From an uncultured Mycoplasmatota bacterium (GTDB lineage: Bacteria > Bacillota_I > Bacilli_A > RF39 > UBA660), in NCBI GenBank assembly GCA_900551455.1, contig URVV01000003.1, forward strand, positions 13,097 through 77,096: a stretch of 64,000 nucleotides of DNA. The letters are read 5' to 3'. This document shows, piece after piece, positions 1 to 64,000 of the stretch. The notes below the pieces were generated by a model that was given only the letters and a program-made list of their open reading frames with translations, was not told the DNA's origin and made no database searches. The position numbers and the translations under genes are program-made. How positions within the stretch are numbered: position 1 is the stretch's first letter; every line of letters starts with the position of its first letter.

Positions 1-1034
1 AAGAGAAATAGTCCTTGTTTATCTTGAGGGTTGTAATAGTCAATATTAAATAGTTTTATACCATATTGTAGGAGATTATTTACTACTAAATTTAGGTAGG
101 CATTTAAGGTATTGTTATTTAATGGTAGAAAACTTAAGTTATTTTTGTTTGTTTTGAGATATTTAGCTAATTCATTATACCAAGGATCAACGGGGGTTAT
201 TGGAAGTTCTGGGTTAATAGTTAATCCAAATTTTTGAGTTTTACTTTTAAAATAGGCATTTAGGATGTTTAGATCAAATAGGCTTCGGTTAAAGGTAAAA
301 CTTTCTGTTGATGAATGCCATTTATTTCCTAAAAGGAATACAGATATTGGGATATGATTATCATTAAATTTTTTTAGTATTAAATCGATATCATACATAT
401 TATATATATCATTTTTATACCACCAGGACCCTAGAGCATATCTTGGAATCATTGGAGGATATCCGGTTAGAGAAAAATAATCTTGAAGGCATAATCCTAA
501 GTCTGAACGATATACGAAAAGATATAGGTCAGTAGTTTCTTCTCTATTATTAAAGTTTTCATTATCAATTACTAGATTTTTAGAGTCATCTAAAACGGTA
601 AAGCCATCAAAGGAATATAGGCCTTTATTTAGTTTTAATTTGGTGCTATCTAAATTGTCTAGAGAATATGATAGACTTCCAAGATTACGAATTTCTTTGT
701 TATTTGGAGTCCATTCACGATCTGTACCGTTTATTAATACTTTGATGTTATTACCACTAATAGGGTTACCTTTAATATATGTTAATGTAAAATATTCGGT
801 GGTAATAGTTAATGCAACATCAGTTTCAGTATGGGTAAAGGTAGTATCTCCAAGATTTCTTGATACTACTAATGAGGTGGCTCGATCTTCAAAGAAATTG
901 TTTTTATTATATTCAATTCTTATTAACCTTGGACTTAAAACTTCAAAACGATAATGGGTTCCAATTATGATGTTTTTTGATGGTGGTTTTAAGTTGGTTA
1001 CATTTTTAACAAAATATGAACAAAGATTAGCCAT
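1..1034 (-). CDS. Glycoside hydrolase family 31 (alpha-glucosidase/alpha-xylosidase-like), N-terminal part; ORF runs off the left edge
   Basis: Own translation from ATG at 1034: MANLCSYFVKNVTNLKPPSKNIIIGTHYRFEVLSPRLIRIEYNKNNFFEDRATSLVVSRNLGDTT... Later comes ...YFSLTGYPPMIPRYALGSWWYKND..., the G-x-P-P-x-x-P-x-[WY]-A-L-G segment typical of GH31. Stretches I translated contain no stops. It is absent from the ORF track because it is open-ended. Confidence 0.6.
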   Translation of the reverse strand, partial: MANLCSYFVKNVTNLKPPSKNIIIGTHYRFEVLSPRLIRIEYNKNNFFEDRATSLVVSRNLGDTTFTHTETDVALTITTEYFTLTYIKGNPISGNNIKVLINGTDREWTPNNKEIRNLGSLSYSLDNLDSTKLKLNKGLYSFDGFTVLDDSKNLVIDNENFNNREETTDLYLFVYRSDLGLCLQDYFSLTGYPPMIPRYALGSWWYKNDIYNMYDIDLILKKFNDNHIPISVFLLGNKWHSSTESFTFNRSLFDLNILNAYFKSKTQKFGLTINPELPITPVDPWYNELAKYLKTNKNNLSFLPLNNNTLNAYLNLVVNNLLQYGIKLFNIDYYNPQDKQGLFL

Positions 1035-1120
1035 ATTACATCACCCTTTACTCTTATTTTTATTATATCATAAGTTATAGGAAAATGAAAGAATTAGTTA
1101 TAGAACTTTACTTTAAATAA

Positions 1121-1148
1121 AATAGACTTCAACCAGGAAGTCTATTTT
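1121..1148 (-). terminator. Rho-independent terminator after the sipW operon
   Basis: Hairpin ATAGACTTC-aaccag-GAAGTCTAT sits directly after the stop at 1158 and is flanked by A/T runs. Confidence 0.55.
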
Positions 1149-1157
1149 AAGTATTTA

Positions 1158-3425
1158 TTATTTAATAACAATTCTTGTTGTGATATATTCGTTATTAATA
1201 TCACTGGTAGCAGCGTAATTATAGATTGTAGAGTTATTTTGATTAGCAATGCCTCCACGGATAAACCAATTATTAGTATCGTCAATAAAGGTATTTTTTC
1301 CATTTGACCAGATGTTTTTATCTAATGATAATTCTTTTGTGGCATCTCCTAAAATGAAGGTATTGTCATAATATAAATCATAATCATTATTACTTATAGG
1401 AATATTTTTAAAGTGAGTGTTATTAAGGTTTAAGGCATTATTTTGATCTGCTTTGTTGGCCATTGTGAACTCTGCTGCTCCACCTGCCATATCATATACT
1501 CCGGTAGGATTAGCAGTGGTTGTGTCTTGGGGATTGTTTCCGGAAATATAGGTGTTATTAGGGTTTATTTCACTACATTTATTATTTTTACAAACTCCAT
1601 ACTTACTGTGTGATAGGTATGTAATAGCTCCCCATTCGGTATTTTTTATTAGATGATAATTGTTGGTGCCGAGTTTTTTTATTGCTTGATAGTAATTTGA
1701 TAAGTAGTTATTAGTCCAAATATAATTACCCCTTTTGCTTTCAATTGGTAAATCTGTTGTTAGGCAACCAGTAGTAGTATCTTTATTACAAGTATTTGAA
1801 TTTGTTGATATTTCATATTTACTTACCCATAATCCGGTAACTGGGCCATCAATGGTAGTAAAAGCTGGATGTGTATAGTATTTTAAATTGTCATTTTTAG
1901 TTACTTTAGTTATTAATAATTCATCAGAATAGCAGTTATTGTTTTTACAATATATAACTCCGGATGAGGTTGTACTCTTTTCAAATACAATATCTATTCC
2001 CTTATTGTATGCATCATATGCATCAATATTATTTTCACCAGTTACATTCCATAATTTATATTTAAATCTAGGAATCCATACGTAAGTCATAGCAATATCT
2101 TCGTCTTTTATGATACTGCCAATTGATAGTGATTGATAATACTCTTTTTTGGTCATTGGGATAAAATTGTTATAACCGCAGACAAGATTATCATATATAA
2201 TGTTAATGCTTGTTTTGTAGTTTGTATTTATTTCACTATCGGATAATATATCGCTGTATAGGTAAATGTCTCCGATGGTAATATTAGAAATATCTTCGAA
2301 TGTTTCATTGGTACCAAATTTAATGGATGCTTGAGAGTTAATGTTTCCGGTTATGGTGGCAGTTTGAAGTTTTAGACCGTTGAGATAGAAATTTACTTTA
2401 TTTCCATCATAAGTATAACCAATTATATATGTTTTATCAGACTCTAAATTATATACAGAAGATGAAGCAATGTTTTGGTTAACTTTAAAGATAAATTTAT
2501 GATTTTGATTGTCGTAATAATAACTCATTTTTCCGTTTGATAGAAAATATATTTTATCTTTAGTTAAATCATTTATTTTAACTCTGATGATACTGCTAAT
2601 TTGATTGTTTTGGTATTTTAAGCCAGTATCTAAATAGTTATTTTCTATGATAATATTTTCGTTATTGTAATTAATATTGTTTATCTTTATATGATGTTGG
2701 TTAGTAATATCGTAGATGTATTTTTCATTATTTTTTATTGTTACACTATTAGCCCAGATACTTGCTTCATAGTTATACCAGCGATATTTAGAAACGGTGT
2801 TGCTATTGTCAGCTTTTCTCCAGGTATTACTTTCTTCATCATAATATACAGGGATCATATCATCTTTTAAAGATGGATGGTTAGCTCCACTGGCATCTAA
2901 GGTCTTGTATATAGCAGAGCCACTAGTTACTACTTTGGCATTAAATGTTTTTCCTAGTTCTATATTAGGTGTATTATTATCTAGCCAAATATTAATTTTA
3001 AAGCTTAACTCTTCACCTGGATAAATTATTACATTAGTAGCAATAATATTATTTGTTTGATATAGGGTGTGAGGTAGGTTATTGTTTACTTTTACTTTGA
3101 TATATTTTGAATTTATAGAGTTTTCTTCGGTATCTGATAACATTTTTAAATCGAATAGATAAGTTAATGATCCAGTATTTTTTATTTTAAGGTTGTATGA
3201 AGTTGTATTTACTCCTTCGCTATCATTTACGGGAAAGGCATTTTCTAATTTAATTGGTTTATCTTCAGTAAAGGCTAAATCGAGGTTACCAGTGTTATAG
3301 TTGAAGGTATTTGTAACATCTGATTTTAAAAATAAAGAATAAGTGGTACCACTTAATGATACGATTACGAATAAAACTGCTAAAGCCATAATATAGTTTT
3401 TCTTAGTTTCTACGAAATTTATCAT
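1158..3425 (-). CDS. Large secreted protein with SipW-cognate (TasA/camelysin-type) signal, LamG-like jelly-roll and C-terminal FGE-sulfatase (SUMF1)-like domain
   Basis: N-terminus ALAVLFVIVSLSGTTYSLFLKSDVTNTFNYNTGNLDLAF fits the TasA/camelysin signal pattern. IYLYSDILSDSEINTNY resembles the end of a LamG/laminin_G_3 domain. NTEWGAITYLSHS...GVYDMAGGAAEF...FIRGG resembles FGE-sulfatase motifs. It lies in the same operon as sipW. Confidence 0.6.
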   Translation of the reverse strand: MINFVETKKNYIMALAVLFVIVSLSGTTYSLFLKSDVTNTFNYNTGNLDLAFTEDKPIKLENAFPVNDSEGVNTTSYNLKIKNTGSLTYLFDLKMLSDTEENSINSKYIKVKVNNNLPHTLYQTNNIIATNVIIYPGEELSFKINIWLDNNTPNIELGKTFNAKVVTSGSAIYKTLDASGANHPSLKDDMIPVYYDEESNTWRKADNSNTVSKYRWYNYEASIWANSVTIKNNEKYIYDITNQHHIKINNINYNNENIIIENNYLDTGLKYQNNQISSIIRVKINDLTKDKIYFLSNGKMSYYYDNQNHKFIFKVNQNIASSSVYNLESDKTYIIGYTYDGNKVNFYLNGLKLQTATITGNINSQASIKFGTNETFEDISNITIGDIYLYSDILSDSEINTNYKTSINIIYDNLVCGYNNFIPMTKKEYYQSLSIGSIIKDEDIAMTYVWIPRFKYKLWNVTGENNIDAYDAYNKGIDIVFEKSTTSSGVIYCKNNNCYSDELLITKVTKNDNLKYYTHPAFTTIDGPVTGLWVSKYEISTNSNTCNKDTTTGCLTTDLPIESKRGNYIWTNNYLSNYYQAIKKLGTNNYHLIKNTEWGAITYLSHSKYGVCKNNKCSEINPNNTYISGNNPQDTTTANPTGVYDMAGGAAEFTMANKADQNNALNLNNTHFKNIPISNNDYDLYYDNTFILGDATKELSLDKNIWSNGKNTFIDDTNNWFIRGGIANQNNSTIYNYAATSDINNEYITTRIVIK

Positions 3426-3461
3426 TAAATCACCTCTTATTCTTAAAATCTATTTTTTTAT

Positions 3462-5126
3462 TTATTCTTCTGTCCAAGCATAAATACGAATCGTTCCATA
3501 AAAATATTTATCTTGCATAGAATTAGGAATTGTTTCATAATCTGTCCATAACATTAATCTAACGTTAATTGTATCAAATGGTTCAATTGTATCTTCTATT
3601 AAAATATAGTTGGTATTTGTTAAAGATAGTTTTTCTGATAGTTTATCTTTTCTCCAAATTTTATTGTCTAATTTTTGTGGTTCGTAATATTTTTCTTTTA
3701 TTTGTAGTTGATATCTTATATATTTTACTTCAAGGTTTGTTTTAGGAGATTGTTCAATAACAATACGATATTTTAATGCTTTATCACTATTGTTGGTTAC
3801 AGTAAATTCATTGTCTTCTTGATCATCATTAACTAAATCTTTTATTTTTCCGTCTGAGTCTACAACAACGCCAGATGAAGGAACAATGGCAATATAGTCT
3901 TTAGTTTCAATGATTGCAGTATCTTCGAAGATTTGAAGATGTTCTCCTTCAATAGTAGATTCTCTTGTTAAATTTTCCTTTCTTTTTTCAATGTCTTTTA
4001 TTTGTTTATTATTGTTATATTTTATATTACTATTTTCGCTAATATAGAATGTTTTATTATTTTCTTTGATAGTTGCACCACCGTTGGTGTAATAAATAAT
4101 ACTATCATCATTTAGATGATTAGCAATGGTTACATATATATTATCAACAATTTCAAAGATTTTATTATCTTTTATAATGATACTGTTGCTTTTTCTAACA
4201 CTTAGAGTTTTGCTACCGTCTCTAATAATGGCACCACCATCTTTATAATAATCTATTATTTTACCATCATCCATTTTTTTGCTAGTAAGAATTTCCATAG
4301 CATTATTATTTTTAAAGGTTACATCATTTTTTGTTATATTTAAGTCTTTTTCATTTCTTACAAGGTATCTTTTATTGTTTTTTATTATTTCTATAGTACC
4401 ATCATAGTAGTAATTTAATTTTATTTTATCGATTTCTTTTGTTTCTTTAAGGTATGAGACTTTGTTGCTAGAAATATAATCTTCTTTTATATCTTTAGCA
4501 TCTCTTACAAACATATTCATTTTTGAAGCAGTTATTTCGGCGGATCCATCTGAGAAGTATGAAACTGTTCCCCAAGGATATTTTTTGGTATTGATTAAAG
4601 AGATACTACTGGTTTTAGCTAAAGTGTTTATTACGCCATATTCATCAATAGCATATTCGCCATTTTCTAGGGGATTGATACGAATAATTGAATTATCTTT
4701 TTTGTTAATCATTAGGGCTGTTTTATCACTATAGAATTTGACTGTATATTCTTCGGCATTTACTACTTTTACAACTAATACTTCTCCGGATGATTTAAAT
4801 TTATTATTATTTTTAAATCGGTTTTTAGCATCACCTTCAGTAAATGAGCGATCTCCAGCACTTACATTTGAGGTATAGTCAGTTAAAGTGGTAGATAATG
4901 ATGAGTTTTCTATTACTGGGGTTTTATTTTCATAGATATTTTTTACAAAGATAAAAAGACTAATTATAATGACAGTTAAGGAAATGATTAGGGCTGTTAT
5001 AAATAATAATAAGCGATATTTTCTTAGAAAAAGAGTAAGTGATGATTGTTTTTCTTCAAGAACTATTTTCTCTTCTTTTTTATTTAATTCAACAACTTCT
5101 AATTTTTTCTTTGCCATATAAATCAT
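3462..5126 (-). CDS. Membrane-anchored repeat protein with a C-terminal TasA-like domain (hypothetical)
   Basis: One N-terminal TM segment (LLLFITALIISLTVIIISLFIFV). At least four Y-[YF]-x-[DN]-G-x-[AI]-x-I repeats (YFSDGSAEI, YYYDGTIEI, YYKDGGAII, YYTNGGATI). The C-terminal segment FTVTNNSDKALKYRIVIE...RLMLWTDY resembles a segment of the 755-aa neighbour. Confidence 0.5.
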   Translation of the reverse strand: MIYMAKKKLEVVELNKKEEKIVLEEKQSSLTLFLRKYRLLLFITALIISLTVIIISLFIFVKNIYENKTPVIENSSLSTTLTDYTSNVSAGDRSFTEGDAKNRFKNNNKFKSSGEVLVVKVVNAEEYTVKFYSDKTALMINKKDNSIIRINPLENGEYAIDEYGVINTLAKTSSISLINTKKYPWGTVSYFSDGSAEITASKMNMFVRDAKDIKEDYISSNKVSYLKETKEIDKIKLNYYYDGTIEIIKNNKRYLVRNEKDLNITKNDVTFKNNNAMEILTSKKMDDGKIIDYYKDGGAIIRDGSKTLSVRKSNSIIIKDNKIFEIVDNIYVTIANHLNDDSIIYYTNGGATIKENNKTFYISENSNIKYNNNKQIKDIEKRKENLTRESTIEGEHLQIFEDTAIIETKDYIAIVPSSGVVVDSDGKIKDLVNDDQEDNEFTVTNNSDKALKYRIVIEQSPKTNLEVKYIRYQLQIKEKYYEPQKLDNKIWRKDKLSEKLSLTNTNYILIEDTIEPFDTINVRLMLWTDYETIPNSMQDKYFYGTIRIYAWTEE

Positions 5127-5128
5127 TC

Positions 5129-5785
5129 CTACTCTTTTATTATTTTTGTTTTTTTACCAAATTTTTTAAATACTTTCATTATGTCATAAGATAATATAAT
5201 TAAACAAGGGATTAGAACAACAATTATTAATCCGCCTTTACTAGATAAGATATCTTGTAGATATCCTAGTTTAGGGATTTTCAGGATTACTTTTCCTAGG
5301 ACATTGCTATTTGGTACTAAGACACTGTCAGCAACGTTGTTATAGTCTCCTTTAGTACGATAACTATAACTTCCTAAGGAATCATCGTAGTATTTTTCTC
5401 TTATACGGTGGGTAACGGAGATTCCTCCGAATCTTGGATCTGGAGAAATAAAAGTAATAATGTCTCCGACTTTTAATTCTTCTTCAGGAACTTTTTTTGT
5501 AACAACGATATCTTTTATTTGAATTGTTGGTAACATACTTCCTGATAGGACAACATAGGCGTTAAAAACTGGAGCTGAATAGTCTCCTTTTGCTGCTCTT
5601 ATTTTGATGTCTGCAACATATAGTAATAGGGTTCCTCCGATAAGTAGCAAGAAGATAAAAATAGCATATGATAAGACACTAACAGCGTATTTTAGTGGCT
5701 TTTCTTTGGCTTTAATTATTTTAACGTTATAATGCTTTACTCCAAAAATATCGTTGATACTTGTTGATTCAATGTTTGTGGTCAT
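5129..5785 (-). CDS. sipW: Signal peptidase I, SipW / archaeal-ER type (S26B)
   Basis: N- and C-terminal TM segments. The catalytic Ser box VLSGSMLPTIQIKDIVV and THRI region are typical of SipW-type peptidases. It heads an operon whose last gene has a TasA-type signal. Confidence 0.75.
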   Translation of the reverse strand: MTTNIESTSINDIFGVKHYNVKIIKAKEKPLKYAVSVLSYAIFIFLLLIGGTLLLYVADIKIRAAKGDYSAPVFNAYVVLSGSMLPTIQIKDIVVTKKVPEEELKVGDIITFISPDPRFGGISVTHRIREKYYDDSLGSYSYRTKGDYNNVADSVLVPNSNVLGKVILKIPKLGYLQDILSSKGGLIIVVLIPCLIILSYDIMKVFKKFGKKTKIIKE

Positions 5786-5872
5786 ATTAAAAACACTCCC
5801 TTATTTTTATATGTTAATTATACCCTATTTTTTGAAAAAAGACAATATAAATTTTGGTAAAAAAAATAATAT

Positions 5873-6685
5873 TTAAATGAGATTAAATATTATTCCACAA
5901 ATACTAGAAATTAAAATTAGGGTCAGGAGAATTAGAAGGTTTTCTTTTAAGTTTTTATTCTGTTTGAATAATACTAATAGTCCTACTCCAGAACTTGATA
6001 AGAGTCCTGATATACAGCTTCCGAAAGTTATTACTTTACTTAGGTATAATTCAGTAATAATAATGCTAGAGGCACAATTAGGAATTAAACCTATTATTGA
6101 GGTAATAATTGGAGTTAGAATTTTATTAGTTTTAATAAAGTTTATAACGGCATTTCGGTCAAGTAAAATGTTTATAAAGATATTTACTAGAAGGATAAAA
6201 GCGGTTATCTTTAAAGTGTGAATGATACTGGAAACAAAAATGCCTTTTTCGCAATGACAATGTTCTTCTTGACATAATTCTTTTATTTCGTTTTTAGTTT
6301 TTTGGCGATAGATTAAGTCTATAATAATACCAAAGGTTAATCCTAAAGAAAATTTAGTTATTAGTAATTCAAAAATGGTTTTTGGACTTGCTTGATTAGT
6401 AATTAGAATGGGAATCATTTCATCAGATGTTGATAAATAAATTGAAAAAAGTGTACCTAAAGTAATAACGTTAGCGGTATATAGATTGGATGCTAAAGCG
6501 GAAAATCCACATTGAGGAATGATACCTAGAGTGGCTCCAAGTAGTGGGCCGTATTTATTTACTTTGGTTAATTTTTCTTTACTATTTATTTTATGTTCAA
6601 TTAATTCCATTATCAAAAATGAAATGAATAAAAAGGGAATTAGTTTTAATGAATCTAAAATGGCATCTAATATTTTATCTATCAT
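5873..6685 (-). CDS. Polytopic membrane protein, ArsP_2-like (putative 10-TM metal exporter family)
   Basis: About 8-10 hydrophobic segments. It has the GIIPQCGFS and GLIPNCASS motif pair plus a central HCHCE cluster, as I recall for PF11449-type proteins. Confidence 0.5.
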   Translation of the reverse strand: MIDKILDAILDSLKLIPFLFISFLIMELIEHKINSKEKLTKVNKYGPLLGATLGIIPQCGFSALASNLYTANVITLGTLFSIYLSTSDEMIPILITNQASPKTIFELLITKFSLGLTFGIIIDLIYRQKTKNEIKELCQEEHCHCEKGIFVSSIIHTLKITAFILLVNIFINILLDRNAVINFIKTNKILTPIITSIIGLIPNCASSIIITELYLSKVITFGSCISGLLSSSGVGLLVLFKQNKNLKENLLILLTLILISSICGIIFNLI

Positions 6686-6767
6686 TTTGGTCCTTCTTTC
6701 TTAGGTAATTCGTGTGTATTATACTATAAGTTTGATGTTTTGTAAATATTAATGAAAAAAAGAAAAA

Positions 6768-6787
6768 GAATAGAAATTAATCTATTC
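6768..6787 (-). terminator. Rho-independent terminator of the SASP gene
   Basis: GAATAGA-aattaa-TCTATTC is followed on the minus strand by a long T run. Confidence 0.55.
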
Positions 6788-6805
6788 CTTAATTACTTAA
6801 ATTAC

Positions 6806-7012
6806 TTATTTGTTTTGAGTGTATGAACCACTTAATTGACCTTGTCCTAATTTAACTAATCTCTTAGTGATTTCGCCACCAACTGATCCATTAGCTCTTG
6901 AAGTTGCATCTGGTCCTAAGTTAACACCAAATTCGTTAGCTATTTCATATTTCATTCTTTCGATAGCTTGTTTAGCTCCTGGAACAACTAGTTTATTTGA
7001 ATTTGTATTCAT
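6806..7012 (-). CDS. Small acid-soluble spore protein, alpha/beta type
   Basis: [24 protein letters not shown]...[12 protein letters not shown] matches both conserved alpha/beta-SASP blocks. Confidence 0.9.
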
Positions 7013-7094
7013 TATTTCACCTCCTACAGTAATAGGTTGTGAAATAATAGAAATTTAATACTGTTTTTTGTCTGGTAATTTTTTCAAGCGTTTT

Positions 7095-8276
7095 TTATAG
7101 TTCGGCAAATTTATTTAAATCATTATTAATAGTAATTGTTTCTTTATTTAAAACGGCTTCATTTATTAACTCTTCATAATTAAATTTTTTTTCATATTCG
7201 ATTGACTTACTTAAAGTAGGATTAATAACTGGATGTTTAGGAAGAAAAATAGTACAGCAATCTTCATATGGTAGAATTGATGTTTCATATGTATCTATTT
7301 TTTTAGCAAGATCAATTATTTCTAATTTATCAAGGCACGCTACTGGTCTTATAACAGGAAGGTTTGTAACGTTATTAATTACTTGCATACTGGTAAGGGT
7401 TTGACTGGCCACTTGCCCTACTGATTCACCATTAATTAAAACTAGGCATTCTCTTTCTTTTAAAACTTTTTCGGAGATTCGATACATCATTCTTCGCATA
7501 ATGGTTATCATATATGTAGGATCTATATTTTTATAAATTGCTTCTTGAATTTCAGTAAAATTAATAACATGGAGTTTTATACTTGGTTGGTATTTATTTA
7601 GTTTTGTTATTAGGGTTTTTACTTTGTTTTTAGCAGCAATACTAGTATGTGGTGGTGATTCAAAGTAAATGCACTCTAATTTAATTCCTCTTTTTAGGGC
7701 AAGATATCCAGCTACGGGAGAATCAATACCACCAGACAACATTAATAATCCTTTACCAGCTATTCCGACAGGATATCCTCCTAGAGCTTTTATCTCTTTG
7801 GAATAGATATATGTATAATCACTACGTATTTCGATTTTTAATAAATATTCTGGATTATGAACATCTACTTTTTTATCAGGAATATTTTTTAAGATAAGAG
7901 CACCGATTTCTTTAGAAAAATCCATACTGGAAATGGGAAAGGATTTGTCTGCCCTATCTGTTTCTACTTTAAAGGTATTAAACTTAACAGTTGATGCTAT
8001 TTTTATAATATTTTCTTTTATTTCCTCAATATTAGTGTTTACTTTATATGCTAAAACTATACTGTGAATGCCAAAGATATTTTTAACGATATTAATAACT
8101 TCTTCTTCTCTATTATCATTTACTGTAATAAACATTCTAACACGATTTTTAACAATATTTATATCATAATCTTTTAATAATAATTTCATATTTTCATAGA
8201 TACGGTTAATAAATAAATTACGATTAGCTTTTTTAGTGGTTAGTTCTCCATATTTTATTAAGATTATTTTTTCCAT
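7095..8276 (-). CDS. thiI: tRNA 4-thiouridine synthase / sulfurtransferase ThiI
   Basis: The N-terminus IKYGELTTKKANRNLF (THUMP region) and the PP-loop LLMLSGGIDSPVA are characteristic of ThiI. The length of 393 aa also fits. Confidence 0.9.
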   Translation of the reverse strand: MEKIILIKYGELTTKKANRNLFINRIYENMKLLLKDYDINIVKNRVRMFITVNDNREEEVINIVKNIFGIHSIVLAYKVNTNIEEIKENIIKIASTVKFNTFKVETDRADKSFPISSMDFSKEIGALILKNIPDKKVDVHNPEYLLKIEIRSDYTYIYSKEIKALGGYPVGIAGKGLLMLSGGIDSPVAGYLALKRGIKLECIYFESPPHTSIAAKNKVKTLITKLNKYQPSIKLHVINFTEIQEAIYKNIDPTYMITIMRRMMYRISEKVLKERECLVLINGESVGQVASQTLTSMQVINNVTNLPVIRPVACLDKLEIIDLAKKIDTYETSILPYEDCCTIFLPKHPVINPTLSKSIEYEKKFNYEELINEAVLNKETITINNDLNKFAEL

Positions 8277-8384
8277 ATTTGCACTTCCTTTTTAATAAAA
8301 TGTTACTTGTTAATTATAGATAAAATATTTTAGTTAGTCAATTATTTTATTATAAATAATATAAGTCTTGTTAAAAAGCAAGAC

Positions 8385-8891
8385 TTATATTATTGATTTA
8401 TTATAATGTTTAGAATAGATTTTTTTAATTATAAAATAACTTATTGTAGTATAGATGATAGTCATAATTATACTTCTTGATAAGATTAAAAATAAGAGGT
8501 TTATACTATAGGAATTATAATGTGTTAGAAGTAGAATAATATATGTTAAGGTATGATACATTGTAATACTTAAAAGAGATTTTATGTTAATTGTAAATAT
8601 ATTGTTTGGTAGAACGTAATCTAATTGTTTTAAGAGTAGATATATTAATAGAAATAAGATAGTGTTCATTGGAAAGGTATTGGTATAGACAATATCAAAT
8701 AATACTCCTAGAGTAATTGTAATATATAGATATTTACGATAGTTTTCAAAGTAGTGATAGATTATTACTAGGGAAACAATCGAATATATTGTTCTTAAGT
8801 AACTGGGATTTATGATATTAATAGAGATATAGTTTGAAATTAAGCCATCTAGGAGATATGAAGTGATGATATAGATTAATAAGACGGTCAT
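8385..8891 (-). CDS. mreD: Rod shape-determining protein MreD
   Basis: A 168-aa all-hydrophobic protein overlapping the mreC stop by 4 nt, in the canonical position. Confidence 0.65.
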   Translation of the reverse strand: MTVLLIYIITSYLLDGLISNYISINIINPSYLRTIYSIVSLVIIYHYFENYRKYLYITITLGVLFDIVYTNTFPMNTILFLLIYLLLKQLDYVLPNNIFTINIKSLLSITMYHTLTYIILLLTHYNSYSINLLFLILSRSIIMTIIYTTISYFIIKKIYSKHYNKSII

Positions 8892-9739
8892 TTAGTTAAC
8901 TCTTTTCTTTTTAAGATAGCTACATAATTAATATCATCAAAATCGGCAATGGGTTTTACTTCAATTATTTTGGCTAAATCATATTCATCAGTGGTTATTC
9001 TTTCTACTTTTCCTATAAGAATTCCGCTGGGAAATATTTCTCCTAATCCAGATGTATAAACATAATCTCCTATTCCTACATATTCGGTATTACTAACACC
9101 CTCTACTTCTAGATGTTTTGTTTTATAATTATAATCTTTTATTAAACCATTTATTTTTTTACCTTCACTGGCGATAGTTACACTTATTTTGTTAGCTGTA
9201 TCACTGGTAGTTATTAATCTTATTTCACTTGTAAAGGTAGTAGTAGAGACAATTTTGCCTATTAATCCTTGACTATTTACGACGACCATATCCGTAGTTA
9301 CTCCATTATATGTTCCTTTATCAATTGTAATTGTATTATACCAATTAGCTACATTCCTACTGATGACTGTAGCATTTAAAAATTCATACTCGTTAATGGT
9401 ATATGTTATATTTAGTTCTTGCTTTAGGGCTTCAATTTGGCGACGGAGCTCTATGTTTTCAGCATTTAATGATTCAATACGGCTAACTTCTGGTAATAAT
9501 AATTGATATTTTTGACGAATGTTAATTAATAATTTGTAGTCTTCTACTTTATCGATGATGAATTTAAATGGCCAAAAAAGAACTTTTTCAATACTGATGG
9601 TAGTGTCTTTTATAAATGACTCTAGTTTGTTTGGTTGTTTATTATTTTTTAGGGTAAAAGAAAAAATTGCAATTACAACAATTATTAAAATAATTATCGC
9701 AATAAGAATATGCTTAGTTGTTATTTTTTTTCTGTTCAT
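8888..9739 (-). CDS. mreC: Rod shape-determining protein MreC
   Basis: N-terminal TM, a coiled-coil (LNAENIELRRQIEALKQEL), then beta-rich domains with GLIGKIV and GILIGKV motifs typical of MreC. Confidence 0.85.
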   Translation of the reverse strand: MNRKKITTKHILIAIIILIIVVIAIFSFTLKNNKQPNKLESFIKDTTISIEKVLFWPFKFIIDKVEDYKLLINIRQKYQLLLPEVSRIESLNAENIELRRQIEALKQELNITYTINEYEFLNATVISRNVANWYNTITIDKGTYNGVTTDMVVVNSQGLIGKIVSTTTFTSEIRLITTSDTANKISVTIASEGKKINGLIKDYNYKTKHLEVEGVSNTEYVGIGDYVYTSGLGEIFPSGILIGKVERITTDEYDLAKIIEVKPIADFDDINYVAILKRKELTK

Positions 9740-9813
9740 ATGATCACCTTTTCTTTATTATATAATAGATATATTATGATTTAAAGTATATTCTTATTAT
9801 TAGCAATTTAATT

Positions 9814-10854
9814 TTATACATTCATATTTATTTTTAGGTTGGGAATTAGTTCATTTTGATAAAGTCCTATTTTACCTAATTCAAAATTTTTCATTATTTC
9901 TTTATCACTTACTTTTACAAAAGTCTTTTGTTTATAGTTATAACTGTAGTGTGAATCATTATAACTTATCATAATAAAATGACATTTATTTTTATTATTT
10001 AGGTATAAATTATTAATTTTTATATCATAATTAGGGCAATATTTATCAAAAATTAATTTATAGATTATTGATAATTCAACAGGCTTTATGGTATTTATAT
10101 CAATTATTTTTTGGGTTTTATAGAGTACTTCTTTAAGGCAGTCTTCTTTGGTATAATCAATATTTTTAAGGGATTTATCTAGATAGTAATCGTTATATTT
10201 ATTTTTAATGTATTTAATACTTTTATCTAGTTCTAGATCATCATTATATGTAGCAAATTTTTTTGTTTGCATATTAGCTTGAATATATGGAATGTCACTA
10301 AATAAATCTACGATAAGACATTGACTATCTATTTGTAATTTGTTTAAAACTCTACTTTGATCTTCATTTGTAACGATTGAAACATCTAAGTTCATTCTTT
10401 TACATAAATAGTAGTATATTTTAGAGATACTGAAATTTGTTACTCTTCCTAAAGATAGACTTCCCCATAGATTATTAATATTACTAATTAAAGATAAATT
10501 ACATATTTCATTTTTATCACTGGAGATATTAATATCAAAGAATACACGTTTAGCAAGAGATATATAAAGATATTTTGAGATGGCTATTTGACTTAAATCA
10601 TTGGGCATATTGGCATAAATATTTTCGATAATTTTTTCGGCATTAGAAAACTCTTGATGGTTAACATAGATATATCCGACATTTCCTTCGATTAATTCAG
10701 AATACAGATAGTTTTCTCCATTTAAAAGAAAATAATTAATAACTGAATGATCAACGTTTGTAATGTCAATATTTATATATTTAGTATCGTCTTTAATTTT
10801 GTCCAAATCCTTTATTGTGGAAATTGATACGACTAGAGAACGGGTATTTTTCAT
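9814..10854 (-). CDS. Hypothetical protein
   Basis: A long uninterrupted ORF in the same orientation as its neighbours. I recognised no motif. Confidence 0.5.
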   Translation of the reverse strand: MKNTRSLVVSISTIKDLDKIKDDTKYINIDITNVDHSVINYFLLNGENYLYSELIEGNVGYIYVNHQEFSNAEKIIENIYANMPNDLSQIAISKYLYISLAKRVFFDINISSDKNEICNLSLISNINNLWGSLSLGRVTNFSISKIYYYLCKRMNLDVSIVTNEDQSRVLNKLQIDSQCLIVDLFSDIPYIQANMQTKKFATYNDDLELDKSIKYIKNKYNDYYLDKSLKNIDYTKEDCLKEVLYKTQKIIDINTIKPVELSIIYKLIFDKYCPNYDIKINNLYLNNKNKCHFIMISYNDSHYSYNYKQKTFVKVSDKEIMKNFELGKIGLYQNELIPNLKINMNV

Positions 10855-10927
10855 ATCATCACCATAAGATAATTATATATCATATGGTTAACTTTGTAAA
10901 TATTATAATGGGAAAATATAGAAAATT

Positions 10928-10956
10928 AAAGAGTTTAGAATGATTCTAAACTCTTT
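10928..10956 (-). terminator. Rho-independent terminator
   Basis: Perfect 13-bp stem AAAGAGTTTAGAA-tga-TTCTAAACTCTTT lies 4 nt after the stop at 10961. Confidence 0.6.
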
Positions 10957-10960
10957 ATGA

Positions 10961-12445
10961 TTAGATATTTGGTAAGACACTATTTAAGTAGTCTTCTAAG
11001 CCACTGTCTTTTAAGAATGCTTTTAAGGCTTCATTTTTTAGAAGTTTTTCCATAATACTTGTTGTGTCATTTTCTGATAATTTATCAAACTCAACATAAC
11101 TTGTTGTGTCAAATAATTTAGGGGGATTAGTGTCATAAGTATAACTTAGAGTTAAGTTTATATTTGTCTCATCTTCGTAATCATTTACCCCAAGGTTAAT
11201 AGTATAGAGATTATTGTTTTTGGTAGTTTCAAAAGTAATATCTATTTTTGAAGTATTATTTTCTATTACAGATAGTTTATACTGATTATTTTCTTTAATT
11301 AAGTTAATATTAGTAGTTTCATCGGAACTTTCTAGTTTAAGAAAATCGTTTTTTAGGATATCTAAATATACACTAATTGTTTCAATGCCAGGATTAATTT
11401 CAGACATATTTTTATTTAGTTCATCAGTTACTTCTTCTTCAGTAGTATTAGTAATTTTGGCATAGCTCTTAATAAATTTTTCATCGTGAAGAAATTTAGT
11501 ATAGTATTCTTTAATGGCTTCTTCGGTGATGTTGATATTTATTTTTTTGACGTATTTATTGTTTAATTTGGTATATGTTTTAGTATAGATAGCTTTTTCT
11601 AACGTACTTGTAAAGGCTGATTTTACAGTTCTTAGAATATTTTTATAATCCTCACTTGTTCCTAATTCGTAATCATTTTCACTAGTTGTTGAGTCATCAA
11701 TTTCTACCTTAAGTGCTTTATCAAAGAGATTATTTAATTTAAGATATGCATAACTTTCTTTGATAGGAACAATACTGGAAATATTTATTAATTCTTTATC
11801 TTTATAGGTAGCAATAATATCAAGGGCATTTTGTTTTTTGTTAGCATCAAGGCCAATAATTCCTTTTAATTTGATACTGTTAAAAATTGTAAGCATTTCA
11901 TTTAATTCTTTGTCAGCAGTTTTTATATTAAATGAAAGATCATAATTCACATTGTAGTTTTTATCAGAATCAAGGTTTATTATTTGTGTTTGGTTTAAAT
12001 AGTTATTGATGGATTTATTAATAATTGTTTTGGGATTATCATAAATAAAGTAATAATATGCAAGACCTCCCAATAGAGCGATAATAAGGATCAAGAAAAT
12101 TATTAGACCTAAATGAGATTTTTTTGGTTCTGTAAAGTCAGGGTCTATTTCTTGATTATTTTCATATTTTTGATGGTTATTTAGTATTTGGGCTTGAGGG
12201 TTAGGATTAACTTGCGGTTGATTTGTTACTAAATTTGTTGGAGTTGGGTTTGTAAAATTATTAATATTTTGGTTGTTAAAATTTGGACTTGTTGGTGTTT
12301 CATTATTATTTATATTTATATCGTTATTGTTTGTATTTAGATTATTATTATTTGGCAATGAATTAAGTTTTTCATTGTTATTTAAATTATTATTATTTGA
12401 TAATGAATTAATTTCTTCATTATTTAAATTGTTATTATTTTCCAT
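10961..12445 (-). CDS. Membrane-anchored protein with an Asn-rich low-complexity N-terminus (hypothetical)
   Basis: About 100 aa of N/L/P/Q-rich low complexity, one TM (LGLIIFLILIIALLGGLAYYYFI), then an approximately 360-aa extracytoplasmic part. Confidence 0.5.
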   Translation of the reverse strand: MENNNNLNNEEINSLSNNNNLNNNEKLNSLPNNNNLNTNNNDININNNETPTSPNFNNQNINNFTNPTPTNLVTNQPQVNPNPQAQILNNHQKYENNQEIDPDFTEPKKSHLGLIIFLILIIALLGGLAYYYFIYDNPKTIINKSINNYLNQTQIINLDSDKNYNVNYDLSFNIKTADKELNEMLTIFNSIKLKGIIGLDANKKQNALDIIATYKDKELINISSIVPIKESYAYLKLNNLFDKALKVEIDDSTTSENDYELGTSEDYKNILRTVKSAFTSTLEKAIYTKTYTKLNNKYVKKININITEEAIKEYYTKFLHDEKFIKSYAKITNTTEEEVTDELNKNMSEINPGIETISVYLDILKNDFLKLESSDETTNINLIKENNQYKLSVIENNTSKIDITFETTKNNNLYTINLGVNDYEDETNINLTLSYTYDTNPPKLFDTTSYVEFDKLSENDTTSIMEKLLKNEALKAFLKDSGLEDYLNSVLPNI

Positions 12446-12684
12446 AATACTTTACCTCTTTCTACTTATAAATATAGTTTATCATAGATATCGAATAAAA
12501 GCAAATAAATTGCTTTATCACTTTACAATAATTAATTTATTCTTCAGGAATTTAAATTTTAATGATTGATACTTTAGGCTTTAAAAAATCTTATTCTATA
12601 ATTATGATTTATATGCTTTTTTAGATTATAATTAGATAGTTTATTATAGTTTTATATTAAAATAATAAAAAAAGAAAGTGTTAA

Positions 12685-13242
12685 TTACTTTCTTGAAACG
12701 TATTTACCATCTTTAGTAGAGACAATTATTTCTTCACCTTGTTCAATAAATAATGGTACTTTTACTAATAATCCTGTTTCAACAATAGCATCTTTAGTAG
12801 CATTAGTAGCAGTATTTCCCTTTATTGCTGGTTCGGTGCTGGTAATAACATAGTCTATTTTTTCTGGTAATTCAATTCCTAACATTTCTCCTTCGTAGAA
12901 GAATATTAAAACTTCTAAACTTTCTTTTAAGAACTTAGCTTCATTTTTAATTTGTTCTTTACTTAAATCTACTTGTTCATAAGTATTCATATTCATAAAT
13001 GTATAAGAGCCACCGTTTTCATATAGATATTGCATTTTTATTTTTTCTACGTGAGCAGTGGGAATTTTAATACCAGAGTTAAACGTTTGTTCAACGATTG
13101 AACCGGTTCTTAGATTTTTTAACTTGGTTTTAACAATAGCTGCTCCTTTACCTGGTTTTACGTGTTGAAATTCAAGGACTTGATATAAATTATTATCATA
13201 ACTTATAGTCATACCAGTTTTAAAGTCATTTACATTTATCAT
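12685..13242 (-). CDS. efp: Translation elongation factor P
   Basis: FKTGMTISYDNNLYQVLEFQHVKPGKGAAIVKTKLKNLRTGS is near-consensus EF-P. Length is 185 aa. Confidence 0.95.
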   Translation of the reverse strand: MINVNDFKTGMTISYDNNLYQVLEFQHVKPGKGAAIVKTKLKNLRTGSIVEQTFNSGIKIPTAHVEKIKMQYLYENGGSYTFMNMNTYEQVDLSKEQIKNEAKFLKESLEVLIFFYEGEMLGIELPEKIDYVITSTEPAIKGNTATNATKDAIVETGLLVKVPLFIEQGEEIIVSTKDGKYVSRK

Positions 13243-13264
13243 ATTTTAATCCTTTCTATTGGGT

Positions 13265-13432
13265 TTATTTCTTTTCTTTATGATTTGTGTTGTGACGACA
13301 TCTAGGACAGTATTTGTTTAATTCTAGACGTTCAGTAGTATTTTTCTTATTCTTGCTAACTGTATAGTTAGGAGTTTTACATTCTTCACATACTAAAGAT
13401 ACTAAAACTCTATTCTCGTTTTTCTTTGCCAT
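13265..13432 (-). CDS. rpmG: 50S ribosomal protein L33
   Basis: Own translation: [55 protein letters not shown] (55 aa). It has the two CxxC pairs and the RLEL-KYCP block of L33, and AAAGGAGG sits 7 nt upstream of the ATG. It is below the ORF-track size cut-off. Confidence 0.85.
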
Positions 13433-13462
13433 TTGGGCACCTCCTTTAAAAACATCAATGGT

Positions 13463-13471
13463 ATTATAACA
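13463..13471 (-). promoter_or_regulatory. Extended -10 element (TGTTATAAT) of the rpmG-efp promoter
   Basis: The minus strand reads TTGTAC-18 nt-TATAAT with a TG at -15/-14, about 30 nt upstream of the rpmG RBS. Confidence 0.4.
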
Positions 13472-13546
13472 TATTTTTTTGTTCTAGTACAACTATTTTT
13501 GATATTTTGTGAGTTAGTTTGGAGGGTTTTGGGGTATTTTGAGGGT

Positions 13547-15685
13547 TTATTTATATAATTCGTAGTATTTATTGACGATTTGGGCAGATATTCTTTTAGT
13601 AACCAGACTTTGATATCCATCACCGGTACTGATATCTGGTGAGACAACGACAACGCTCATTTTGGGATTTATGCTTGGAGAATATCCGACAAAGGATGTG
13701 GTAACGGTTTCGGTGTCTACTATATCGTCGCCATCGGTGTCTATAAAGCTTTGACTGGTTCCGGTTTTACCGCTAGAATTTTGATAATTTCCCATATATC
13801 CATACCCTAGTCCGTTAGTTATTACTTGATTAAATCCCAGTTGTACTCTTTCAATATATTTTTTGTCAACATCTACTGTTTGCATAATTTCTGAATTTGT
13901 AGCATAGACTAAATCGCCAAAAGCATCTTTTTCATTTGTTGCTGGGGCATATACTTCTTTTAAGAGATATGGCTTTAATTTTGTACCACCATTTGCTAGG
14001 GTGTTAATATATTGTGATAGTTGAATTGGAGTATAGGTGTCATATTGACCAATAGAAAAGTCTAATAGATATCCGGGTAAGGTTGAGGTTCCACTGTATC
14101 CTAAACTTTCTACTGGTAAATCTATACCAGTTTTTACTCCTAATCCAAAGGAAGCATACATATCTCTATATTTAGTAAAGGCATCGTCTTTGATTTTTAA
14201 AGCTTTATTATATTGGTAATTACCTTCCCCTACTTTAATGGCTATTTTATATTGGTAAACATTTGAGGAATATCTTAGAGCATATAAATCGTCTATTTCT
14301 CCCATTGAACGCCATGAGCATTTTTCTTTGGTATCTTTTATTTTTATGCATTCATCGTATTGTTTGGTACCAATATCTATGGCTTTATATTTGTATCCTA
14401 CTAACATAGAGGCTCCTTTTACGATGGAACCTGGAGTTACTGGTAAGGTTACAACTCCTGGTGTGTAGTCAACAATTTCTTTTTTACCATCTTTTTGGCG
14501 GACTTGTTTACCAGCCATTGCGAGGATTTCTCCAGTGTTAGGATTTGAAATTACAGCAAATGAACGGTTATAATATTTAGTATTTGGTTCGTATGAGGCT
14601 TTTAGGACTTCACTCGATAACATTTCTTCAAGATATTTTTGAAGTTCTATGTCAATAGTTAAGACTATGTCGTTCCCACGATGTCCGTAGCTTACTAATT
14701 CGTAATTATTATTTTTGGTAACTTTATATACAGCTTTGGTACCTTTTAAGTAGTCTTCATATTGATATTCAAGGTAACTAATACCTACGCGGTCATCTAA
14801 ATTATAACCCTTCTTTAAATATATATTTGCTAATTCTTCAGGAATTCCTTGGGTGTCTGATGAAACGTTACCAAGAATTGTTTTAAAGGTATTACCATAT
14901 AAATATATTCTTTCCCAATCTAATTTTGTATTAAAGCCATGAAGAGAGTCAATATTTTCGCTTATTTTAGCATATTCGGTTTCGGTAACGTCTTTATTTT
15001 TTATTATTTTTTCGGCATATGAATATCCTTTATTCATTAGATAATAAATATAGGCTGTTTCTTTATCAGTATCATTATATTTATTTAATTCTGTTTCAGT
15101 GATTCTTTCATAAATTAAATTTTGAATATCAGTATCAGTTAATTTCCTTTTTCGGTAATTATCCCATTCGGAATCTTTAATGAGTTTTTTACATTCTTCT
15201 TTATGAGTGACATAGTAAAATGTTTTTAGTTGCTTTGTGGTTAATTTTTTATAGTCTACATCAAGTATACCTGCTACGGTGTAGGCAAGTTCTATTTCTT
15301 TTTCAGTGGTAATACCATTTTCTTTTTTATAGTAAATTGTTTTAGTAGCAACATTATCTACTAAAAGGTTGTAGTTGCGATCATAAATTCTTCCCCTTGG
15401 AGCACTTGCTCCTAAGACGGTTTTTTCTGTGGCGGTAGTTAGTTTTGTTAGGTATGTATTGTAATCTAATATTTGTAATTTAAATAATCTAATTGAAATA
15501 ACTAGAAAAAGAATTATTAGAATTACTTCAACAAATATATATCTTTTGGAAATTATTTCATCTAAATTTTTATTTCCCATTTTGGTTGTTTTATTAAGAG
15601 GTTTGGTCTTTATTTTCTTTTTAGAGATATTGTGATAGGTTGTTCTATTTATATGACGATGTCTAAAGATACTCATATAGCACAT
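13547..15685 (-). CDS. Class B penicillin-binding protein (PBP2-type transpeptidase)
   Basis: SxxK (GSIVKGAS), SxN (YSSNVY) and KTG (GKTGTSQ) boxes, with an N-terminal TM (IFVEVILIILFLVISIRLF). The true start is probably ATG at 15676 (AAAGGA 8 nt upstream) or 15580. Confidence 0.85.
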   Translation of the reverse strand: MCYMSIFRHRHINRTTYHNISKKKIKTKPLNKTTKMGNKNLDEIISKRYIFVEVILIILFLVISIRLFKLQILDYNTYLTKLTTATEKTVLGASAPRGRIYDRNYNLLVDNVATKTIYYKKENGITTEKEIELAYTVAGILDVDYKKLTTKQLKTFYYVTHKEECKKLIKDSEWDNYRKRKLTDTDIQNLIYERITETELNKYNDTDKETAYIYYLMNKGYSYAEKIIKNKDVTETEYAKISENIDSLHGFNTKLDWERIYLYGNTFKTILGNVSSDTQGIPEELANIYLKKGYNLDDRVGISYLEYQYEDYLKGTKAVYKVTKNNNYELVSYGHRGNDIVLTIDIELQKYLEEMLSSEVLKASYEPNTKYYNRSFAVISNPNTGEILAMAGKQVRQKDGKKEIVDYTPGVVTLPVTPGSIVKGASMLVGYKYKAIDIGTKQYDECIKIKDTKEKCSWRSMGEIDDLYALRYSSNVYQYKIAIKVGEGNYQYNKALKIKDDAFTKYRDMYASFGLGVKTGIDLPVESLGYSGTSTLPGYLLDFSIGQYDTYTPIQLSQYINTLANGGTKLKPYLLKEVYAPATNEKDAFGDLVYATNSEIMQTVDVDKKYIERVQLGFNQVITNGLGYGYMGNYQNSSGKTGTSQSFIDTDGDDIVDTETVTTSFVGYSPSINPKMSVVVVSPDISTGDGYQSLVTKRISAQIVNKYYELYK

Positions 15686-15752
15686 CCTTTCTTAATGTTT
15701 ATCTATTTATTATTATAGCATAAATGTTTATAATTATCATAGATTTAATTAG

Positions 15753-16022
15753 GTGATACTGGTGAATAAACTATTTATTTATGATTATATAAGTAGGATT
15801 AAAAAAGAGGATATTTATAGATTTGGAATTAATCAGGGAATAAAACTTGAGGAATTTGAGATAGAGGTGCTTTTTAGTTATATTAAAAATGATTATAAGA
15901 GATTTTTTAGTAATCCTTTAGAGGTTATTGATGAGATTAAGTATAAGGTAAATAATAATACTTATGAGAAGATTTGGAATTTATATTTGCAGTATAAGGA
16001 TATGATTATGTTATTAAAATAG
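15753..16022 (+). CDS. Small hypothetical protein (possibly YqfT/DUF2624-like)
   Basis: An 89-aa ORF convergent with nfo. From memory, a small DUF2624 gene (yqfT) sits next to nfo (yqfS) in Bacillus subtilis. This assignment rests on position only. Confidence 0.4.
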   Translation: MILVNKLFIYDYISRIKKEDIYRFGINQGIKLEEFEIEVLFSYIKNDYKRFFSNPLEVIDEIKYKVNNNTYEKIWNLYLQYKDMIMLLK

Positions 16023-16038
16023 ATAAACTATGCAACGT

Positions 16039-16953
16039 TTATCTATTTTCAGTTCTTATTTTAGTTAACATTTCTTTATCAAATTTCTTGGCTCTTATCA
16101 TTGATATTTCATATTTATATGGTGGATAGATTTTTTCTTTTTCGTTTTCTTCACGTGATATATAAGGAGTTTCTAGTATTTTAGTAATATTTTTTAATCT
16201 ATCGTTATAAATAATATTTATTAAAGTATCAAAACCAATACTACCAAATCCTATGTTTTCGTGGCGATCTTTATGTGATCCAATAGGATTTTTAGAGTCG
16301 TTTATATGAATACATTTAAGATATTTTAAGCCAATGAATTTATCTAAATTATCTAGGTAGGTATTAAAGTTAGTTAGAGAAATGCCACTGTCAAAAAGAT
16401 GGCAGGTATCTAGGCAAAGACCTATTTTATCTTGATATTTTATACCTTCAATAATGGTTTTTAAATCTTCCATACTGGCTCCAATTTCTGTTCCTTTTCC
16501 AGCCATTGTTTCAAGGCAGATAGTTACATCATAGTTATTATCTAGGATTAGATTTAGACCTTTTATTATGGATGAGAGAGATTCTGATTTGGAATATCTA
16601 ACAGAGGCTCCAGGATGAAGAACAATATTTTTAACTCCTAGAAGATGGGCTCTTTCTACTTCATTTTTTAAGAATGAGACAGAAAAGTCAAAGTTTTCTA
16701 GATTTCCTAAATTCACAATGTATGGAGCATGAATAATTATCTTTTCTGGATTTATATTATGTTCTTTCATTAGTTCATATGAAGCAATGGTTAATTCTTC
16801 GTTAATAGGACTTCTTTTAGTATTTTGAGGGGCTCCAGTGTAGAACATAAAAGTATTGGCATTATATGAGAGAGCTTCTTTTACACTACCCAATAGTTGT
16901 TCATCATTTGTAAATTTTACGTGGGAACCAATTATTAATTCATTATCTTTCAT
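16039..16953 (-). CDS. nfo: Endonuclease IV (AP endonuclease)
   Basis: IGSHV...ANTFMFYTGAPQN, HAPYIVNL, VLHPG, ETMAGKG, CLDTCH and HINDS are the metal-ligand blocks of Nfo. Confidence 0.9.
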   Translation of the reverse strand: MKDNELIIGSHVKFTNDEQLLGSVKEALSYNANTFMFYTGAPQNTKRSPINEELTIASYELMKEHNINPEKIIIHAPYIVNLGNLENFDFSVSFLKNEVERAHLLGVKNIVLHPGASVRYSKSESLSSIIKGLNLILDNNYDVTICLETMAGKGTEIGASMEDLKTIIEGIKYQDKIGLCLDTCHLFDSGISLTNFNTYLDNLDKFIGLKYLKCIHINDSKNPIGSHKDRHENIGFGSIGFDTLINIIYNDRLKNITKILETPYISREENEKEKIYPPYKYEISMIRAKKFDKEMLTKIRTENR

Positions 16954-17038
16954 TATATCACCATCTTGATTATATCATATATGTAGTTTTATGGCAAAAG
17001 AAAAGTAGACATTGGTCTACTTTGGGTATTTGTTAATA

Positions 17039-17593
17039 TTATGCTGCTGCTTTAGTTATATCAGTTATATCTGTACAAGATTTACTGAAAATAAATTCTG
17101 CACCAACAAGTTTACCATTACTATCTGTTTTTGGAGTAGCAGTGTTGTCTGTTCCTTTTGTCCAAATTTTGGTATTATAGTATTGGCTTGTATCAGGGAT
17201 TACAGCCATTACAACACAAGCTTTTCCAGTATCTGGATTTAAGTATACTTTAGCAGAAGTGAAGTTTTTTGCAGCAATTCCAGCATCTACTAGAAGGTTA
17301 TTAGCTGTAGTGGTACTAGCAATAGTAGTTCCACCTGCTGTTTCAATATTTGCTAAGTTATCTAAGAAACTTTTTGATACAACTGTCTCATCGTTTCCTG
17401 ACACATTGTATAATGAGTATTGTTCTGCTAACCAATTTTCAGCACTATCTAGGATTACTTTTAATGAGTTATTTTTTGAATTGTTAATAGTCCTAGTTAT
17501 GGCTGGAATAGTTATACCTATTACTATAGCTAAGATAACAATAACGGCTAGTAATTCTACTAGAGTAAATCCTTTTCTATTTAATTTTTTCAT
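17039..17593 (-). CDS. Type IV pilin / pseudopilin-like protein (prepilin N-terminal cleavage-methylation domain)
   Basis: MKKLNRKG/FTLVELLAVIVILAIVIGITIPAI is the class III signal with Glu+5. GAGGAGG lies 8 nt upstream of ATG 17593, so the ORF-track start at 17626 is too far upstream. Confidence 0.75.
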   Translation of the reverse strand: MKKLNRKGFTLVELLAVIVILAIVIGITIPAITRTINNSKNNSLKVILDSAENWLAEQYSLYNVSGNDETVVSKSFLDNLANIETAGGTTIASTTTANNLLVDAGIAAKNFTSAKVYLNPDTGKACVVMAVIPDTSQYYNTKIWTKGTDNTATPKTDSNGKLVGAEFIFSKSCTDITDITKAAA

Positions 17594-17677
17594 TTTTGTT
17601 CCTCCTCTATGATTAAAATATATCACACAAGGAATTTATTGTCAATTGTAATCAGGTATTTTTGACACTACTTATTA

Positions 17678-18232
17678 TTAATCTATTTGGCTTTTATAGA
17701 TAGTTATAGTTTTATTACCATAGTTACGTTCTTTGTATATGGATAGGTTTTGGTAATCTTTTTTGAAGGTTAGATTATGATGTTCTAAAATAATTAAGCC
17801 ATTATTTGTTAAGAGATTTAAGTTAATTACTTTGGTTAAGATTTTCTCATAAACATCATAATCATATGGGGGATCTACGAATATTAAATCAAATTTTATT
17901 TCTTTATTAGAAAATTCGTTAAGGGCTTTTTTCCAATCTGATAAGATAATATGAGAATTATTTTTAATATTTAGGTTTGAAATGTTTTTATGTAAGATTT
18001 TGATTACTTCGGGATTATTATCTATAAAATAACATTCTTTGGCACCATTTGAGATAGATTCGATACCTAGTTGTCCAGAACCGGCAAATAAATCTAGAAC
18101 AATACTTTCTTTGAGATTATTTTGGATAATTCCAAATAGAGATTCTTTTACTCTATCCATAGTTGGTCTGGTACCAGTTATATTATGTCCTTCAATGTTT
18201 CTTCCTTTTAGTAAACCACTTATTACTTTCAT
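17678..18232 (-). CDS. rsmD: 16S rRNA (guanine966-N2)-methyltransferase RsmD
   Basis: TRPTMDRVKESLFGII, LDLFAGSGQLGIES and VDPPY motifs; 184 aa. Confidence 0.85.
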   Translation of the reverse strand: MKVISGLLKGRNIEGHNITGTRPTMDRVKESLFGIIQNNLKESIVLDLFAGSGQLGIESISNGAKECYFIDNNPEVIKILHKNISNLNIKNNSHIILSDWKKALNEFSNKEIKFDLIFVDPPYDYDVYEKILTKVINLNLLTNNGLIILEHHNLTFKKDYQNLSIYKERNYGNKTITIYKSQID

Positions 18233-18237
18233 TTTGA

Positions 18238-18930
18238 TTACTCCTTTATTATAGCAATTAAGATATTTCTTTTTTTAGTTTGATTATAGCGATATGAATA
18301 ATATTTTGAATGATTACAGTATGTACAAATTGATGTATCGGTAATATTTTTAATACCTTTATTTTTTAAGTCTGTAATGACTATTTCTTGGAGGTCTAAA
18401 TAATATTTATTTTCTTTTTTAGTTGTATATTTATTTATATTAGAAATTTGTTTTTTAAATAAGTTATAGACGTCTATATCTACTTCAAAATGGCATTTTC
18501 TAATAGATGGATAAAGGTAGGCAAAAATATTTTGAGGTAAGGAATTAAATTCTTCTTGCATTTTTTGGATAGTTGATAGAACAATATGATTTAGGGTTCC
18601 TTTCCATCCGGAATGAATTACTGATATTACTTTGTTTTCTTTGTCATATAAAATTATTGGAATACAATCAGCGGTTTTAATTACTAATGGGGTATTTAAT
18701 TTATTAGTAATTAGAGCATCACCTTGTGAATTGTTTTGATAATTATTATCTACTATATGGACAATATTAGAATGTATTTGTTCTAAATAGTAGTAAGTCT
18801 TAATATTTAATTCTCGACAGACGATAGAGATTTCTTTTGATGTAAATACATTTATGATATTTTTATCAATGTTTAAGGAAAGAGAATTATCCATAACAGT
18901 TATGCTCCTTAGTATTAGTATATTTAGCAT
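18238..18930 (-). CDS. pgeF: Peptidoglycan editing factor PgeF / YfiH (DUF152, laccase-domain protein)
   Basis: QIHSN..., GDALITN..., IKTADCIPI and HSGWKG blocks. The start is more likely MDNSL at 18894. Confidence 0.8.
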   Translation of the reverse strand: MLNILILRSITVMDNSLSLNIDKNIINVFTSKEISIVCRELNIKTYYYLEQIHSNIVHIVDNNYQNNSQGDALITNKLNTPLVIKTADCIPIILYDKENKVISVIHSGWKGTLNHIVLSTIQKMQEEFNSLPQNIFAYLYPSIRKCHFEVDIDVYNLFKKQISNINKYTTKKENKYYLDLQEIVITDLKNKGIKNITDTSICTYCNHSKYYSYRYNQTKKRNILIAIIKE

Positions 18931-19189
18931 ATTGTTTATTAATTGTTAGGATAATAAATGATAGTTTGTTATAGTATAACATATAATTTTGATAGTCAGA
19001 ATTTTTAAATAATTCTTTTTTAAGAAGAATTTTTTTATTTAGATCGGACTCTTTATTATAACGAGATACTAATGATAAGATATTTGAATTTTTTTCTAAT
19101 TTCTGTTTATAATAAGTTAAGTTTTTAATAAGATCTGTTTTATCTAGATTGTCTAAAAATTTATATGTCGCTTCGATTATTTCACCCAT
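18887..19189 (-). CDS. YlbF/YmcA-like regulatory protein
   Basis: A 100-aa helical protein in a ylbD-ylbE-ylbF-like gene order. The N-terminal pattern resembles UPF0342. Confidence 0.45.
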   Translation of the reverse strand: MGEIIEATYKFLDNLDKTDLIKNLTYYKQKLEKNSNILSLVSRYNKESDLNKKILLKKELFKNSDYQNYMLYYNKLSFIILTINKQYAKYTNTKEHNCYG

Positions 19190-19217
19190 GTAATCACCTG
19201 AATATATAATATCATAT

Positions 19218-19439
19218 TTATTTTAAGACATCAAGAAAGGTTTTTACCATTTCAATATTATCCATAATTTTATTTAGTTTATCTGTTGGTTTTAACTTGT
19301 ATTTATCTTTCATATCTTCTAAAAACTGTTTGTAGTAGAAATTTGAACGGTTTAGATATTTATACCAGTAAGAGTTTTCTCTTAGAAAGGTTCTTTGGCG
19401 AGGATCTTCTAAAATTTTATATTGAATATCTAGAGTCAT
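19218..19439 (-). CDS. YlbE-like protein
   Basis: 73 aa. The segment LRENSYWYKYLNR resembles YlbE-family proteins, and the position is between the ylbD-like and ylbF-like genes. Confidence 0.45.
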   Translation of the reverse strand: MTLDIQYKILEDPRQRTFLRENSYWYKYLNRSNFYYKQFLEDMKDKYKLKPTDKLNKIMDNIEMVKTFLDVLK

Positions 19440-19780
19440 TAATCATCAAACCTTTTATATATTGCTCTTGGTTTATAAGTATCTACTTTAGTGCTTGATT
19501 TACTTGCAAAAAGATCACTAAATAAGCCAACAGCTTTACTTAAGGAATTTACACCATCTTGTAGTTTATCAACATCGATATTTTTGGCTAGGGATATTAC
19601 ATCATTTAAGGTGGTGCTTTTCTGACTTTTTGTTCGATATTCGTCCCAAACAGTACTCTCTTCACCATACATATCATATAATTCATAGAATTTTTGCCAT
19701 GTCATAGTACCATCTTTAATATAGTTAGCAAATGTGGGATTAGACTTAACAAATGTTTTAAAGTTATCTAAGTTACTCAT
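19439..19780 (-). CDS. YlbD-like (putative coat protein family)
   Basis: 113 aa. The N-terminus FKTFVKSNP...TWQKFYELYDMYGE resembles YlbD. The stop overlaps the next start. Confidence 0.45.
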   Translation of the reverse strand: MSNLDNFKTFVKSNPTFANYIKDGTMTWQKFYELYDMYGEESTVWDEYRTKSQKSTTLNDVISLAKNIDVDKLQDGVNSLSKAVGLFSDLFASKSSTKVDTYKPRAIYKRFDD

Positions 19781-19877
19781 TTTATCACCTATTTAATTAT
19801 ATGTAAACTTGATTTTTTATTTGACATAATATAGTAAATTAGTGTTATAATATTTTTATATGATATAAGGAGGTTAT

Positions 19878-20345
19878 ATGAAAAGAAAATATTTATTATT
19901 ATTAGTTATTTTTTGTATGTTAATTAGTGGGTGTTCTAATAGCAATAAAACTAAGGATGTGAAAACTTCAGGAGAATTTAATACGGTTGCTTTAAATAAT
20001 AATTTTACAGTTTATGATAATATTAGTAATTATGAGAATACTGATTATATTTTAGAGGCAAAGATAGCTAAAATAAATGAGAATGATGCGATTGAGATGG
20101 TTATTTATAAGGATGTTGAGAGTGCTAAAAAGGTTCAGGAAAAACAGGTAGAACAGTTTAGTGTACGAAAGAATACTGGGGCTTCAATAGACAAGGATAA
20201 AGGTAGTAATTATTATAAGTATGTAATGATTTCTAATAATATGTATATGGTTAGTTCTAGGATTGATAATACTTTGGTTTTTTGTATGACAAGTTTAAAT
20301 AATAAAGATAGTTTTTCAAAGTTTATAGATCAACTTGGATATTAA
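19878..20345 (+). CDS. Lipoprotein (hypothetical)
   Basis: Signal MKRKYLLLLVIFCMLISG/CSN with a lipobox, and AAGGAGG 6 nt upstream. Confidence 0.6.
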   Translation: MKRKYLLLLVIFCMLISGCSNSNKTKDVKTSGEFNTVALNNNFTVYDNISNYENTDYILEAKIAKINENDAIEMVIYKDVESAKKVQEKQVEQFSVRKNTGASIDKDKGSNYYKYVMISNNMYMVSSRIDNTLVFCMTSLNNKDSFSKFIDQLGY

Positions 20346-20384
20346 GTTAAAATGAATAAAAAGCAAAATACTTTTTATTCATTT

Positions 20385-20810
20385 TTATATTATAAATGTT
20401 AAATTTAAAATAGCGGCTATTATTAACCAGATAAGATATGGGATCTGGAGATATCCAGAGAGTTTATCTTTTGAAAGAAATTCTTTTATCATAATAGAAA
20501 CTAGAATAATTAATATAAGAATCCAGATAAATGCTAAGGTAAATAGTTTAAATTTGAAAAAGATAAATACCCATAGATAGTTAAATATTAATTGAATTAG
20601 GTATATTCTTGGAAGATAATTTTCTTTTAGATAAATTCTTGCTGAGGAGATACCCATTAGGGTATATAGTATTGTCCAGACGACAGGAAAGATCCAGGAT
20701 GGAAGGATGCTGTCAATATGAGAATTTGGAACGGTTAATAATCCCACTAAGGCTCCTAATATGATAGGAGTTAAAATAAAAATAATTAATATTTTAGTTT
20801 TTGACTTCAT
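20385..20810 (-). CDS. tspO: TspO/MBR family tryptophan-rich sensory protein
   Basis: Five TM segments, with WIFPVVWTILYTLMGIS and YLWVFIFF motifs typical of TspO. Confidence 0.7.
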   Translation of the reverse strand: MKSKTKILIIFILTPIILGALVGLLTVPNSHIDSILPSWIFPVVWTILYTLMGISSARIYLKENYLPRIYLIQLIFNYLWVFIFFKFKLFTLAFIWILILIILVSIMIKEFLSKDKLSGYLQIPYLIWLIIAAILNLTFII

Positions 20811-20965
20811 TAGTCCTCCTTTATAATAGTATAAGGAAAAAATAGGAAAATATTTCTACTTTTAATTATTTTCTTTAATTAGTAATAAAATCTTCATTTT
20901 AAGTAATGTTCTACCCTTTTTATTTTTAATTCAATAGTTAGTTTGATACTTTATTTTCAAGAGAA

Positions 20966-20995
20966 AAGATTATTAACCAAATGATTAATAATCTT
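20966..20995 (-). terminator. Rho-independent terminator after the ABC operon
   Basis: Perfect 11-bp stem AAGATTATTAA-ccaaatga-TTAATAATCTT lies 5 nt after the stop at 21001. Confidence 0.5.
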
Positions 20996-21000
20996 TGTTT

Positions 21001-23583
21001 TTAGATATTTTCTTCACGAATTTGTTCTATAATACTATGTTTTTTAATTTTATTTGTAGAGTATAACATGGTTAATAAAACAATTGCAAAAACGGATATT
21101 GAAGATGTTAAGATAGCACTCCAGGGGATGATGACAGAGGATGTATCTATCATTGAAGACATTGATAAATGAATGATAAAGGTTATAGCTAGACTTACAG
21201 GAATACCAAATAGAAGAGATTTTAAACCAAAGAATAAACTTTCAAAGCATAGTATTTTATTAAAGCCTTTTCTAGTTAGACCAATACTTCTTAATACGGC
21301 GAATTCTCTTTTTCTAAGAGCCATACTGGTAGTAATGGTATTGAATACTGATGTAACTCCAATTAGAGTTATTAAACTGATGAAGCCATACATAAGAATT
21401 TTAATTACTAGAACAAGGTTTTTACTTTGTTTAGTTTCTTCTTTTAGATTTTGATAAACAACATTTTCTTTTTCTAAACCTTCGGCTAATTTATCAATAT
21501 TAGTAGTATTTTTTACTTTCATATTAATTGTTTTATAATCTAATTCCTGATTTATAAGAAATTTATAAATTTTTTCATTCATTATTATTTTATCGCCACT
21601 GTCATATGATAAATCAGATAATAGATCATAGGTTTTATCTGTTAAATAGAAACTATTAACTGTTTTATTACAATATTTAGAATAGTTATTAGTAATTTCT
21701 TGTTCATATTCAGTAGAATTTTTTTCGTCATATGGGATTTCTTCAAAATCACAAATTTTAAGATAGTTATTATTTAGTTTTTTGATTGTTGAGACATTGT
21801 AGTTCTTTCTTGTACCATTATTATAAGCTACTCCTTTAAAGTTATTATAAATAATAATTTTATCTTGAGTTAAATTTAAACTCTTTTTATATTCGTTCCA
21901 AGAATTATCATCTAATATAATTATATTTATATATTTGAATTTTGGGCTTATTAATTCTTCATACATTTCTTCTCCATAATAACTTTTATAATATTCAAGA
22001 TATTCTTTGGTGTATTCAAAATTATTGATGGCTGGAATAGATGTTTTACTGAAGGATACGTATTTTAAAACATCGTTATTATTGATTATTTCGTTTATTT
22101 TATTTTGAGTTTCTTTATTATTGTCATTTTTTTGGCCATTATAGACAATCTTTATGTCATATGGGATTTCCATTGCTACGTCACTAGCAGCATTTATAGT
22201 ATAATTTAGGTATGAAGAAAATGAAATGAATAGAACTACACTGATAAAGAGACTTATTGTTGTTACACGATATTTCTTTTTGTTACGTTTAATATTTTTA
22301 AGAGCAATCTCCCCTTCAATACCGAATATTTTGGTAATTAATTTGTTGGTTTTTATTTTACGTTTATTTATTTTAATATCATCATTTTGTCTAATTGCTT
22401 CGATAGGAGATATTTTACTGGCTCTTCTTGAAGGAATTAGAGCTGAGAGAATAATAACAATAATCATAAATATTACTGGAATTATTACAAATATTGGAAT
22501 GGTTACAAGGGTTAATTTATACTGAAGAATTTCTTTTATTAGTTTGTTAATAATAGCGAGAACGGAACCAATTCCTAGATAAGCACTGGCTACGCCTAAA
22601 GTTATACCTATTATACCGACAATTGTAGCTTCATAAAAGATAGTTTTGGATAGTTGTTTTTTGGTAGCACCAATGCTTGATAATAAACCAAATTCTTTTT
22701 TTCTTTCCATAACAGAAATAGCAAATGAGTTATAAATTACAATGATACAGCCAATAGATACTAAAGATAACATAATTATCATCATAGAGATCATTGTACT
22801 CATAATATTGTGGTAATTGCTTTCTCCATATAGAGCTAATAATGAGGTGTGATATGAGATATTGTTTTCATCATAATTAATTTTTTTAGCTATTTGGATG
22901 GAACGTTTAACAATATTTTTGTGATTGTTAAATGATATGTATAAGTTGACATTTTCTTGGCTATTTTCATCAATAGTGAATACAGTATAACCACAGGCAG
23001 AAAATTCTTCATATGGGGTTCTTTCGACAGAACCGACAATGGTATATTCTTTAGTTTTTAAGTTGGTTAAGGTCTCTCCTTTTTGATATTCATTGTTAGC
23101 AAGAACAATTTCATTTTCAACGAGTCTATCTCCATAGGTAAGCTTTATCGTATCACCAATTTTATAATTTACTTTTCCATTAGTAGTTAAATGGCGAGAA
23201 ACTACTATTTCTTCACTATTTTTTGGTAATCTTCCTTCGGTTAGGATTAATTCTTTTAGAAAATTGAAATTGACTCCGGTAAGATAAATATATGGTTTAT
23301 ATTGGTTTTCGGATTCTACTTTAGCAAAGCCAAGGCCTTTTTCATAAAAGTATGTATATTCTTTATTTTCTTTTAAATTAGTAATATTGGCATTCTTGTA
23401 AAAGGATTCATAGCTTCCATCATAGGAAATAGTTTCTTTAATCATATAATTTTGAAATGAGGCAAAGAGTAAACCAATACCTACCATTAAAGCGGTAGAT
23501 AAAATAATTCCAATAATGGTAACAATAGTTCTTTTTTTATTTAATTTTAAATTTTTTATAGTTAACTTCTCTAGAATATTCAT
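21001..23583 (-). CDS. ABC transporter permease, FtsX/MacB-type with duplicated FtsX domains (YtrF-like)
   Basis: 860 aa with two 4-TM FtsX blocks (KKEFGLLSSIGATKKQ and KREFAVLRSIGLTRKG), each preceded by a large extracytoplasmic region. Confidence 0.8.
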   Translation of the reverse strand: MNILEKLTIKNLKLNKKRTIVTIIGIILSTALMVGIGLLFASFQNYMIKETISYDGSYESFYKNANITNLKENKEYTYFYEKGLGFAKVESENQYKPYIYLTGVNFNFLKELILTEGRLPKNSEEIVVSRHLTTNGKVNYKIGDTIKLTYGDRLVENEIVLANNEYQKGETLTNLKTKEYTIVGSVERTPYEEFSACGYTVFTIDENSQENVNLYISFNNHKNIVKRSIQIAKKINYDENNISYHTSLLALYGESNYHNIMSTMISMMIIMLSLVSIGCIIVIYNSFAISVMERKKEFGLLSSIGATKKQLSKTIFYEATIVGIIGITLGVASAYLGIGSVLAIINKLIKEILQYKLTLVTIPIFVIIPVIFMIIVIILSALIPSRRASKISPIEAIRQNDDIKINKRKIKTNKLITKIFGIEGEIALKNIKRNKKKYRVTTISLFISVVLFISFSSYLNYTINAASDVAMEIPYDIKIVYNGQKNDNNKETQNKINEIINNNDVLKYVSFSKTSIPAINNFEYTKEYLEYYKSYYGEEMYEELISPKFKYINIIILDDNSWNEYKKSLNLTQDKIIIYNNFKGVAYNNGTRKNYNVSTIKKLNNNYLKICDFEEIPYDEKNSTEYEQEITNNYSKYCNKTVNSFYLTDKTYDLLSDLSYDSGDKIIMNEKIYKFLINQELDYKTINMKVKNTTNIDKLAEGLEKENVVYQNLKEETKQSKNLVLVIKILMYGFISLITLIGVTSVFNTITTSMALRKREFAVLRSIGLTRKGFNKILCFESLFFGLKSLLFGIPVSLAITFIIHLSMSSMIDTSSVIIPWSAILTSSISVFAIVLLTMLYSTNKIKKHSIIEQIREENI

Positions 23584-24260
23584 CTTACTTTTTCATCCTT
23601 AATTATTTTACCATCACCAAGAGTAATGATTCGATGAGCATTTTTTGCAAGGTTTAGATCGTGAGTAATCATAATTATTGTTTGATGGTATTTTTGATTT
23701 GATAATTTAAGTAAGTTAACTATTTCCATACTGGCTTTTGAGTCTAGGTTACCTGTGGGTTCATCTGCTAAAATAATGTCTGGTTTGCTTATTAGAGCTC
23801 TACCGATAGAGACTTTTTGTTGTTGTCCTCCGGATAATTCATTTGGTAAGTGGTTTATTCTTTTTTCTAGTCCTAATATTTCAATTAATTCTTTTAAATA
23901 GGCTTTATCTACCGTTTTACCATCTAGGAGAATGGGAAGAGTCATATTTTCTTCAACATTAAGAATAGGAATTAGGTTATAGAATTGATAGATTAAACCA
24001 ACTTTTCTCCTTCTAAAGATGGCTAAGGCATCTTCTTTTTGGGCAAAAACATTTATTTTACCAATGGTTACAGTACCGCTTGTAGGTTTATCAACGGCTC
24101 CTAGTATATGAAGAAGGGTTGATTTTCCGGAACCACTAGCACCGACGATAGCAACAAAGTCTCCTTCTTCTATAGAAAAGGAAATATCATCAAGAGCTTT
24201 TACTAAAGTTTGACCTTTTCCGTAAGTTTTAGATAAATTTTTAACTTCTAAGATATTCAT
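23580..24260 (-). CDS. ABC transporter ATP-binding protein (MacB/LolD-type, YtrE-like)
   Basis: Walker A GASGSGKST, signature LSGGQQQ, Walker B ILADEPT and H-loop THD. Confidence 0.9.
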   Translation of the reverse strand: MNILEVKNLSKTYGKGQTLVKALDDISFSIEEGDFVAIVGASGSGKSTLLHILGAVDKPTSGTVTIGKINVFAQKEDALAIFRRRKVGLIYQFYNLIPILNVEENMTLPILLDGKTVDKAYLKELIEILGLEKRINHLPNELSGGQQQKVSIGRALISKPDIILADEPTGNLDSKASMEIVNLLKLSNQKYHQTIIMITHDLNLAKNAHRIITLGDGKIIKDEKVR

Positions 24261-24622
24261 TTTTTAATCCTTTCAATTATTTGTTCAAAACTAAGTCCTA
24301 AGTTATTTAGTTCATTAATTTTTGCTTTTATTTCATTTATATATTCATTTATTTTATTTGTAGTGGCTATGGAGGTATCTTTGGCGATAAAAGTACCTTT
24401 AGTGCTGATAGTAGTAATTACTTTTTTACTTTCTAGAATATCATAACTTTTCTTGACAGTATTTGGATTAACTCCTAAAGCACTGGCCATATCTCTAATA
24501 GAAGGTATTTGGGTATTTTCTTTTAGTATACCTACGGCAACATATTTTTCAATATTAGATACGATTTGTTCATAGATAGGAACTCTACTTTGATAATCTA
24601 AATTAATCATTATTTGTTTCAT
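24257..24622 (-). CDS. GntR-family transcriptional repressor, YtrA subfamily
   Basis: 121 aa. The winged HTH has PIYEQIV...PSIRDMASALGVNPNTVKKSY with a short C-terminal tail, typical of the YtrA subfamily. ATGA overlaps occur on both sides. Confidence 0.8.
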   Translation of the reverse strand: MKQIMINLDYQSRVPIYEQIVSNIEKYVAVGILKENTQIPSIRDMASALGVNPNTVKKSYDILESKKVITTISTKGTFIAKDTSIATTNKINEYINEIKAKINELNNLGLSFEQIIERIKK

Positions 24623-24632
24623 AAATACCTCC

Positions 24633-26633
24633 TTATTCTGTTAATTTGTCATTTGCATATATATTTACAGTGTCTTCTCCTTCAGCATCTTCATCAGTAG
24701 GGTCTGCTATTTTAAATTTTTTCATTAATTCATCTAATTCTTTTACTTTGTCGGTTACAAAGACATAATATTTACCATCTTGTACTATTTCTAAATGTTT
24801 ATATTCTTTGGTAACATCAATTGTAGAATTAAGGTTATTTTTAATAAAATTATTTATTTCTGGATATGAGTAACTATCATAGTGAGATTCATTAGGAGAA
24901 TATACTAACTTAGGAGAATCTTCTTTTTTATAAGCTTTATTTTTAGTTGAATTATTATAGTATTCTAATAATTCTTTTTTTAGTTGTTGGTTATCTTGAA
25001 CACTGAAATTTATTTCTTTAGTTTGATAATTATCATAAATATATAAAGTAATATTATAGATACTATCTTGTTTTTTGTGGCTAATAATAGTTGGTTTTTC
25101 TTGATATGATTTAACAAGTTTTTTATATAATTCTTCATTTTTTTCTAGATAAATTGTATTATTATTTAAACTTATAGCATATGGATTATATTTTTTTACT
25201 TTTTTTAAATATTCTTGATATGATTTGTCGGTTAATATTTTAGAGTTTATATACTCATATTGTGTTTTATTTACATTTATATAGAATTGATAATATTTAT
25301 TTTTAATTTTGGCATTAATATTTAACCTACTGTATACTGGACCATTTGATTCGTTATCTAGAAGGATAGAAGTTATATAAGTAATTAATTCTTGGTCTTT
25401 GATACTGGTAAAACTTTTTTCACCATTATATGATTTTATATCTATATATTTAAAATCAGTATCTTTGTAGATGTTTTCTTCTTCAGGAAGGGCATAGTCT
25501 AAAATAACAATGGTTGATGAGACAATAAGAATACATATAAGCATTTTAAAGAAATTAGTTACTTTTTTTCTTGTTATTAAATCATAAATTATTAAGTAAG
25601 CGATTGTTAATATTAATAAGAAGAGGAAGCCAAAGAATGAAGTGCTGTTGATAGCAGAATCTTTTAAGATTATATAGCTAACACATATAATAGGAATTGT
25701 AGTTAGGGTTCTTGTTATGATATGAAGCTTTTCACTTTTAAAGGAAATACCTACTACTTCAAATTTTTTCTTAATAAATAATGGTAGTCCTATTAAAATA
25801 TAAACTATTGATAGAATAAACATTTTAATTAAAGAGGTATTAATACTTGTAGTTGATTCAAATCCGAATAGAGATTGTTTTATTAATTCATATGGCATTG
25901 TATATGTGATAGTATCTATTTTACTAATTTCCGCGTAATAAATATTTTCTTGTCTTTCTTTTTCACAAGCGAAAGTGTAGCATTTATAATTTTGTGGTTT
26001 ACATTCTTCTTTAGTACAGATTATTTTGGTGTTACCATCAATACTATAAGGGGTTGTACTTAGAAAACGGAAGTTAATAAATGTGGTGATAAAAGGAATT
26101 AGAAATAGGATTAACATAGTTACAACGACGGTGGTAATTTTATTGGCCGAAATACTTACGGCAATATTACAAGAGGTAAATACAAAGATGTATGTGATGG
26201 TATAGATAAGAAAAATATCAAATAACATTTTATAATCTATAAAAACTCCATTTGATAATAAACTTATTGTTAATAGGATTATAAAGTTTATTAGTTGCAT
26301 TAGGGATAGGATAACAATACCTCCTAGTGTATTAGTTAAAAAGATTTGTTTTTTATTAATAGGAAGGGATAAGGTAAAATCAATAGATCCTTTTTTGTAT
26401 ACGAAACTAAATAAAGTTATTGATAAAACAATTGGTATTACATATATTCCAATTAATAAAACACTAGAAATAGTATAGATATCGGGATTAATTACTTTAC
26501 TTGAAGTAGTATTTATCAAGAAGACTAATCCGTTAATAATAGGAATAAGTAATATGCATAATAAGATAGTGGCTTTTGATTTTTTGATATTTTCTTTTAA
26601 GTAGTTAAAATTAAATAAACTTGTTAAATTCAT
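24633..26633 (-). CDS. ABC-2-like membrane protein with a large C-terminal soluble domain
   Basis: About 10 hydrophobic segments in the first ~370 aa, then a ~290-aa hydrophilic domain. It overlaps the upstream ATPase gene. Confidence 0.55.
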   Translation of the reverse strand: MNLTSLFNFNYLKENIKKSKATILLCILLIPIINGLVFLINTTSSKVINPDIYTISSVLLIGIYVIPIVLSITLFSFVYKKGSIDFTLSLPINKKQIFLTNTLGGIVILSLMQLINFIILLTISLLSNGVFIDYKMLFDIFLIYTITYIFVFTSCNIAVSISANKITTVVVTMLILFLIPFITTFINFRFLSTTPYSIDGNTKIICTKEECKPQNYKCYTFACEKERQENIYYAEISKIDTITYTMPYELIKQSLFGFESTTSINTSLIKMFILSIVYILIGLPLFIKKKFEVVGISFKSEKLHIITRTLTTIPIICVSYIILKDSAINSTSFFGFLFLLILTIAYLIIYDLITRKKVTNFFKMLICILIVSSTIVILDYALPEEENIYKDTDFKYIDIKSYNGEKSFTSIKDQELITYITSILLDNESNGPVYSRLNINAKIKNKYYQFYINVNKTQYEYINSKILTDKSYQEYLKKVKKYNPYAISLNNNTIYLEKNEELYKKLVKSYQEKPTIISHKKQDSIYNITLYIYDNYQTKEINFSVQDNQQLKKELLEYYNNSTKNKAYKKEDSPKLVYSPNESHYDSYSYPEINNFIKNNLNSTIDVTKEYKHLEIVQDGKYYVFVTDKVKELDELMKKFKIADPTDEDAEGEDTVNIYANDKLTE

Positions 26634-27507
26634 AGCCTAAAGCCTCCATTTCATAAATAAATACCTCTTCAAGAGTTAAGTTTAAATAATCTAAGATTAA
26701 GGGGTGCATTTTTTCTAGCTTTTGTTTACTTTTTCCATTAGTATCTTTAATAATGATAGTGGCTACACTACCCTGTTTTTTAAAGTTTATAATTTCTAGA
26801 TCCTTAAAATCTTCTTTATCAAATGGTTTATTTAAGGATATTTGAACTTTAAACATATTTGTTTTAATAGTGTCTATATCACTTTCAAATAATATTCCTC
26901 CTTGATATAGTAATCCTAGATTATCACAAATATCTTCTAGTTCTCTTAAATTATGACTTGTCATTATAATAGTAGTATTTTTTTTAGTCATTTGTTTTAT
27001 TAAGATATGTTTCATAGTGTTTCTAATAACTGGATCTAAACCATCAAACGTTTCATCAAATAAAAGATAATCACAGTTAGTAGAAATAGCACAAATTAGA
27101 GCACATTGCCTTTTCATTCCTTTAGAAAAGGTACTAATTTTTTTATCAAGATTAAGATTTAACATATTTGCTAATTCTTTTAAGTATTCCATATCGAAGT
27201 TTGTATACATTGATTGGTAATATTTAGCGGTATCCATTAGAGTATAACTAGGATAGAAGAATAAATCGTCAGGAACAAAAACTATCTTTTGTTTTATTTT
27301 GGTGTATTCGGTTAATTTTTCACCATCAATAGTGATTTCTCCACTATCAGATGAGTAAATTCCAGTAATAATTCTTAATAAAGTGCTTTTTCCAGAGCCG
27401 TTAGCTCCGACTAAGCCATAAATAGAATTTTCTTTAATATTGCAAGTTAAATCTTTTAAGACATATTCAGTATCATATTTTTTAGATACTTTATCTATTT
27501 TTATCAT
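26611..27507 (-). CDS. ABC transporter ATP-binding protein (YtrB-like)
   Basis: Walker A GANGSGKST, signature FSKGMKRQ and Walker B LLFDETFDGLD. Confidence 0.85.
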   Translation of the reverse strand: MIKIDKVSKKYDTEYVLKDLTCNIKENSIYGLVGANGSGKSTLLRIITGIYSSDSGEITIDGEKLTEYTKIKQKIVFVPDDLFFYPSYTLMDTAKYYQSMYTNFDMEYLKELANMLNLNLDKKISTFSKGMKRQCALICAISTNCDYLLFDETFDGLDPVIRNTMKHILIKQMTKKNTTIIMTSHNLRELEDICDNLGLLYQGGILFESDIDTIKTNMFKVQISLNKPFDKEDFKDLEIINFKKQGSVATIIIKDTNGKSKQKLEKMHPLILDYLNLTLEEVFIYEMEALGYEFNKFI

Positions 27508-27534
27508 ATTACATCTCCTTTATATATTATATTA

Positions 27535-27558
27535 TTGTACTATTTGTACTAGTACAAA
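27535..27558 (-). promoter_or_regulatory. Probable YtrA/GntR operator: palindrome TTTGTACTAGTACAAA plus an adjacent TTGTACTA half-site
   Basis: A perfect 16-bp palindrome at 27543-27558 with a GT-N-AC core. An extra direct copy of TTGTACTA is at 27535-27542. The site lies between the -10 box and the RBS of the operon. Confidence 0.6.
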
Positions 27559-27561
27559 TAA

Positions 27562-27590
27562 ATCATACTACAGGATATAATATGTGTCAA
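27562..27590 (-). promoter_or_regulatory. SigA-type promoter of the ABC/GntR operon
   Basis: The minus strand reads TTGACA-17 nt-TATGAT, immediately upstream of the palindrome. Confidence 0.6.
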
Positions 27591-27620
27591 GTATTAACTT
27601 AAAATTATTTTAATAAAATT

Positions 27621-27648
27621 AAAAATCCACCTTTAAAAGTGGATTTTT
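27621..27648 (-). terminator. Rho-independent terminator of glmS
   Basis: AAAAATCCAC-ctttaaaa-GTGGATTTTT directly abuts the glmS stop. It is symmetric, so it could act in both directions. Confidence 0.65.
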
Positions 27649-29472
27649 CTACTCTACAGTTACTGATTTAGCAAGATTTCTTGGTTTATCTATATCTAGG
27701 CCTCGAAGTTTAGCAACTTCATATGATAGAAGTTGAAAGGCTGGAGCTACTAATAGTGGAGTAAGTAATAAATTTGTTGTTGGAACTGTGATTGTTTGCT
27801 GACAAAAATTAAGTGATGGATAATTTTTTTGAATATTTGTGGTAGTAATAATAACGGGTTTTGCTCCTCTTGAAATAGTCTCTTTTAAATTACTAATTGT
27901 TTTATCAGCAATGGTTTCATCTGTAATAATAGATATTACTGGGGTTTTATCTGTAATTAGAGAAATTGTTCCGTGTTTTAGTTCCCCAGCGTGGTAACTT
28001 TCGGAATGGATATAAGATATTTCTTTAATTTTTAATGATGCTTCCATACAAAGAGATGAGTCTATTTTTCTGCCAATAAAGAAAATATCATTTTGTTTAT
28101 AAATTGTTTTAGCAATATCAAGATATAACTTTCGATTATTGATTATTTTTTCTATTTCTTTAGGTAGACGTTGATATTCTTTAAAAATTACTGATAATTC
28201 TTTAGAGGTTAAAGTTTTATTTTTAATAGCTAGGTTTAATGCTAGTAGAGATAATACTAATACTTGTTGTGAATAAGCTTTTGTAGTTGCTACGGCTATT
28301 TCATATCCAACATTTAGATAAATAACTTTATCAACTTCTCTGGCAATGCTTGATCCAACGACATTAACTATTCCTAGAGTATCTAAATGATTTTCTTTGG
28401 CTAATCTTAATGCTGCTAAGGTATCAGCTGTTTCTCCAGATTGAGATATTAATATAACAAGAGTATCTTTTTGATAAAAGTGTTTACTGTAACGGTACTC
28501 ACTAGCAATTGATACAGATACTTCTATGTTACCATATTCTTCAATTAAATTCTTACCAATTAATCCAGCGTGATATGCACTACCACAAGCAACAATATCT
28601 ATTTTTTTATATTTAGAGAGATCTGGGAAGGAAGAAGACATTTCATTGTTTTCAAATGATATGTAATGATTAATAAAGTTATTAATAGCTGGGACTTCAT
28701 CATATATTTCTTTTATCATATAATGGGGGAAACCATTTTTTTGAGCTTCTTCTTTAGTACCATTATAAGTATTAATAGTTTTATTTAAAAGATTTAGTTT
28801 TTTATCATAAATAGTTACTTTATCTTTAGTAAGAACAGCAATATCTTCTTGATCTAGTAAGTAATATTTATTTGTTTCATTTAAAATGGCTGGAACATCT
28901 GATGAAATAAAGTTTTCTTCAGTTGATAAGCCAATGATTAATGGGCTATCTTTTCTAGTAGCATATAGAGTGTTTAAGTCATCATCAAAAATAATAGCTA
29001 GAGCATAACTTCCTCTTATTTTTTCTGTTAATAGTTGAATTGATTTTAGTGGGTCTTTATTATTTTTGATTATTTTATCAAGATAAGCACATATTACTTC
29101 TGAATCAGTATCTGATTTAAATTGATAATTATCATTTAATAATTCTTGTTTTAAGTCTAGATAATTTTCAATAATTCCATTATGAACAAGGGTTACTTTC
29201 CCTACTTTATGGGGATGAGCATTTTTAATATTTGGAATACCGTGAGTAGCCCATCTGGTATGACCAATACCGATATTTGATTCTTCTTCATTTTTGATTT
29301 TTTCCTCAAGGTTAATTATTTTACCTGGAGATTTTATTATTTTTATTTTGTTTTTATTTGCAATGGCAATTCCTGCTGAATCGTATCCACGATATTCTAA
29401 GGATTTTAATCCTTCAAGTAGAACTTTGATTGCCTTTTTTTCTTTTCCTATGTAGCCGATAATTCCGCACAT
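27649..29472 (-). CDS. glmS: Glutamine--fructose-6-phosphate aminotransferase
   Basis: MCGIIGY N-terminal nucleophile, two SIS domains and the C-terminal ...NLAKSVTVE; 607 aa. Confidence 0.97.
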   Translation of the reverse strand: MCGIIGYIGKEKKAIKVLLEGLKSLEYRGYDSAGIAIANKNKIKIIKSPGKIINLEEKIKNEEESNIGIGHTRWATHGIPNIKNAHPHKVGKVTLVHNGIIENYLDLKQELLNDNYQFKSDTDSEVICAYLDKIIKNNKDPLKSIQLLTEKIRGSYALAIIFDDDLNTLYATRKDSPLIIGLSTEENFISSDVPAILNETNKYYLLDQEDIAVLTKDKVTIYDKKLNLLNKTINTYNGTKEEAQKNGFPHYMIKEIYDEVPAINNFINHYISFENNEMSSSFPDLSKYKKIDIVACGSAYHAGLIGKNLIEEYGNIEVSVSIASEYRYSKHFYQKDTLVILISQSGETADTLAALRLAKENHLDTLGIVNVVGSSIAREVDKVIYLNVGYEIAVATTKAYSQQVLVLSLLALNLAIKNKTLTSKELSVIFKEYQRLPKEIEKIINNRKLYLDIAKTIYKQNDIFFIGRKIDSSLCMEASLKIKEISYIHSESYHAGELKHGTISLITDKTPVISIITDETIADKTISNLKETISRGAKPVIITTTNIQKNYPSLNFCQQTITVPTTNLLLTPLLVAPAFQLLSYEVAKLRGLDIDKPRNLAKSVTVE

Positions 29473-29494
29473 AATAATCCTCCTTATGTTTTAA

Positions 29495-29620
29495 TATATC
29501 TTTTGTTGTAATGTTGATTTTACTTTTTTTGATATATCTTACGAGGATAATCCCCGTGATGGCATCCGCCGAATATTTCGATAACCATCAACCTCGTCGA
29601 CTTAAGTCCTGGCGCTTATT
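29495..29620 (-). ncRNA. glmS ribozyme (GlcN6P-dependent self-cleaving riboswitch)
   Basis: The minus strand reads A/AGCGCCAGGACUUAAGUCGACGAGGUUGAUGGUUAUCGAAAUAUUCGGCGGAUGCCAUCACGGGGAUUAUCCUCGUAAG. It contains the conserved AGCGCC, GACGAGG and UAUCGAA-N-UUCGGCGGAUGCC core blocks and sits in the glmS 5' leader. Confidence 0.85.
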
Positions 29621-29671
29621 ATAATTAATTTACTGCCCTCCCCATTTCATTATAACTATTTATATTATATT

Positions 29672-29699
29672 AAAAAAATGGAGATGTGTCCATTTTTTT
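29672..29699 (-). terminator. Weak terminator hairpin after the Ham1-like gene
   Basis: AAATGGA-gatgtg-TCCATTT is flanked by A7/T7 runs. Confidence 0.4.
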
Positions 29700-30279
29700 C
29701 TAATTATTTAATTTTTTTTGATACCATTTAGCAAACTCTTCGATAGCACTACTTGATTTGTCTATTTTCTTGCGGTTTTCTCTTTCTTCGGGAGTCATTT
29801 GGGCTAGAGTTTTAGTTAAGCCGTTGGGAATAAAGATATACCACAAATCAGACCATTTCTCTTGGTGATCTAGGCCTTGCTTTTCACTTGAAAGTGAACC
29901 TTTACTTTCTCCGTAAAAATATTTAATAGTTTCTCCATCATAGTAAGCAAGACATTCTTTAAATTGGCATTTTTTATTGCTTTTATTTTTCATTAATTCT
30001 AGTATTCCATCTATTCCAATGGTATCTAGAGTGAAGTTGACAAAAGCTTTGGGAAAACCATTTAGTTCTTCGATAAAGAAACCAGAATCGAGAGCTATGC
30101 AGGGCTTTTTGACAACTTGATAAGCTTCTTTTAACTTTGGCGGTAGCAATTCCTTTGATACTATCGCTACGAGGTTCAGATAGTTCATATTCGTAAGTAG
30201 AAATTTTTAAACCTTTGAAGTATTTTTCAGCAGATTTGGCTTTTCCTTTATTGTGAGTAACAAACACTATTTCTTTCAT
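29700..30279 (-). pseudogene. Ham1/RdgB-like non-canonical NTP pyrophosphatase, interrupted by a +1 frameshift in an A4 run (or a sequencing error)
   Basis: ORF 29983-30279 (MKEIVFVTHNKGKAKSAEKYF...GIATAKVK) and ORF 29700-30188 (...KEAYQVVKKPCIALDSGFFIEELNGFP...) join into one Ham1-like protein if one A is removed from AAAA at 30129-30132 (plus-strand TTTT). Confidence 0.65.
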
Positions 30280-30610
30280 AATTCCTCCTTAAATCTTATT
30301 CTTATATTAATGAATAAATTTTTTATAATTTTATTATATTACTTATATAGGAAGTATTATGGCTATATAATTAAATTTACTTGGTTAGATATTATATTTT
30401 ATCTTAAGACTTAAGATAAATTCTTTTTTTGGGATTACAAGGAATGCCGGTATCATATGAGAGATCTAGAAAGATATTATTTAAAGGGGTAATAGTGATA
30501 TTATCATAAAGATATTTATTTACGGTATTGATGGCTTCGATGGTTGCCTCGATAGATTTTTCATATAGTTCAATTAAACTTTCAGAATGAACTTCTTTTG
30601 GTTCGTGGGC

Positions 30611-30655
30611 TTATTTACCACAACATTGTTTATATTTACGTCCTGAGCCACAAGT
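30611..30655 (-). repeat. SEC-C-motif ORF 3'-end remnant, copy 1 (att-like)
   Basis: It encodes RTCGSGRKYKQCCGK-stop with a TGA two codons upstream, so there is no gene body. The first 27 nt (TTATTTACCACAACATTGTTTATATTT) are identical to 49165-49191. Confidence 0.7.
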
Positions 30656-30777
30656 TCGTCATTTTTCAGTATATATGATACTATGAAATATATATAGTAT
30701 TATATGTTTTTCAAGGAAAAATGAGTCTGAACAGTATTGGTATTATGTCATACATATAATATATATATAACTATACG

Positions 30778-30808
30778 TTTTTTTATTTTTGCGCACAAAT
30801 TGCACACA
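30778..30808 (+). repeat. Direct repeat DR-a, left copy (TTTTTTTATTTTTGCGCACAAATTGCACACA)
   Basis: It matches 37902-37932 (TTTTTTATTTTTCGCACACAAATTGCACACA) at about 29 positions with two small indels. A related unduplicated site is at 49326-49363. Confidence 0.65.
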
Positions 30809-30866
30809 TTGTTATCATCAGCATTCGTTCTCTACTTAAAATTATAACATTTTTTTATATAAAAAT

Positions 30867-32831
30867 CTATAATTCACCTTTATAAAAATAAATTTTCATT
30901 GCATCTTCGTTATAGGTAGGTTTTGAAATATCTATATTTAGAAAATTTGATATATAATATATTAAATATTGAGATGAAATCAATAAATCATACTCACATA
31001 ATATTCCATCATATCTACTTTCAATTATCAAATTTTGATCTTTTTCTAAATATTCCAATAGTTTTTTCTCATATAAATTTGTAGTTTTTTGCTTAAAATA
31101 AATATTTTTTTTATGACTTAAATGCTCGTAATTAATAAATCTTCCATGTGAAAAATTTTTCTTTTCATGAATTAAACAATTATATATACCAGACTCAATT
31201 ATTTTACTTTCTAAATCACTACCAGCAGATTCAGTAAAATCTCCTGTAAAAATATTAAAACTATTTCCTTCTTTTAAAAATTCTTTTAGTTTTTTTTTAT
31301 TTTCTTTAAAATATTTGTCAAAGTAATTTTTCCAATAATTTATACTATCTCTAATAAACTCTTGAATATCATTTCTTGAGTTTTTTTCAAAAAATAATTT
31401 TAAAAATAAACTAGCTGGAGCCAATGCTCCTTCAAAAGATAAGAATCCTCTCTCTTTTCCTTTATTTGTACCTGTTCGATATGAAATAACATTATTTTTA
31501 GATATTCCAGTTTTTGTTACAACCTTTTGTAATTCACCTTTTGTTATAATATATTTATTATCGTTATTAATTAAACTTGTTGATACAAGTAAATCATTTG
31601 TTGTTCCAGAGTAAGTAAACAAAAATACTGAATCAACACTATTATTGTTTCTATAATATAGGTCTCTAGGATATAAAGCTATTGTATTTATCCCATATAA
31701 ATGATTAATAAGTTTAGATGAAAATTTTGCTCCTGAAAAAGAACCACCAGTTCCCACAAAAATACTATTATTAAAACTTTCAAAATCTATTTTAGCTAAC
31801 TTATTATAAGCACTACTATTAATAGCATTAATTATTCTTGTTTCTAAATTATTAATATTTATATTACATCTTTTTATTTGTTTCCTTAATGAAATATTAA
31901 AATTACTGCAAGTGCAAGCATCTTTCACTTTTTTTATTTTATATAAATTTTGTATATGTCCTCGTGCACCAAACTTTTTTACAACCTTTTTTGTAAGTTT
32001 AGTTGCTTTTTCAAAAGTTGAATCTATAAATTTACAATCAATAATATAGTTATTTTTTATATACTCGCTAATAAACATTGAAAAAAACGCATCACCAGCA
32101 CCTGTTGGATCAACTTCTACCTCTGGATTACTTAACTCTTTATTGACTTTATTATTATCAAAAACAAAATCTGAACCTTTTTTTCCTCTAGTTACAATTA
32201 TCATTTTAGGATGTAGTATATTATATATCTCTTCCAATGATTTTATAGAAAATCTATTTTTCAAATATTTTTCAACTCGTTCATTTAAGTTTATAGCATC
32301 AAATTTATTTTTAATTTTTTCTAGTATTTCATTATCATTATAATTTTCTAATTCAAAATATTGTCCCAAATCTAACATTTTTCTATTATTACAATTATCT
32401 ATAATAATTTGATTTTTATTGTTTAAATTGTCAAAAACCAAAACATCATCTTTATTAATTTGTTTCAAAATATCATTTGGTTCTATTTTACTTTCTTCAT
32501 ACCATCTTTTTATATTGCAAAATGGGCATCTTTTTTTTGAAGCAAACTCTAATTTGCCATTTAATTCTTGATATGACACATGAAAGCAACGTGTATTTAT
32601 ATCTTCTAGTCTTTTTACATTATCAATATTTGTTCCAACTTCCTTTAAGCTATTAATTGCTATAGTACCTGCCATATCATCACCACATACACCACAAACA
32701 GATGTTTCCAAACCTAGTTTAGCAATATTAGCAATTATATTATGAGAAGTCATTCCTCCATTTATTCCTACCAATTTACCATTTTTATAATAAAAATCTG
32801 TAACTAAATCTCCAATACTAATTATTTTCAT
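30867..32831 (-). CDS. Fusion protein: PfkB-family sugar/nucleoside kinase (N) + SIS phosphosugar-binding/isomerase-like domain (C)
   Basis: N-terminal part: IGDLVTDFYY, GGMTSHNIIANIAKLG and the PfkB signature DPTGAGDAFFSMF, with a CPFCN insert. C-terminal part: FVGTGGSFSGAKFSSKL resembles the SIS G-x-G-G-S loop (compare GmhA GNGGS). Confidence 0.6.
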   Translation of the reverse strand: MKIISIGDLVTDFYYKNGKLVGINGGMTSHNIIANIAKLGLETSVCGVCGDDMAGTIAINSLKEVGTNIDNVKRLEDINTRCFHVSYQELNGKLEFASKKRCPFCNIKRWYEESKIEPNDILKQINKDDVLVFDNLNNKNQIIIDNCNNRKMLDLGQYFELENYNDNEILEKIKNKFDAINLNERVEKYLKNRFSIKSLEEIYNILHPKMIIVTRGKKGSDFVFDNNKVNKELSNPEVEVDPTGAGDAFFSMFISEYIKNNYIIDCKFIDSTFEKATKLTKKVVKKFGARGHIQNLYKIKKVKDACTCSNFNISLRKQIKRCNININNLETRIINAINSSAYNKLAKIDFESFNNSIFVGTGGSFSGAKFSSKLINHLYGINTIALYPRDLYYRNNNSVDSVFLFTYSGTTNDLLVSTSLINNDNKYIITKGELQKVVTKTGISKNNVISYRTGTNKGKERGFLSFEGALAPASLFLKLFFEKNSRNDIQEFIRDSINYWKNYFDKYFKENKKKLKEFLKEGNSFNIFTGDFTESAGSDLESKIIESGIYNCLIHEKKNFSHGRFINYEHLSHKKNIYFKQKTTNLYEKKLLEYLEKDQNLIIESRYDGILCEYDLLISSQYLIYYISNFLNIDISKPTYNEDAMKIYFYKGEL

Positions 32832-32843
32832 TCATTCACCTAC

Positions 32844-33497
32844 TTAAATATTTTTTTCTAACCACTCATACAAATACTTATCTTTAAAAGCATGTGAAGT
32901 TAAAAAATGATTATCATTTTCTATAATTTTTAATTCTATATTTTTTGAATCAATATTTTTAAGTTTATTATAAGCTTGTATACTTTCATTAACATCAATA
33001 ACATCATCATTATTACCATGATATATTAAAATTGCTTTGTCTTTTACTTGTGATAAAGTTTGATTAATAGGAAGCATTATACCTCCAGACACAGATACTA
33101 TACCTTTAAATATTCCAGGTCTTGACATAATATAATTCCAAGCACCAAACGCCCCCATACTACTTCCTAAAATACATACTCTATTTTTATCATATTTATA
33201 TTCTTTATAAACTTCTTCTAAAATTTTTTCTACATCCCTTAAATGATAATCCCAAAAATTGTTGTTGGTACATTGTGGAGCAACTACAATATAAGGGATA
33301 TTAAACTTATTCATATATTTAGGCAAAGCATATTTCTCTACATCTTCTACTTTATTGCCTCTTTCTCCTATACCATGTAAAAACAATAGTAATGGCAAAT
33401 CACTTTCTTTTGTTTCTGGATCATAAACAATATAATTTATATTACAAAAATTACTATCATTAAGTTTACAATATTTTTTTAACATATATCCTACCAC
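32844..33497 (-). CDS. Alpha/beta-hydrolase fold esterase (carboxylesterase/phospholipase-like)
   Basis: LLLFLHGIGERG oxyanion region, nucleophile elbow GSSMGAFGAW, and late D and H residues (NDDVID, NDNHF); 217 aa. Confidence 0.65.
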   Translation of the reverse strand: MVGYMLKKYCKLNDSNFCNINYIVYDPETKESDLPLLLFLHGIGERGNKVEDVEKYALPKYMNKFNIPYIVVAPQCTNNNFWDYHLRDVEKILEEVYKEYKYDKNRVCILGSSMGAFGAWNYIMSRPGIFKGIVSVSGGIMLPINQTLSQVKDKAILIYHGNNDDVIDVNESIQAYNKLKNIDSKNIELKIIENDNHFLTSHAFKDKYLYEWLEKNI

Positions 33498-34171
33498 CTT
33501 ACTTTCACTAAATTTTTATTTACTTTTAGATTGTATATATTTTGTTGTAAATTATTGAAAAATAATCCCATATGATATCCATCTTGAAATGCATGATTTA
33601 CTAGTAATGAAATATCTATAAGATATCTATCATCATCTAAATAATATTTCCCCCAACAAATTTTAGGTTTACTGTTTTTTTCATTAAAATCAATCGCATC
33701 TTTAAAATTTGAAAAAGTAATCCATGGGATACAAGTTATATTTATTTTATTCATATTTTCCAATCCTAATATTTTATAGTACGGAACATTATTAGATGCG
33801 TCTTCTGTAGCCTTTGAAAATTCTATAAGAAAATTTGAAATATCTTCATCATATTCAACATATCTCGTAAAATTTAATTCATTATCACTATTTATAACAG
33901 TTGCTGTTGCTGCTAAAGTATCATATTTATAAACAAATTCATTTCCGTCTTCTTTACCAAAACCATACTTAAATGCATCAATATCATTCAATGATTTCAG
34001 TACAAAATAAGTCATGCAACCATAAAATGAAATTTTATTTTGTTTACAAAAATTTATTAAATTAGTTATATCTATTTTAGTAACTATGCCTGTATATGGA
34101 TCACTGTAACTTGAAAATGTTTCATATGCTAATTTTCGTTTCCAATTATATATGTCAATTTTAGTTTTCAT
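33491..34171 (-). CDS. Chloramphenicol acetyltransferase (CAT, type A) family acyltransferase, divergent
   Basis: By eye it aligns to CAT_I along its whole length: IDIYNWKRKLAYETF vs VDISQWHRKEHFEAF, CIPWITFSNF vs ANPWVSFTSF, and GKYY...LLVNHAFQDGYHMG vs GKYY...IQVHHAVCDGFHVG. The catalytic His is retained. Confidence 0.7.
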   Translation of the reverse strand: MKTKIDIYNWKRKLAYETFSSYSDPYTGIVTKIDITNLINFCKQNKISFYGCMTYFVLKSLNDIDAFKYGFGKEDGNEFVYKYDTLAATATVINSDNELNFTRYVEYDEDISNFLIEFSKATEDASNNVPYYKILGLENMNKINITCIPWITFSNFKDAIDFNEKNSKPKICWGKYYLDDDRYLIDISLLVNHAFQDGYHMGLFFNNLQQNIYNLKVNKNLVKVRW

Positions 34172-36491
34172 TCTTCATCTTCCTTTTTACATATAATACT
34201 TCACTCTTTTTAGAATAGTTGCCATTTTTTGCTAAACATTCTAGTATTTTTCTTCTATTTAAATCAAAAATCCCTAAAGAGTCTTCATATGGATTTGTAC
34301 TATACGGATCTCTCCAACTATATGGACTAGAGAAATATAAACCTTCTATAAAATTAAAGAAATGTCTATAATCTACAGCTCCATGATTAGGCATGAACAT
34401 TTGGCTAATTCTATTAACTCCTGGATACCTTACAGCAACTATTTTATCAACATCAATACCTATATCATAAAAAGTAGTTATAGCTAGTTGCATTGTTTTA
34501 CCAGTTAATAAATTGTCATCTAATATAATATATTCTTTTTGTTTATCAATTCCAAAAAGTTCGATACCACCAGTTTTAAAAATATCAAAAAATCTTAATT
34601 CTAACGATTGCTTTTTTGCATATCCTGTTACATTCTTGTTAAATTTTAGTATAGAAACATCATTTATTCTATCATCTATTGATTTCATTATAATTGGTAA
34701 TTCTAAACCACCATAACATAATCCACAGATACCTTTATTAGAAATATTAGAATCTTTTTGTAGCGTTAAACTACAAGTAATAAAGTTTTCTGCAAAATTA
34801 TCTATCTCTCTGTATGCTCTAAAATCTTTAGAATAATTCTCTTTTTTAGGTTGTTTAATAAAATTCAATCTAAACTCATTAGTAATTAAAATTATATTTT
34901 TAATTAAATTTTCTATTTCAATACTATTAATTTTATAGTTTTCATCGAATGAAATATTTTTCATCAAATTTTCAGTACTTATTAAACTATTATATAGTTT
35001 GTACATTAATGAATCTTTAACTAATGTTTCCAAATTAACCATTACATTTTTTTCTATCTGATTATTAACAATTTGTTGATTTAATAGAATTAACAAATAA
35101 TTTCTAACATTATCTATTAACCCTAATATCATTTTTACATTATTTAAGTCATTTATATCTAATGTATTATTAATTACTATTAAAGACTTTGAAAAAAATT
35201 TCATATTATTATTTAACCATTCATATATCATTTCTTTAGTTGTTATATCTTTTCGTGTATTTTCGTCATGAATTCTTTGTGATAAAAAATAATAATATAT
35301 ACCAGAACCTCTTAATAATATATTTTCATTATCATACATTGAATAACACAAACTAGAATCGTTATATGTAAGCCATAATTGTTTTAGTGGATTATTATCT
35401 GGTATAGTAATCCATTCATACATAGGAATTTTTATGCTTCCACTTGACGAATCAAATAAACTAACTATTCCATCTACTGCCTGAAATTTATCATTAATTA
35501 AATTATTAAAATATGTAATTTTATTGTTTTTTCCTTGTGTCATTTTCTTTTCCACTTTAGCATAGGCTCTTGCATATTCGCTTTGTATAGCATGTTCCAA
35601 GCAAATTGTAGGTAATAATTTTACTTTTTTTAATAAACTTAAAGTACCATTTATACCTGTTATTATTTTTCCATTATCAATAACTGGAAAACATTTATCA
35701 AAATCTCCACTTGTTTTTTCAACGCTAAATCCTTGTGGACAATTTAACATAGAATAATCGTTTCCAAGTTGATCACCACAATCTCCAATTCGAAGCATTG
35801 AATTTTGTGGAATACCTATCATTCTTTCAGCAACTTGTATGGCTTTATTTTTGGTGGCAGTACCTATTTGTAAAACTTGTTTGCCATTATGCATTCCTAT
35901 TGTTAAGTTTAAATTTGTGTTTTGTGAATTTCTTATTAATGAATTAATAATTCTTATTATTTCATTCTCAAATTTTACGCTATCGTTCAAAATCATTATT
36001 CTTATATTTATTATAGCACTTGTTTCAGAATCTATTGAATATGTAATTTTACAATGTTCATTTAAAATAGATGTATTTAATAAAGAAAGAATTTTTTTAT
36101 TTAATTCTTCTAATTTAATAAAATCTTCTTTAGATGATATATATTCACTAATATTAAAAAGTTTTTCACTATCACCACTAGTCATAAATATCCTTGCACC
36201 ATCATTAGTAAGTGCATACATTTTTAATAATTGTTTTTCAGTAACATCGTATTTGTTTCTTAAATCATAAATAATATCACTTAATAAATCATTTAATCCA
36301 GTCTCTCCTCTACCTGTGATAAAAACTACCGGAATATGCTTTTTTAATATATTTGCTAGCATTGGCAAAATACGAGAATCAATCTTTGCTGAATTATCTT
36401 TTGTTAACGTTCCATCGATATCGAAGCATACTGCATTGTATTTTTGTTGCAATGCTCTTTGATAATTATTTAACAATTCTTCATTCATCAT
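34161..36491 (-). CDS. 776-aa fusion: HAD-IIB (Cof-type) phosphatase (N) + unknown helical middle + type I phosphoribosyltransferase-like domain (C)
   Basis: HAD motif I CFDIDGTLT, motif II FITGRG and motif IV IGDCGDQLGNDYSM. The C-terminus has the PRPP-loop-like YIILDDNLLTGKTMQLA preceded by CGLCYGGLELP. Confidence 0.6.
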   Translation of the reverse strand: MMNEELLNNYQRALQQKYNAVCFDIDGTLTKDNSAKIDSRILPMLANILKKHIPVVFITGRGETGLNDLLSDIIYDLRNKYDVTEKQLLKMYALTNDGARIFMTSGDSEKLFNISEYISSKEDFIKLEELNKKILSLLNTSILNEHCKITYSIDSETSAIINIRIMILNDSVKFENEIIRIINSLIRNSQNTNLNLTIGMHNGKQVLQIGTATKNKAIQVAERMIGIPQNSMLRIGDCGDQLGNDYSMLNCPQGFSVEKTSGDFDKCFPVIDNGKIITGINGTLSLLKKVKLLPTICLEHAIQSEYARAYAKVEKKMTQGKNNKITYFNNLINDKFQAVDGIVSLFDSSSGSIKIPMYEWITIPDNNPLKQLWLTYNDSSLCYSMYDNENILLRGSGIYYYFLSQRIHDENTRKDITTKEMIYEWLNNNMKFFSKSLIVINNTLDINDLNNVKMILGLIDNVRNYLLILLNQQIVNNQIEKNVMVNLETLVKDSLMYKLYNSLISTENLMKNISFDENYKINSIEIENLIKNIILITNEFRLNFIKQPKKENYSKDFRAYREIDNFAENFITCSLTLQKDSNISNKGICGLCYGGLELPIIMKSIDDRINDVSILKFNKNVTGYAKKQSLELRFFDIFKTGGIELFGIDKQKEYIILDDNLLTGKTMQLAITTFYDIGIDVDKIVAVRYPGVNRISQMFMPNHGAVDYRHFFNFIEGLYFSSPYSWRDPYSTNPYEDSLGIFDLNRRKILECLAKNGNYSKKSEVLYVKRKMKNEN

Positions 36492-36500
36492 AAAAACCTC

Positions 36501-36980
36501 CTATAAAATTCTACTTAAAGTTTTTACAGTTTCAAATTGATTAACAGATTTTAAGTCTTCGTTAAAGTAAATACTCTTTCCACCTTTTTGTTCCCACTCA
36601 ATTAAATTTTTAATATTATCATCAATTAAAATTTCTCCATTATTTGGTAAATATATTTGACTTTTTTTCACATGAGGTGGAACAAATAATATTGGTATTT
36701 CTACCTTTCTACTTCTTAATGCCTTTACTTTTGCTTCCATTTCAACTAAAGTATGTATTTTAGTTAAAATAGAAAGCTGCTTTGAACTAGCCTGTCCTTC
36801 CAAAATATATTCAATAGCATTATTTATTACTTTAGATTCCTCTAATAATTGGAACCAATCTAATTTTTCAAAAAATTCATTCCAACTCATATCAGGTTTT
36901 TGATTTTTTCTTTCAACAACTCTCTTTTCTGTATCAAAGATTACTCCATCAAAATCAATAAATATTTTTTGATTAGTCAT
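36501..36980 (-). CDS. HAD-superfamily 5'(3')-deoxyribonucleotidase-like (NT5C family) phosphatase
   Basis: IFIDFDGVIFDT (DxDxV motif I) and the late LIDDNIKNL motif; 159 aa, typical of small NT5C-type nucleotidases. Confidence 0.55.
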   Translation of the reverse strand: MTNQKIFIDFDGVIFDTEKRVVERKNQKPDMSWNEFFEKLDWFQLLEESKVINNAIEYILEGQASSKQLSILTKIHTLVEMEAKVKALRSRKVEIPILFVPPHVKKSQIYLPNNGEILIDDNIKNLIEWEQKGGKSIYFNEDLKSVNQFETVKTLSRIL

Positions 36981-37002
36981 AGTTATCTCCTCTTGTAAAT
37001 AT

Positions 37003-37011
37003 ATTATATCA
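37003..37011 (-). promoter_or_regulatory. Extended -10 promoter element (TGATATAAT) for the five-enzyme operon
   Basis: It lies in the 57-bp gap between the WYL gene stop and the ATG at 36980. It is followed by the RBS GAGGAG. Confidence 0.4.
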
Positions 37012-37037
37012 TATATATAGGCAGTATTATGTCTTAA

Positions 37038-37631
37038 TTATTTATTGTTTAACTTTATTCTATCAATTTCAAAATGTCTAATATCATCTCTAAGTTCGCA
37101 ATATGCTGTTACATAAAACTTATTATCATAATTAAATATTTGTAAGGGATGAATCATTCTTTCTTGCCATTCTTGTTTTAAATTCCTATATAATATTTTT
37201 AGTGGTGTTTTATTTGAAATTGAATCATTTAAAGTAAAATATAATTCAGATTTATCACTAGTACCATTATCTAAAAAATATTTACTTTTTTCCTCATCTA
37301 CATCACTTGCAAATTTAATTTTATTAATTAGTTTTTTATATTTTACAATATCTTCATATTCTAATTTTTCTAACATCTTATCAACATTTTCTAATAATTG
37401 AAGATCATATTTATTAAAATGATTATATTGGTTTTTGATATTTAGTATATAATATCCTCCATTTGGTCCCATAAAGGTTTCTATTGGAATTCCAGCCTGT
37501 TCTAATTCTACTTTATAATACCTAACCATGCGTTCAGTAATACCTATTTTTTCTGATAGTTCCTTTACAGTATATTTATTACCTGTATTCAGATAGTTTA
37601 ACATTTGAATTGCATTTGATATTTTGCCCAT
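37038..37631 (-). CDS. HTH + WYL-domain transcriptional regulator
   Basis: The N-terminal wHTH is YTVKELSEKIGITERMVRYYKVELEQAGIPI (DeoR/HTH_11 type). The C-terminus LKILYRN...ERMIHPLQIFNYDNKFYVTAYCELRDDIRHFEIDRI is the WYL-domain pattern. Confidence 0.75.
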   Translation of the reverse strand: MGKISNAIQMLNYLNTGNKYTVKELSEKIGITERMVRYYKVELEQAGIPIETFMGPNGGYYILNIKNQYNHFNKYDLQLLENVDKMLEKLEYEDIVKYKKLINKIKFASDVDEEKSKYFLDNGTSDKSELYFTLNDSISNKTPLKILYRNLKQEWQERMIHPLQIFNYDNKFYVTAYCELRDDIRHFEIDRIKLNNK

Positions 37632-37844
37632 TTTTTCACTTCCTTTATTTTATTATATCATTTAATACCATTAATTTTATTAAATCAACATGAATTTTAC
37701 TTAAATTTTATTATATTAGAAATTACTTTTAACTAAATTTAATTTTTAATTAATTTGACAGTATTCACTTGTGCCATAAATTTTTTCCTCCTCTAAATCT
37801 TTTAGAGAACGAAAAAAATCAACACGAATGTTGATTTCATGATT

Positions 37845-37953
37845 TTGTGTGCATAACACAAACCCTTTATTTATATGGGTTAAATAGATTTGTGTGCATG
37901 ATTTTTTATTTTTCGCACACAAATTGCACACAATTTAATGATTTTGCACACAA
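37845..37953. repeat. Cluster of five TTGTGTGCA / TGCACACAA 9-mers (two in one orientation, three in the other)
   Basis: TTGTGTGCAT is at 37845 and 37889. GCACACAA is at 37915, and TTGCACACAA is at 37924 and 37944. An adjacent hairpin ATCAACA-cgaa-TGTTGAT is at 37818-37835. Confidence 0.7.
37902..37932 (+). repeat. Direct repeat DR-a, right copy
   Basis: See 30778-30808. Together the two copies bracket the whole cassette 30867-37631. Confidence 0.65.
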
Positions 37954-38003
37954 TTTAGCGTTTTTTTGACTAATCCCAATTGTACAAACCCTTATAAAAT
38001 AAG

Positions 38004-38048
38004 CTATTTACCACAGCACTGTTTGTACTTCTTACCACTTCCACATGG
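38004..38048 (-). repeat. SEC-C-motif ORF 3'-end remnant, copy 2
   Basis: It encodes PCGSGKKYKQCCGK-stop with a stop codon immediately upstream. It differs from copies 1 and 3 mainly at synonymous positions. A further degraded CGSGKK-like piece is at about 38061-38081. Confidence 0.65.
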
Positions 38049-38154
38049 CTAGCATTTTTAAGGCTTTTTACCACTGCCCACTCATTAATTTCCTTTAAAA
38101 ATGGGGCTTTTATTACCCTTATGTTTTAGTATATTCCAGATAATCTCTAGCAGA

Positions 38155-38182
38155 GTGGCTCTAAAAGTGGCTCCAGAATGGC
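38155..38182 (+). repeat. Direct repeat DR-b, copy 1 (att-like)
   Basis: The 19-nt core AAAGTGGCTCCAGAATGGC (38164-38182) is identical to 49070-49088. The 25-27 nt version matches 47267-47291. Confidence 0.7.
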
Positions 38183-38309
38183 AAATTTTCCACATCTTTT
38201 TATCTTTAATTTTCAACTACAATATACCATTTAATCCTTTATAAGTCTATATAACTTGACTTATTTTCAATTAAGAGTGATTAATATTACATTCTATTGG
38301 AGGTGTTTT

Positions 38310-38519
38310 GTGAAGTATATTATTAAGCCTAAGAATCGTATTGAGTGTATTAGTAGAAATGGCGATTATCACGGCTTCTTTATAATCAGGAATATTGATA
38401 TAGTACTATCTGCTAAAAAGCCGCGAGATCTTGAAGTAATGATGAAATTTAGGCATAAGATTGAAGAACAAATAGTAGACTACTTAAACTTTAAAAGTTA
38501 TCGAAAGGATAAAGAATAA
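38310..38519 (+). CDS. Small hypothetical protein
   Basis: GTG start at 38310, 6 nt after GGAGGTG. A terminator-like hairpin plus T run lies at 38519-38545. The ORF-track start at 38256 lacks an RBS. Confidence 0.4.
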   Translation: MKYIIKPKNRIECISRNGDYHGFFIIRNIDIVLSAKKPRDLEVMMKFRHKIEEQIVDYLNFKSYRKDKE

Positions 38520-38545
38520 AGCCCACCTTATTGGTGAGCTATTTT

Positions 38546-40738
38546 TTAAAACATTTTATCAATTAAATTCCAATTTTCATTTTCCATATCATCTGTATAT
38601 TCAGTATTACAATAATATAAGCAATTGTTTTTATCGTAATCTCTTACGAATGCCCAATTAACTTTATGCTTTTTAGAATACTCTTTTAAGGCTTCAAATT
38701 TATTTTCAACTTTAATATCTATATTCTTAGATTCTCCTGTTGTACTTTCTCCACCTTTTGTTTCTATAATCCATATTTTATCATTCTTATCACAAATAAT
38801 ATAGTCTGGATAAAAATGAAATTTCTTTTGTACTGCATTCACATAAACGATTGAGAAATAATTATCTGCTGATTCCCCATTCTTATAGAACCATTTAATA
38901 TTATCGCTGGTTTCACAATAGAATTCAAACATGCTTTCTGATCTAGATTTTACTCTACTACTTGGATACTCTTTATATGTATTCTTTTCATATACAGTTG
39001 TATCTTTCATTTGTGGATCATAATTAATATAATCCTCTTGAGGCATTCTCCAATTTGATTCTTTAATACCCTCTAGCTTCATCTTCATTTGTCTTGCTTT
39101 TTGATTTACTGCTTCTTCAAAATCATGTTTAATTGTATCATGGTTGTTGATGATAAATGCATAGAAGTCTAATAGTGACAAATCAACAAATTTCTTTGAG
39201 AATAACTTACTCTTTAAGAATAATCTTTCAAGCATTAGTTTTGTTCTATCATATCTTATTCCTATTCTTGAAGCTATTTCTGTAATAGAATCTCTATATT
39301 CATATCCATTTTTTGATGGATTAACAGCTGATTCGACTTTCATTCTTTCTGCATCTTGTATTTCATCTAATCTTATGAATTTACCCTTTACAATATAATT
39401 ATCTATTGTATCTTTAAATACATACCCATTAGCTTCTAATACTGACTTATTATTCTTTTTAGATCCTGTAAGTTTATACTTATCAACATAATATTTGTAT
39501 AAAATATTAAATGTTTCTCTATCATCAAAACCATCAAAATCGCTTTCTATATTCATCTTCTTTAATGTGAAGTTCTTATATTCTGGTTTTAAGAAAATAA
39601 CCTTTGCATTTTTAGCATTCTTACCAAGCTCTTGTTTAACTGACTGTTCATACTTTTCATCAAATGTATATAAATAACAATTATCTAATAATGTATTTTC
39701 ATAATGGTGGGCTTGAGGCATTCTTCTTATTCTACCTATCGTTTGAGTTTCAAAATCTTCACTCATATTATCACGAAGTTTAACAAGTATTTTAGCTCTT
39801 GGGCAATCCCATCCTGTTGATATAGCTTGCTTCATTATTAGTATAGCTTGATGTGCTTCATTATTTTCGATGTCTTCAAGATTCTCTTTTTTATCTGCTA
39901 ACCATATAGCAAGATTCTTTCTATCATATGAGTAACCTTTTTCTTCTAATAAATCTTCTATTTGTTTAATTAATTCATCTGACTTATTTGGCAATTGAAT
40001 TATTATTAAAGGGTTAACTTGAATGTTTTTATTAATATATTCTTCTTTAATTGCTTTTCTCTTATTAATTGCTAAATCTAATAAATACTCATGTTCATTA
40101 GTTAATATCTGTTCATTAGTTACATTTTCATTTATGTATAGTGCTCTCGTAATCAATCCTGCATTTATTACATCTAACTCATCTATTTCAATGAATTCTG
40201 CCTCTTTGTTTGTTTTGGTTGTAGCACTAACTCTAACAATGTATTTAGGATCTATAAAATCAATGATTGCTTCGGCTTTTACGGTCTTATTTAAGTGTTC
40301 CTCGTCTACTATTACTACAAAGTCATAACCATTGTTATATGCCTCTCTAACTCGCTCATAAAGGTTTTTTCTTTCTGCTTCTTTTAATGCAGTATTTCCT
40401 TTTTTTGTAATAGTTTCCCAATTTATAAAAGCAGTATCTTTAGCCTCAAATCCCTGTAATAAAACATCTTGAATATTCTTTGATTCCATATGTGGAAGAA
40501 ATTTTAACATTTTGCTTCTACTTTGCTCTTCCAAATCTCCTGATCCTGGAGTTAACCAAACAAAAATAGTTTTTCTATTTTCTTTTAAATATTCTTCAAT
40601 ATAAGAAAGCAATATAATGGTTTTACCTGATCCTGTTGGAGCTTGTACTAATACTTCCTTTTTCTTACCAACAGAAGTAGCATCTAATAATTTATTTACT
40701 GCTTCAATTTGAAATTCTTTTAATTCAATACTTTGCAT
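38546..40738 (-). CDS. res: Type III restriction enzyme, Res subunit (SF2 helicase + PD-(D/E)xK nuclease)
   Basis: Motif I QAPTGSGKT and motif II VIVDEEH. The C-terminal nuclease is YPDYIICDKNDKIWIIETKG. The TAATG overlaps the mod stop. Confidence 0.85.
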   Translation of the reverse strand: MQSIELKEFQIEAVNKLLDATSVGKKKEVLVQAPTGSGKTIILLSYIEEYLKENRKTIFVWLTPGSGDLEEQSRSKMLKFLPHMESKNIQDVLLQGFEAKDTAFINWETITKKGNTALKEAERKNLYERVREAYNNGYDFVVIVDEEHLNKTVKAEAIIDFIDPKYIVRVSATTKTNKEAEFIEIDELDVINAGLITRALYINENVTNEQILTNEHEYLLDLAINKRKAIKEEYINKNIQVNPLIIIQLPNKSDELIKQIEDLLEEKGYSYDRKNLAIWLADKKENLEDIENNEAHQAILIMKQAISTGWDCPRAKILVKLRDNMSEDFETQTIGRIRRMPQAHHYENTLLDNCYLYTFDEKYEQSVKQELGKNAKNAKVIFLKPEYKNFTLKKMNIESDFDGFDDRETFNILYKYYVDKYKLTGSKKNNKSVLEANGYVFKDTIDNYIVKGKFIRLDEIQDAERMKVESAVNPSKNGYEYRDSITEIASRIGIRYDRTKLMLERLFLKSKLFSKKFVDLSLLDFYAFIINNHDTIKHDFEEAVNQKARQMKMKLEGIKESNWRMPQEDYINYDPQMKDTTVYEKNTYKEYPSSRVKSRSESMFEFYCETSDNIKWFYKNGESADNYFSIVYVNAVQKKFHFYPDYIICDKNDKIWIIETKGGESTTGESKNIDIKVENKFEALKEYSKKHKVNWAFVRDYDKNNCLYYCNTEYTDDMENENWNLIDKMF

Positions 40739-42489
40739 TATGCCACCTCTCTTATCTCATCTTCAAAATAGTATTCTGGAATTATAAACAACTCAATGTT
40801 AAAGTCTTTAAATATCTGACTTTGCCTAGATGTTAATAATATATCAGAAGATATGTATAATTTTTCACATTCATTTAATTCTTTATCATTTGATGTAAAT
40901 TTATCAATTTCTTCTTCTGATAAAATAACTCTTACTATTTTATCATCAATCTCTATGCCATTTTCAAGTTGTATAAGATTTTTTATATTTATCATTAAAT
41001 TTTTGCTTAAATCTTCTTCATCAGTATTTATTCTAGGAATATAAGCTGTTTTATAATATTTTAAATTGCCATCAATACTCTTATGTTTTGAGTAGCCATT
41101 AATTACATTTTTTAATCTGTTATATGTTATTTCTTCACAAATATTATTTTCATTATTAGTACACAAAATAAATTTTCTTGAACCATCATCTTCTTTATTC
41201 AATTCTAATACTGCTTGTCCTGTTGATCCTGATCCTGCAAAGAAATCCAATACTACAGCATTTTTTGATTGATGATAATTAATTAACTCTTTCAACATTT
41301 TAACTGGTTTTTTACCACTATTAAATGGTACACCACCCTCTTGCCTAATATTTCCAAAGTCGCCACTATAATTATAATAATTTGAAATTGGACGAGTCTT
41401 TGTGGATATTCCTTTTTTCACATCTTCCAATCTTTCTAATGGAACTCCACTATAAAATTTTCCTCTTATGGCATCAGCCTTTTTTGGACCTGTAACATAT
41501 CTATATCCTAATCCATCCTCTCCCATATTGGCAATTTTATATAATACATTTAATCCATCTATTCCTTTTCTTTGTATTAAATACTTTGATAAAAACTCTG
41601 CAGCTGTTCCACTTTGTCTAACTATACTTCCTGATGCCCATGTTTCTTTTAGTAAATCAACTGAACCAGCTTCTTCTTTTTCTATTTTCCATTCTCCATC
41701 TTTAAAAATTGTAACTTCCTTATTTCCTATTTTTTCTGTTTTTCCTGGTGTTAATTCAGTTATTTTATAACAAAATTTAGAAATATCATATGGTTCAGAT
41801 GGTTTATTAGCCTTAAATAAAAGTTTGTTTTTTGCATATATTAGTACATATTCCATTACTGGTTGCCAATCATTATCTTCATTAAGACTTTTATTATCAT
41901 ATCTTACTTGTACATGATGAGTAGAAAGTCTATTAAACTCTCCAAAAATATCATCACATAAAATCTTTAATTGTGCTATTTCATTCTCATCAATTGAAAT
42001 AAATATTATTCCATCATCACATAATAAATCTTTTGCTATTTTAAGTCTTTTTTCCATGAAAGATAGCCATTTAGAATGTTTATAGCCATCAAGATTATCA
42101 ACTATTTTATCATTGTATATAAAATCTTCATTTCCTGTATTATAAGGTGGATCAATGTATATTATATCTATTTTTCCTCTATGAGTTTTTTCCAACAAGT
42201 ATAAACTATGTAAATTATCTCCCTCTAATAAGAAATTGAACTTTGATGCTCTTTGTTTAAGTATTTTCTTTGACTTAACCTCTTCAAAAGTTGGAATCTT
42301 TGTTTTTAATTCTTTATCAACTCTTTCCTCGTGTTCTTCCCATATTAATCCATATTTTTTCTTTGTTAATTCATTTTCAATTAATGATAAATTATTTAAT
42401 GTTTCTTCGTCTGACACATTTTTCTTTATTTCATTAATTGTGTTTAACATTCTTTCTCTTCTTATTTTTGATAAATTAGTTGTTTCCAT
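40738..42489 (-). CDS. mod: Type III DNA methyltransferase, Mod subunit (N6-adenine)
   Basis: Motif IV IIYIDPPYNTGN and motif I VLDFFAGSGSTGQA. I place the start at METTNLSK (ATG 42489), which is preceded by GGGGAGG and lies 1 nt after the XRE gene stop. Confidence 0.85.
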   Translation of the reverse strand: METTNLSKIRRERMLNTINEIKKNVSDEETLNNLSLIENELTKKKYGLIWEEHEERVDKELKTKIPTFEEVKSKKILKQRASKFNFLLEGDNLHSLYLLEKTHRGKIDIIYIDPPYNTGNEDFIYNDKIVDNLDGYKHSKWLSFMEKRLKIAKDLLCDDGIIFISIDENEIAQLKILCDDIFGEFNRLSTHHVQVRYDNKSLNEDNDWQPVMEYVLIYAKNKLLFKANKPSEPYDISKFCYKITELTPGKTEKIGNKEVTIFKDGEWKIEKEEAGSVDLLKETWASGSIVRQSGTAAEFLSKYLIQRKGIDGLNVLYKIANMGEDGLGYRYVTGPKKADAIRGKFYSGVPLERLEDVKKGISTKTRPISNYYNYSGDFGNIRQEGGVPFNSGKKPVKMLKELINYHQSKNAVVLDFFAGSGSTGQAVLELNKEDDGSRKFILCTNNENNICEEITYNRLKNVINGYSKHKSIDGNLKYYKTAYIPRINTDEEDLSKNLMINIKNLIQLENGIEIDDKIVRVILSEEEIDKFTSNDKELNECEKLYISSDILLTSRQSQIFKDFNIELFIIPEYYFEDEIREVA

Positions 42490-42490
42490 A

Positions 42491-42835
42491 TTATTTAACC
42501 TCCCCAGAATTATTTTCATATATTATTTTTCTTATTTTTTCTTTAGCTTCATCATTTCCAATAATAAATTCTTCTATATCAGCAGGTATTTTTTTATTTT
42601 TATGACAGTCACACACTAAATCATATAATTGTATTTGCTCTTTCTTATCTAATCCCAATACCATAATCATTTTTTTCATCAATGCTGGAGATGGTGTTCT
42701 CTTTCCATTTTCTAAATCATGTAAATATTGAGTTTTAATGCCTAACTCATTTATAATATCTGCTTTTGTCTTCGTAGGTTTATTAACTTTTCTATCAACC
42801 TTTTTCTTTATAAATTCTCCTAATTTCTCATACAT
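42491..42835 (-). CDS. XRE-family HTH protein, controller (C-protein)-like, upstream of mod-res
   Basis: The HTH_3 pattern is KADIINELGIKTQYLHDLENGKRTPS. The gene is translationally coupled to mod. Confidence 0.7.
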   Translation of the reverse strand: MYEKLGEFIKKKVDRKVNKPTKTKADIINELGIKTQYLHDLENGKRTPSPALMKKMIMVLGLDKKEQIQLYDLVCDCHKNKKIPADIEEFIIGNDEAKEKIRKIIYENNSGEVK

Positions 42836-42858
42836 AATATCACCCTTTTTTCAATATC

Positions 42859-42870
42859 AGCATATATGCT
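42859..42870. promoter_or_regulatory. Perfect palindrome AGCATATATGCT upstream of the XRE-mod-res operon (candidate operator / C-box)
   Basis: A 12-bp perfect palindrome 24 nt upstream of the XRE start codon. Confidence 0.4.
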
Positions 42871-42978
42871 TATCAACTTATATGTTTATTATAGCATAAA
42901 TAAAAAAATATCACAATAATTTGCTATTAACTTGCAATATTTTCTATTTAGAGTGATTAATACAACATGGAGGTGTCT

Positions 42979-43302
42979 ATGTTAAGAAAATCTACTGATG
43001 AAGATATTAGTAATGAAGAGCTAGAAACGATAATTAATCCTTTTTATGACAATTATCACAATTATGTAGAAGAATATATAATGCCTGAAGTTATTGCTTT
43101 TTATATTGCTAATTCTTTTTATAGGAATGCTATGTGGGAAGCAACTTTCTTACAGCACTATAATTCAGCTTCTGATATGTTTAATTTATATGATGAAGAT
43201 TATGAGAAAACTAAAGCAGAAGTAATTAAATTATTAAGGATTAAATATTCTTTAGAAATAATTAGTGAAGATCCTTTAGATCTAAAAAAAATAGAGTATT
43301 AG
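42979..43302 (+). CDS. Hypothetical protein
   Basis: The ATG at 42979 lies 5 nt after GGAGGTG. The leader (AGAGTGATTAATA...GGAGGTGT) is repeated upstream of the 38310 ORF. Confidence 0.45.
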   Translation: MLRKSTDEDISNEELETIINPFYDNYHNYVEEYIMPEVIAFYIANSFYRNAMWEATFLQHYNSASDMFNLYDEDYEKTKAEVIKLLRIKYSLEIISEDPLDLKKIEY

Positions 43303-43390
43303 TTTTACCATTATTGGCTTCTAATACTCTTTTTATATATGCTTTTTCTCTTTCTTTCATAATTATATTTTCCAAAAAACTCACGGAAAA

Positions 43391-43939
43391 TTATTGTTTG
43401 TGTGTGTTTAGGTGGCTGGTCGGTCTTGAATAATCCCAATCATTATTTGGATCACACCCCGGGGGTACTGGCAGATTTTCATCAAACAATATTAATCCTC
43501 GATACTCTTTAAGATAGTCGTATTCATCTACAGCTTTTAATATTTCTAATTTGTGATGCTCAGAAATTTCATCTTTTAAAAACTCAATGGCTATATCATC
43601 ACATAATTTAAAATGTTTGTCTTTTATTTCTTCTGGACTACCACTTATATTTTTCATATAGTATCCATTATCTTGCATTTTCACAAATACTTCTGATCTT
43701 CTTTCAAATAGTATCCTACTTACTGATAATTGCATTTGCATAAATGTTGGTGCTTTTATATATCTCATATCAAATATTCTACTTATAGCCTTATCTACTA
43801 AATCAAAATCAAATCTTATAAATAACTTTTCAAAGGTTTCGACATACTCATATTTTTCTTCTTTGCTTAATCGAAAGAATTCATCAGGAAATCTATCTTT
43901 TATTCTAGATACTAACTTTACTATCTGATTCTTTTCCAT
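43391..43939 (-). CDS. Hypothetical replication-module protein (possibly G39P-like helicase loader)
   Basis: It sits directly after the replisome-organiser gene. The N-terminal pattern IVKLVSRIKDRFPDEF...KAPTFMQM is reminiscent of SPP1 G39P-type loaders. This is a weak call. Confidence 0.35.
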   Translation of the reverse strand: MEKNQIVKLVSRIKDRFPDEFFRLSKEEKYEYVETFEKLFIRFDFDLVDKAISRIFDMRYIKAPTFMQMQLSVSRILFERRSEVFVKMQDNGYYMKNISGSPEEIKDKHFKLCDDIAIEFLKDEISEHHKLEILKAVDEYDYLKEYRGLILFDENLPVPPGCDPNNDWDYSRPTSHLNTHKQ

Positions 43940-44798
43940 TTAAATAATCATCCATAACATCTTCAAATGATGATTTATCATTTTTAGAATTATTTCCTAT
44001 TAAATACTTATTAAAATTCTTAGGATTAAATAAAGTACCCGGTCGTAAGTATTTTCTTTTTTCGGGATCATTTCCCCATTCATCAGACTTATTATCTATA
44101 ACCTTTTTAAAATCATCTATGGTATATCCACTATCCAATAATTCTATTATCCAATTAGTAACAAAGTCATTATTAGTAGTAAAATTTTTATTTGATTTAA
44201 TATTTAAATAATTTATTATTTCTTCAATTGTACTATTGTATTTATTGTTTAATTGTATATTTGTATTTGAATATGAGTTATTACTATTATTATTTATTTC
44301 TATTTCTTCTTTTATATTTGTTTCTTGTTCTATATATGTTAGACAAATGTCTTCATCACTTAGTGGACAAATGTCTTCTACTTCTTCTTTATCTTTTTTA
44401 TTATTCCTTTGTTTTTTCTTGTTTTGAGCTCCAATTGTCGTTCTCTTTGTGTATTTTAATGCATCAGGAATAAAATAAGAACCATCTTCTTTTTTCTCAA
44501 TTATTTTATATTTTTGAAATATTTCTAATCCATTTTTTACAATTGATTCCCTGTGGTTAAATATTATTGATAATTCTTTTGTTGTATATGGAACTATTTT
44601 GTCATCAAAGAAATTTGCTAATACACCATCTTTGTTTAATGATTCTATCAACAATTCTTCATATAAAGTTAAATATTCAAATCCGTTCTTTTCTGCTCTT
44701 ATTTTTCTCACAAAGTCTTGTCTATAATAATTTTCCGGCTTTTGAAAAAAGAGCATTACTGTCTTATTGTAAGCCATATTTAATAATTGAAAAAGCAA
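43905..44798 (-). CDS. Phage-type replisome organiser (N-terminal organiser domain + conserved phage C-terminus)
   Basis: N-terminal part: YYRQDFVRKIRAEKNGFEYLTLYEELL. C-terminal part: W..D.EKRKYLRPGTLFNPKNFNKYL, which matches the Phg_2220_C-type tail as I recall it. The likely start is MAYNK at 44777. Confidence 0.6.
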   Translation of the reverse strand: MLFQLLNMAYNKTVMLFFQKPENYYRQDFVRKIRAEKNGFEYLTLYEELLIESLNKDGVLANFFDDKIVPYTTKELSIIFNHRESIVKNGLEIFQKYKIIEKKEDGSYFIPDALKYTKRTTIGAQNKKKQRNNKKDKEEVEDICPLSDEDICLTYIEQETNIKEEIEINNNSNNSYSNTNIQLNNKYNSTIEEIINYLNIKSNKNFTTNNDFVTNWIIELLDSGYTIDDFKKVIDNKSDEWGNDPEKRKYLRPGTLFNPKNFNKYLIGNNSKNDKSSFEDVMDDYLNGKESDSKVSI

Positions 44799-44812
44799 AT
44801 ATAATAATGAAA

Positions 44813-45067
44813 TTATTTTTCATATGAAGCCACCTCACGAAGATAATCAAGGTTAATATTAAAATACTTTAATACCTCAGTCATAGGAACTAATCTTCTA
44901 TTTCTAACTTTTTTATCCCCATCGTAATAATCAGCTATTATTTCATTTCTAATAGCATATGCCTTATTTCTACCAACACTCCCTATAACCATTATATCTT
45001 TTGCACTAGCCCACTGACTTGAGGCTATTACTAATAAATCTCTAGCATTTAATTTTTCATTATTCAT
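44813..45067 (-). CDS. Small DNA-binding protein in the Cro/excisionase-like position (hypothetical)
   Basis: 84 aa, divergent from the CI-like repressor. It has an HTH-like stretch AKDIMVIGSVGRNKAYAIRNEI. Confidence 0.35.
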   Translation of the reverse strand: MNNEKLNARDLLVIASSQWASAKDIMVIGSVGRNKAYAIRNEIIADYYDGDKKVRNRRLVPMTEVLKYFNINLDYLREVASYEK

Positions 45068-45099
45068 TTTTTATCATCCCTTTCATATTTGTTTTAAGT

Positions 45100-45124
45100 T
45101 TTAAAGTTTGCTAGACCTTTGTAC
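45100..45124. repeat. 25-bp inverted repeat, left arm (GTTTTAAAGTTTGCTAGACCTTTGT)
   Basis: Its reverse complement is found at 45998-46022 with one mismatch. The two arms bracket the repressor gene and its promoter region. Confidence 0.75.
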
Positions 45125-45293
45125 TACGACTTTTTACATTCATTTCAATACGATTTCCTCCTCTCATCCCCCCTGCTACAATAACATAATACACCATCTC
45201 GGAGACTTTGTAAATAATTTTATACGATTTCTTTCGTATTTTCTGTTGCAATTTAAATACGAATATGTTATTATAGGTATGAGGTGGTAAGAA

Positions 45294-45956
45294 ATGGGAA
45301 ATGTAAATCAAAACGAAGAAGCTAAAATATTTGCTGAAAACCTTTCCTATTATATGAAATTGCATAAAGTAGATCGCGTTATGCTAGCTAATGAGTTAGG
45401 ATTTAAATATACTACTGTGTGTGATTGGTGTAATGGAAAAGTTGTTCCAAGAAAAAATAAAATAAAAGTATTAGCAAACTATTTTAGTATTTCTGAAAGT
45501 GATCTAACATGGAGAGATAATTTACTTACTGATAAAAACATTAATAAAAAAAGAGAGATTCTAGTATATAAAGATTTTCCTACTAAGTTATCATTTGATA
45601 AAGAATCTGAAAGTAATTATCTATGGGAAGAAATTGAACTACCAACTCTTTATGGTGATCCTAATAATTACTTTGGATACATTATATTTGATGAAATTAA
45701 TAACTATGGCAAGAAAGTATTTCCTGAAGATACAATTGTATTTAAGAAAAGTGATAGAATCACAAAGAAAAATACTTTCTATGTTATTAAAGCAAGTAAG
45801 GGAAAGCCTATGATTGCTTACTTAACAGAAAGTGATAATAGTTATATCTTTATGCCTATTATTGAATATAACAAAATTAAACCTATAGTATGCTCTAAAG
45901 ATGAGTTAAATGTAAAAATCATTGGAGTATCAAAATACTTAACAAGAAATCTATAA
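45294..45956 (+). CDS. CI/LexA-like repressor: XRE HTH + S24-peptidase-like C-terminal domain
   Basis: The HTH_3 is FAENLSYYMKLHKVDRVMLANELGFKYTTVCDWCNG. The C-terminal beta-rich domain has DTIVFKK...FYVIKASKGKPMIAY, similar to S24 LexA-like domains. Confidence 0.65.
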   Translation: MGNVNQNEEAKIFAENLSYYMKLHKVDRVMLANELGFKYTTVCDWCNGKVVPRKNKIKVLANYFSISESDLTWRDNLLTDKNINKKREILVYKDFPTKLSFDKESESNYLWEEIELPTLYGDPNNYFGYIIFDEINNYGKKVFPEDTIVFKKSDRITKKNTFYVIKASKGKPMIAYLTESDNSYIFMPIIEYNKIKPIVCSKDELNVKIIGVSKYLTRNL

Positions 45957-45997
45957 AAAAAGACCTACTGCTCGAACAGTAAGTCTAATGGATAACC

Positions 45998-46022
45998 ACA
46001 AAAGTCTAGCAAACTTTAAAAC
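45998..46022. repeat. 25-bp inverted repeat, right arm (ACAAAAGTCTAGCAAACTTTAAAAC)
   Basis: See 45100-45124. This arm lies between the repressor terminator hairpin (45961-45986) and the integrase start. Confidence 0.75.
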
Positions 46023-46118
46023 AACTCCTGAAAGGATCGTTATAATTGGCTTCCAAGTACATTATATCACTTTTCAGGTACTTACACAATAAAAGTATGA
46101 AAGGAAAGTGATTTTATT

Positions 46119-47251
46119 ATGCCTGTTTATAAGTATAATAACCCTACTAAAGATGGTAGATGTTGGCTCTTTAGGGTTAACTATAAAGACTCATTAAACA
46201 ATAATCGTAGATATACCAGCAAGAAATATGCTACTAAATTTGAAGCAAAGGAAGCCGAAAGAAAGTTCTTGAACGAATTAGATAATAACTCTAATGTCCC
46301 ATCTAAAATGACTTTAGGCGATCTCTGGGATAAGTATCTTGAATTTCAATCTGATAAAGTTAGAATAAATACTCGTAGGAGCTATATCTATACTCAAGAA
46401 TCATTAAAAATACTATTTAATATTAAGTGTTCCGAGTTCAATATATCTCATTATGATAAATGGAAAGAATACATTGCTGGTATTGATACTATGAAGACTG
46501 TTACAAAAATGACAAACTCAAAGTATTAAAAGCATTTTTAAACTTTGGAGAGAAGCGATATGGTTATAACTTTCATCAAGTGCTATTAAATATGGAAAGA
46601 TTTAAGAATCCTGATGAATTGGTTAAAGAAAAAGTTTATTATGATATCGCTGAATTTGATAAATTTCTAGCTTCTGAAGATGAAGATAGGTATAGGATTC
46701 TATGGGAAACATTGTATTATTGTGGCTTAAGAATTGGAGAAGCTAGAGGCTTGCAATGGAAAGATATTAATTGGGATAATAAAACCTTATGGATTAATAA
46801 ACAAGTTCAGAGTTTAGATAATTACTCTTCTTCTTACTATGTATGTAATTTAAAAACTGCTTCAAGTAATAGAATATTAACTATGTGTGATGCTTTATAT
46901 GAAGATCTTAAAAAGCATTATGACGAGGTTTCTAAATTTAAAAACTTTAAAGATGATTTCTTTATATTTGGTAACGATAAAGGTCTTACTCCACTAACTT
47001 ATAAACAAGCTCAATGAAGAAAAGGAGAAATAGCAAATAAGGCTGGTATTAAAGAAATAAGACTACATGATTTTAGACATAGTTGTGCTTCTTTCTTGGT
47101 TAATAACGGAGCTCCTGTTACTATGGTTTCTAAATATCTTGGACATTCAAATTCAAGTGAAACTTTAAACACTTATTCTCACTTATTTAATACAACATCT
47201 TCTGAAGTAATTAATACAATCAATCGAGCTAGAAATAATGTTGAAAACTAG
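46119..47251 (+). pseudogene. Tyrosine recombinase/integrase, inactivated by a -1 frameshift in an A5 run (46505-46509) and an in-frame TGA (47015-47017)
   Basis: Three colinear pieces: an N-terminal arm/SAM-like part (46119-46529), a core with RIGEARGLQW (46580-47017), and a tail read by me after the TGA as RKGEIANKAGIKEIRLHDFRHSCASFLVNNGAPVTMVSKYLGHSNSSETLNTYSHLF, which holds the catalytic H-x-x-R, H and Y. Confidence 0.8.
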
Positions 47252-47266
47252 CTCTTTTTTGTTAAT

Positions 47267-47291
47267 ATGGCTCTACAAATGGCTCCAGAAT
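47267..47291 (+). repeat. Direct repeat DR-b, copy 2
   Basis: ATGGCTCTACAAATGGCTCCAGAAT lies 16 nt after the integrase stop. Confidence 0.65.
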
Positions 47292-47416
47292 ATAAAATCA
47301 TTGTTTTTAATAAAATAAAAAGACTTAGTTTACCCTTATTTTACTAAGCCTTTTTTAATTTCTTATTATATTTTTGTCCACACCCAACTTGGCATCTATG
47401 CCATTTTTAAAGTATT

Positions 47417-48520
47417 TTATGGTCCTATAAAATTTATTAGCTCAAAACCATTCTTTTTACCATTAATCATCATCTTTTCAAGATAGTCAATAAATCTCTT
47501 ATAAAAATTAATAATATCATCTACATATGGTTGTACCAATTCATTACACTTACTATTTTCTGGTATATTTCTGCTATCAACACGAGAATCTAAATATAAA
47601 ACCCAGCTATAGTTTTCTTTAATGAAATCTAACTTTGGATTGTCATAATCATTTTTCAATAAAGTCATTATTTCCTTTAGCTCTTTAACCATCTCTTCTA
47701 TGTTATCATACGTATAAAAATTGTTAGTTAAATACCATTCAAATTCATCTTTAGCATCACTTCTGTTTTTATTTTCAAGCAAATCAGAATTAAAATATTT
47801 TTTTAATAAAGGATATAAGAATGAATTTACATTCTCCTCTTCAATAGCAATTGCTTCAGCCCACATTTCTTCTACATTATCATTTGCATCTGTATTATCA
47901 TTTACATTTATCACTCTAATTGGAAAAATGTTAAAATAAGAACTTCCACATCCACCCTCGATAATTCTTATCAGACTATTTCCAGCTTCAATTACTTCAA
48001 TATTTTTTTCAAACCAATTATTGTCAGACACTTGATGTGATAAGTTAAAATCCCAAGATGGTAAAGATCCATCATCTTCTAATTCTATATATTTCTTTGG
48101 TTCTGATAAATCAATGCTATCAAATATATAATCATGTTGTTGATTATTAATATGTATTCTAACTCTATATGGTTGTGCATTAAATTTAATTGATGTCATC
48201 AAATCATAATAAGATACATATTCGCCTATACTGAATAAATATGGATCAACAACTTTAATATTCTTTTCAAAGAATCTATCTTCAGTCATATTTAAATCCA
48301 AGTATGGGTCATATTCTTTATAAAAAGTTTCACTTGCAGTTGTTGGAGTAACATAGTAAGTATTATATTTGGAGTTAAATTCAAAAAGCAATTCTCTATC
48401 TTTATCAACTGAAACTAAAACCTTATTTGGTTGTTTATTAGACTTTACTAATAGCATTAAATCGTAATAGGATATCATTTTTTCCACTTTAATCACCTCA
48501 TATTTTATAAGAAGAAACAA
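47417..48520 (-). CDS. Hypothetical protein with an internally duplicated N-terminal domain
   Basis: MISYYDLMLLVKSNKQPNKVLVSV...FFEKNIKVVDP is repeated as YVSYYDLMTSIKFNAQPYRVRIHI...WFEKNIEVIEAG. The likely start is at 48478. Confidence 0.5.
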   Translation of the reverse strand: MFLLIKYEVIKVEKMISYYDLMLLVKSNKQPNKVLVSVDKDRELLFEFNSKYNTYYVTPTTASETFYKEYDPYLDLNMTEDRFFEKNIKVVDPYLFSIGEYVSYYDLMTSIKFNAQPYRVRIHINNQQHDYIFDSIDLSEPKKYIELEDDGSLPSWDFNLSHQVSDNNWFEKNIEVIEAGNSLIRIIEGGCGSSYFNIFPIRVINVNDNTDANDNVEEMWAEAIAIEEENVNSFLYPLLKKYFNSDLLENKNRSDAKDEFEWYLTNNFYTYDNIEEMVKELKEIMTLLKNDYDNPKLDFIKENYSWVLYLDSRVDSRNIPENSKCNELVQPYVDDIINFYKRFIDYLEKMMINGKKNGFELINFIGP

Positions 48521-48963
48521 CTTCCTGAAAAATATTCTTTTTGTTTATCTATTGCTTTTCTTAATTCTTCTATTTTTTTAACTAATTCCTTTTCTCTTTT
48601 ATCTAAATCGTGTTCATCATCGCAAAACCAGTTAATCCATTCTTGTAAATTATTATTAATATCATTATATAAATGCTCACAAAACTCTATCATATTCATA
48701 TGAATGATTTCATAATTAGATTCATTAGGATCTAAAATATCATCTTCATCTGATTCAACAAATAAATGTACATTCCAAAAACTTACTACACAAATTACTC
48801 TCCATGGTTCTAAAAAGCCACGAACTACAAATGGCTTTGTGTTCTTTAATCCATCTATTGCTGATTCTAACCAATCCATAGAAACATCTGTAAGGTAACT
48901 TAATTTATAAGATTCTTTCCCTAATTTAAAATCAGTCCATCCATTTTTAGGTTTACTCAACAT
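48505..48963 (-). CDS. Hypothetical protein
   Basis: A 152-aa ORF overlapping the next gene. I recognised no motif. Confidence 0.45.
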   Translation of the reverse strand: MLSKPKNGWTDFKLGKESYKLSYLTDVSMDWLESAIDGLKNTKPFVVRGFLEPWRVICVVSFWNVHLFVESDEDDILDPNESNYEIIHMNMIEFCEHLYNDINNNLQEWINWFCDDEHDLDKREKELVKKIEELRKAIDKQKEYFSGSCFFL

Positions 48964-49069
48964 AATATCACCAACCTATTACTATTATACCACGAATATT
49001 TACCTTTTTTTAGCCAACCGTACTATATACTTTAAAACAAATAAAATAATATAGCCAAATATTTAAATC

Positions 49070-49088
49070 AAAGTGGCTCCAGAATGGC
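49070..49088 (+). repeat. Direct repeat DR-b, copy 3
   Basis: AAAGTGGCTCCAGAATGGC is identical to 38164-38182. It is followed by the hairpin GCCCC-tatttt-GGGGC plus a T run. Confidence 0.7.
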
Positions 49089-49164
49089 GCCAGCCCCTAT
49101 TTTGGGGCATTTTTTGATAAAAAGAAAAACTCGCGTTTTCCCTTATATTACTTGGGTTTGCGAG

Positions 49165-49209
49165 TTATTTACCACAACATTGTTTATATTTCTTGCCACT
49201 ACCACAAGA
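49165..49209 (-). repeat. SEC-C-motif ORF 3'-end remnant, copy 3 (left att of the ICE)
   Basis: It encodes ...SSCGSGKKYKQCCGK-stop with no gene body upstream. The 27-nt identity to copy 1 is noted above. Confidence 0.7.
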
Positions 49210-49505
49210 ACTATTTTTTCTAGTATTTATAGTATTTATTATATTATCATAACTATTGTTATTTCTTTATTTACTAGACTAATAACAGTTTTTATTTATG
49301 GTATTATCGGTACTATTAGTATTATCTTTTTTTGTGATTTACAAACAAATTACAAACATTGTTTGCATTTGCTTAATCACATTATATAATAACTAATAAT
49401 AATAGTAAAATGTAGGAAATATAAATTTGCAGTTTAGACATAAAATAAAATGTGTCATCATTTATCCAAATATAATTATACACTCTTTTCAAAGAAAAAA
49501 CAATG

Positions 49506-50777
49506 TTACACCTCGTATTTGATTATTTTATTTATAATATCAGAGTTCATAACATTGTCAAAAATAATAGTTGCTTCTTTTCTTGAATCATTGGTACTTG
49601 ATATGTAATAGTTTTCAGTAGTTTCAACATTATTGTGTCCTAATATATCAGCAACATCTCGTAATTCTGTTCCATTCTTTAATATCGTCGTAGCATAACT
49701 TCCTCTTAAATCGTAAAATCTACATTTTGTTATTCCTAATTCATTATGTATAATTTTAAAAGGATAATTTATTAAATCAGTTCCAACATAAGTTCCATCT
49801 TCCTTAACAAAAACTAACTCAATTTTTTGGGAGTTTATATCACTTAAACTACTTTTAACAATTCTTTGTTCAATTTTTTTACCATACTCGTTTACAACAT
49901 CCTCTATATGATAATAATTATAATTTAAACTGCTTATTTTTTTTATATAGTCTTGCCTTTTCTTAAAATTTATTAGAGCATTACATAAAGTTTCACTCAT
50001 ATATATTTTTCTTTTACCTTTGAAAGTTTTTGTTGTGCCTATATACCATCTACCTTTTATATCTTTTGGCTTATCATAGATACTATGTTTAACATCAATT
50101 GTTTTATTCTCAAAATCAATATCATCCCAAGTTAATGCAAATACTTCTCCTGTTCTCATACCGGTAAAACAAGATGTTAAAAAGGCACAAGTAAATGGAC
50201 TATTATCTTTAAATCTTTCAAGTATTCTTTCTATTTCTTCCTTTGAATATAAATGCTTAATATCTTCTTCATATTTATCCATTTTTGGTAATCTTAATTG
50301 TATAGCAGGATCATATTTTATAAGACCATATTTAGTACAAGCATCACGAAAAGATCCTTTTACTACTTTTAATATATTTTTAAAATATGATCTTGAAAAA
50401 TCGTACTCCTCACATAAATTACTAATATATGTATTTAGTCCTACACTTGTTATAGTTGAAAGCTTATACATTCCAATTTTTGGCTTTATATATTTATTTA
50501 TTAGTGATTTGTAAGATTGTATTGTATTATATTTAAGATTAACCTTACAATAATTTTCTAACCAATAATCTAAATAATCACTATAAGATATATTACATTC
50601 CTTAAAAGGTACACCAGCTGTTTTATATTCATTATATGCTTTATTACCTGCCTCAATAGCTTCTGACTTAGTTCTAAATCCTGATTTGTTTATATATTTT
50701 CTTTTACCATTAACAGGTGCAATAGCAAACTGATATTGATATACCTTCCCTCTTTTCTGTATATAGACATTACCCAT
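49506..50777 (-). CDS. int: Tyrosine integrase (Tn916 Int-like, with N-terminal arm-binding domain)
   Basis: N-terminus MGNVYIQKRGKVYQYQF...GFRTKSEA (AP2-like arm binder). The catalytic region has GMRTGEVFAL, YDLRGSYAT and LGHNNVETTENYY. Confidence 0.9.
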   Translation of the reverse strand: MGNVYIQKRGKVYQYQFAIAPVNGKRKYINKSGFRTKSEAIEAGNKAYNEYKTAGVPFKECNISYSDYLDYWLENYCKVNLKYNTIQSYKSLINKYIKPKIGMYKLSTITSVGLNTYISNLCEEYDFSRSYFKNILKVVKGSFRDACTKYGLIKYDPAIQLRLPKMDKYEEDIKHLYSKEEIERILERFKDNSPFTCAFLTSCFTGMRTGEVFALTWDDIDFENKTIDVKHSIYDKPKDIKGRWYIGTTKTFKGKRKIYMSETLCNALINFKKRQDYIKKISSLNYNYYHIEDVVNEYGKKIEQRIVKSSLSDINSQKIELVFVKEDGTYVGTDLINYPFKIIHNELGITKCRFYDLRGSYATTILKNGTELRDVADILGHNNVETTENYYISSTNDSRKEATIIFDNVMNSDIINKIIKYEV

Positions 50778-50780
50778 TTA

Positions 50781-51008
50781 TTACTTGATTTTTATAGATA
50801 AATCCAAATTATCAACATTTGATAAATTAGAAAAATCTTTTCCCTCATTTTCTTTTAAAAAGTTTTCTAATGAAGATTTTAAAACTTTAACACTACCCAA
50901 CTTAATAGCTGGTAAGTATCCTTTTTCTATCAAACTATAAACATAATTAGGGCTAGTATGTAATATTTTTGCAACTTCTTTAACACTATAAATTAACATA
51001 TTTTCCAT
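50781..51008 (-). CDS. xis: Excisionase / HTH_17 DNA-binding protein
   Basis: YSVKEVAKILHTSPNYVYSLIEKGYLPAIKLG; it lies directly upstream of int. Confidence 0.75.
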   Translation of the reverse strand: MENMLIYSVKEVAKILHTSPNYVYSLIEKGYLPAIKLGSVKVLKSSLENFLKENEGKDFSNLSNVDNLDLSIKIK

Positions 51009-51009
51009 T

Positions 51010-51195
51010 TTAAGCTCCTTTAATTTTTCTTCTTATTTTTTTAATTTTAACTTTTAAATCTTTTTTAACATAAGGCATATCAAGTAATTTAGTTTCATTA
51101 ATAATGTAATCTAATTGTTCCATCACTCCTTTTTTATCTTTACCATCTAAATCAAAGACATATTTTTTTATTACTATAACCTTATATCTTTCCAT
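51010..51195 (-). CDS. Small hypothetical protein
   Basis: 61 aa, tightly packed between the neighbouring genes (in the Tn916 orf5-like position). Confidence 0.45.
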   Translation of the reverse strand: MERYKVIVIKKYVFDLDGKDKKGVMEQLDYIINETKLLDMPYVKKDLKVKIKKIRRKIKGA

Positions 51196-51397
51196 TATTA
51201 ACCTTTACTAACATTTCTTTATTATTTATTTCAATTACATAATAGTATTTAGTAATATTATTTATATCTATATCCTTTAAATCAGAGTTAAATAACTCCC
51301 TTGCTTTATTCATAGCATCTTTCTTATTTTTAGCACTTACTACTATTTCATTTTCACTTACTTTTTTAAATTTTATATTATATTCTTTTTCTTTCAT
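51182..51397 (-). CDS. Small hypothetical protein
   Basis: 71 aa with AAAGGA about 11 nt upstream. It overlaps the next ORF by 14 nt. Confidence 0.5.
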   Translation of the reverse strand: MKEKEYNIKFKKVSENEIVVSAKNKKDAMNKARELFNSDLKDIDINNITKYYYVIEINNKEMLVKVNNGKI

Positions 51398-51721
51398 TTT
51401 TTATTTTTCCTTTCTTATTTATGTATTAGAATTATACTCACTCCCCTAATACAGGGACTTAACAAACGACTAATTGCTAATTAGTTCCATAGGAATTTCA
51501 CCTCTCTGTGGTTCTCACAGAGTTGAGCCCATTGATTGAGTCTGTGGCTACTCAAAAGTATCATTATACTCATTACTTGTTATCGCAGTATTAAGAGCAA
51601 CTTAATATTTATAGTCAAGTATTTACCGACAAGCGTACTTACTAATGTGCTAACCGTTTTCAGTTATAATGAGAATGTATTTGTTAAGTGATTAACCAAA
51701 TTGTCAAAGATCAATTAGTTT

Positions 51722-51773
51722 CAAAAAAATGAAACAAGTGAGAAAGAATAATATTTACTCCTCTCACTTGTTT
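51722..51773 (-). terminator. Rho-independent terminator after the sigma-like gene
   Basis: A perfect 12-bp stem AAACAAGTGAGA / TCTCACTTGTTT, followed on the minus strand by T7. Confidence 0.7.
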
Positions 51774-51799
51774 GGCACTTTATAAGCAAAAAGTTAAGT

Positions 51800-52276
51800 C
51801 TAAATTTTAATTTTTTTAGAAATTTTTTCAAGAGCTATATCAATAGAGTATTTTACTGCGACTTTTGAACAGTTTTCTTCACTAGCTATTTCCTCATAAG
51901 TTTTATTCTCAAAGAAGTATTTTTGTATTCTTCTTTTCTGAATATCATTTAATTTGTTTATAGCACTTTTTAAGTCCTCACTTAATAATTTATACTCTAC
52001 TTCATCTTCAACTGAAATAGAGGCATTTATTGACTTATGAAAGAGTGTTTCCTCATATACTTCATTTCTTTCTATATATTTTTTGATTTTATGAATTTGT
52101 GAAATATCTTCAAGTTCAAATCTATCAAATGCTTCATATACTTTCTCTGATACTTCTACTCTATGAATAATGTTTTTTGTATCCTTAAACTCTACTATAT
52201 AAGTATTTGTTTCTTCATCAATATCCAATGTATATGGATTATATTTATCTTTATTTCTATTTAAATGCTTTTGCAT
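51800..52276 (-). CDS. ICE-type sigma-70 region-4-like regulator (Tn916 Orf7 / Tn1549-like)
   Basis: The C-terminal LNDIQKRRIQKYFFENKTYEEIASEENCSKVAVKYSIDIALEKI is a region-4 HTH. The N-terminal YIVEFKD...HRVEVSEKVYEAFDRFELED is typical of conjugative-transposon sigma-like proteins. Confidence 0.7.
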   Translation of the reverse strand: MQKHLNRNKDKYNPYTLDIDEETNTYIVEFKDTKNIIHRVEVSEKVYEAFDRFELEDISQIHKIKKYIERNEVYEETLFHKSINASISVEDEVEYKLLSEDLKSAINKLNDIQKRRIQKYFFENKTYEEIASEENCSKVAVKYSIDIALEKISKKIKI

Positions 52277-52674
52277 TTCTATCCTCCTATCAATTCAAAT
52301 TTTTAAAATTCAAATTGATATGGAGGTCCACGAATAAAATTATTTGCTTTGATTAAACAAAAAAAGATGTCAAAAATATCCCATAAACGAATATCTTTGA
52401 CATCCTCTTTTATTATAAAATCAATTTTTTTTACTACTATAATTTCATAGTATATCTTCATAGCACCACCACTCTTCAAACAATGCTTAATTACAAATTC
52501 CATAAGCAATTAGAGGTGGTACTTCCTACATTTCTGTATAATTTTCCTACTTATAACATAATTAAGATTGTACTTATTTTTCTACATATTTTTCACACTT
52601 CCTAAAAAAATAAGCAGTAATAACTTTTGTCATTACTGCTTATAGATTTTCATTTAATTTAACTTATTATTTAA

Positions 52675-52947
52675 TTAGTTAATTTTAGTTTTTAATTCAG
52701 TTCCTGCTTTAAAACTAACTGACTTACTAGCTGCAATTTTAATTTTTTCCCCTGTTTGAGGATTTCTTCCTTCTCTTGCTGATCTTTCAGAAATCTTAAA
52801 TACACCAAATCCTGAAACTGAAACTTTTTCACCTTTTGCTAATTCATCTTTAAATAAATCAAAAGTTGCATTAAAAACTTTTTCACAATCTGCTTTTGTT
52901 AATCCTGTTTTATTTGCTAAAACTTCTATCATTTCTGATTTTTTCAT
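52675..52947 (-). CDS. hup: HU-family nucleoid-associated DNA-binding protein
   Basis: MKKSEMIEVLANKTGLTKADCEKVFNA...GFGVFKISERSAREGRNPQTGEKIKIAASK is near-consensus HU; 90 aa. Confidence 0.9.
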   Translation of the reverse strand: MKKSEMIEVLANKTGLTKADCEKVFNATFDLFKDELAKGEKVSVSGFGVFKISERSAREGRNPQTGEKIKIAASKSVSFKAGTELKTKIN

Positions 52948-53109
52948 TCTATCTTACCTCCTAACCTACAATTTAATTATATCACAATAATTTAGTTTTC
53001 CTATTATTTTATAACAAGATTCATAAAAAAAGTATTAAAACAAATGAAATACTGTAATTTTGGTGTTATAATGGAATTGGCACATAAAAAAAGAATACTA
53101 TTAGCATTC

Positions 53110-53385
53110 TTATCGTCTAGGTATTCGGTGATTAGTTACGGTTGGTCTTTCTATAAATAAATCTTCAATAGAAACGCCAAGAGTATCAGCAATATGACCT
53201 ATATAATCAATCCTCGTATTTCTTTTAGCATTTTCTAAACCAGAAACATAAGTAGGAGTTGTCCCAAGTTCATCGGCAAAATCTTCTTGTGACCAATTCT
53301 TCTTAATTCTAAAATAGACAATATTATTTGCTAGAATCTTACGAGCATGATTTTCATAATAATTTTTGCTCTTAATAATCATCAC
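53110..53385 (-). CDS. XRE-family HTH regulator (Tn916 Orf9-like role)
   Basis: The HTH_3 is LANNIVYFRIKKNWSQEDFADELGTTPTYVSGLENAKRN. Confidence 0.75.
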   Translation of the reverse strand: MMIIKSKNYYENHARKILANNIVYFRIKKNWSQEDFADELGTTPTYVSGLENAKRNTRIDYIGHIADTLGVSIEDLFIERPTVTNHRIPRR

Positions 53386-53397
53386 TTCCTTACTCTT

Positions 53398-53460
53398 AAC
53401 TTACTACTATTGTAATAAGTTATGTAATATTTAACCATACTAACTATGTAGTAAGTTATG
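53398..53460. promoter_or_regulatory. Three copies of a 10-13 nt motif (GTA[AG]TAAGTTATG) in the divergent promoter region; candidate operators
   Basis: AACTTACTAC (53398-53407) is the inverted form. GTAATAAGTTATG (53412-53424) and GTAGTAAGTTATG (53448-53460) are direct copies. Confidence 0.5.
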
Positions 53461-53550
53461 GCTAATATATTATATTACAAGGAAAAAAATTGACGAAATA
53501 TGTGTGTGTAAGAAAGTAGGTAGATTAGAAAAAAGGAGCTAATAATTAAT

Positions 53551-54075
53551 ATGAAAACAAAAACTAATAATGAAGCAGTAAACGAAACAATCACTTTTTT
53601 TGATAAAAAAATAAATAATGTAATAGATGTATTATACAATTATAGTCTATTAAATAATCTTCCAGAGTGCATAAAACTTGATAAGAATACACAAAAACAG
53701 ATTATTGAAGATACAATTAACTATTATCTAACTAAAATTGAATCTTTGAATATGGACGATATAGAGAAGAAATATTATGATATTCAAGAGGTAACAGATT
53801 ATTTTAGTTATTCATTTAACAAAAAACTAAAAGAAAAAGATAAACATATATTTAATGAAATTGAAGATAATGGAGAATGTATTGCTGATGATTTAATAAA
53901 AAAATTATTTATGAAAGATGATAGAAATATCAAAGCACCTGTCAAATATGATACATTAAAGCGATATTGTATATCAAATCTATTAAAAGACGAAGATGTT
54001 GATAAAGCATTTTTATGGATTATTTTAAAATTATCAGTTACATACAATTTTATGACAAATAAATTAACTGATTAA
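53551..54075 (+). CDS. Hypothetical protein
   Basis: AAAGGAG lies 12 nt upstream. This is the only plus-strand gene in this part of the ICE. Confidence 0.45.
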   Translation: MKTKTNNEAVNETITFFDKKINNVIDVLYNYSLLNNLPECIKLDKNTQKQIIEDTINYYLTKIESLNMDDIEKKYYDIQEVTDYFSYSFNKKLKEKDKHIFNEIEDNGECIADDLIKKLFMKDDRNIKAPVKYDTLKRYCISNLLKDEDVDKAFLWIILKLSVTYNFMTNKLTD

Positions 54076-54128
54076 ATTATGTAGTAGTATGCAGTAAATT
54101 AGCAGTAAAAAAATCCTACTTTCTAAAC

Positions 54129-54206
54129 AAAAAAATTAAAGAGAGCAACAAAGCTCTCCCTTTTAGTATGCAGGTTTCCAATAACCGAATATTACTTTCC
54201 TATTTA
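54129..54206 (-). repeat. Duplicated copy of the CHAP-hydrolase gene 3' end plus terminator (remnant)
   Basis: About 85% identical by eye to 58775-58852. It encodes ...KVIFGYWKPAY-stop (the intact gene ends KVIFGYGTPAY-stop) followed by the hairpin AGAGAGC-aacaaa-GCTCTCC. Confidence 0.7.
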
Positions 54207-54209
54207 TAT

Positions 54210-54695
54210 TTAATTTCTATTGATAATAAACTCAACGGCTACATTAAAAGATTTGTATTTTCCCTCTTCGTATTCATAATTAATTCCTTTTATGATTCTA
54301 TAAGTACCTTTTGAAAGTTTACCATATTCATTTTCCCAATTAAGTTCAATTTCTTTGCTTTCTTTTGGCAATAGGTGAAATGCGGGTAAAGTAAAATTCA
54401 ATTCCACATTTATTTTATGCCATTCTCCATCTTTTTTAATTTCTATTTCATACGGATTTCCATATTGAAAATTTTTATCACTATTATTAGTTAAAATTAA
54501 AGTTGCACTTTTATTTGTTAATGTTCCTTCTTTAATAGTCATTATAACATCATTTTGTGAAATCTTAATATCAGACTTATTTCCAATATCAAATTCTTTT
54601 TTTGACTTTCCGCAACCAGTCATTCCTAAAACCACACCTATACACACCAAAGCAATCAATATAATGTGTTTCATAATCTTTTTCCTCCATTTCAC
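54210..54695 (-). CDS. Lipoprotein with an Ig-like beta-sandwich domain (hypothetical)
   Basis: Lipobox VLGMTG/CGKS. The pattern TLILTNNSDKNFQYGNPYEIEIKKDGEWHKI...LLPKESKEIELNW is typical of small bacterial Ig-like domains. Confidence 0.55.
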   Translation of the reverse strand: MKWRKKIMKHIILIALVCIGVVLGMTGCGKSKKEFDIGNKSDIKISQNDVIMTIKEGTLTNKSATLILTNNSDKNFQYGNPYEIEIKKDGEWHKINVELNFTLPAFHLLPKESKEIELNWENEYGKLSKGTYRIIKGINYEYEEGKYKSFNVAVEFIINRN

Positions 54696-54782
54696 TTATT
54701 TTCAATACATAATGTATTATATTATTTTACTATAATTTTTACAGTTGAATAGAGATTCACTTAATTGTGAATCTCTGATATA

Positions 54783-54962
54783 TTAATATCTATTTTGTAA
54801 TCCAGGCAATACATTTAGATCAGAAAAATACATAAGATTGCCATTATCTATTCCACCGCTTAAAATACCAAGACCAATAGTTCTACCATTAGAATCTGTT
54901 CTAGAGATCATTACAACTCCTCCACTATCGCCTTTTCCTTGGTAAACATTAGACTTTATCAT
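54783..54962 (-). pseudogene. Truncated paralogue of the S1 protease (C-terminal ~58 codons only)
   Basis: Own translation: MIKSNVYQGKGDSGGVVMISRTDSNGRTIGLGILSGGIDNGNLMYFSDLNVLPGLQNRY. This parallels EGDSGAPVFVPRTDSEGGSIPLGVLSGGNKG...MYFTSINDMKAEIQSGRY of 55264-56514. Confidence 0.7.
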
Positions 54963-55021
54963 TTTTTATGAATTGTAGCCTTTACAGTAATCATATATTC
55001 AAAATGCACTGAACATTGATT

Positions 55022-55255
55022 TTAGTATGTTGTATTTTCCCATAAAAATATTGTTCTACTACTTCCATCTATGTATTTGTAATAGCCAACTAAAATACCT
55101 TTGTCTATATAATCCACTTCTCCTTTACCTTTATAGTACTTTCTAACATGAATTATAGGACTACTATTAAATATCTTAGCTTGTATAGAGTCTATTAATA
55201 TTAAAGAAAACAAAATCACAATAATTATTACAATATATTTAATTGTTTTTCTCAT
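55022..55255 (-). CDS. Small membrane-anchored/secreted protein (hypothetical)
   Basis: 77 aa with an N-terminal TM/signal IKYIVIIIVILFSLILIDSIQA. It lies directly after the protease gene. Confidence 0.45.
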   Translation of the reverse strand: MRKTIKYIVIIIVILFSLILIDSIQAKIFNSSPIIHVRKYYKGKGEVDYIDKGILVGYYKYIDGSSRTIFLWENTTY

Positions 55256-55263
55256 TTTTATAT

Positions 55264-56514
55264 TTAATACCTTCCAGATTGAATTTCTGCTTTCATATCA
55301 TTTATACTTGTAAAGTACATTGTTCTTCCTATTCCTAATACCCCTTTATTTCCACCGCTTAATACGCCTAACGGAATAGAACCTCCTTCAGAATCTGTTC
55401 TAGGAACAAACACAGGAGCACCGCTATCTCCTTCGTCAGATTTAACATTAGTTTTCACTAATCCTTTTATAACTATATTTCCAGAATTTTCTTTATATGT
55501 AACAGTTTGGTTTATTCCTGTTACCTTACCAGAAGTATATTTTGTTTTTATTCCAGATTTTGCGACAGCCATATTTGAAACAATTGTAGGACAATAGTTA
55601 ACAACTGCTAATGTTTTAATATTTCCACTAGGAAATTCCAATTTATTTGAAGTTGTATATTGACTATTTGTTGCAACAAAGCCATAATCATAATATCCAT
55701 TATTCGTAAAATTTGAATATAAAACAGTACCTGACTGAACGGAAGAAGCGTTTCTAAGACAATGACCAGCCGTTACATATCCATATTGATTATTATACTT
55801 TGTTCTAAACCCCATAGAACATACTGCGACATGTGTAGAATCAATTTGTCTACCATATATTTCCCCACCAGAATTTATTATTTTAGCATAAGATTTTGGT
55901 TGTTCAGCTTCAACATATTCAATAGCCGACATATTCATTTTTTTTCTAGAAATAGATAGTTTACTTTTAAAATTTTCTTGTTTTTTAATGCTAGCATCTT
56001 TCATTTCTACAACAACTTTATTGTTCATTATGTCAACATAACCACCAATTATGTTATCATGAATTTTATCAGTTGTTATATATTCAGAAACTGAATTGTT
56101 AATTTCATTTAATTCATTAAAAGAATTATTAACATATTCAATTTTAATTGCATTATCCATACTTATAATTTTATTATAAGTATCAAATTCTTCAGAATCA
56201 ACTGATGGAATATTTTTTTCTACAATTTGAATTATTAATTTTGAAGCATCATCACTTATGTACATACCACCAAAGTAAGTTGGATATGTATCATTATATA
56301 CATCTTTTATATTGTAGTAATCATTTATTGTTGTTTGAACTTCAGTAGCTAATGCTACTCTAGCCCAATTTCTCTCTAGATAATCTTCATTATTAAGAGA
56401 TGAATCACTTGGTGTCAAACCTAATGCATTAACTGGTACAATAAAACCAGATAAAACAATAGCGACTAAACCCAAAAATATTAATATTTTATTTTTCATA
56501 TTTTTTCCTTTCAT
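55264..56514 (-). CDS. Secreted trypsin-fold serine protease (S1 family, streptogrisin/alpha-lytic-like) with an N-terminal pro-region
   Basis: It has a signal peptide, His box VTAGHC and Ser box EGDSGAPVF. Confidence 0.75.
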   Translation of the reverse strand: MKGKNMKNKILIFLGLVAIVLSGFIVPVNALGLTPSDSSLNNEDYLERNWARVALATEVQTTINDYYNIKDVYNDTYPTYFGGMYISDDASKLIIQIVEKNIPSVDSEEFDTYNKIISMDNAIKIEYVNNSFNELNEINNSVSEYITTDKIHDNIIGGYVDIMNNKVVVEMKDASIKKQENFKSKLSISRKKMNMSAIEYVEAEQPKSYAKIINSGGEIYGRQIDSTHVAVCSMGFRTKYNNQYGYVTAGHCLRNASSVQSGTVLYSNFTNNGYYDYGFVATNSQYTTSNKLEFPSGNIKTLAVVNYCPTIVSNMAVAKSGIKTKYTSGKVTGINQTVTYKENSGNIVIKGLVKTNVKSDEGDSGAPVFVPRTDSEGGSIPLGVLSGGNKGVLGIGRTMYFTSINDMKAEIQSGRY

Positions 56515-56659
56515 ATATATTTTTATATTTTTTACAACATACTACTATATTTTAATTTTTATGTATCATTTCTCCTCTCTTTTTATGTTTTAAACTACCA
56601 TGGATTGTTAAAACATTAATTCTATATAAAATTTATATAAAATTTTAAATTTTATATAA

Positions 56660-57388
56660 TTAGAAACTTATATCAACACCAGGCATAGCATCATATTTCT
56701 TTTTTACATTATCATTAAACTTAATGACTTTACCATATCCTAAATGTGAAATTGTATATTTTTTACTTTCTTCCAATGTAGCTGTCGTACTTGCATGTTG
56801 ATAACTTCCATAAATTTTACCACTTCCACTTACCATAAAAGTTAATGAAAGTTCTAAACTACTACCATTTTTAACTTTAAAAGAACTACCAAATCCATTA
56901 GAAAAACTTTGTTTATAACTATCATAAGAAGCAGTCAATTTACCATTTGATACATACATCTGCTTAAATGTAAATTCCCCATTTAAAGAAACATTATCTA
57001 ATCTTATAGCTATTACATCGTAACTTTTTATATTCGGTACATTTTTCCATGCTGCCATCAATGTAATATAATTACCATTTTTAACTATTCTAATAGTTTT
57101 AGCATTTGATGAAAAGTAAGAACCTCTTGTTATTGTCCCAGGATCGTAATATTCATTAATTTTAACTTCGTCTAAATCACTAGAAGTAATTATTTCGTAT
57201 TCTTTTTGGCTAATTGTTTCAATATAATTTTCAGAATATATTTCACATAGTTTTTTATAAATGCTATTTTCTATAAATATACCACTTTGTGTTTTATGTA
57301 AAGCTGAATTCTCCTGTGCATACACAAATGTCGTTGAAATAGCATTGATTAATAAAATTGCAAATAGTATAATTAATTTCTTTTTCAA
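56660..57388 (-). CDS. Secreted protein (hypothetical)
   Basis: Signal MKKKLIILFAILLINAISTTFVYA/QE. I recognised no motif. Confidence 0.5.
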   Translation of the reverse strand: MKKKLIILFAILLINAISTTFVYAQENSALHKTQSGIFIENSIYKKLCEIYSENYIETISQKEYEIITSSDLDEVKINEYYDPGTITRGSYFSSNAKTIRIVKNGNYITLMAAWKNVPNIKSYDVIAIRLDNVSLNGEFTFKQMYVSNGKLTASYDSYKQSFSNGFGSSFKVKNGSSLELSLTFMVSGSGKIYGSYQHASTTATLEESKKYTISHLGYGKVIKFNDNVKKKYDAMPGVDISF

Positions 57389-57457
57389 AATCTCACCTTT
57401 CCCTAAGTCGATTATAACATAGAATTTAAAAAAAGCACTCTACAAGTAGTAGAATGC

Positions 57458-58549
57458 TCATTTTAACCTATTTTTTATATAATTTATATACATTGCATAA
57501 TCTTCGATAGAACTACATTTTTTTGTTTCACAATCTTTTTCTTTCAATATATTTAATTCTTTAGTTTCAATCATACCATCTTTGTTAATTTTTTCACATA
57601 ATATTGAATCAGTAAAATAGTTATTATTTATCTTTACAAAATCATTAGCAATATTTACTTCTATAATTAAATTCATTGTATCAATATTAAATCTCATAAT
57701 GGCAGAACTATTTATCTTTTTTTCATAATATCCATCTATATTTTCAAATCCTAATAAAGATATTTTTTCATTTAAATCTATATTAGGTAATTCATTTTTA
57801 GGATCAACAGCATAATTAATTTTTCTTGGAAAAATGTTATCGTTTATATATTTTCTCTCAACACTTATTGGTATAACATCTATTCTATCAGTGTTCTCAT
57901 AACTTACTTCAAGATAAACTTTATTATTGATTAATTTATCTAAAAAATACTCGTCATAACTTCTACTTTCTTCAATATAATAATTTTCGTTTTTCCCACT
58001 AAAAACTTCATTTTTTTTGCCACTTTTATCTTCATAATATAAACTTAATAACTTAATATTATCGTTATTAACTATTTTATTAAAATTTAGTATATTTATT
58101 TTATTAGTTATAACTATAGTTGAATTTAATTCATCAAAATTATTATCTTCTATAATTAGAGAATAAACAGATATAGAATTTTTAATATAAATGAAATATA
58201 TTAATATTAGGCTAATAATTACAAATAACAAGAACGAGATTATAATAATTAAAATATTTTTTTTATATTTATTGTAATTATTTTTATATTGGTTAGCAAA
58301 ATTTTCTCGAATTTCTGTTTCATTTGCTTTACCTCTTAATTCTCCATACATTAATTCTTCTACACTAATTTCAAATATTTCTGCTAATTTATTTATAATA
58401 TTAGGATTATTTGGAAAAGAGATACCTCGTTCCCATTTTGAAATATTTTTATCAGTATATCCTATTAAATCTCCTAAATCTCTTTGAGTTAAATTTTTCC
58501 CTTTACGAAGTTCAGATAATAATTTTCCTCTTTTATCATCATTACTCAT
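57458..58549 (-). CDS. Membrane-anchored XRE-family HTH regulator with an extracytoplasmic domain
   Basis: N-terminal HTH_3 (LRKGKNLTQRDLGDLIGYTDKNISKWERG), one TM (ILIIIISFLLFVIISLILIYFIYI), then about 240 aa outside the membrane. Confidence 0.65.
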   Translation of the reverse strand: MSNDDKRGKLLSELRKGKNLTQRDLGDLIGYTDKNISKWERGISFPNNPNIINKLAEIFEISVEELMYGELRGKANETEIRENFANQYKNNYNKYKKNILIIIISFLLFVIISLILIYFIYIKNSISVYSLIIEDNNFDELNSTIVITNKINILNFNKIVNNDNIKLLSLYYEDKSGKKNEVFSGKNENYYIEESRSYDEYFLDKLINNKVYLEVSYENTDRIDVIPISVERKYINDNIFPRKINYAVDPKNELPNIDLNEKISLLGFENIDGYYEKKINSSAIMRFNIDTMNLIIEVNIANDFVKINNNYFTDSILCEKINKDGMIETKELNILKEKDCETKKCSSIEDYAMYINYIKNRLK

Positions 58550-58774
58550 TTTATAACCTCCTATAATCCATTAGAATATATTTATTGTCAAATAATATTT
58601 TGCCTGTTTTTTTATATCTTCAAATTTATATCATCAAAAATACTTAATTCATATTATGTATAATGTACTAATATTAATTTTTCCAAGCAAATTTTACTAA
58701 AAAATAAAATTTACTACTATACATCTATTATATCATACGAGCAATCTGAAATTATAAAATTTCGTATTGAAAAT

Positions 58775-58852
58775 AAAAAAAATTAAGGAGAGCAAACAAA
58801 CTCTCCTTTTAGTATGCCGGTGTTCCATAACCAAATATAACTTTACTATTTA
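58775..58852 (-). repeat. CHAP-hydrolase gene 3' end plus terminator (intact copy of the 54129-54206 repeat)
   Basis: See 54129-54206. The hairpin AAGGAGAG-caaacaaa-CTCTCCTT plus a T run follows the stop at 58809. Confidence 0.7.
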
Positions 58853-60344
58853 ATGAGTACACTTTTTGTCTACAAGTATCATCAGTAGAATTACCTTCTA
58901 TTGTATAAACTTTACCATTTTCTACTTTTTCAACTATTCCCACATGATTTACTTTTCCATCTACTTCCCAATCAAAAAATATTATATCCCCTTCTTTAGG
59001 GGTATATCCTTTTTCTTGCCATTCTCCCATCGCTTTAAACCAGTCAATTCCTGTTTGACAACCAGAAAATTTTGGAATAACACCTGCTTGTAGATATCCA
59101 CTTTGATTTGCAACCCAACTAACAAAAACAGCACACCATTCTACTCTTTCTTTAAAACCATACCATCTCCAATATGGTTCTCCTCCAACATTACCTACTT
59201 GTGATAATGCTATTTGTACCATATCAGGACTACCAACTGGTGTCCCATATATTACAGATGACCACATAATTGCATATTCATCACTTAAAGCATTTTTAAT
59301 TTGTTCTTTTTGCATAGGATTAAAAAAATACATATTCATCATTTCATCTACTGTCTTATGAGTTATTTTAATATATAATACTTTTTTAGTTATTTTATCT
59401 TGTGGATTATCAAAACTTATTTCATAACTCGTATTATTGTTTTCATCTTTAACTTCATAACTAATAGTATTCATATCCCAAAAAATTTTTTTTAATTCTT
59501 GCTTTTTCTTATCATCCATAGTAATAACATCTGCTGAATTATTACCTTTTGTTACTTTAGCAGTATAAATAGCAAGAACATCTTTCCATTCTGCACGATC
59601 TGATTCTATTTTATAATCATCGTGAGGATTATTATTTTGTATCTCAACTATCCTATCAGCCATTTCTTTATTTATTTCTTTTACTACACTACTCATAGGA
59701 ACTGTTCCTGTGCTTTCACTAGAAAAAAATATTCCTAACCAAGAAGTACAAATAAGACCAATTAAACAAATAATAACAACTATAATTATTGCAACCCAAC
59801 CACCAGCAAGTAGTAAAGAGATTAGTGCTTTTGTTCCAGCAATAATTCCTTTTACCATTGATACAGTTGCTTTAAATGCTGTTTTTATTCCTTTATAAGT
59901 TGTTTTTGCAGTTTTAACAGCTAACATTTTTGCTCTTTCAGTTGTTTTAACAGTTTGTTTAACAACTTTTGGAGTATCTTTAACAATCTTTTTACTTGTT
60001 TTAATCTTCTTCTTAACTTCTTTAATATTCTTTTTTTCAGTTAGTTTAGATTTTATGGTTTTAATCTTATTTTTTGTCTTAATAAAATTATCTTTTGTAT
60101 CTCTTACTGCCACATTACCTCTTGTTTTAATTTTACTAGAATTATATACTGCAAATTTTCCACCAGCACTTAATCTATTTACTGCATACTCATTTGCATT
60201 ATTTTCATTAGTATTACCATAGCTATTCTCTCCTCGTTCTTTAATACTAACTATGTTAGACTTTGCTTTATCTGTTGCTATTTTACCTTTATCAAGAGTT
60301 TTTATTGTTCCTTTTATTTTTTCTTTCTTTTTAATTTCTTTCAT
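58809..60344 (-). CDS. Conjugation-associated peptidoglycan hydrolase (Lys-rich N-terminus, TM, C-terminal CHAP/NlpC-P60 domain; Tn916 Orf14-like role)
   Basis: The C-terminus has a catalytic Cys context (EWCAVFVSW) and His (NHVGIVEKV...YTIEGN). A central TM is ALISLLLAGGWVAIIIVVIICLIGLI. Confidence 0.75.
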   Translation of the reverse strand: MKEIKKKEKIKGTIKTLDKGKIATDKAKSNIVSIKERGENSYGNTNENNANEYAVNRLSAGGKFAVYNSSKIKTRGNVAVRDTKDNFIKTKNKIKTIKSKLTEKKNIKEVKKKIKTSKKIVKDTPKVVKQTVKTTERAKMLAVKTAKTTYKGIKTAFKATVSMVKGIIAGTKALISLLLAGGWVAIIIVVIICLIGLICTSWLGIFFSSESTGTVPMSSVVKEINKEMADRIVEIQNNNPHDDYKIESDRAEWKDVLAIYTAKVTKGNNSADVITMDDKKKQELKKIFWDMNTISYEVKDENNNTSYEISFDNPQDKITKKVLYIKITHKTVDEMMNMYFFNPMQKEQIKNALSDEYAIMWSSVIYGTPVGSPDMVQIALSQVGNVGGEPYWRWYGFKERVEWCAVFVSWVANQSGYLQAGVIPKFSGCQTGIDWFKAMGEWQEKGYTPKEGDIIFFDWEVDGKVNHVGIVEKVENGKVYTIEGNSTDDTCRQKVYSLNSKVIFGYGTPAY

Positions 60345-60345
60345 A

Positions 60346-62661
60346 CTAATCGCCCGGTTTAGTAGTCATTAGTTTATATAACTTTGTATTCTTTGGGAAT
60401 TTATTAACAAAAGGAACAAGACTACTACCATATCTAATAAGACCACAGCCAATATCTGAATTAGTTATATAAGACATTTGTAATTTAGAAATATTAAGTA
60501 ATTCCCCTAACTCTTTTCTATCTGCTGATGCTTGGTTTAACATTACTATAAACTCACTATTAGATAACATTGTAGTAGCATCTACTGATGCTAGTAAATA
60601 TTGAACATTTTGTGTTATTGCTGTTGGATAAGCATTTCTTTTTCTAAATTGCCTCCATGCACTATTAAAGAATGTTGCTGAATATTCATTTTCAAATAAT
60701 ACATGAATCTCATCTATAAATATATGAGTTCTTTTACCTTTCTTAAAGTTATCTGATACCCTATTTATCATTGCATCTGTTATAACTAAAAGCCCCATAG
60801 TTTTTAATTGTTTACCAAGTTTATAAATATCATAACTTACTATTCTACTACTAATATTTACATTAGTTTCATGAGCAAATACATCTAAACTACCATTAGT
60901 AAACATTTCAAGAGTTAAAGCAAGTGATCCTGCTTCCTTTTCTGGTTGTTCTAATAGTTTTTCTCTTAAAGTCATAAGAGTCGGAATAGCACCGGTTTTA
61001 TGATATTCATCATATGTTAATTGAGTACATCTATCTATTATAGATTTTTCTTTCGGACCTAATCCTGTTTTGTCTAACTGTTCAAATAGTGAAAGTACAA
61101 ACTCTGATTTATCAATAACAGGATTAAGTCCATCTCCATATCCTTCAACCATATCCATAGGATTTATATGGTCTTTGCTACTTGCTGATACTTCTATTAC
61201 TTCCCCACCAAGTGCTTTGACAAGTGCTGAATACTCTCCTTCTGGATCACAAATCATAATATCATCATCTGTTGATAAAGCTAAAAACACTATTAGTTCT
61301 TTTGCACTAAAACTTTTACCACTTCCAGGTACTCCAAGCAAAAATGATGATTGATTTTGTAGATTTTCTTTATTTACCATTATTAAATTATGACTAATAG
61401 CATTTTCACCATAATATATTCCCCCTTTATCCATAATCTCTTGCACTCTAAAAGGCATTAAAGCAGATAAACTTTCAGTTGTAAAAGTTCTTAATATTTT
61501 TACATTTCTAACTCCAATAGGAAGTGCTGTATTTAATCCATCCATTTGTTGATAAGTTAAAGGTGCTATCTGACATAAATGCTTTCTTCCTGTAATAAGT
61601 ATTGTTTCTGTATCTGCATCCAATTTTTCTTTAGTATCTGCTGTTATAACCAAAGTTAAATTAGCAAACATCATTCTTTGATCTCTCGTTGTTAAGTCAT
61701 CCAAAAATTCTTTACTTTCTTTTCGTTGTTGTTCTAAATCATATGGTATTACTGCACTAAAGTTATTATTAGCATTTTGTTTTCTTTGCCAATTAGTTAT
61801 ATTAGTTTCAACCCCAAGTAATCTATTTTCAACTTCTTTAACTGCCTCATCCGTAGGAATTGGTATAATATCAATACTCATCATCATATTAGAGTTCATA
61901 TCTGTAAGTTCTGCTATCATAGAATCTTTTATATAACTTGCATACTCTTTTAAAAATAAAACCCTACCATATTTTTTTCCCATTTCAAAATAATCTTTTT
62001 TAAACGCAAAACCATCTGGACATATATAATCTTTAAAATTATGTCCTTTTTTCATAAAATCTTTTATATCTAAATTATAATTTACTTCTTCTCCAATCCT
62101 ATAAAAGTCATGTAATATTCTTAACTTTTCTCTAGCATCAAGTTCTATACATTTACTTCCTAGTTTTGCTAAATGAGATACAATATCTGTTGATACTCTC
62201 CTAAAATAATTTCTAGCATCTTCTATACTTCTTTTAAACACGGATATAGTTAAATATATCTCTCTTACCATTCCATTACTATTTACTGCTTTATCAAGTA
62301 ACATTTGATTATACTCTTGTCTATAAATATCTAATCCATCTTCTTTAAATGGTAATAATATTTCTTTTTCAAAATCTTTTTTATTTATTCTTCTTAAAGC
62401 AATAGTTATTTTAGTTGTTGCTCCACTATCAAAGGAATTAAGCAACTCCCCATATTCTAAAAACATTGCCTCTTTATCTTCTTTTGATGCCACTGCATAA
62501 TTTATATCACTAAACTTAAATGTTTGTGAGTATTTGTTCTTACCAACTAAAAATATTCCATCAGTCCATATTCTTTGAATTGGTATTACTTGTTGAATGG
62601 ACTTTGGAATATTAAAGTTATCTTTTTCTTGTTTCTTTAAATTGTTGATTGATTTTATCAT
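60346..62661 (-). CDS. VirB4-like conjugal transfer ATPase (Tn916 Orf16 / CD1110-type)
   Basis: Walker A GVPGSGKSF and Walker B HIFIDEIHVLF. The N-terminal QQVIPIQRIWTDGIF...YSQTFKFSDINY is typical of the Firmicutes VirB4 family. Confidence 0.85.
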   Translation of the reverse strand: MIKSINNLKKQEKDNFNIPKSIQQVIPIQRIWTDGIFLVGKNKYSQTFKFSDINYAVASKEDKEAMFLEYGELLNSFDSGATTKITIALRRINKKDFEKEILLPFKEDGLDIYRQEYNQMLLDKAVNSNGMVREIYLTISVFKRSIEDARNYFRRVSTDIVSHLAKLGSKCIELDAREKLRILHDFYRIGEEVNYNLDIKDFMKKGHNFKDYICPDGFAFKKDYFEMGKKYGRVLFLKEYASYIKDSMIAELTDMNSNMMMSIDIIPIPTDEAVKEVENRLLGVETNITNWQRKQNANNNFSAVIPYDLEQQRKESKEFLDDLTTRDQRMMFANLTLVITADTKEKLDADTETILITGRKHLCQIAPLTYQQMDGLNTALPIGVRNVKILRTFTTESLSALMPFRVQEIMDKGGIYYGENAISHNLIMVNKENLQNQSSFLLGVPGSGKSFSAKELIVFLALSTDDDIMICDPEGEYSALVKALGGEVIEVSASSKDHINPMDMVEGYGDGLNPVIDKSEFVLSLFEQLDKTGLGPKEKSIIDRCTQLTYDEYHKTGAIPTLMTLREKLLEQPEKEAGSLALTLEMFTNGSLDVFAHETNVNISSRIVSYDIYKLGKQLKTMGLLVITDAMINRVSDNFKKGKRTHIFIDEIHVLFENEYSATFFNSAWRQFRKRNAYPTAITQNVQYLLASVDATTMLSNSEFIVMLNQASADRKELGELLNISKLQMSYITNSDIGCGLIRYGSSLVPFVNKFPKNTKLYKLMTTKPGD

Positions 62662-63019
62662 TTCTATTAAACTCCTCCCTTGCTTTATTTTCTATAATAT
62701 TTTTAGTCATCTCATAATACATATCTTCAGATACAAACTTTAATTTTTTAGGTATAAGTATTTCTGATTTTATCCAAGTGATAATAAAATCTTCTAAATT
62801 CATACCATTGTATTTAAAAAAGCCAATACCAACAAATGGTATGACTCCTATAATACATATCCAAGAAGTAATCTCTTTATTAAAAATAGGACTAAATATA
62901 AAATAAAGTCCTACTGCCACCAAACAACCACATATAGCACATATAAATTGTCTTATTGATAATCCAAAAAATAAATGTTCCGTGTAATTTCTTATTTCTC
63001 TATTTATCTTTACTTCCAA
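62618..63019 (-). CDS. PrgI/TcpE-family conjugation membrane protein (Tn916 Orf17-like)
   Basis: REIRNYTEHLFFGLSIRQFICAICG is followed by two TM segments, the PrgI-family pattern. Confidence 0.65.
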   Translation of the reverse strand: MEVKINREIRNYTEHLFFGLSIRQFICAICGCLVAVGLYFIFSPIFNKEITSWICIIGVIPFVGIGFFKYNGMNLEDFIITWIKSEILIPKKLKFVSEDMYYEMTKNIIENKAREEFNRNDKINQQFKETRKR

Positions 63020-63021
63020 TT

Positions 63022-63288
63022 CTATCTTCCCCTTTCATCTTTATTTTTTTTAAAATTATGATTTAATTCTTTATTAGTAATAATTTCAAAACTATCAACA
63101 CCATAAATTAAAGATAATGAACTTCCATTATCCCATTTCATTCCAATTTGTCCCTCATCATCTACATATTCAACAGTTCCACATGTCCCTCTTGGAACTG
63201 AATAATTATCATCCATATAATTTAATTTAATTCTTGTCCCTACAGGATATTTATTTTTAATCATTTCAATCTTTCCTCTGTTTTCCAT
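63022..63288 (-). CDS. DUF4314-domain protein (common in Firmicutes ICEs)
   Basis: YPVGTRIKLNYMDD.YSVPRGTCGTVEYVDDEGQIGMKWDNGSSLSL matches the DUF4314 pattern as I recall it. Confidence 0.55.
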   Translation of the reverse strand: MENRGKIEMIKNKYPVGTRIKLNYMDDNYSVPRGTCGTVEYVDDEGQIGMKWDNGSSLSLIYGVDSFEIITNKELNHNFKKNKDERGR

Positions 63289-63290
63289 AT

Positions 63291-63740
63291 TTACCTACCT
63301 CTTTCTATATTTTTATTTAGTCTTGTGTGATTATCATAAAAGGAAGATACATAGTTTTTTATATCTTCCTTAATATTCTTATATTCAATTTGAATATTAT
63401 TTTTTTCTTCTTCTGTTTTAGTATTAAGTGATTTTGTAAATATCTCATCTTCTTTATTTCTTAATTTTATAAACTCTTTATTTTTCCATAATAAATTAGC
63501 AAGATAATTTAATCTTCTTAAGGTATTATTACACCCACTTAATATTTCTACATTACCTTCCAATATTAGATTAGTAAGAAAATACTTTTCAAAATCTTCT
63601 TTTCCCTTTTCTTGATATAATCTAGTAAGACCTTTATTTTCTTCTCTATCATAATTTTTAGGATTAACATTATTACTACATTGTCTTGTATAAACCTTAC
63701 CATCTTTATAAACTATACTCTTAAATAATTCTCTACTCAT
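63291..63740 (-). CDS. Hypothetical ICE protein
   Basis: A 149-aa ORF tightly packed in the conjugation operon. Confidence 0.45.
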   Translation of the reverse strand: MSRELFKSIVYKDGKVYTRQCSNNVNPKNYDREENKGLTRLYQEKGKEDFEKYFLTNLILEGNVEILSGCNNTLRRLNYLANLLWKNKEFIKLRNKEDEIFTKSLNTKTEEEKNNIQIEYKNIKEDIKNYVSSFYDNHTRLNKNIERGR

Positions 63741-63743
63741 ATA

Positions 63744-64000
63744 CTACCTCTCATAGTCCTTATAATCTTTAACATTATAAGTATCAGTTATATAATCTTT
63801 TATATTTTTTCTTATATTATCATTTGATAATGATACTTGTTCTAAATAATCTCCGTTTCTATAATCTTTATTGTTTTTATAAATCATAACTATACTTTCT
63901 TTAGGATTATCATAGTTATAATCATCTACTGTGCAAATATAGTTGCCAACAATATATATGTCTTTTGTTTTACCTATAAATTCTTCATATTCTTTTTTTA
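63744..64000 (-). CDS. Hypothetical ICE protein, C-terminal part (ORF enters from the right edge)
   Basis: Own translation ends ...IKDYITDTYNVKDYKDYER-stop (TAG at 63744-63746). The frame is open to the window edge. Confidence 0.4.
   Translation of the reverse strand, partial: KKEYEEFIGKTKDIYIVGNYICTVDDYNYDNPKESIVMIYKNNKDYRNGDYLEQVSLSNDNIRKNIKDYITDTYNVKDYKDYER

Follow-up and report, generated by a model that had tools for sequence, protein, structure and literature searches.

A conserved, undescribed operon headed by a WYL regulator gene on a 7.4-kb mobile element without an integrase in an uncultured RF39 gut bacterium

Does a compact block of six genes in an uncultured gut bacterium of the order RF39 defend its host against phages, serve ordinary metabolism, or make an unusual product? 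The window (the whole 64,000-nucleotide stretch of DNA that was analysed) contains these co-oriented minus-strand genes at positions 30867–37631, in the order WYL regulator, small phosphatase (p159), fusion protein of 776 aa (P776), CAT-like acyltransferase, esterase, and a second fusion protein (P654), with intergenic gaps, counted from the WYL gene, of 57, 9, −11, −7, and 12 bp. All six reading frames were found where the first-pass annotation had placed them, with the overlaps and tiny gaps that it described. That annotation could match the gene set to no named defence system, and our searches agreed: no PADLOC model matched any operon protein except the WYL regulator, no operon protein passed any NCBIfam cut-off, no family in PADLOC, Pfam, or NCBIfam gave a name to P776 or P654, and a literature search found no description of this gene set. 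There was no Rfam match, and hence no ncRNA was found at the operon. The operon is conserved and undescribed, and it is carried on a 7.4-kb mobile element that has no integrase. The element targets the 3' end of secA; in the reading that we tentatively prefer, its operon is repressed by the WYL regulator, and its enzymes make or remodel an unusual nucleoside, most likely to yield a nucleoside-type antimetabolite or signal.

The whole mobile unit spans 7.44 kb (30605–38045, no strand) and is common to the nearest relatives, as blastn gave 91–95% identity to the loci L032, L008, and L030 over window positions 30593/30605/30612–38045. Its edges are duplicated, att-type fragments of the secA 3' end: the distal remnant, 'RTCGSGRKYKQCCGK*' (30611–30658, minus strand), was recognized by translating it and matching the result to the C-terminal end of SecA from locus L001, and the proximal one, 'PCGSGKKYKQCCGK*' (38004–38048, minus strand), by tblastn, with 100% identity to SecA residues 819–832. 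At least three elements are stacked at the secA attachment site, the 7.44-kb unit among them, and the operon is the sole cargo of this small integrative element. The bounding direct repeats are a 41-nt pair of 80% identity (repeat family D2, plus strand); copy 1, with a GCACACAAATTGCACAC core, lies at 30778–30818, and copy 2, also apparent on reading the sequence, at 37902–37942 within a TGTGTGCA/GCACACAA motif array at about 37846–37960. The secA remnants lie outside this pair. In close relatives, a tyrosine integrase gene is found upstream of the WYL gene; the window retains only about 25 codons of its 3' end (37697–37771, minus strand; tblastn to residues 210–234 of the L001 integrase, 60% identity, E 0.001), and nucleotide homology with L001 extends to 37765. 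The earlier picture of an integrase-less island, bounded by direct repeats, surrounded by stacked mobile elements and adjoining a Type III R-M system (Mod 2e-122, Res 3e-15), was borne out, and the higher AT content ascribed to the block is real but modest (GC content 23.8%; window 26.3%, glmS 28.4%).

The locus was compared across 80 species-level genomes, which are RF39-type gut MAGs as far as labels show. The pair of P776 and P654 was constant, and the two genes adjoined each other at every locus whose contig permits judging, whereas the content of the slot between them varied; the WYL gene was present in 71 and the p159 gene in 69 of the 80 loci. The gene set is thus real and mobile, as first proposed, but it is not a unit of six fixed genes: the co-occurrence holds for the two fusions and, nearly always, for WYL and p159, and not for the slot. 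The flanks were non-syntenic, with no flanking gene family common to more than 14 of 86 loci, recombinases lay within 8 kb in 11 of the 80 loci, and integrases directly adjoined the operon in several. Together with the att duplication, these results indicate that the operon is accessory, and not a conserved housekeeping pathway in a syntenic core position. We therefore regard it as highly improbable that the genes are ordinary, lineage-specific RF39 purine salvage (an HGPRT-like enzyme, nucleotidases, and a nucleoside kinase) lying near mobile DNA by chance. Salvage would fit the carriage of the operon by no fewer than 80 species-level genomes, all from one lineage, the conserved catalytic residues, and the divergence of P776 (49%) and P654 (57%), which is near that of glmS (59%) in the sole comparable locus, L082; it fits poorly with the unconserved flanking genes, the adjoining integrases and bounding att duplications, the variable slot, the repeated disruption of P776, the WYL regulator upstream, and the fact that no protein reaches a curated salvage-enzyme cut-off.

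P776 (34161–36491, minus strand) has no Pfam match. Foldseek with its AF2 model (pLDDT 79) showed a HAD-IIB (ISN1-like) phosphatase, a helical middle part, and a type I (purine-type) PRTase-like part; the N-terminus matched the HAD-IIB/ISN1 IMP-nucleotidases 6rmw and 8jb3 (3.7e-7) and the C-terminus the purine PRTase 1vdm (7.6e-3), which the family profile also found in the PDB (4.5e-4). The HAD-phosphatase/PRTase fusion proposed for this protein is supported by these matches. In 25 aligned sequences, the HAD residues D24, D26, T59, K214, D237, N244, and D245 and the PRPP loop D658–T666 were invariant, and TIGR01484 scored 41.1 bits against a cut-off of 41.8. The ISN1-type IMP-specific 5'-nucleotidases are the best structural match for residues 1 to about 300, sharing the HAD-IIB core and the large cap, but the sequence identity is 13–16% and the target-normalized TM-score only 0.4–0.5. 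Furthermore, the ISN1 enzymes are eukaryotic and have no PRTase fusion, whereas P776 is bacterial and has one. A fold of the PRTase kind can also serve PRPP sensing or pyrophosphokinase activity, and Prs was the second-best PDB match of the profile.

P654 (30867–32831, minus strand; 654 aa) was called a PfkB/SIS fusion, and the kinase half of the call is firm. The PfkB/ribokinase-family domain (PfkB 4.3e-17) resembles fructokinase, AIRs kinase, ribokinase, and adenosine kinase (Foldseek about 1e-14), its GG, NxxE, and DPTGAGD motifs are invariant, and a conserved cysteine cluster separates it from the C-terminal part. The profile of the last 325 aa matched exclusively double-SIS proteins (1j5x, 3tbf, 2aml, and 2dec), weakly at 1.5e-3, and comparison with the window's own GlmS gave only E 0.0047, which faintly suggests a SIS phosphosugar domain, probably a double one.

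The PfkB-family kinase FrlD and the GlmS-like double-SIS deglycase FrlB act on the same sugar, fructoselysine. P654 has a parallel layout, and fructoselysine 6-kinase is among its weak NCBIfam matches (2.3e-10, below cut-off). Unlike FrlD and FrlB, P654 has both domains in one chain, with the cysteine cluster between them, its similarity to FrlD is far under the family cut-off, and its SIS part is weakly recognizable. The operon could accordingly serve to break down, salvage, or detoxify an exogenous compound met in the gut, for example a glycated (Amadori-type) amine or an unusual nucleoside, or else a nucleoside antibiotic. P654 would then combine the roles of the FrlD kinase and the FrlB deglycase, base and phosphate would be recycled by P776 and p159, and CAT or APH enzymes would inactivate a toxic analogue. 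CAT and APH are classic families of drug-modifying enzymes, and RF39 genomes are small, such traits often being brought in by mobile cassettes. However, the unit contains no transporter or sugar-specific regulator, its CAT falls short of the thresholds for CatA and the CatA-like families, a modifying enzyme together with the hydrolase that undoes its work is ill-suited to resistance alone, and relatives of the PRTase module lie beside ACP, adenylating-enzyme, and ABC-transporter genes, which are anabolic features. A catabolic role is, in our judgement, quite unlikely.

The 159-aa p159 (36501–36980, minus strand) is a small HAD-like phosphatase, in which DxDGV, T73, K106, and D120-D121 are invariant among 14 orthologues. 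Its earlier description as NT5C-like held in part: the HAD motifs agree with it, and at the corresponding place in a related Bacillus cluster Pfam recognizes an NT5C protein, but p159 has no Pfam or PDB sequence match, and its comparison with the Bacillus protein was not significant (E 0.19). Possibly, p159 is a remote NT5C-like nucleotidase.

The slot between P776 and P654 contains CAT and esterase genes, an esterase gene alone, genes for an APH kinase and a DHH phosphoesterase, or nothing. In the window, it encodes a divergent CAT-fold O-acyltransferase (33491–34171, minus strand; PF00302 8.7e-30) and an alpha/beta-hydrolase esterase with the nucleophile elbow GSSMG (32844–33497, minus strand; Abhydrolase_2 3.9e-14, Peptidase_S9 5e-14), both as originally called. 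The CAT scored 111 bits where CatA requires 270, failed all three CatA-like NCBIfam families, and is 32% identical to the CatA-like gene adjoining a P776 homologue on Bacillus cereus plasmid pRML02; its sequence NHAFQDG stands at what we take to be the position of the catalytic HHxxxDG motif of CAT. The CAT gene was found in 12 of the 80 loci and the esterase gene in 16, five of them without CAT. Two opposed pairs occur, CAT with esterase (12 loci and the window) and DHH phosphoesterase with APH (six loci), and about 55 of the 80 loci have neither. Antibiotic producers are known to protect themselves by masking intermediates, as in the cases of puromycin (pac/napH) and streptomycin (StrA/StrK). 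As in those systems, a putative acetyl- or phosphoryl-transferring enzyme and a hydrolase that would remove that group are encoded within a pathway operon; the slot pairs differ in being optional, the CAT-fold and APH-fold enzymes are unrelated to pac, and the slot hydrolase shows no sign of extracellular action.

The C-terminal module of P776 (aa 305–776) represents a small family that has no Pfam model and comprises 282 clusters among 1.84 billion proteins. Distant members adjoin a CAT-like and a small HAD gene in four other contexts. On pRML02 and in L092, the neighbours encode BtrH_N, an aminotransferase, ACP, a PLP-decarboxylase, an AMP-binding enzyme, and an ABC transporter, with MetRS upstream on pRML02. 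L089 has an APH homologous to that of the slot, a TrpRS-like gene within the operon, a GNAT, and two TyrRS; L090 has a radical SAM protein, a PLP-decarboxylase, a GNAT, a MetRS-like gene, and, following the CAT gene, a true p159 homologue (hhalign 1.7e-33). In L093, the full six-gene block is followed by a TrpRS-like gene and has GNATs on its flanks. Some module members are fused to HAD-IIB and others to a tRNA-synt_1b domain. The cluster types with the module carry aaRS paralogues, and one type also ACP, adenylating-enzyme, and ABC-transporter genes; by gene content, the clusters of the distant relatives look like antibiotic-type biosynthetic clusters. Genes for an aaRS-like protein, an ACP, or a ligase are absent from the four-gene core, which thus cannot make the elaborated products implied for those clusters.

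The explanation that we tentatively prefer is that a nucleoside-type metabolite is synthesized under WYL control and reversibly masked, which is supported by the folds with intact catalytic motifs, the recurring trio, the fusions, and the opposed slot pairs. Synthesis of a modified nucleoside or sugar phosphate, with acetyltransferase/esterase self-resistance, had been a secondary reading in the first-pass annotation, and it gains from the recurrence of the trio beside aaRS paralogues and from the opposed slot pairs. From the observed gene content, folds, conserved motifs, mobility, distribution, and recurring partnerships, we infer the substrates, step directions, product, and biological target. 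The PfkB domain of P654 would phosphorylate a sugar or nucleoside, and the SIS domain would isomerize, or aminate or deaminate, the resulting sugar phosphate. The purine-PRTase-like domain of P776 would then link a base to the activated phosphosugar, and its ISN1-like HAD domain, p159, or both would strip the phosphate to give a free nucleoside. Where present, the slot genes (CAT-like acyltransferase and esterase, or APH kinase and DHH phosphoesterase) may attach and detach a masking group that protects the producer, and the WYL regulator may switch expression on a nucleotide-like or ssDNA ligand. Against this scheme count the weak SIS assignment, the other functions open to a PRTase fold, and the limited gene content of the four-gene core. 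The conserved core also has neither a pyrophosphokinase nor a dedicated exporter; lacking the former, it would have to obtain activated sugar from housekeeping Prs.

Angustmycin and psicofuranine are made by sugar-phosphate tailoring followed by a PRTase and a phosphatase (PMC8599513). In this agm pathway of Streptomyces, a sugar phosphate is tailored and activated, an APRT-like phosphoribosyl-type transferase attaches it to a purine, and a final dephosphorylation frees the unusual nucleoside; the likeness shown here is one of enzyme logic and not of sequence. Whereas agm has an epimerase, a dedicated pyrophosphokinase, and separate small enzymes, the tailoring candidates of the window operon form the PfkB/SIS fusion, its transferase is joined to a HAD phosphatase via a novel helical domain, it has no pyrophosphokinase and has a WYL regulator, and its host is an uncultured low-GC gut bacterium.

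The first operon gene (37038–37631, minus strand) encodes an HTH-WYL regulator of 197 aa, as annotated (Pfam WYL 1.5e-15, HTH_11 1.9e-5). It resembles the wHTH-WYL-WCX proteins BrxR and CapW (PMC9122601, PMC9122588, PMC11662680) in combining HTH and WYL domains, in being the first gene of, and co-oriented with, a mobile accessory operon, and as a plausible ligand-gated repressor. The earlier comparison with their type needs refining: the protein terminates right after the WYL domain, without the WCX dimerization domain; its best PADLOC match is the CRISPR-associated WYL model PDLC01457 (1.1e-28), and the downstream operon matches no defence system. BrxR/CapW-type regulators co-localize with defence systems, and CapW senses ssDNA (PMC9122601, PMC11662680); other WYL regulators govern non-defence genes, and one of these, in L. 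plantarum, senses c-di-GMP (PMC11880434). The settings in which WYL regulators are chiefly known are defence islands and DNA-damage regulons and not biosynthetic clusters, which speaks against a biosynthetic role.

Phage defence, the function originally suggested, would have the WYL protein sense infection or DNA damage and de-repress enzymes that deplete the nucleotide pool or corrupt it (by nucleotidase, reverse-PRTase, or futile kinase/phosphatase cycling) or make an antiviral nucleoside analogue, so that phage replication stops. The HTH-WYL gene at the head of the operon, BrxR/CapW-type regulators being found alongside defence systems (PMC9122601, PMC11662680), and the position as sole cargo of an element stacked with others, a Type III R-M system among them, would fit this, as would the disruption of P776 in 9 of the 80 loci and of P654 in none, if P776 were a costly or toxic effector. 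PRTase-like proteins are also predicted effectors of type III retrons (PMC7736814), and the operon, like these retrons, has a divergent type I PRTase-like protein and a mobile setting associated with conflict; it lacks their reverse transcriptase, ncRNA, and winged-helix partner, and its PRTase is embedded in the fusion with a HAD phosphatase. On the other hand, PADLOC matched the WYL protein alone, and this protein lacks the WCX domain that marks the defence-associated family; distant homologues lie in biosynthetic-looking clusters, and the opposed slot pairs have no obvious part in pool depletion. The immediate neighbours in the 80 genomes were heterogeneous, and only about 8 of 127 matched a model specific to defence (three AbiLi, three AriA, one Type I S, and one SspH), of which the AriA matches could be generic ATPases. 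A search of 50,697 phage records and of IMG/VR found no copies, which is neutral for a host defence gene and rules out a prophage-borne origin. The defence interpretation thus obtained no positive support, and we consider it unlikely, though not remote. One member of the module family carries an N-terminal TIR_2 fusion, a domain combination that favours defence, hints at immunity, and counts against the biosynthetic reading.

The six co-oriented genes proposed in the first-pass annotation were all found on the minus strand. They encode a WYL regulator (37631..37038, 197 aa), the small HAD-like protein p159 (36980..36501, 159 aa), the HAD-IIB/helical/PRTase fusion P776 (36491..34161, 776 aa), a CAT-family acetyltransferase (34171..33491, 226 aa), an esterase (33497..32844, 217 aa), and the PfkB/SIS fusion P654 (32831..30867, 654 aa), with intergenic gaps of 57, 9, -11, -7, and 12 bp in the order from WYL to P654. 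Pfam searches supported the HTH_11 and WYL domains, CAT, several alpha/beta-hydrolase families, and PfkB, and gave no match to p159 or P776. The AT-richness noted earlier was real but small in size (23.8% GC in the block vs 26.3% in the window and 28.4% in glmS). A search of the block for riboswitches and non-coding RNAs in Rfam gave zero matches even at E ≤ 1, and promoter and terminator predictions were dropped, as the scan performed no better than on shuffled sequence in this AT-rich DNA.

Close metagenomic relatives were abundant for both fusion proteins (more than 600 for P776 and more than 1,100 for P654). Scanning one genome per GTDB species gave 86 homologous loci, 80 of which were kept; these were mostly gut metagenome-assembled genomes (MAGs) labelled uncultured Bacilli, Tenericutes, or Mollicutes, and eight carried other taxon labels. 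P776 was present in 80/80 loci and P654 in 76/80, the four misses being contig ends. The WYL regulator was found in 71/80 loci and p159 in 69/80, and they were missing despite room in four and seven loci, respectively. The esterase (16/80) and CAT (12/80) belong to a variable slot between the P776 and P654 genes, which was empty in about 55 of the 80 loci. The slot held CAT and esterase in 12 loci plus the window, esterase alone in five, and a DHH/DHHA1 phosphoesterase with an APH-family kinase in six. When 1,204 flanking ORFs were clustered, no neighbour family was common to more than 14 loci. A syntenic housekeeping position, the outcome that the first-pass annotation had named as fatal to its reading, was therefore rejected. 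The commonest families among the 127 directly flanking genes (one on each side) were NUDIX (7), ABC ATPases (6), MerR (5), arylsulfotransferase (4), and GNAT (4). A large arylsulfotransferase (ASST, 1e-102) immediately adjoins the module in four loci (L015, L018, L039, and L082).

The AF2 model of P776 was built on 25 homologues (pLDDT 79, pTM 0.81). In Foldseek searches, its first approximately 300 residues matched HAD-IIB phosphatases (1e-5 to 1e-7), and the best matches were ISN1-type IMP-specific 5'-nucleotidases (6rmw and 8jb3, 4e-7 to 1e-6). The HAD motif residues D24, D26, T59, K214, D237, N244, and D245 were invariant in a set of 25 sequences with identities down to 56%. P776 scored 41.1 bits against TIGR01484 of NCBIfam, just short of the 41.8 cut-off, and its relatives P0279 and P0285 were above the Hydrolase_3 cut-off. 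No relative was recognised for the helical domain made up of residues from about 300 to 560. The C-terminus matched the purine PRTase 1vdm (7.6e-3), which was also the best PDB match of a profile made from 21 diverse relatives of the C-terminal module (4.5e-4); further matches of the profile were Prs (1u9y, 3.7e-3), Gpt-2, ComF, HPRT, and PyrR, and Pfam PF00156 did not match the window P776. Type I PRTases are recognised by a PRPP loop (a hydrophobic run, two acidic residues, and xxxTGxT) on a PRTase fold. P776 carries such a loop, YIILDDNLLTGKT ('ILDDNLLTGKT'), in which D658–T666 were invariant in the 25 sequences, and is on these features a predicted type I PRTase.

The N-terminal half of P654 is a ribokinase-family kinase, with fructokinase, AIR-riboside kinase, ribokinase, and adenosine kinase all found at approximately 1e-14 by Foldseek. 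Both marks by which we defined the PfkB/ribokinase family were present, namely the Pfam score (62.8 bits vs a cut-off of 25.8) and the GG, NxxE, and DTxGAGD motifs, which are invariant in P654 as G25–G26, N181–E184, and DPTGAGD (D241–D247); no specific equivalog cut-off of NCBIfam was reached. The Pfam SIS model gave no match to P654. A profile of the last 325 aa matched double-SIS proteins alone in the PDB (1j5x, 3tbf, 2aml, and 2dec), with weak E-values of 1.5e-3 to 0.8. SIS domains carry a phosphate loop (S-x-S-G-x-T), and the sequence 'YSGTTND' is invariant in P654. Aligning the C-terminus with the GlmS of the window by hhalign (E 0.0047) covered the first SIS phosphate loop and nothing beyond. 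We therefore dropped the assignment of the C-terminus as a GlmS-type isomerase, together with the suggestion, based on motifs, that the second half conserves a GlmS catalytic site. Five cysteines (C102, C105, C306, C308, and C322), located in the kinase lid region and in the linker to SIS, are invariant in 24 homologues and may form a zinc site linking the two halves.

The HAD motifs of p159 are invariant, and no family could be detected for it by Pfam (E ≤ 0.01), PDB profile, or NCBIfam. Its assignment as NT5C (PF06941) was rejected: there was no Pfam match, the PDB profile found nothing relevant, and hhalign against the Pfam-detected NT5C protein of a Bacillus cluster gave an E-value of 0.19. 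Since the HAD motifs are present, p159 may function like NT5C. CAT scored 104.7 bits against PF00302 (gathering cut-off 23.5), and its residues 192–198, 'NHAFQDG', are at what we take to be the position of the catalytic His-x-x-x-D-G motif. It failed all the NCBIfam models of CatA (111 bits vs 270) and CatA-like families 1–3 (68–78 bits vs 250–300).

Of the possible roles of the block, we favour the WYL-controlled synthesis of a nucleoside-type metabolite, although with somewhat less than even confidence. P654 would supply or tailor a sugar phosphate, acting first as a kinase and then as a SIS isomerase, and the glycosidic bond would be formed by the purine-PRTase-like domain of P776. The nucleoside would then be released by the fused ISN1-like phosphatase and/or p159, and the slot pairs would mask and unmask the product by putting an acetyl or a phosphate group on and off, an idea that has its parallel in puromycin and streptomycin producers. 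The proposed enzyme logic is parallel to that of the angustmycin pathway, which comprises sugar-phosphate tailoring, a pyrophosphokinase, adenine phosphoallulosyltransferase, and a phosphatase (PMC8599513). As in agm/toy-type logic, one operon brings together a transferase candidate (the PRTase-like domain), two predicted HAD phosphatases, and the sugar-tailoring candidate P654 with its PfkB and probable SIS parts, whereas the dedicated pyrophosphokinase and exporter of that logic were not found among the six genes by Pfam and NCBIfam. The lack of these two functions in the unit argues against nucleoside synthesis, as do the weak SIS call and the fact that WYL regulators are atypical of biosynthetic clusters. 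In addition, a PRTase fold such as that of P776 can also be that of a PRPP sensor or a pyrophosphokinase. The block could instead be a catabolic or detoxification cassette following FrlD/FrlB-like logic, which we consider unlikely, or it could serve plain salvage, which we consider very improbable.

The C-terminal module of P776 (aa 305–776) was found to represent a small family, comprising 282 clusters at 50% identity among 1.84 billion proteins searched. It occurs as a standalone protein (approximately 470 aa), with an N-terminal extension (approximately 560 aa), in the HAD-IIB fusion (approximately 800 aa), with a C-terminal Trp/Tyr-tRNA-synthetase-like fusion, and once fused to TIR. The TIR protein, P0383 of the representative library (1039 aa), has an N-terminal TIR_2 domain (2e-14) upstream of the module. 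A 473-aa member (27% identity, 4e-33) is encoded by the Bacillus cereus plasmid pRML02 (L088), within a biosynthetic-looking cluster at 97–115 kb of NZ_CP011157.1. It is immediately followed there by a CatA-like gene, 32% identical to the window CAT (2e-40), and then by a Pfam-detected NT5C nucleotidase. Further members of the cluster are a BtrH_N/DUF6005 protein, an aminotransferase, an ACP, a PLP decarboxylase, an adenylate-forming enzyme, and an ABC transporter, and upstream, on the other strand, is a separate MetRS gene. The arrangement in L092 is the same except for the missing MetRS.

Three further contexts (L089, L090, and L093) are metagenomic, with approximately 25% GC. L089 has APH, the module, a TrpRS-like gene that overlaps within the operon, CAT, a HAD-like gene, GNAT, and two TyrRS genes; the APH is homologous to that of the RF39 slot. 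L090 has a PLP decarboxylase, radical SAM, the module, GNAT, CAT, a true homologue of p159 (hhalign 1.7e-33), and a MetRS-like gene. In L093, the full six-gene RF39-type block is directly followed by a TrpRS-like gene, with GNATs around. L089 and L093 also have an upstream short Rel-like gene in common (72% identical), and the different cluster types thus occupy one chromosomal neighbourhood in related bacteria. A conserved TrpRS link in the RF39-type loci was discarded: no TrpRS-like genes were found in 80 RF39-type flanks, and the link is confined to L089, L093, and the fusion proteins. What recurs across contexts is a core in which the PRTase module is joined by a CAT-like acyltransferase and a small HAD protein. 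The genes around this core vary and look suited to activating and transferring amino acids, with spare tRNA synthetases in addition; producers of aaRS inhibitors commonly protect themselves with such extra synthetases.

These partners of the module (CAT-like proteins, small HADs, APH, and tRNA-synthetase paralogues) point to a family of unexplored nucleoside-based metabolites in low-GC Bacillota, which would include the B. cereus plasmid cluster, and clusters of the pRML02 type provide a culturable handle on the protein family. A bolder version of the synthesis reading, which we hold to be quite unlikely, is that the 7-kb element gives RF39 gut bacteria an inducible chemical weapon. The WYL regulator would sense a signal (DNA damage, ssDNA, or a nucleotide) and switch on the synthesis of a nucleoside antimetabolite, kept acetylated or phosphorylated until unmasked by the paired hydrolase. 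This antimetabolite would target phage replication or bacterial competitors, and a new scaffold-building family would be represented by the C-terminal module of P776. If this were true, the module would build the common scaffold of a wider aaRS-linked nucleoside class in low-GC Bacillota. Were the product bioactive, an antimetabolite of this kind would give new access to compounds that target aaRSs or nucleotides. The operon is compact (4–6 genes) and can be synthesised.

The WYL regulator contains HTH_11 at residues 9–60 (E 1.9e-5; 24.9 bits, just below the 25-bit Pfam cut-off) and the PF13280 WYL domain at residues 133–193 (57 bits vs a cut-off of 21.8). An N-terminal (winged) HTH and a WYL domain are also found in regulators of the BrxR/CapW type, which are about 300 aa long. 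There is no room for a further domain in the window protein, because its WYL domain ends at 193 of 197 aa; unlike BrxR/CapW, with their wHTH-WYL-WCX architecture (PMC11662680), it has no WCX domain. Immediately upstream of the WYL gene (37846-37960), TGTGTGCA/GCACACAA motifs form an array, of which one copy belongs to the flanking direct repeat. The motifs could be integrase arm sites or a WYL operator.

The leading reading of the first-pass annotation was that the block is a candidate for an undescribed phage-defence system. The WYL gate, the carriage of the operon by a small element with no other cargo, and the single TIR fusion of a distant family member are consistent with this. The same is true of the pattern of gene disruption: P776 was split into two ORFs in nine of the 80 loci (L012, L030, L032, L037, L039, L046, L072, L079, and L082), at nine different positions, and P654 in none. 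If disruption were proportional to gene length, the probability that all nine would fall in P776 is approximately 0.004, considering these two genes. The difference suggests that P776 activity is costly; the splits could result from selection against such an enzyme or from sequencing errors in the MAGs. On the other hand, when the six proteins and four neighbours were searched with PADLOC, the WYL protein and the Type III R-M were the sole matches. The former was recognised by generic WYL models, and the other five block proteins had no match in PADLOC-DB v2.0 at E ≤ 0.01. In a raw count of the nearest gene on each side in the 80 genomes, about eight of 127 genes matched models specific to defence, namely AbiLi (3), AriA (3), Type I S (1), and SspH (1), the remaining matches being of the generic ATPase type. 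The gene set is real, but its defence role is unproven and rather doubtful, and nucleoside synthesis is better supported. An antiviral nucleoside as the product would make the two readings overlap. If the block is a defence system, its phosphatase-PRTase and kinase-isomerase fusions would represent a new effector logic.

The view that the genes match no named system held: PADLOC found nothing beyond WYL, none of the block proteins passed a curated NCBIfam cut-off, and no description of the gene set was found in the literature. Components of the PRTase, HAD, or kinase type go unmentioned in a domain-centric survey of defence systems from 2026. A phage origin was rejected, as no copies were found in IMG/VR or in 50,697 INPHARED phage records and Foldseek against BFVD showed a generic phage HAD hydrolase alone. 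The parts of the block are familiar folds, and its overall logic resembles known nucleoside pathways. What is new are the HAD-helical-PRTase and PfkB-SIS fusions, the P776 C-terminal domain family without a Pfam model, the writer/eraser slot, and the carriage, in an uncultured gut lineage, on an element that targets secA. RF39 bacteria are uncultured, have small genomes, inhabit human and animal guts, and are functionally almost blank. The order includes the genera Coprosoma and Faecisoma (PMC8035907). Being kept in at least 80 RF39 species and moved by integrases, the cassette is probably ecologically important.

The operon resides on a 7.44-kb unit (30605-38045) with 91–95% nucleotide identity to its closest relatives (L008, L030, and L032). 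At both ends of the unit are minus-strand remnants of the SecA C-terminus (30611-30658, CGSGRKYKQCCGK; 38004-38048, PCGSGKKYKQCCGK), and it is thus flanked by a duplicated attachment site, as in integrative elements. The bounding direct repeats reported earlier correspond to a 41-nt pair (30778-30818 and 37902-37942) located between the two secA remnants. A tRNA as the integration site was ruled out, there being none in the window; the attachment site is the secA 3' end. The unit in the window has lost its own recombinase, of which approximately 25 integrase codons are left (37697-37771). In relatives, a tyrosine integrase lies upstream of WYL (L001, L009, L012, and L032), and a recombinase was found less than 8 kb away, often directly adjacent, in 11/80 loci. 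The unit is situated within a few kb downstream of intact secA in L001, L009, and L030, in the last of these directly adjacent to it; intact secA is outside the window.

A third remnant of the secA 3' end is located at 49165-49206 (minus). Together with the element contents, the remnants indicate that elements are arrayed in tandem at the secA 3' end within the window. The first element is the WYL operon unit, and the second contains the Type III R-M and a phage replisome-organiser gene. The third has an intact tyrosine integrase (49506-50777, minus), 66–74% identical in nucleotide sequence to the integrases that flank this operon in relatives of the first element, and conjugation-type genes (58809-62661, minus), including a TraG/VirB4-like ATPase and a CHAP lysin. 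Two further repeat pairs enclose the genes of the Type III R-M as well as a larger segment, which suggests nested insertions within the second element. Direct repeats were seen at 38252-38292/42928-42968 (41 nt, 83%) and 38156-38186/47268-47298 (31 nt, 84%). A pemK RNA motif (51487-51567, minus; Rfam RF02913, 65 bits) is found inside the third element.

The core DNA downstream of the array contains a frameshifted rdgB/ham1 gene and glmS with its ribozyme. The rdgB/ham1 gene (XTP/dITP diphosphatase; 29700-30279, minus) directly adjoins the distal attachment-site remnant and consists of two overlapping ORFs covering model positions 2–59 and 50–184; it is either a frameshifted pseudogene or an assembly error. 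The glmS ribozyme/riboswitch (29484-29627, minus; Rfam RF00234, 82.6 bits), upstream of glmS (27649-29472), marks the point where the core chromosome resumes next to the island stack. The plus-strand GC skew is positive over 1–30 kb and strongly negative over 31–64 kb. It switches at approximately 30000-31000, despite the presence of minus-strand genes on both sides, and the switch coincides with the boundary between the core and the mobile stack.
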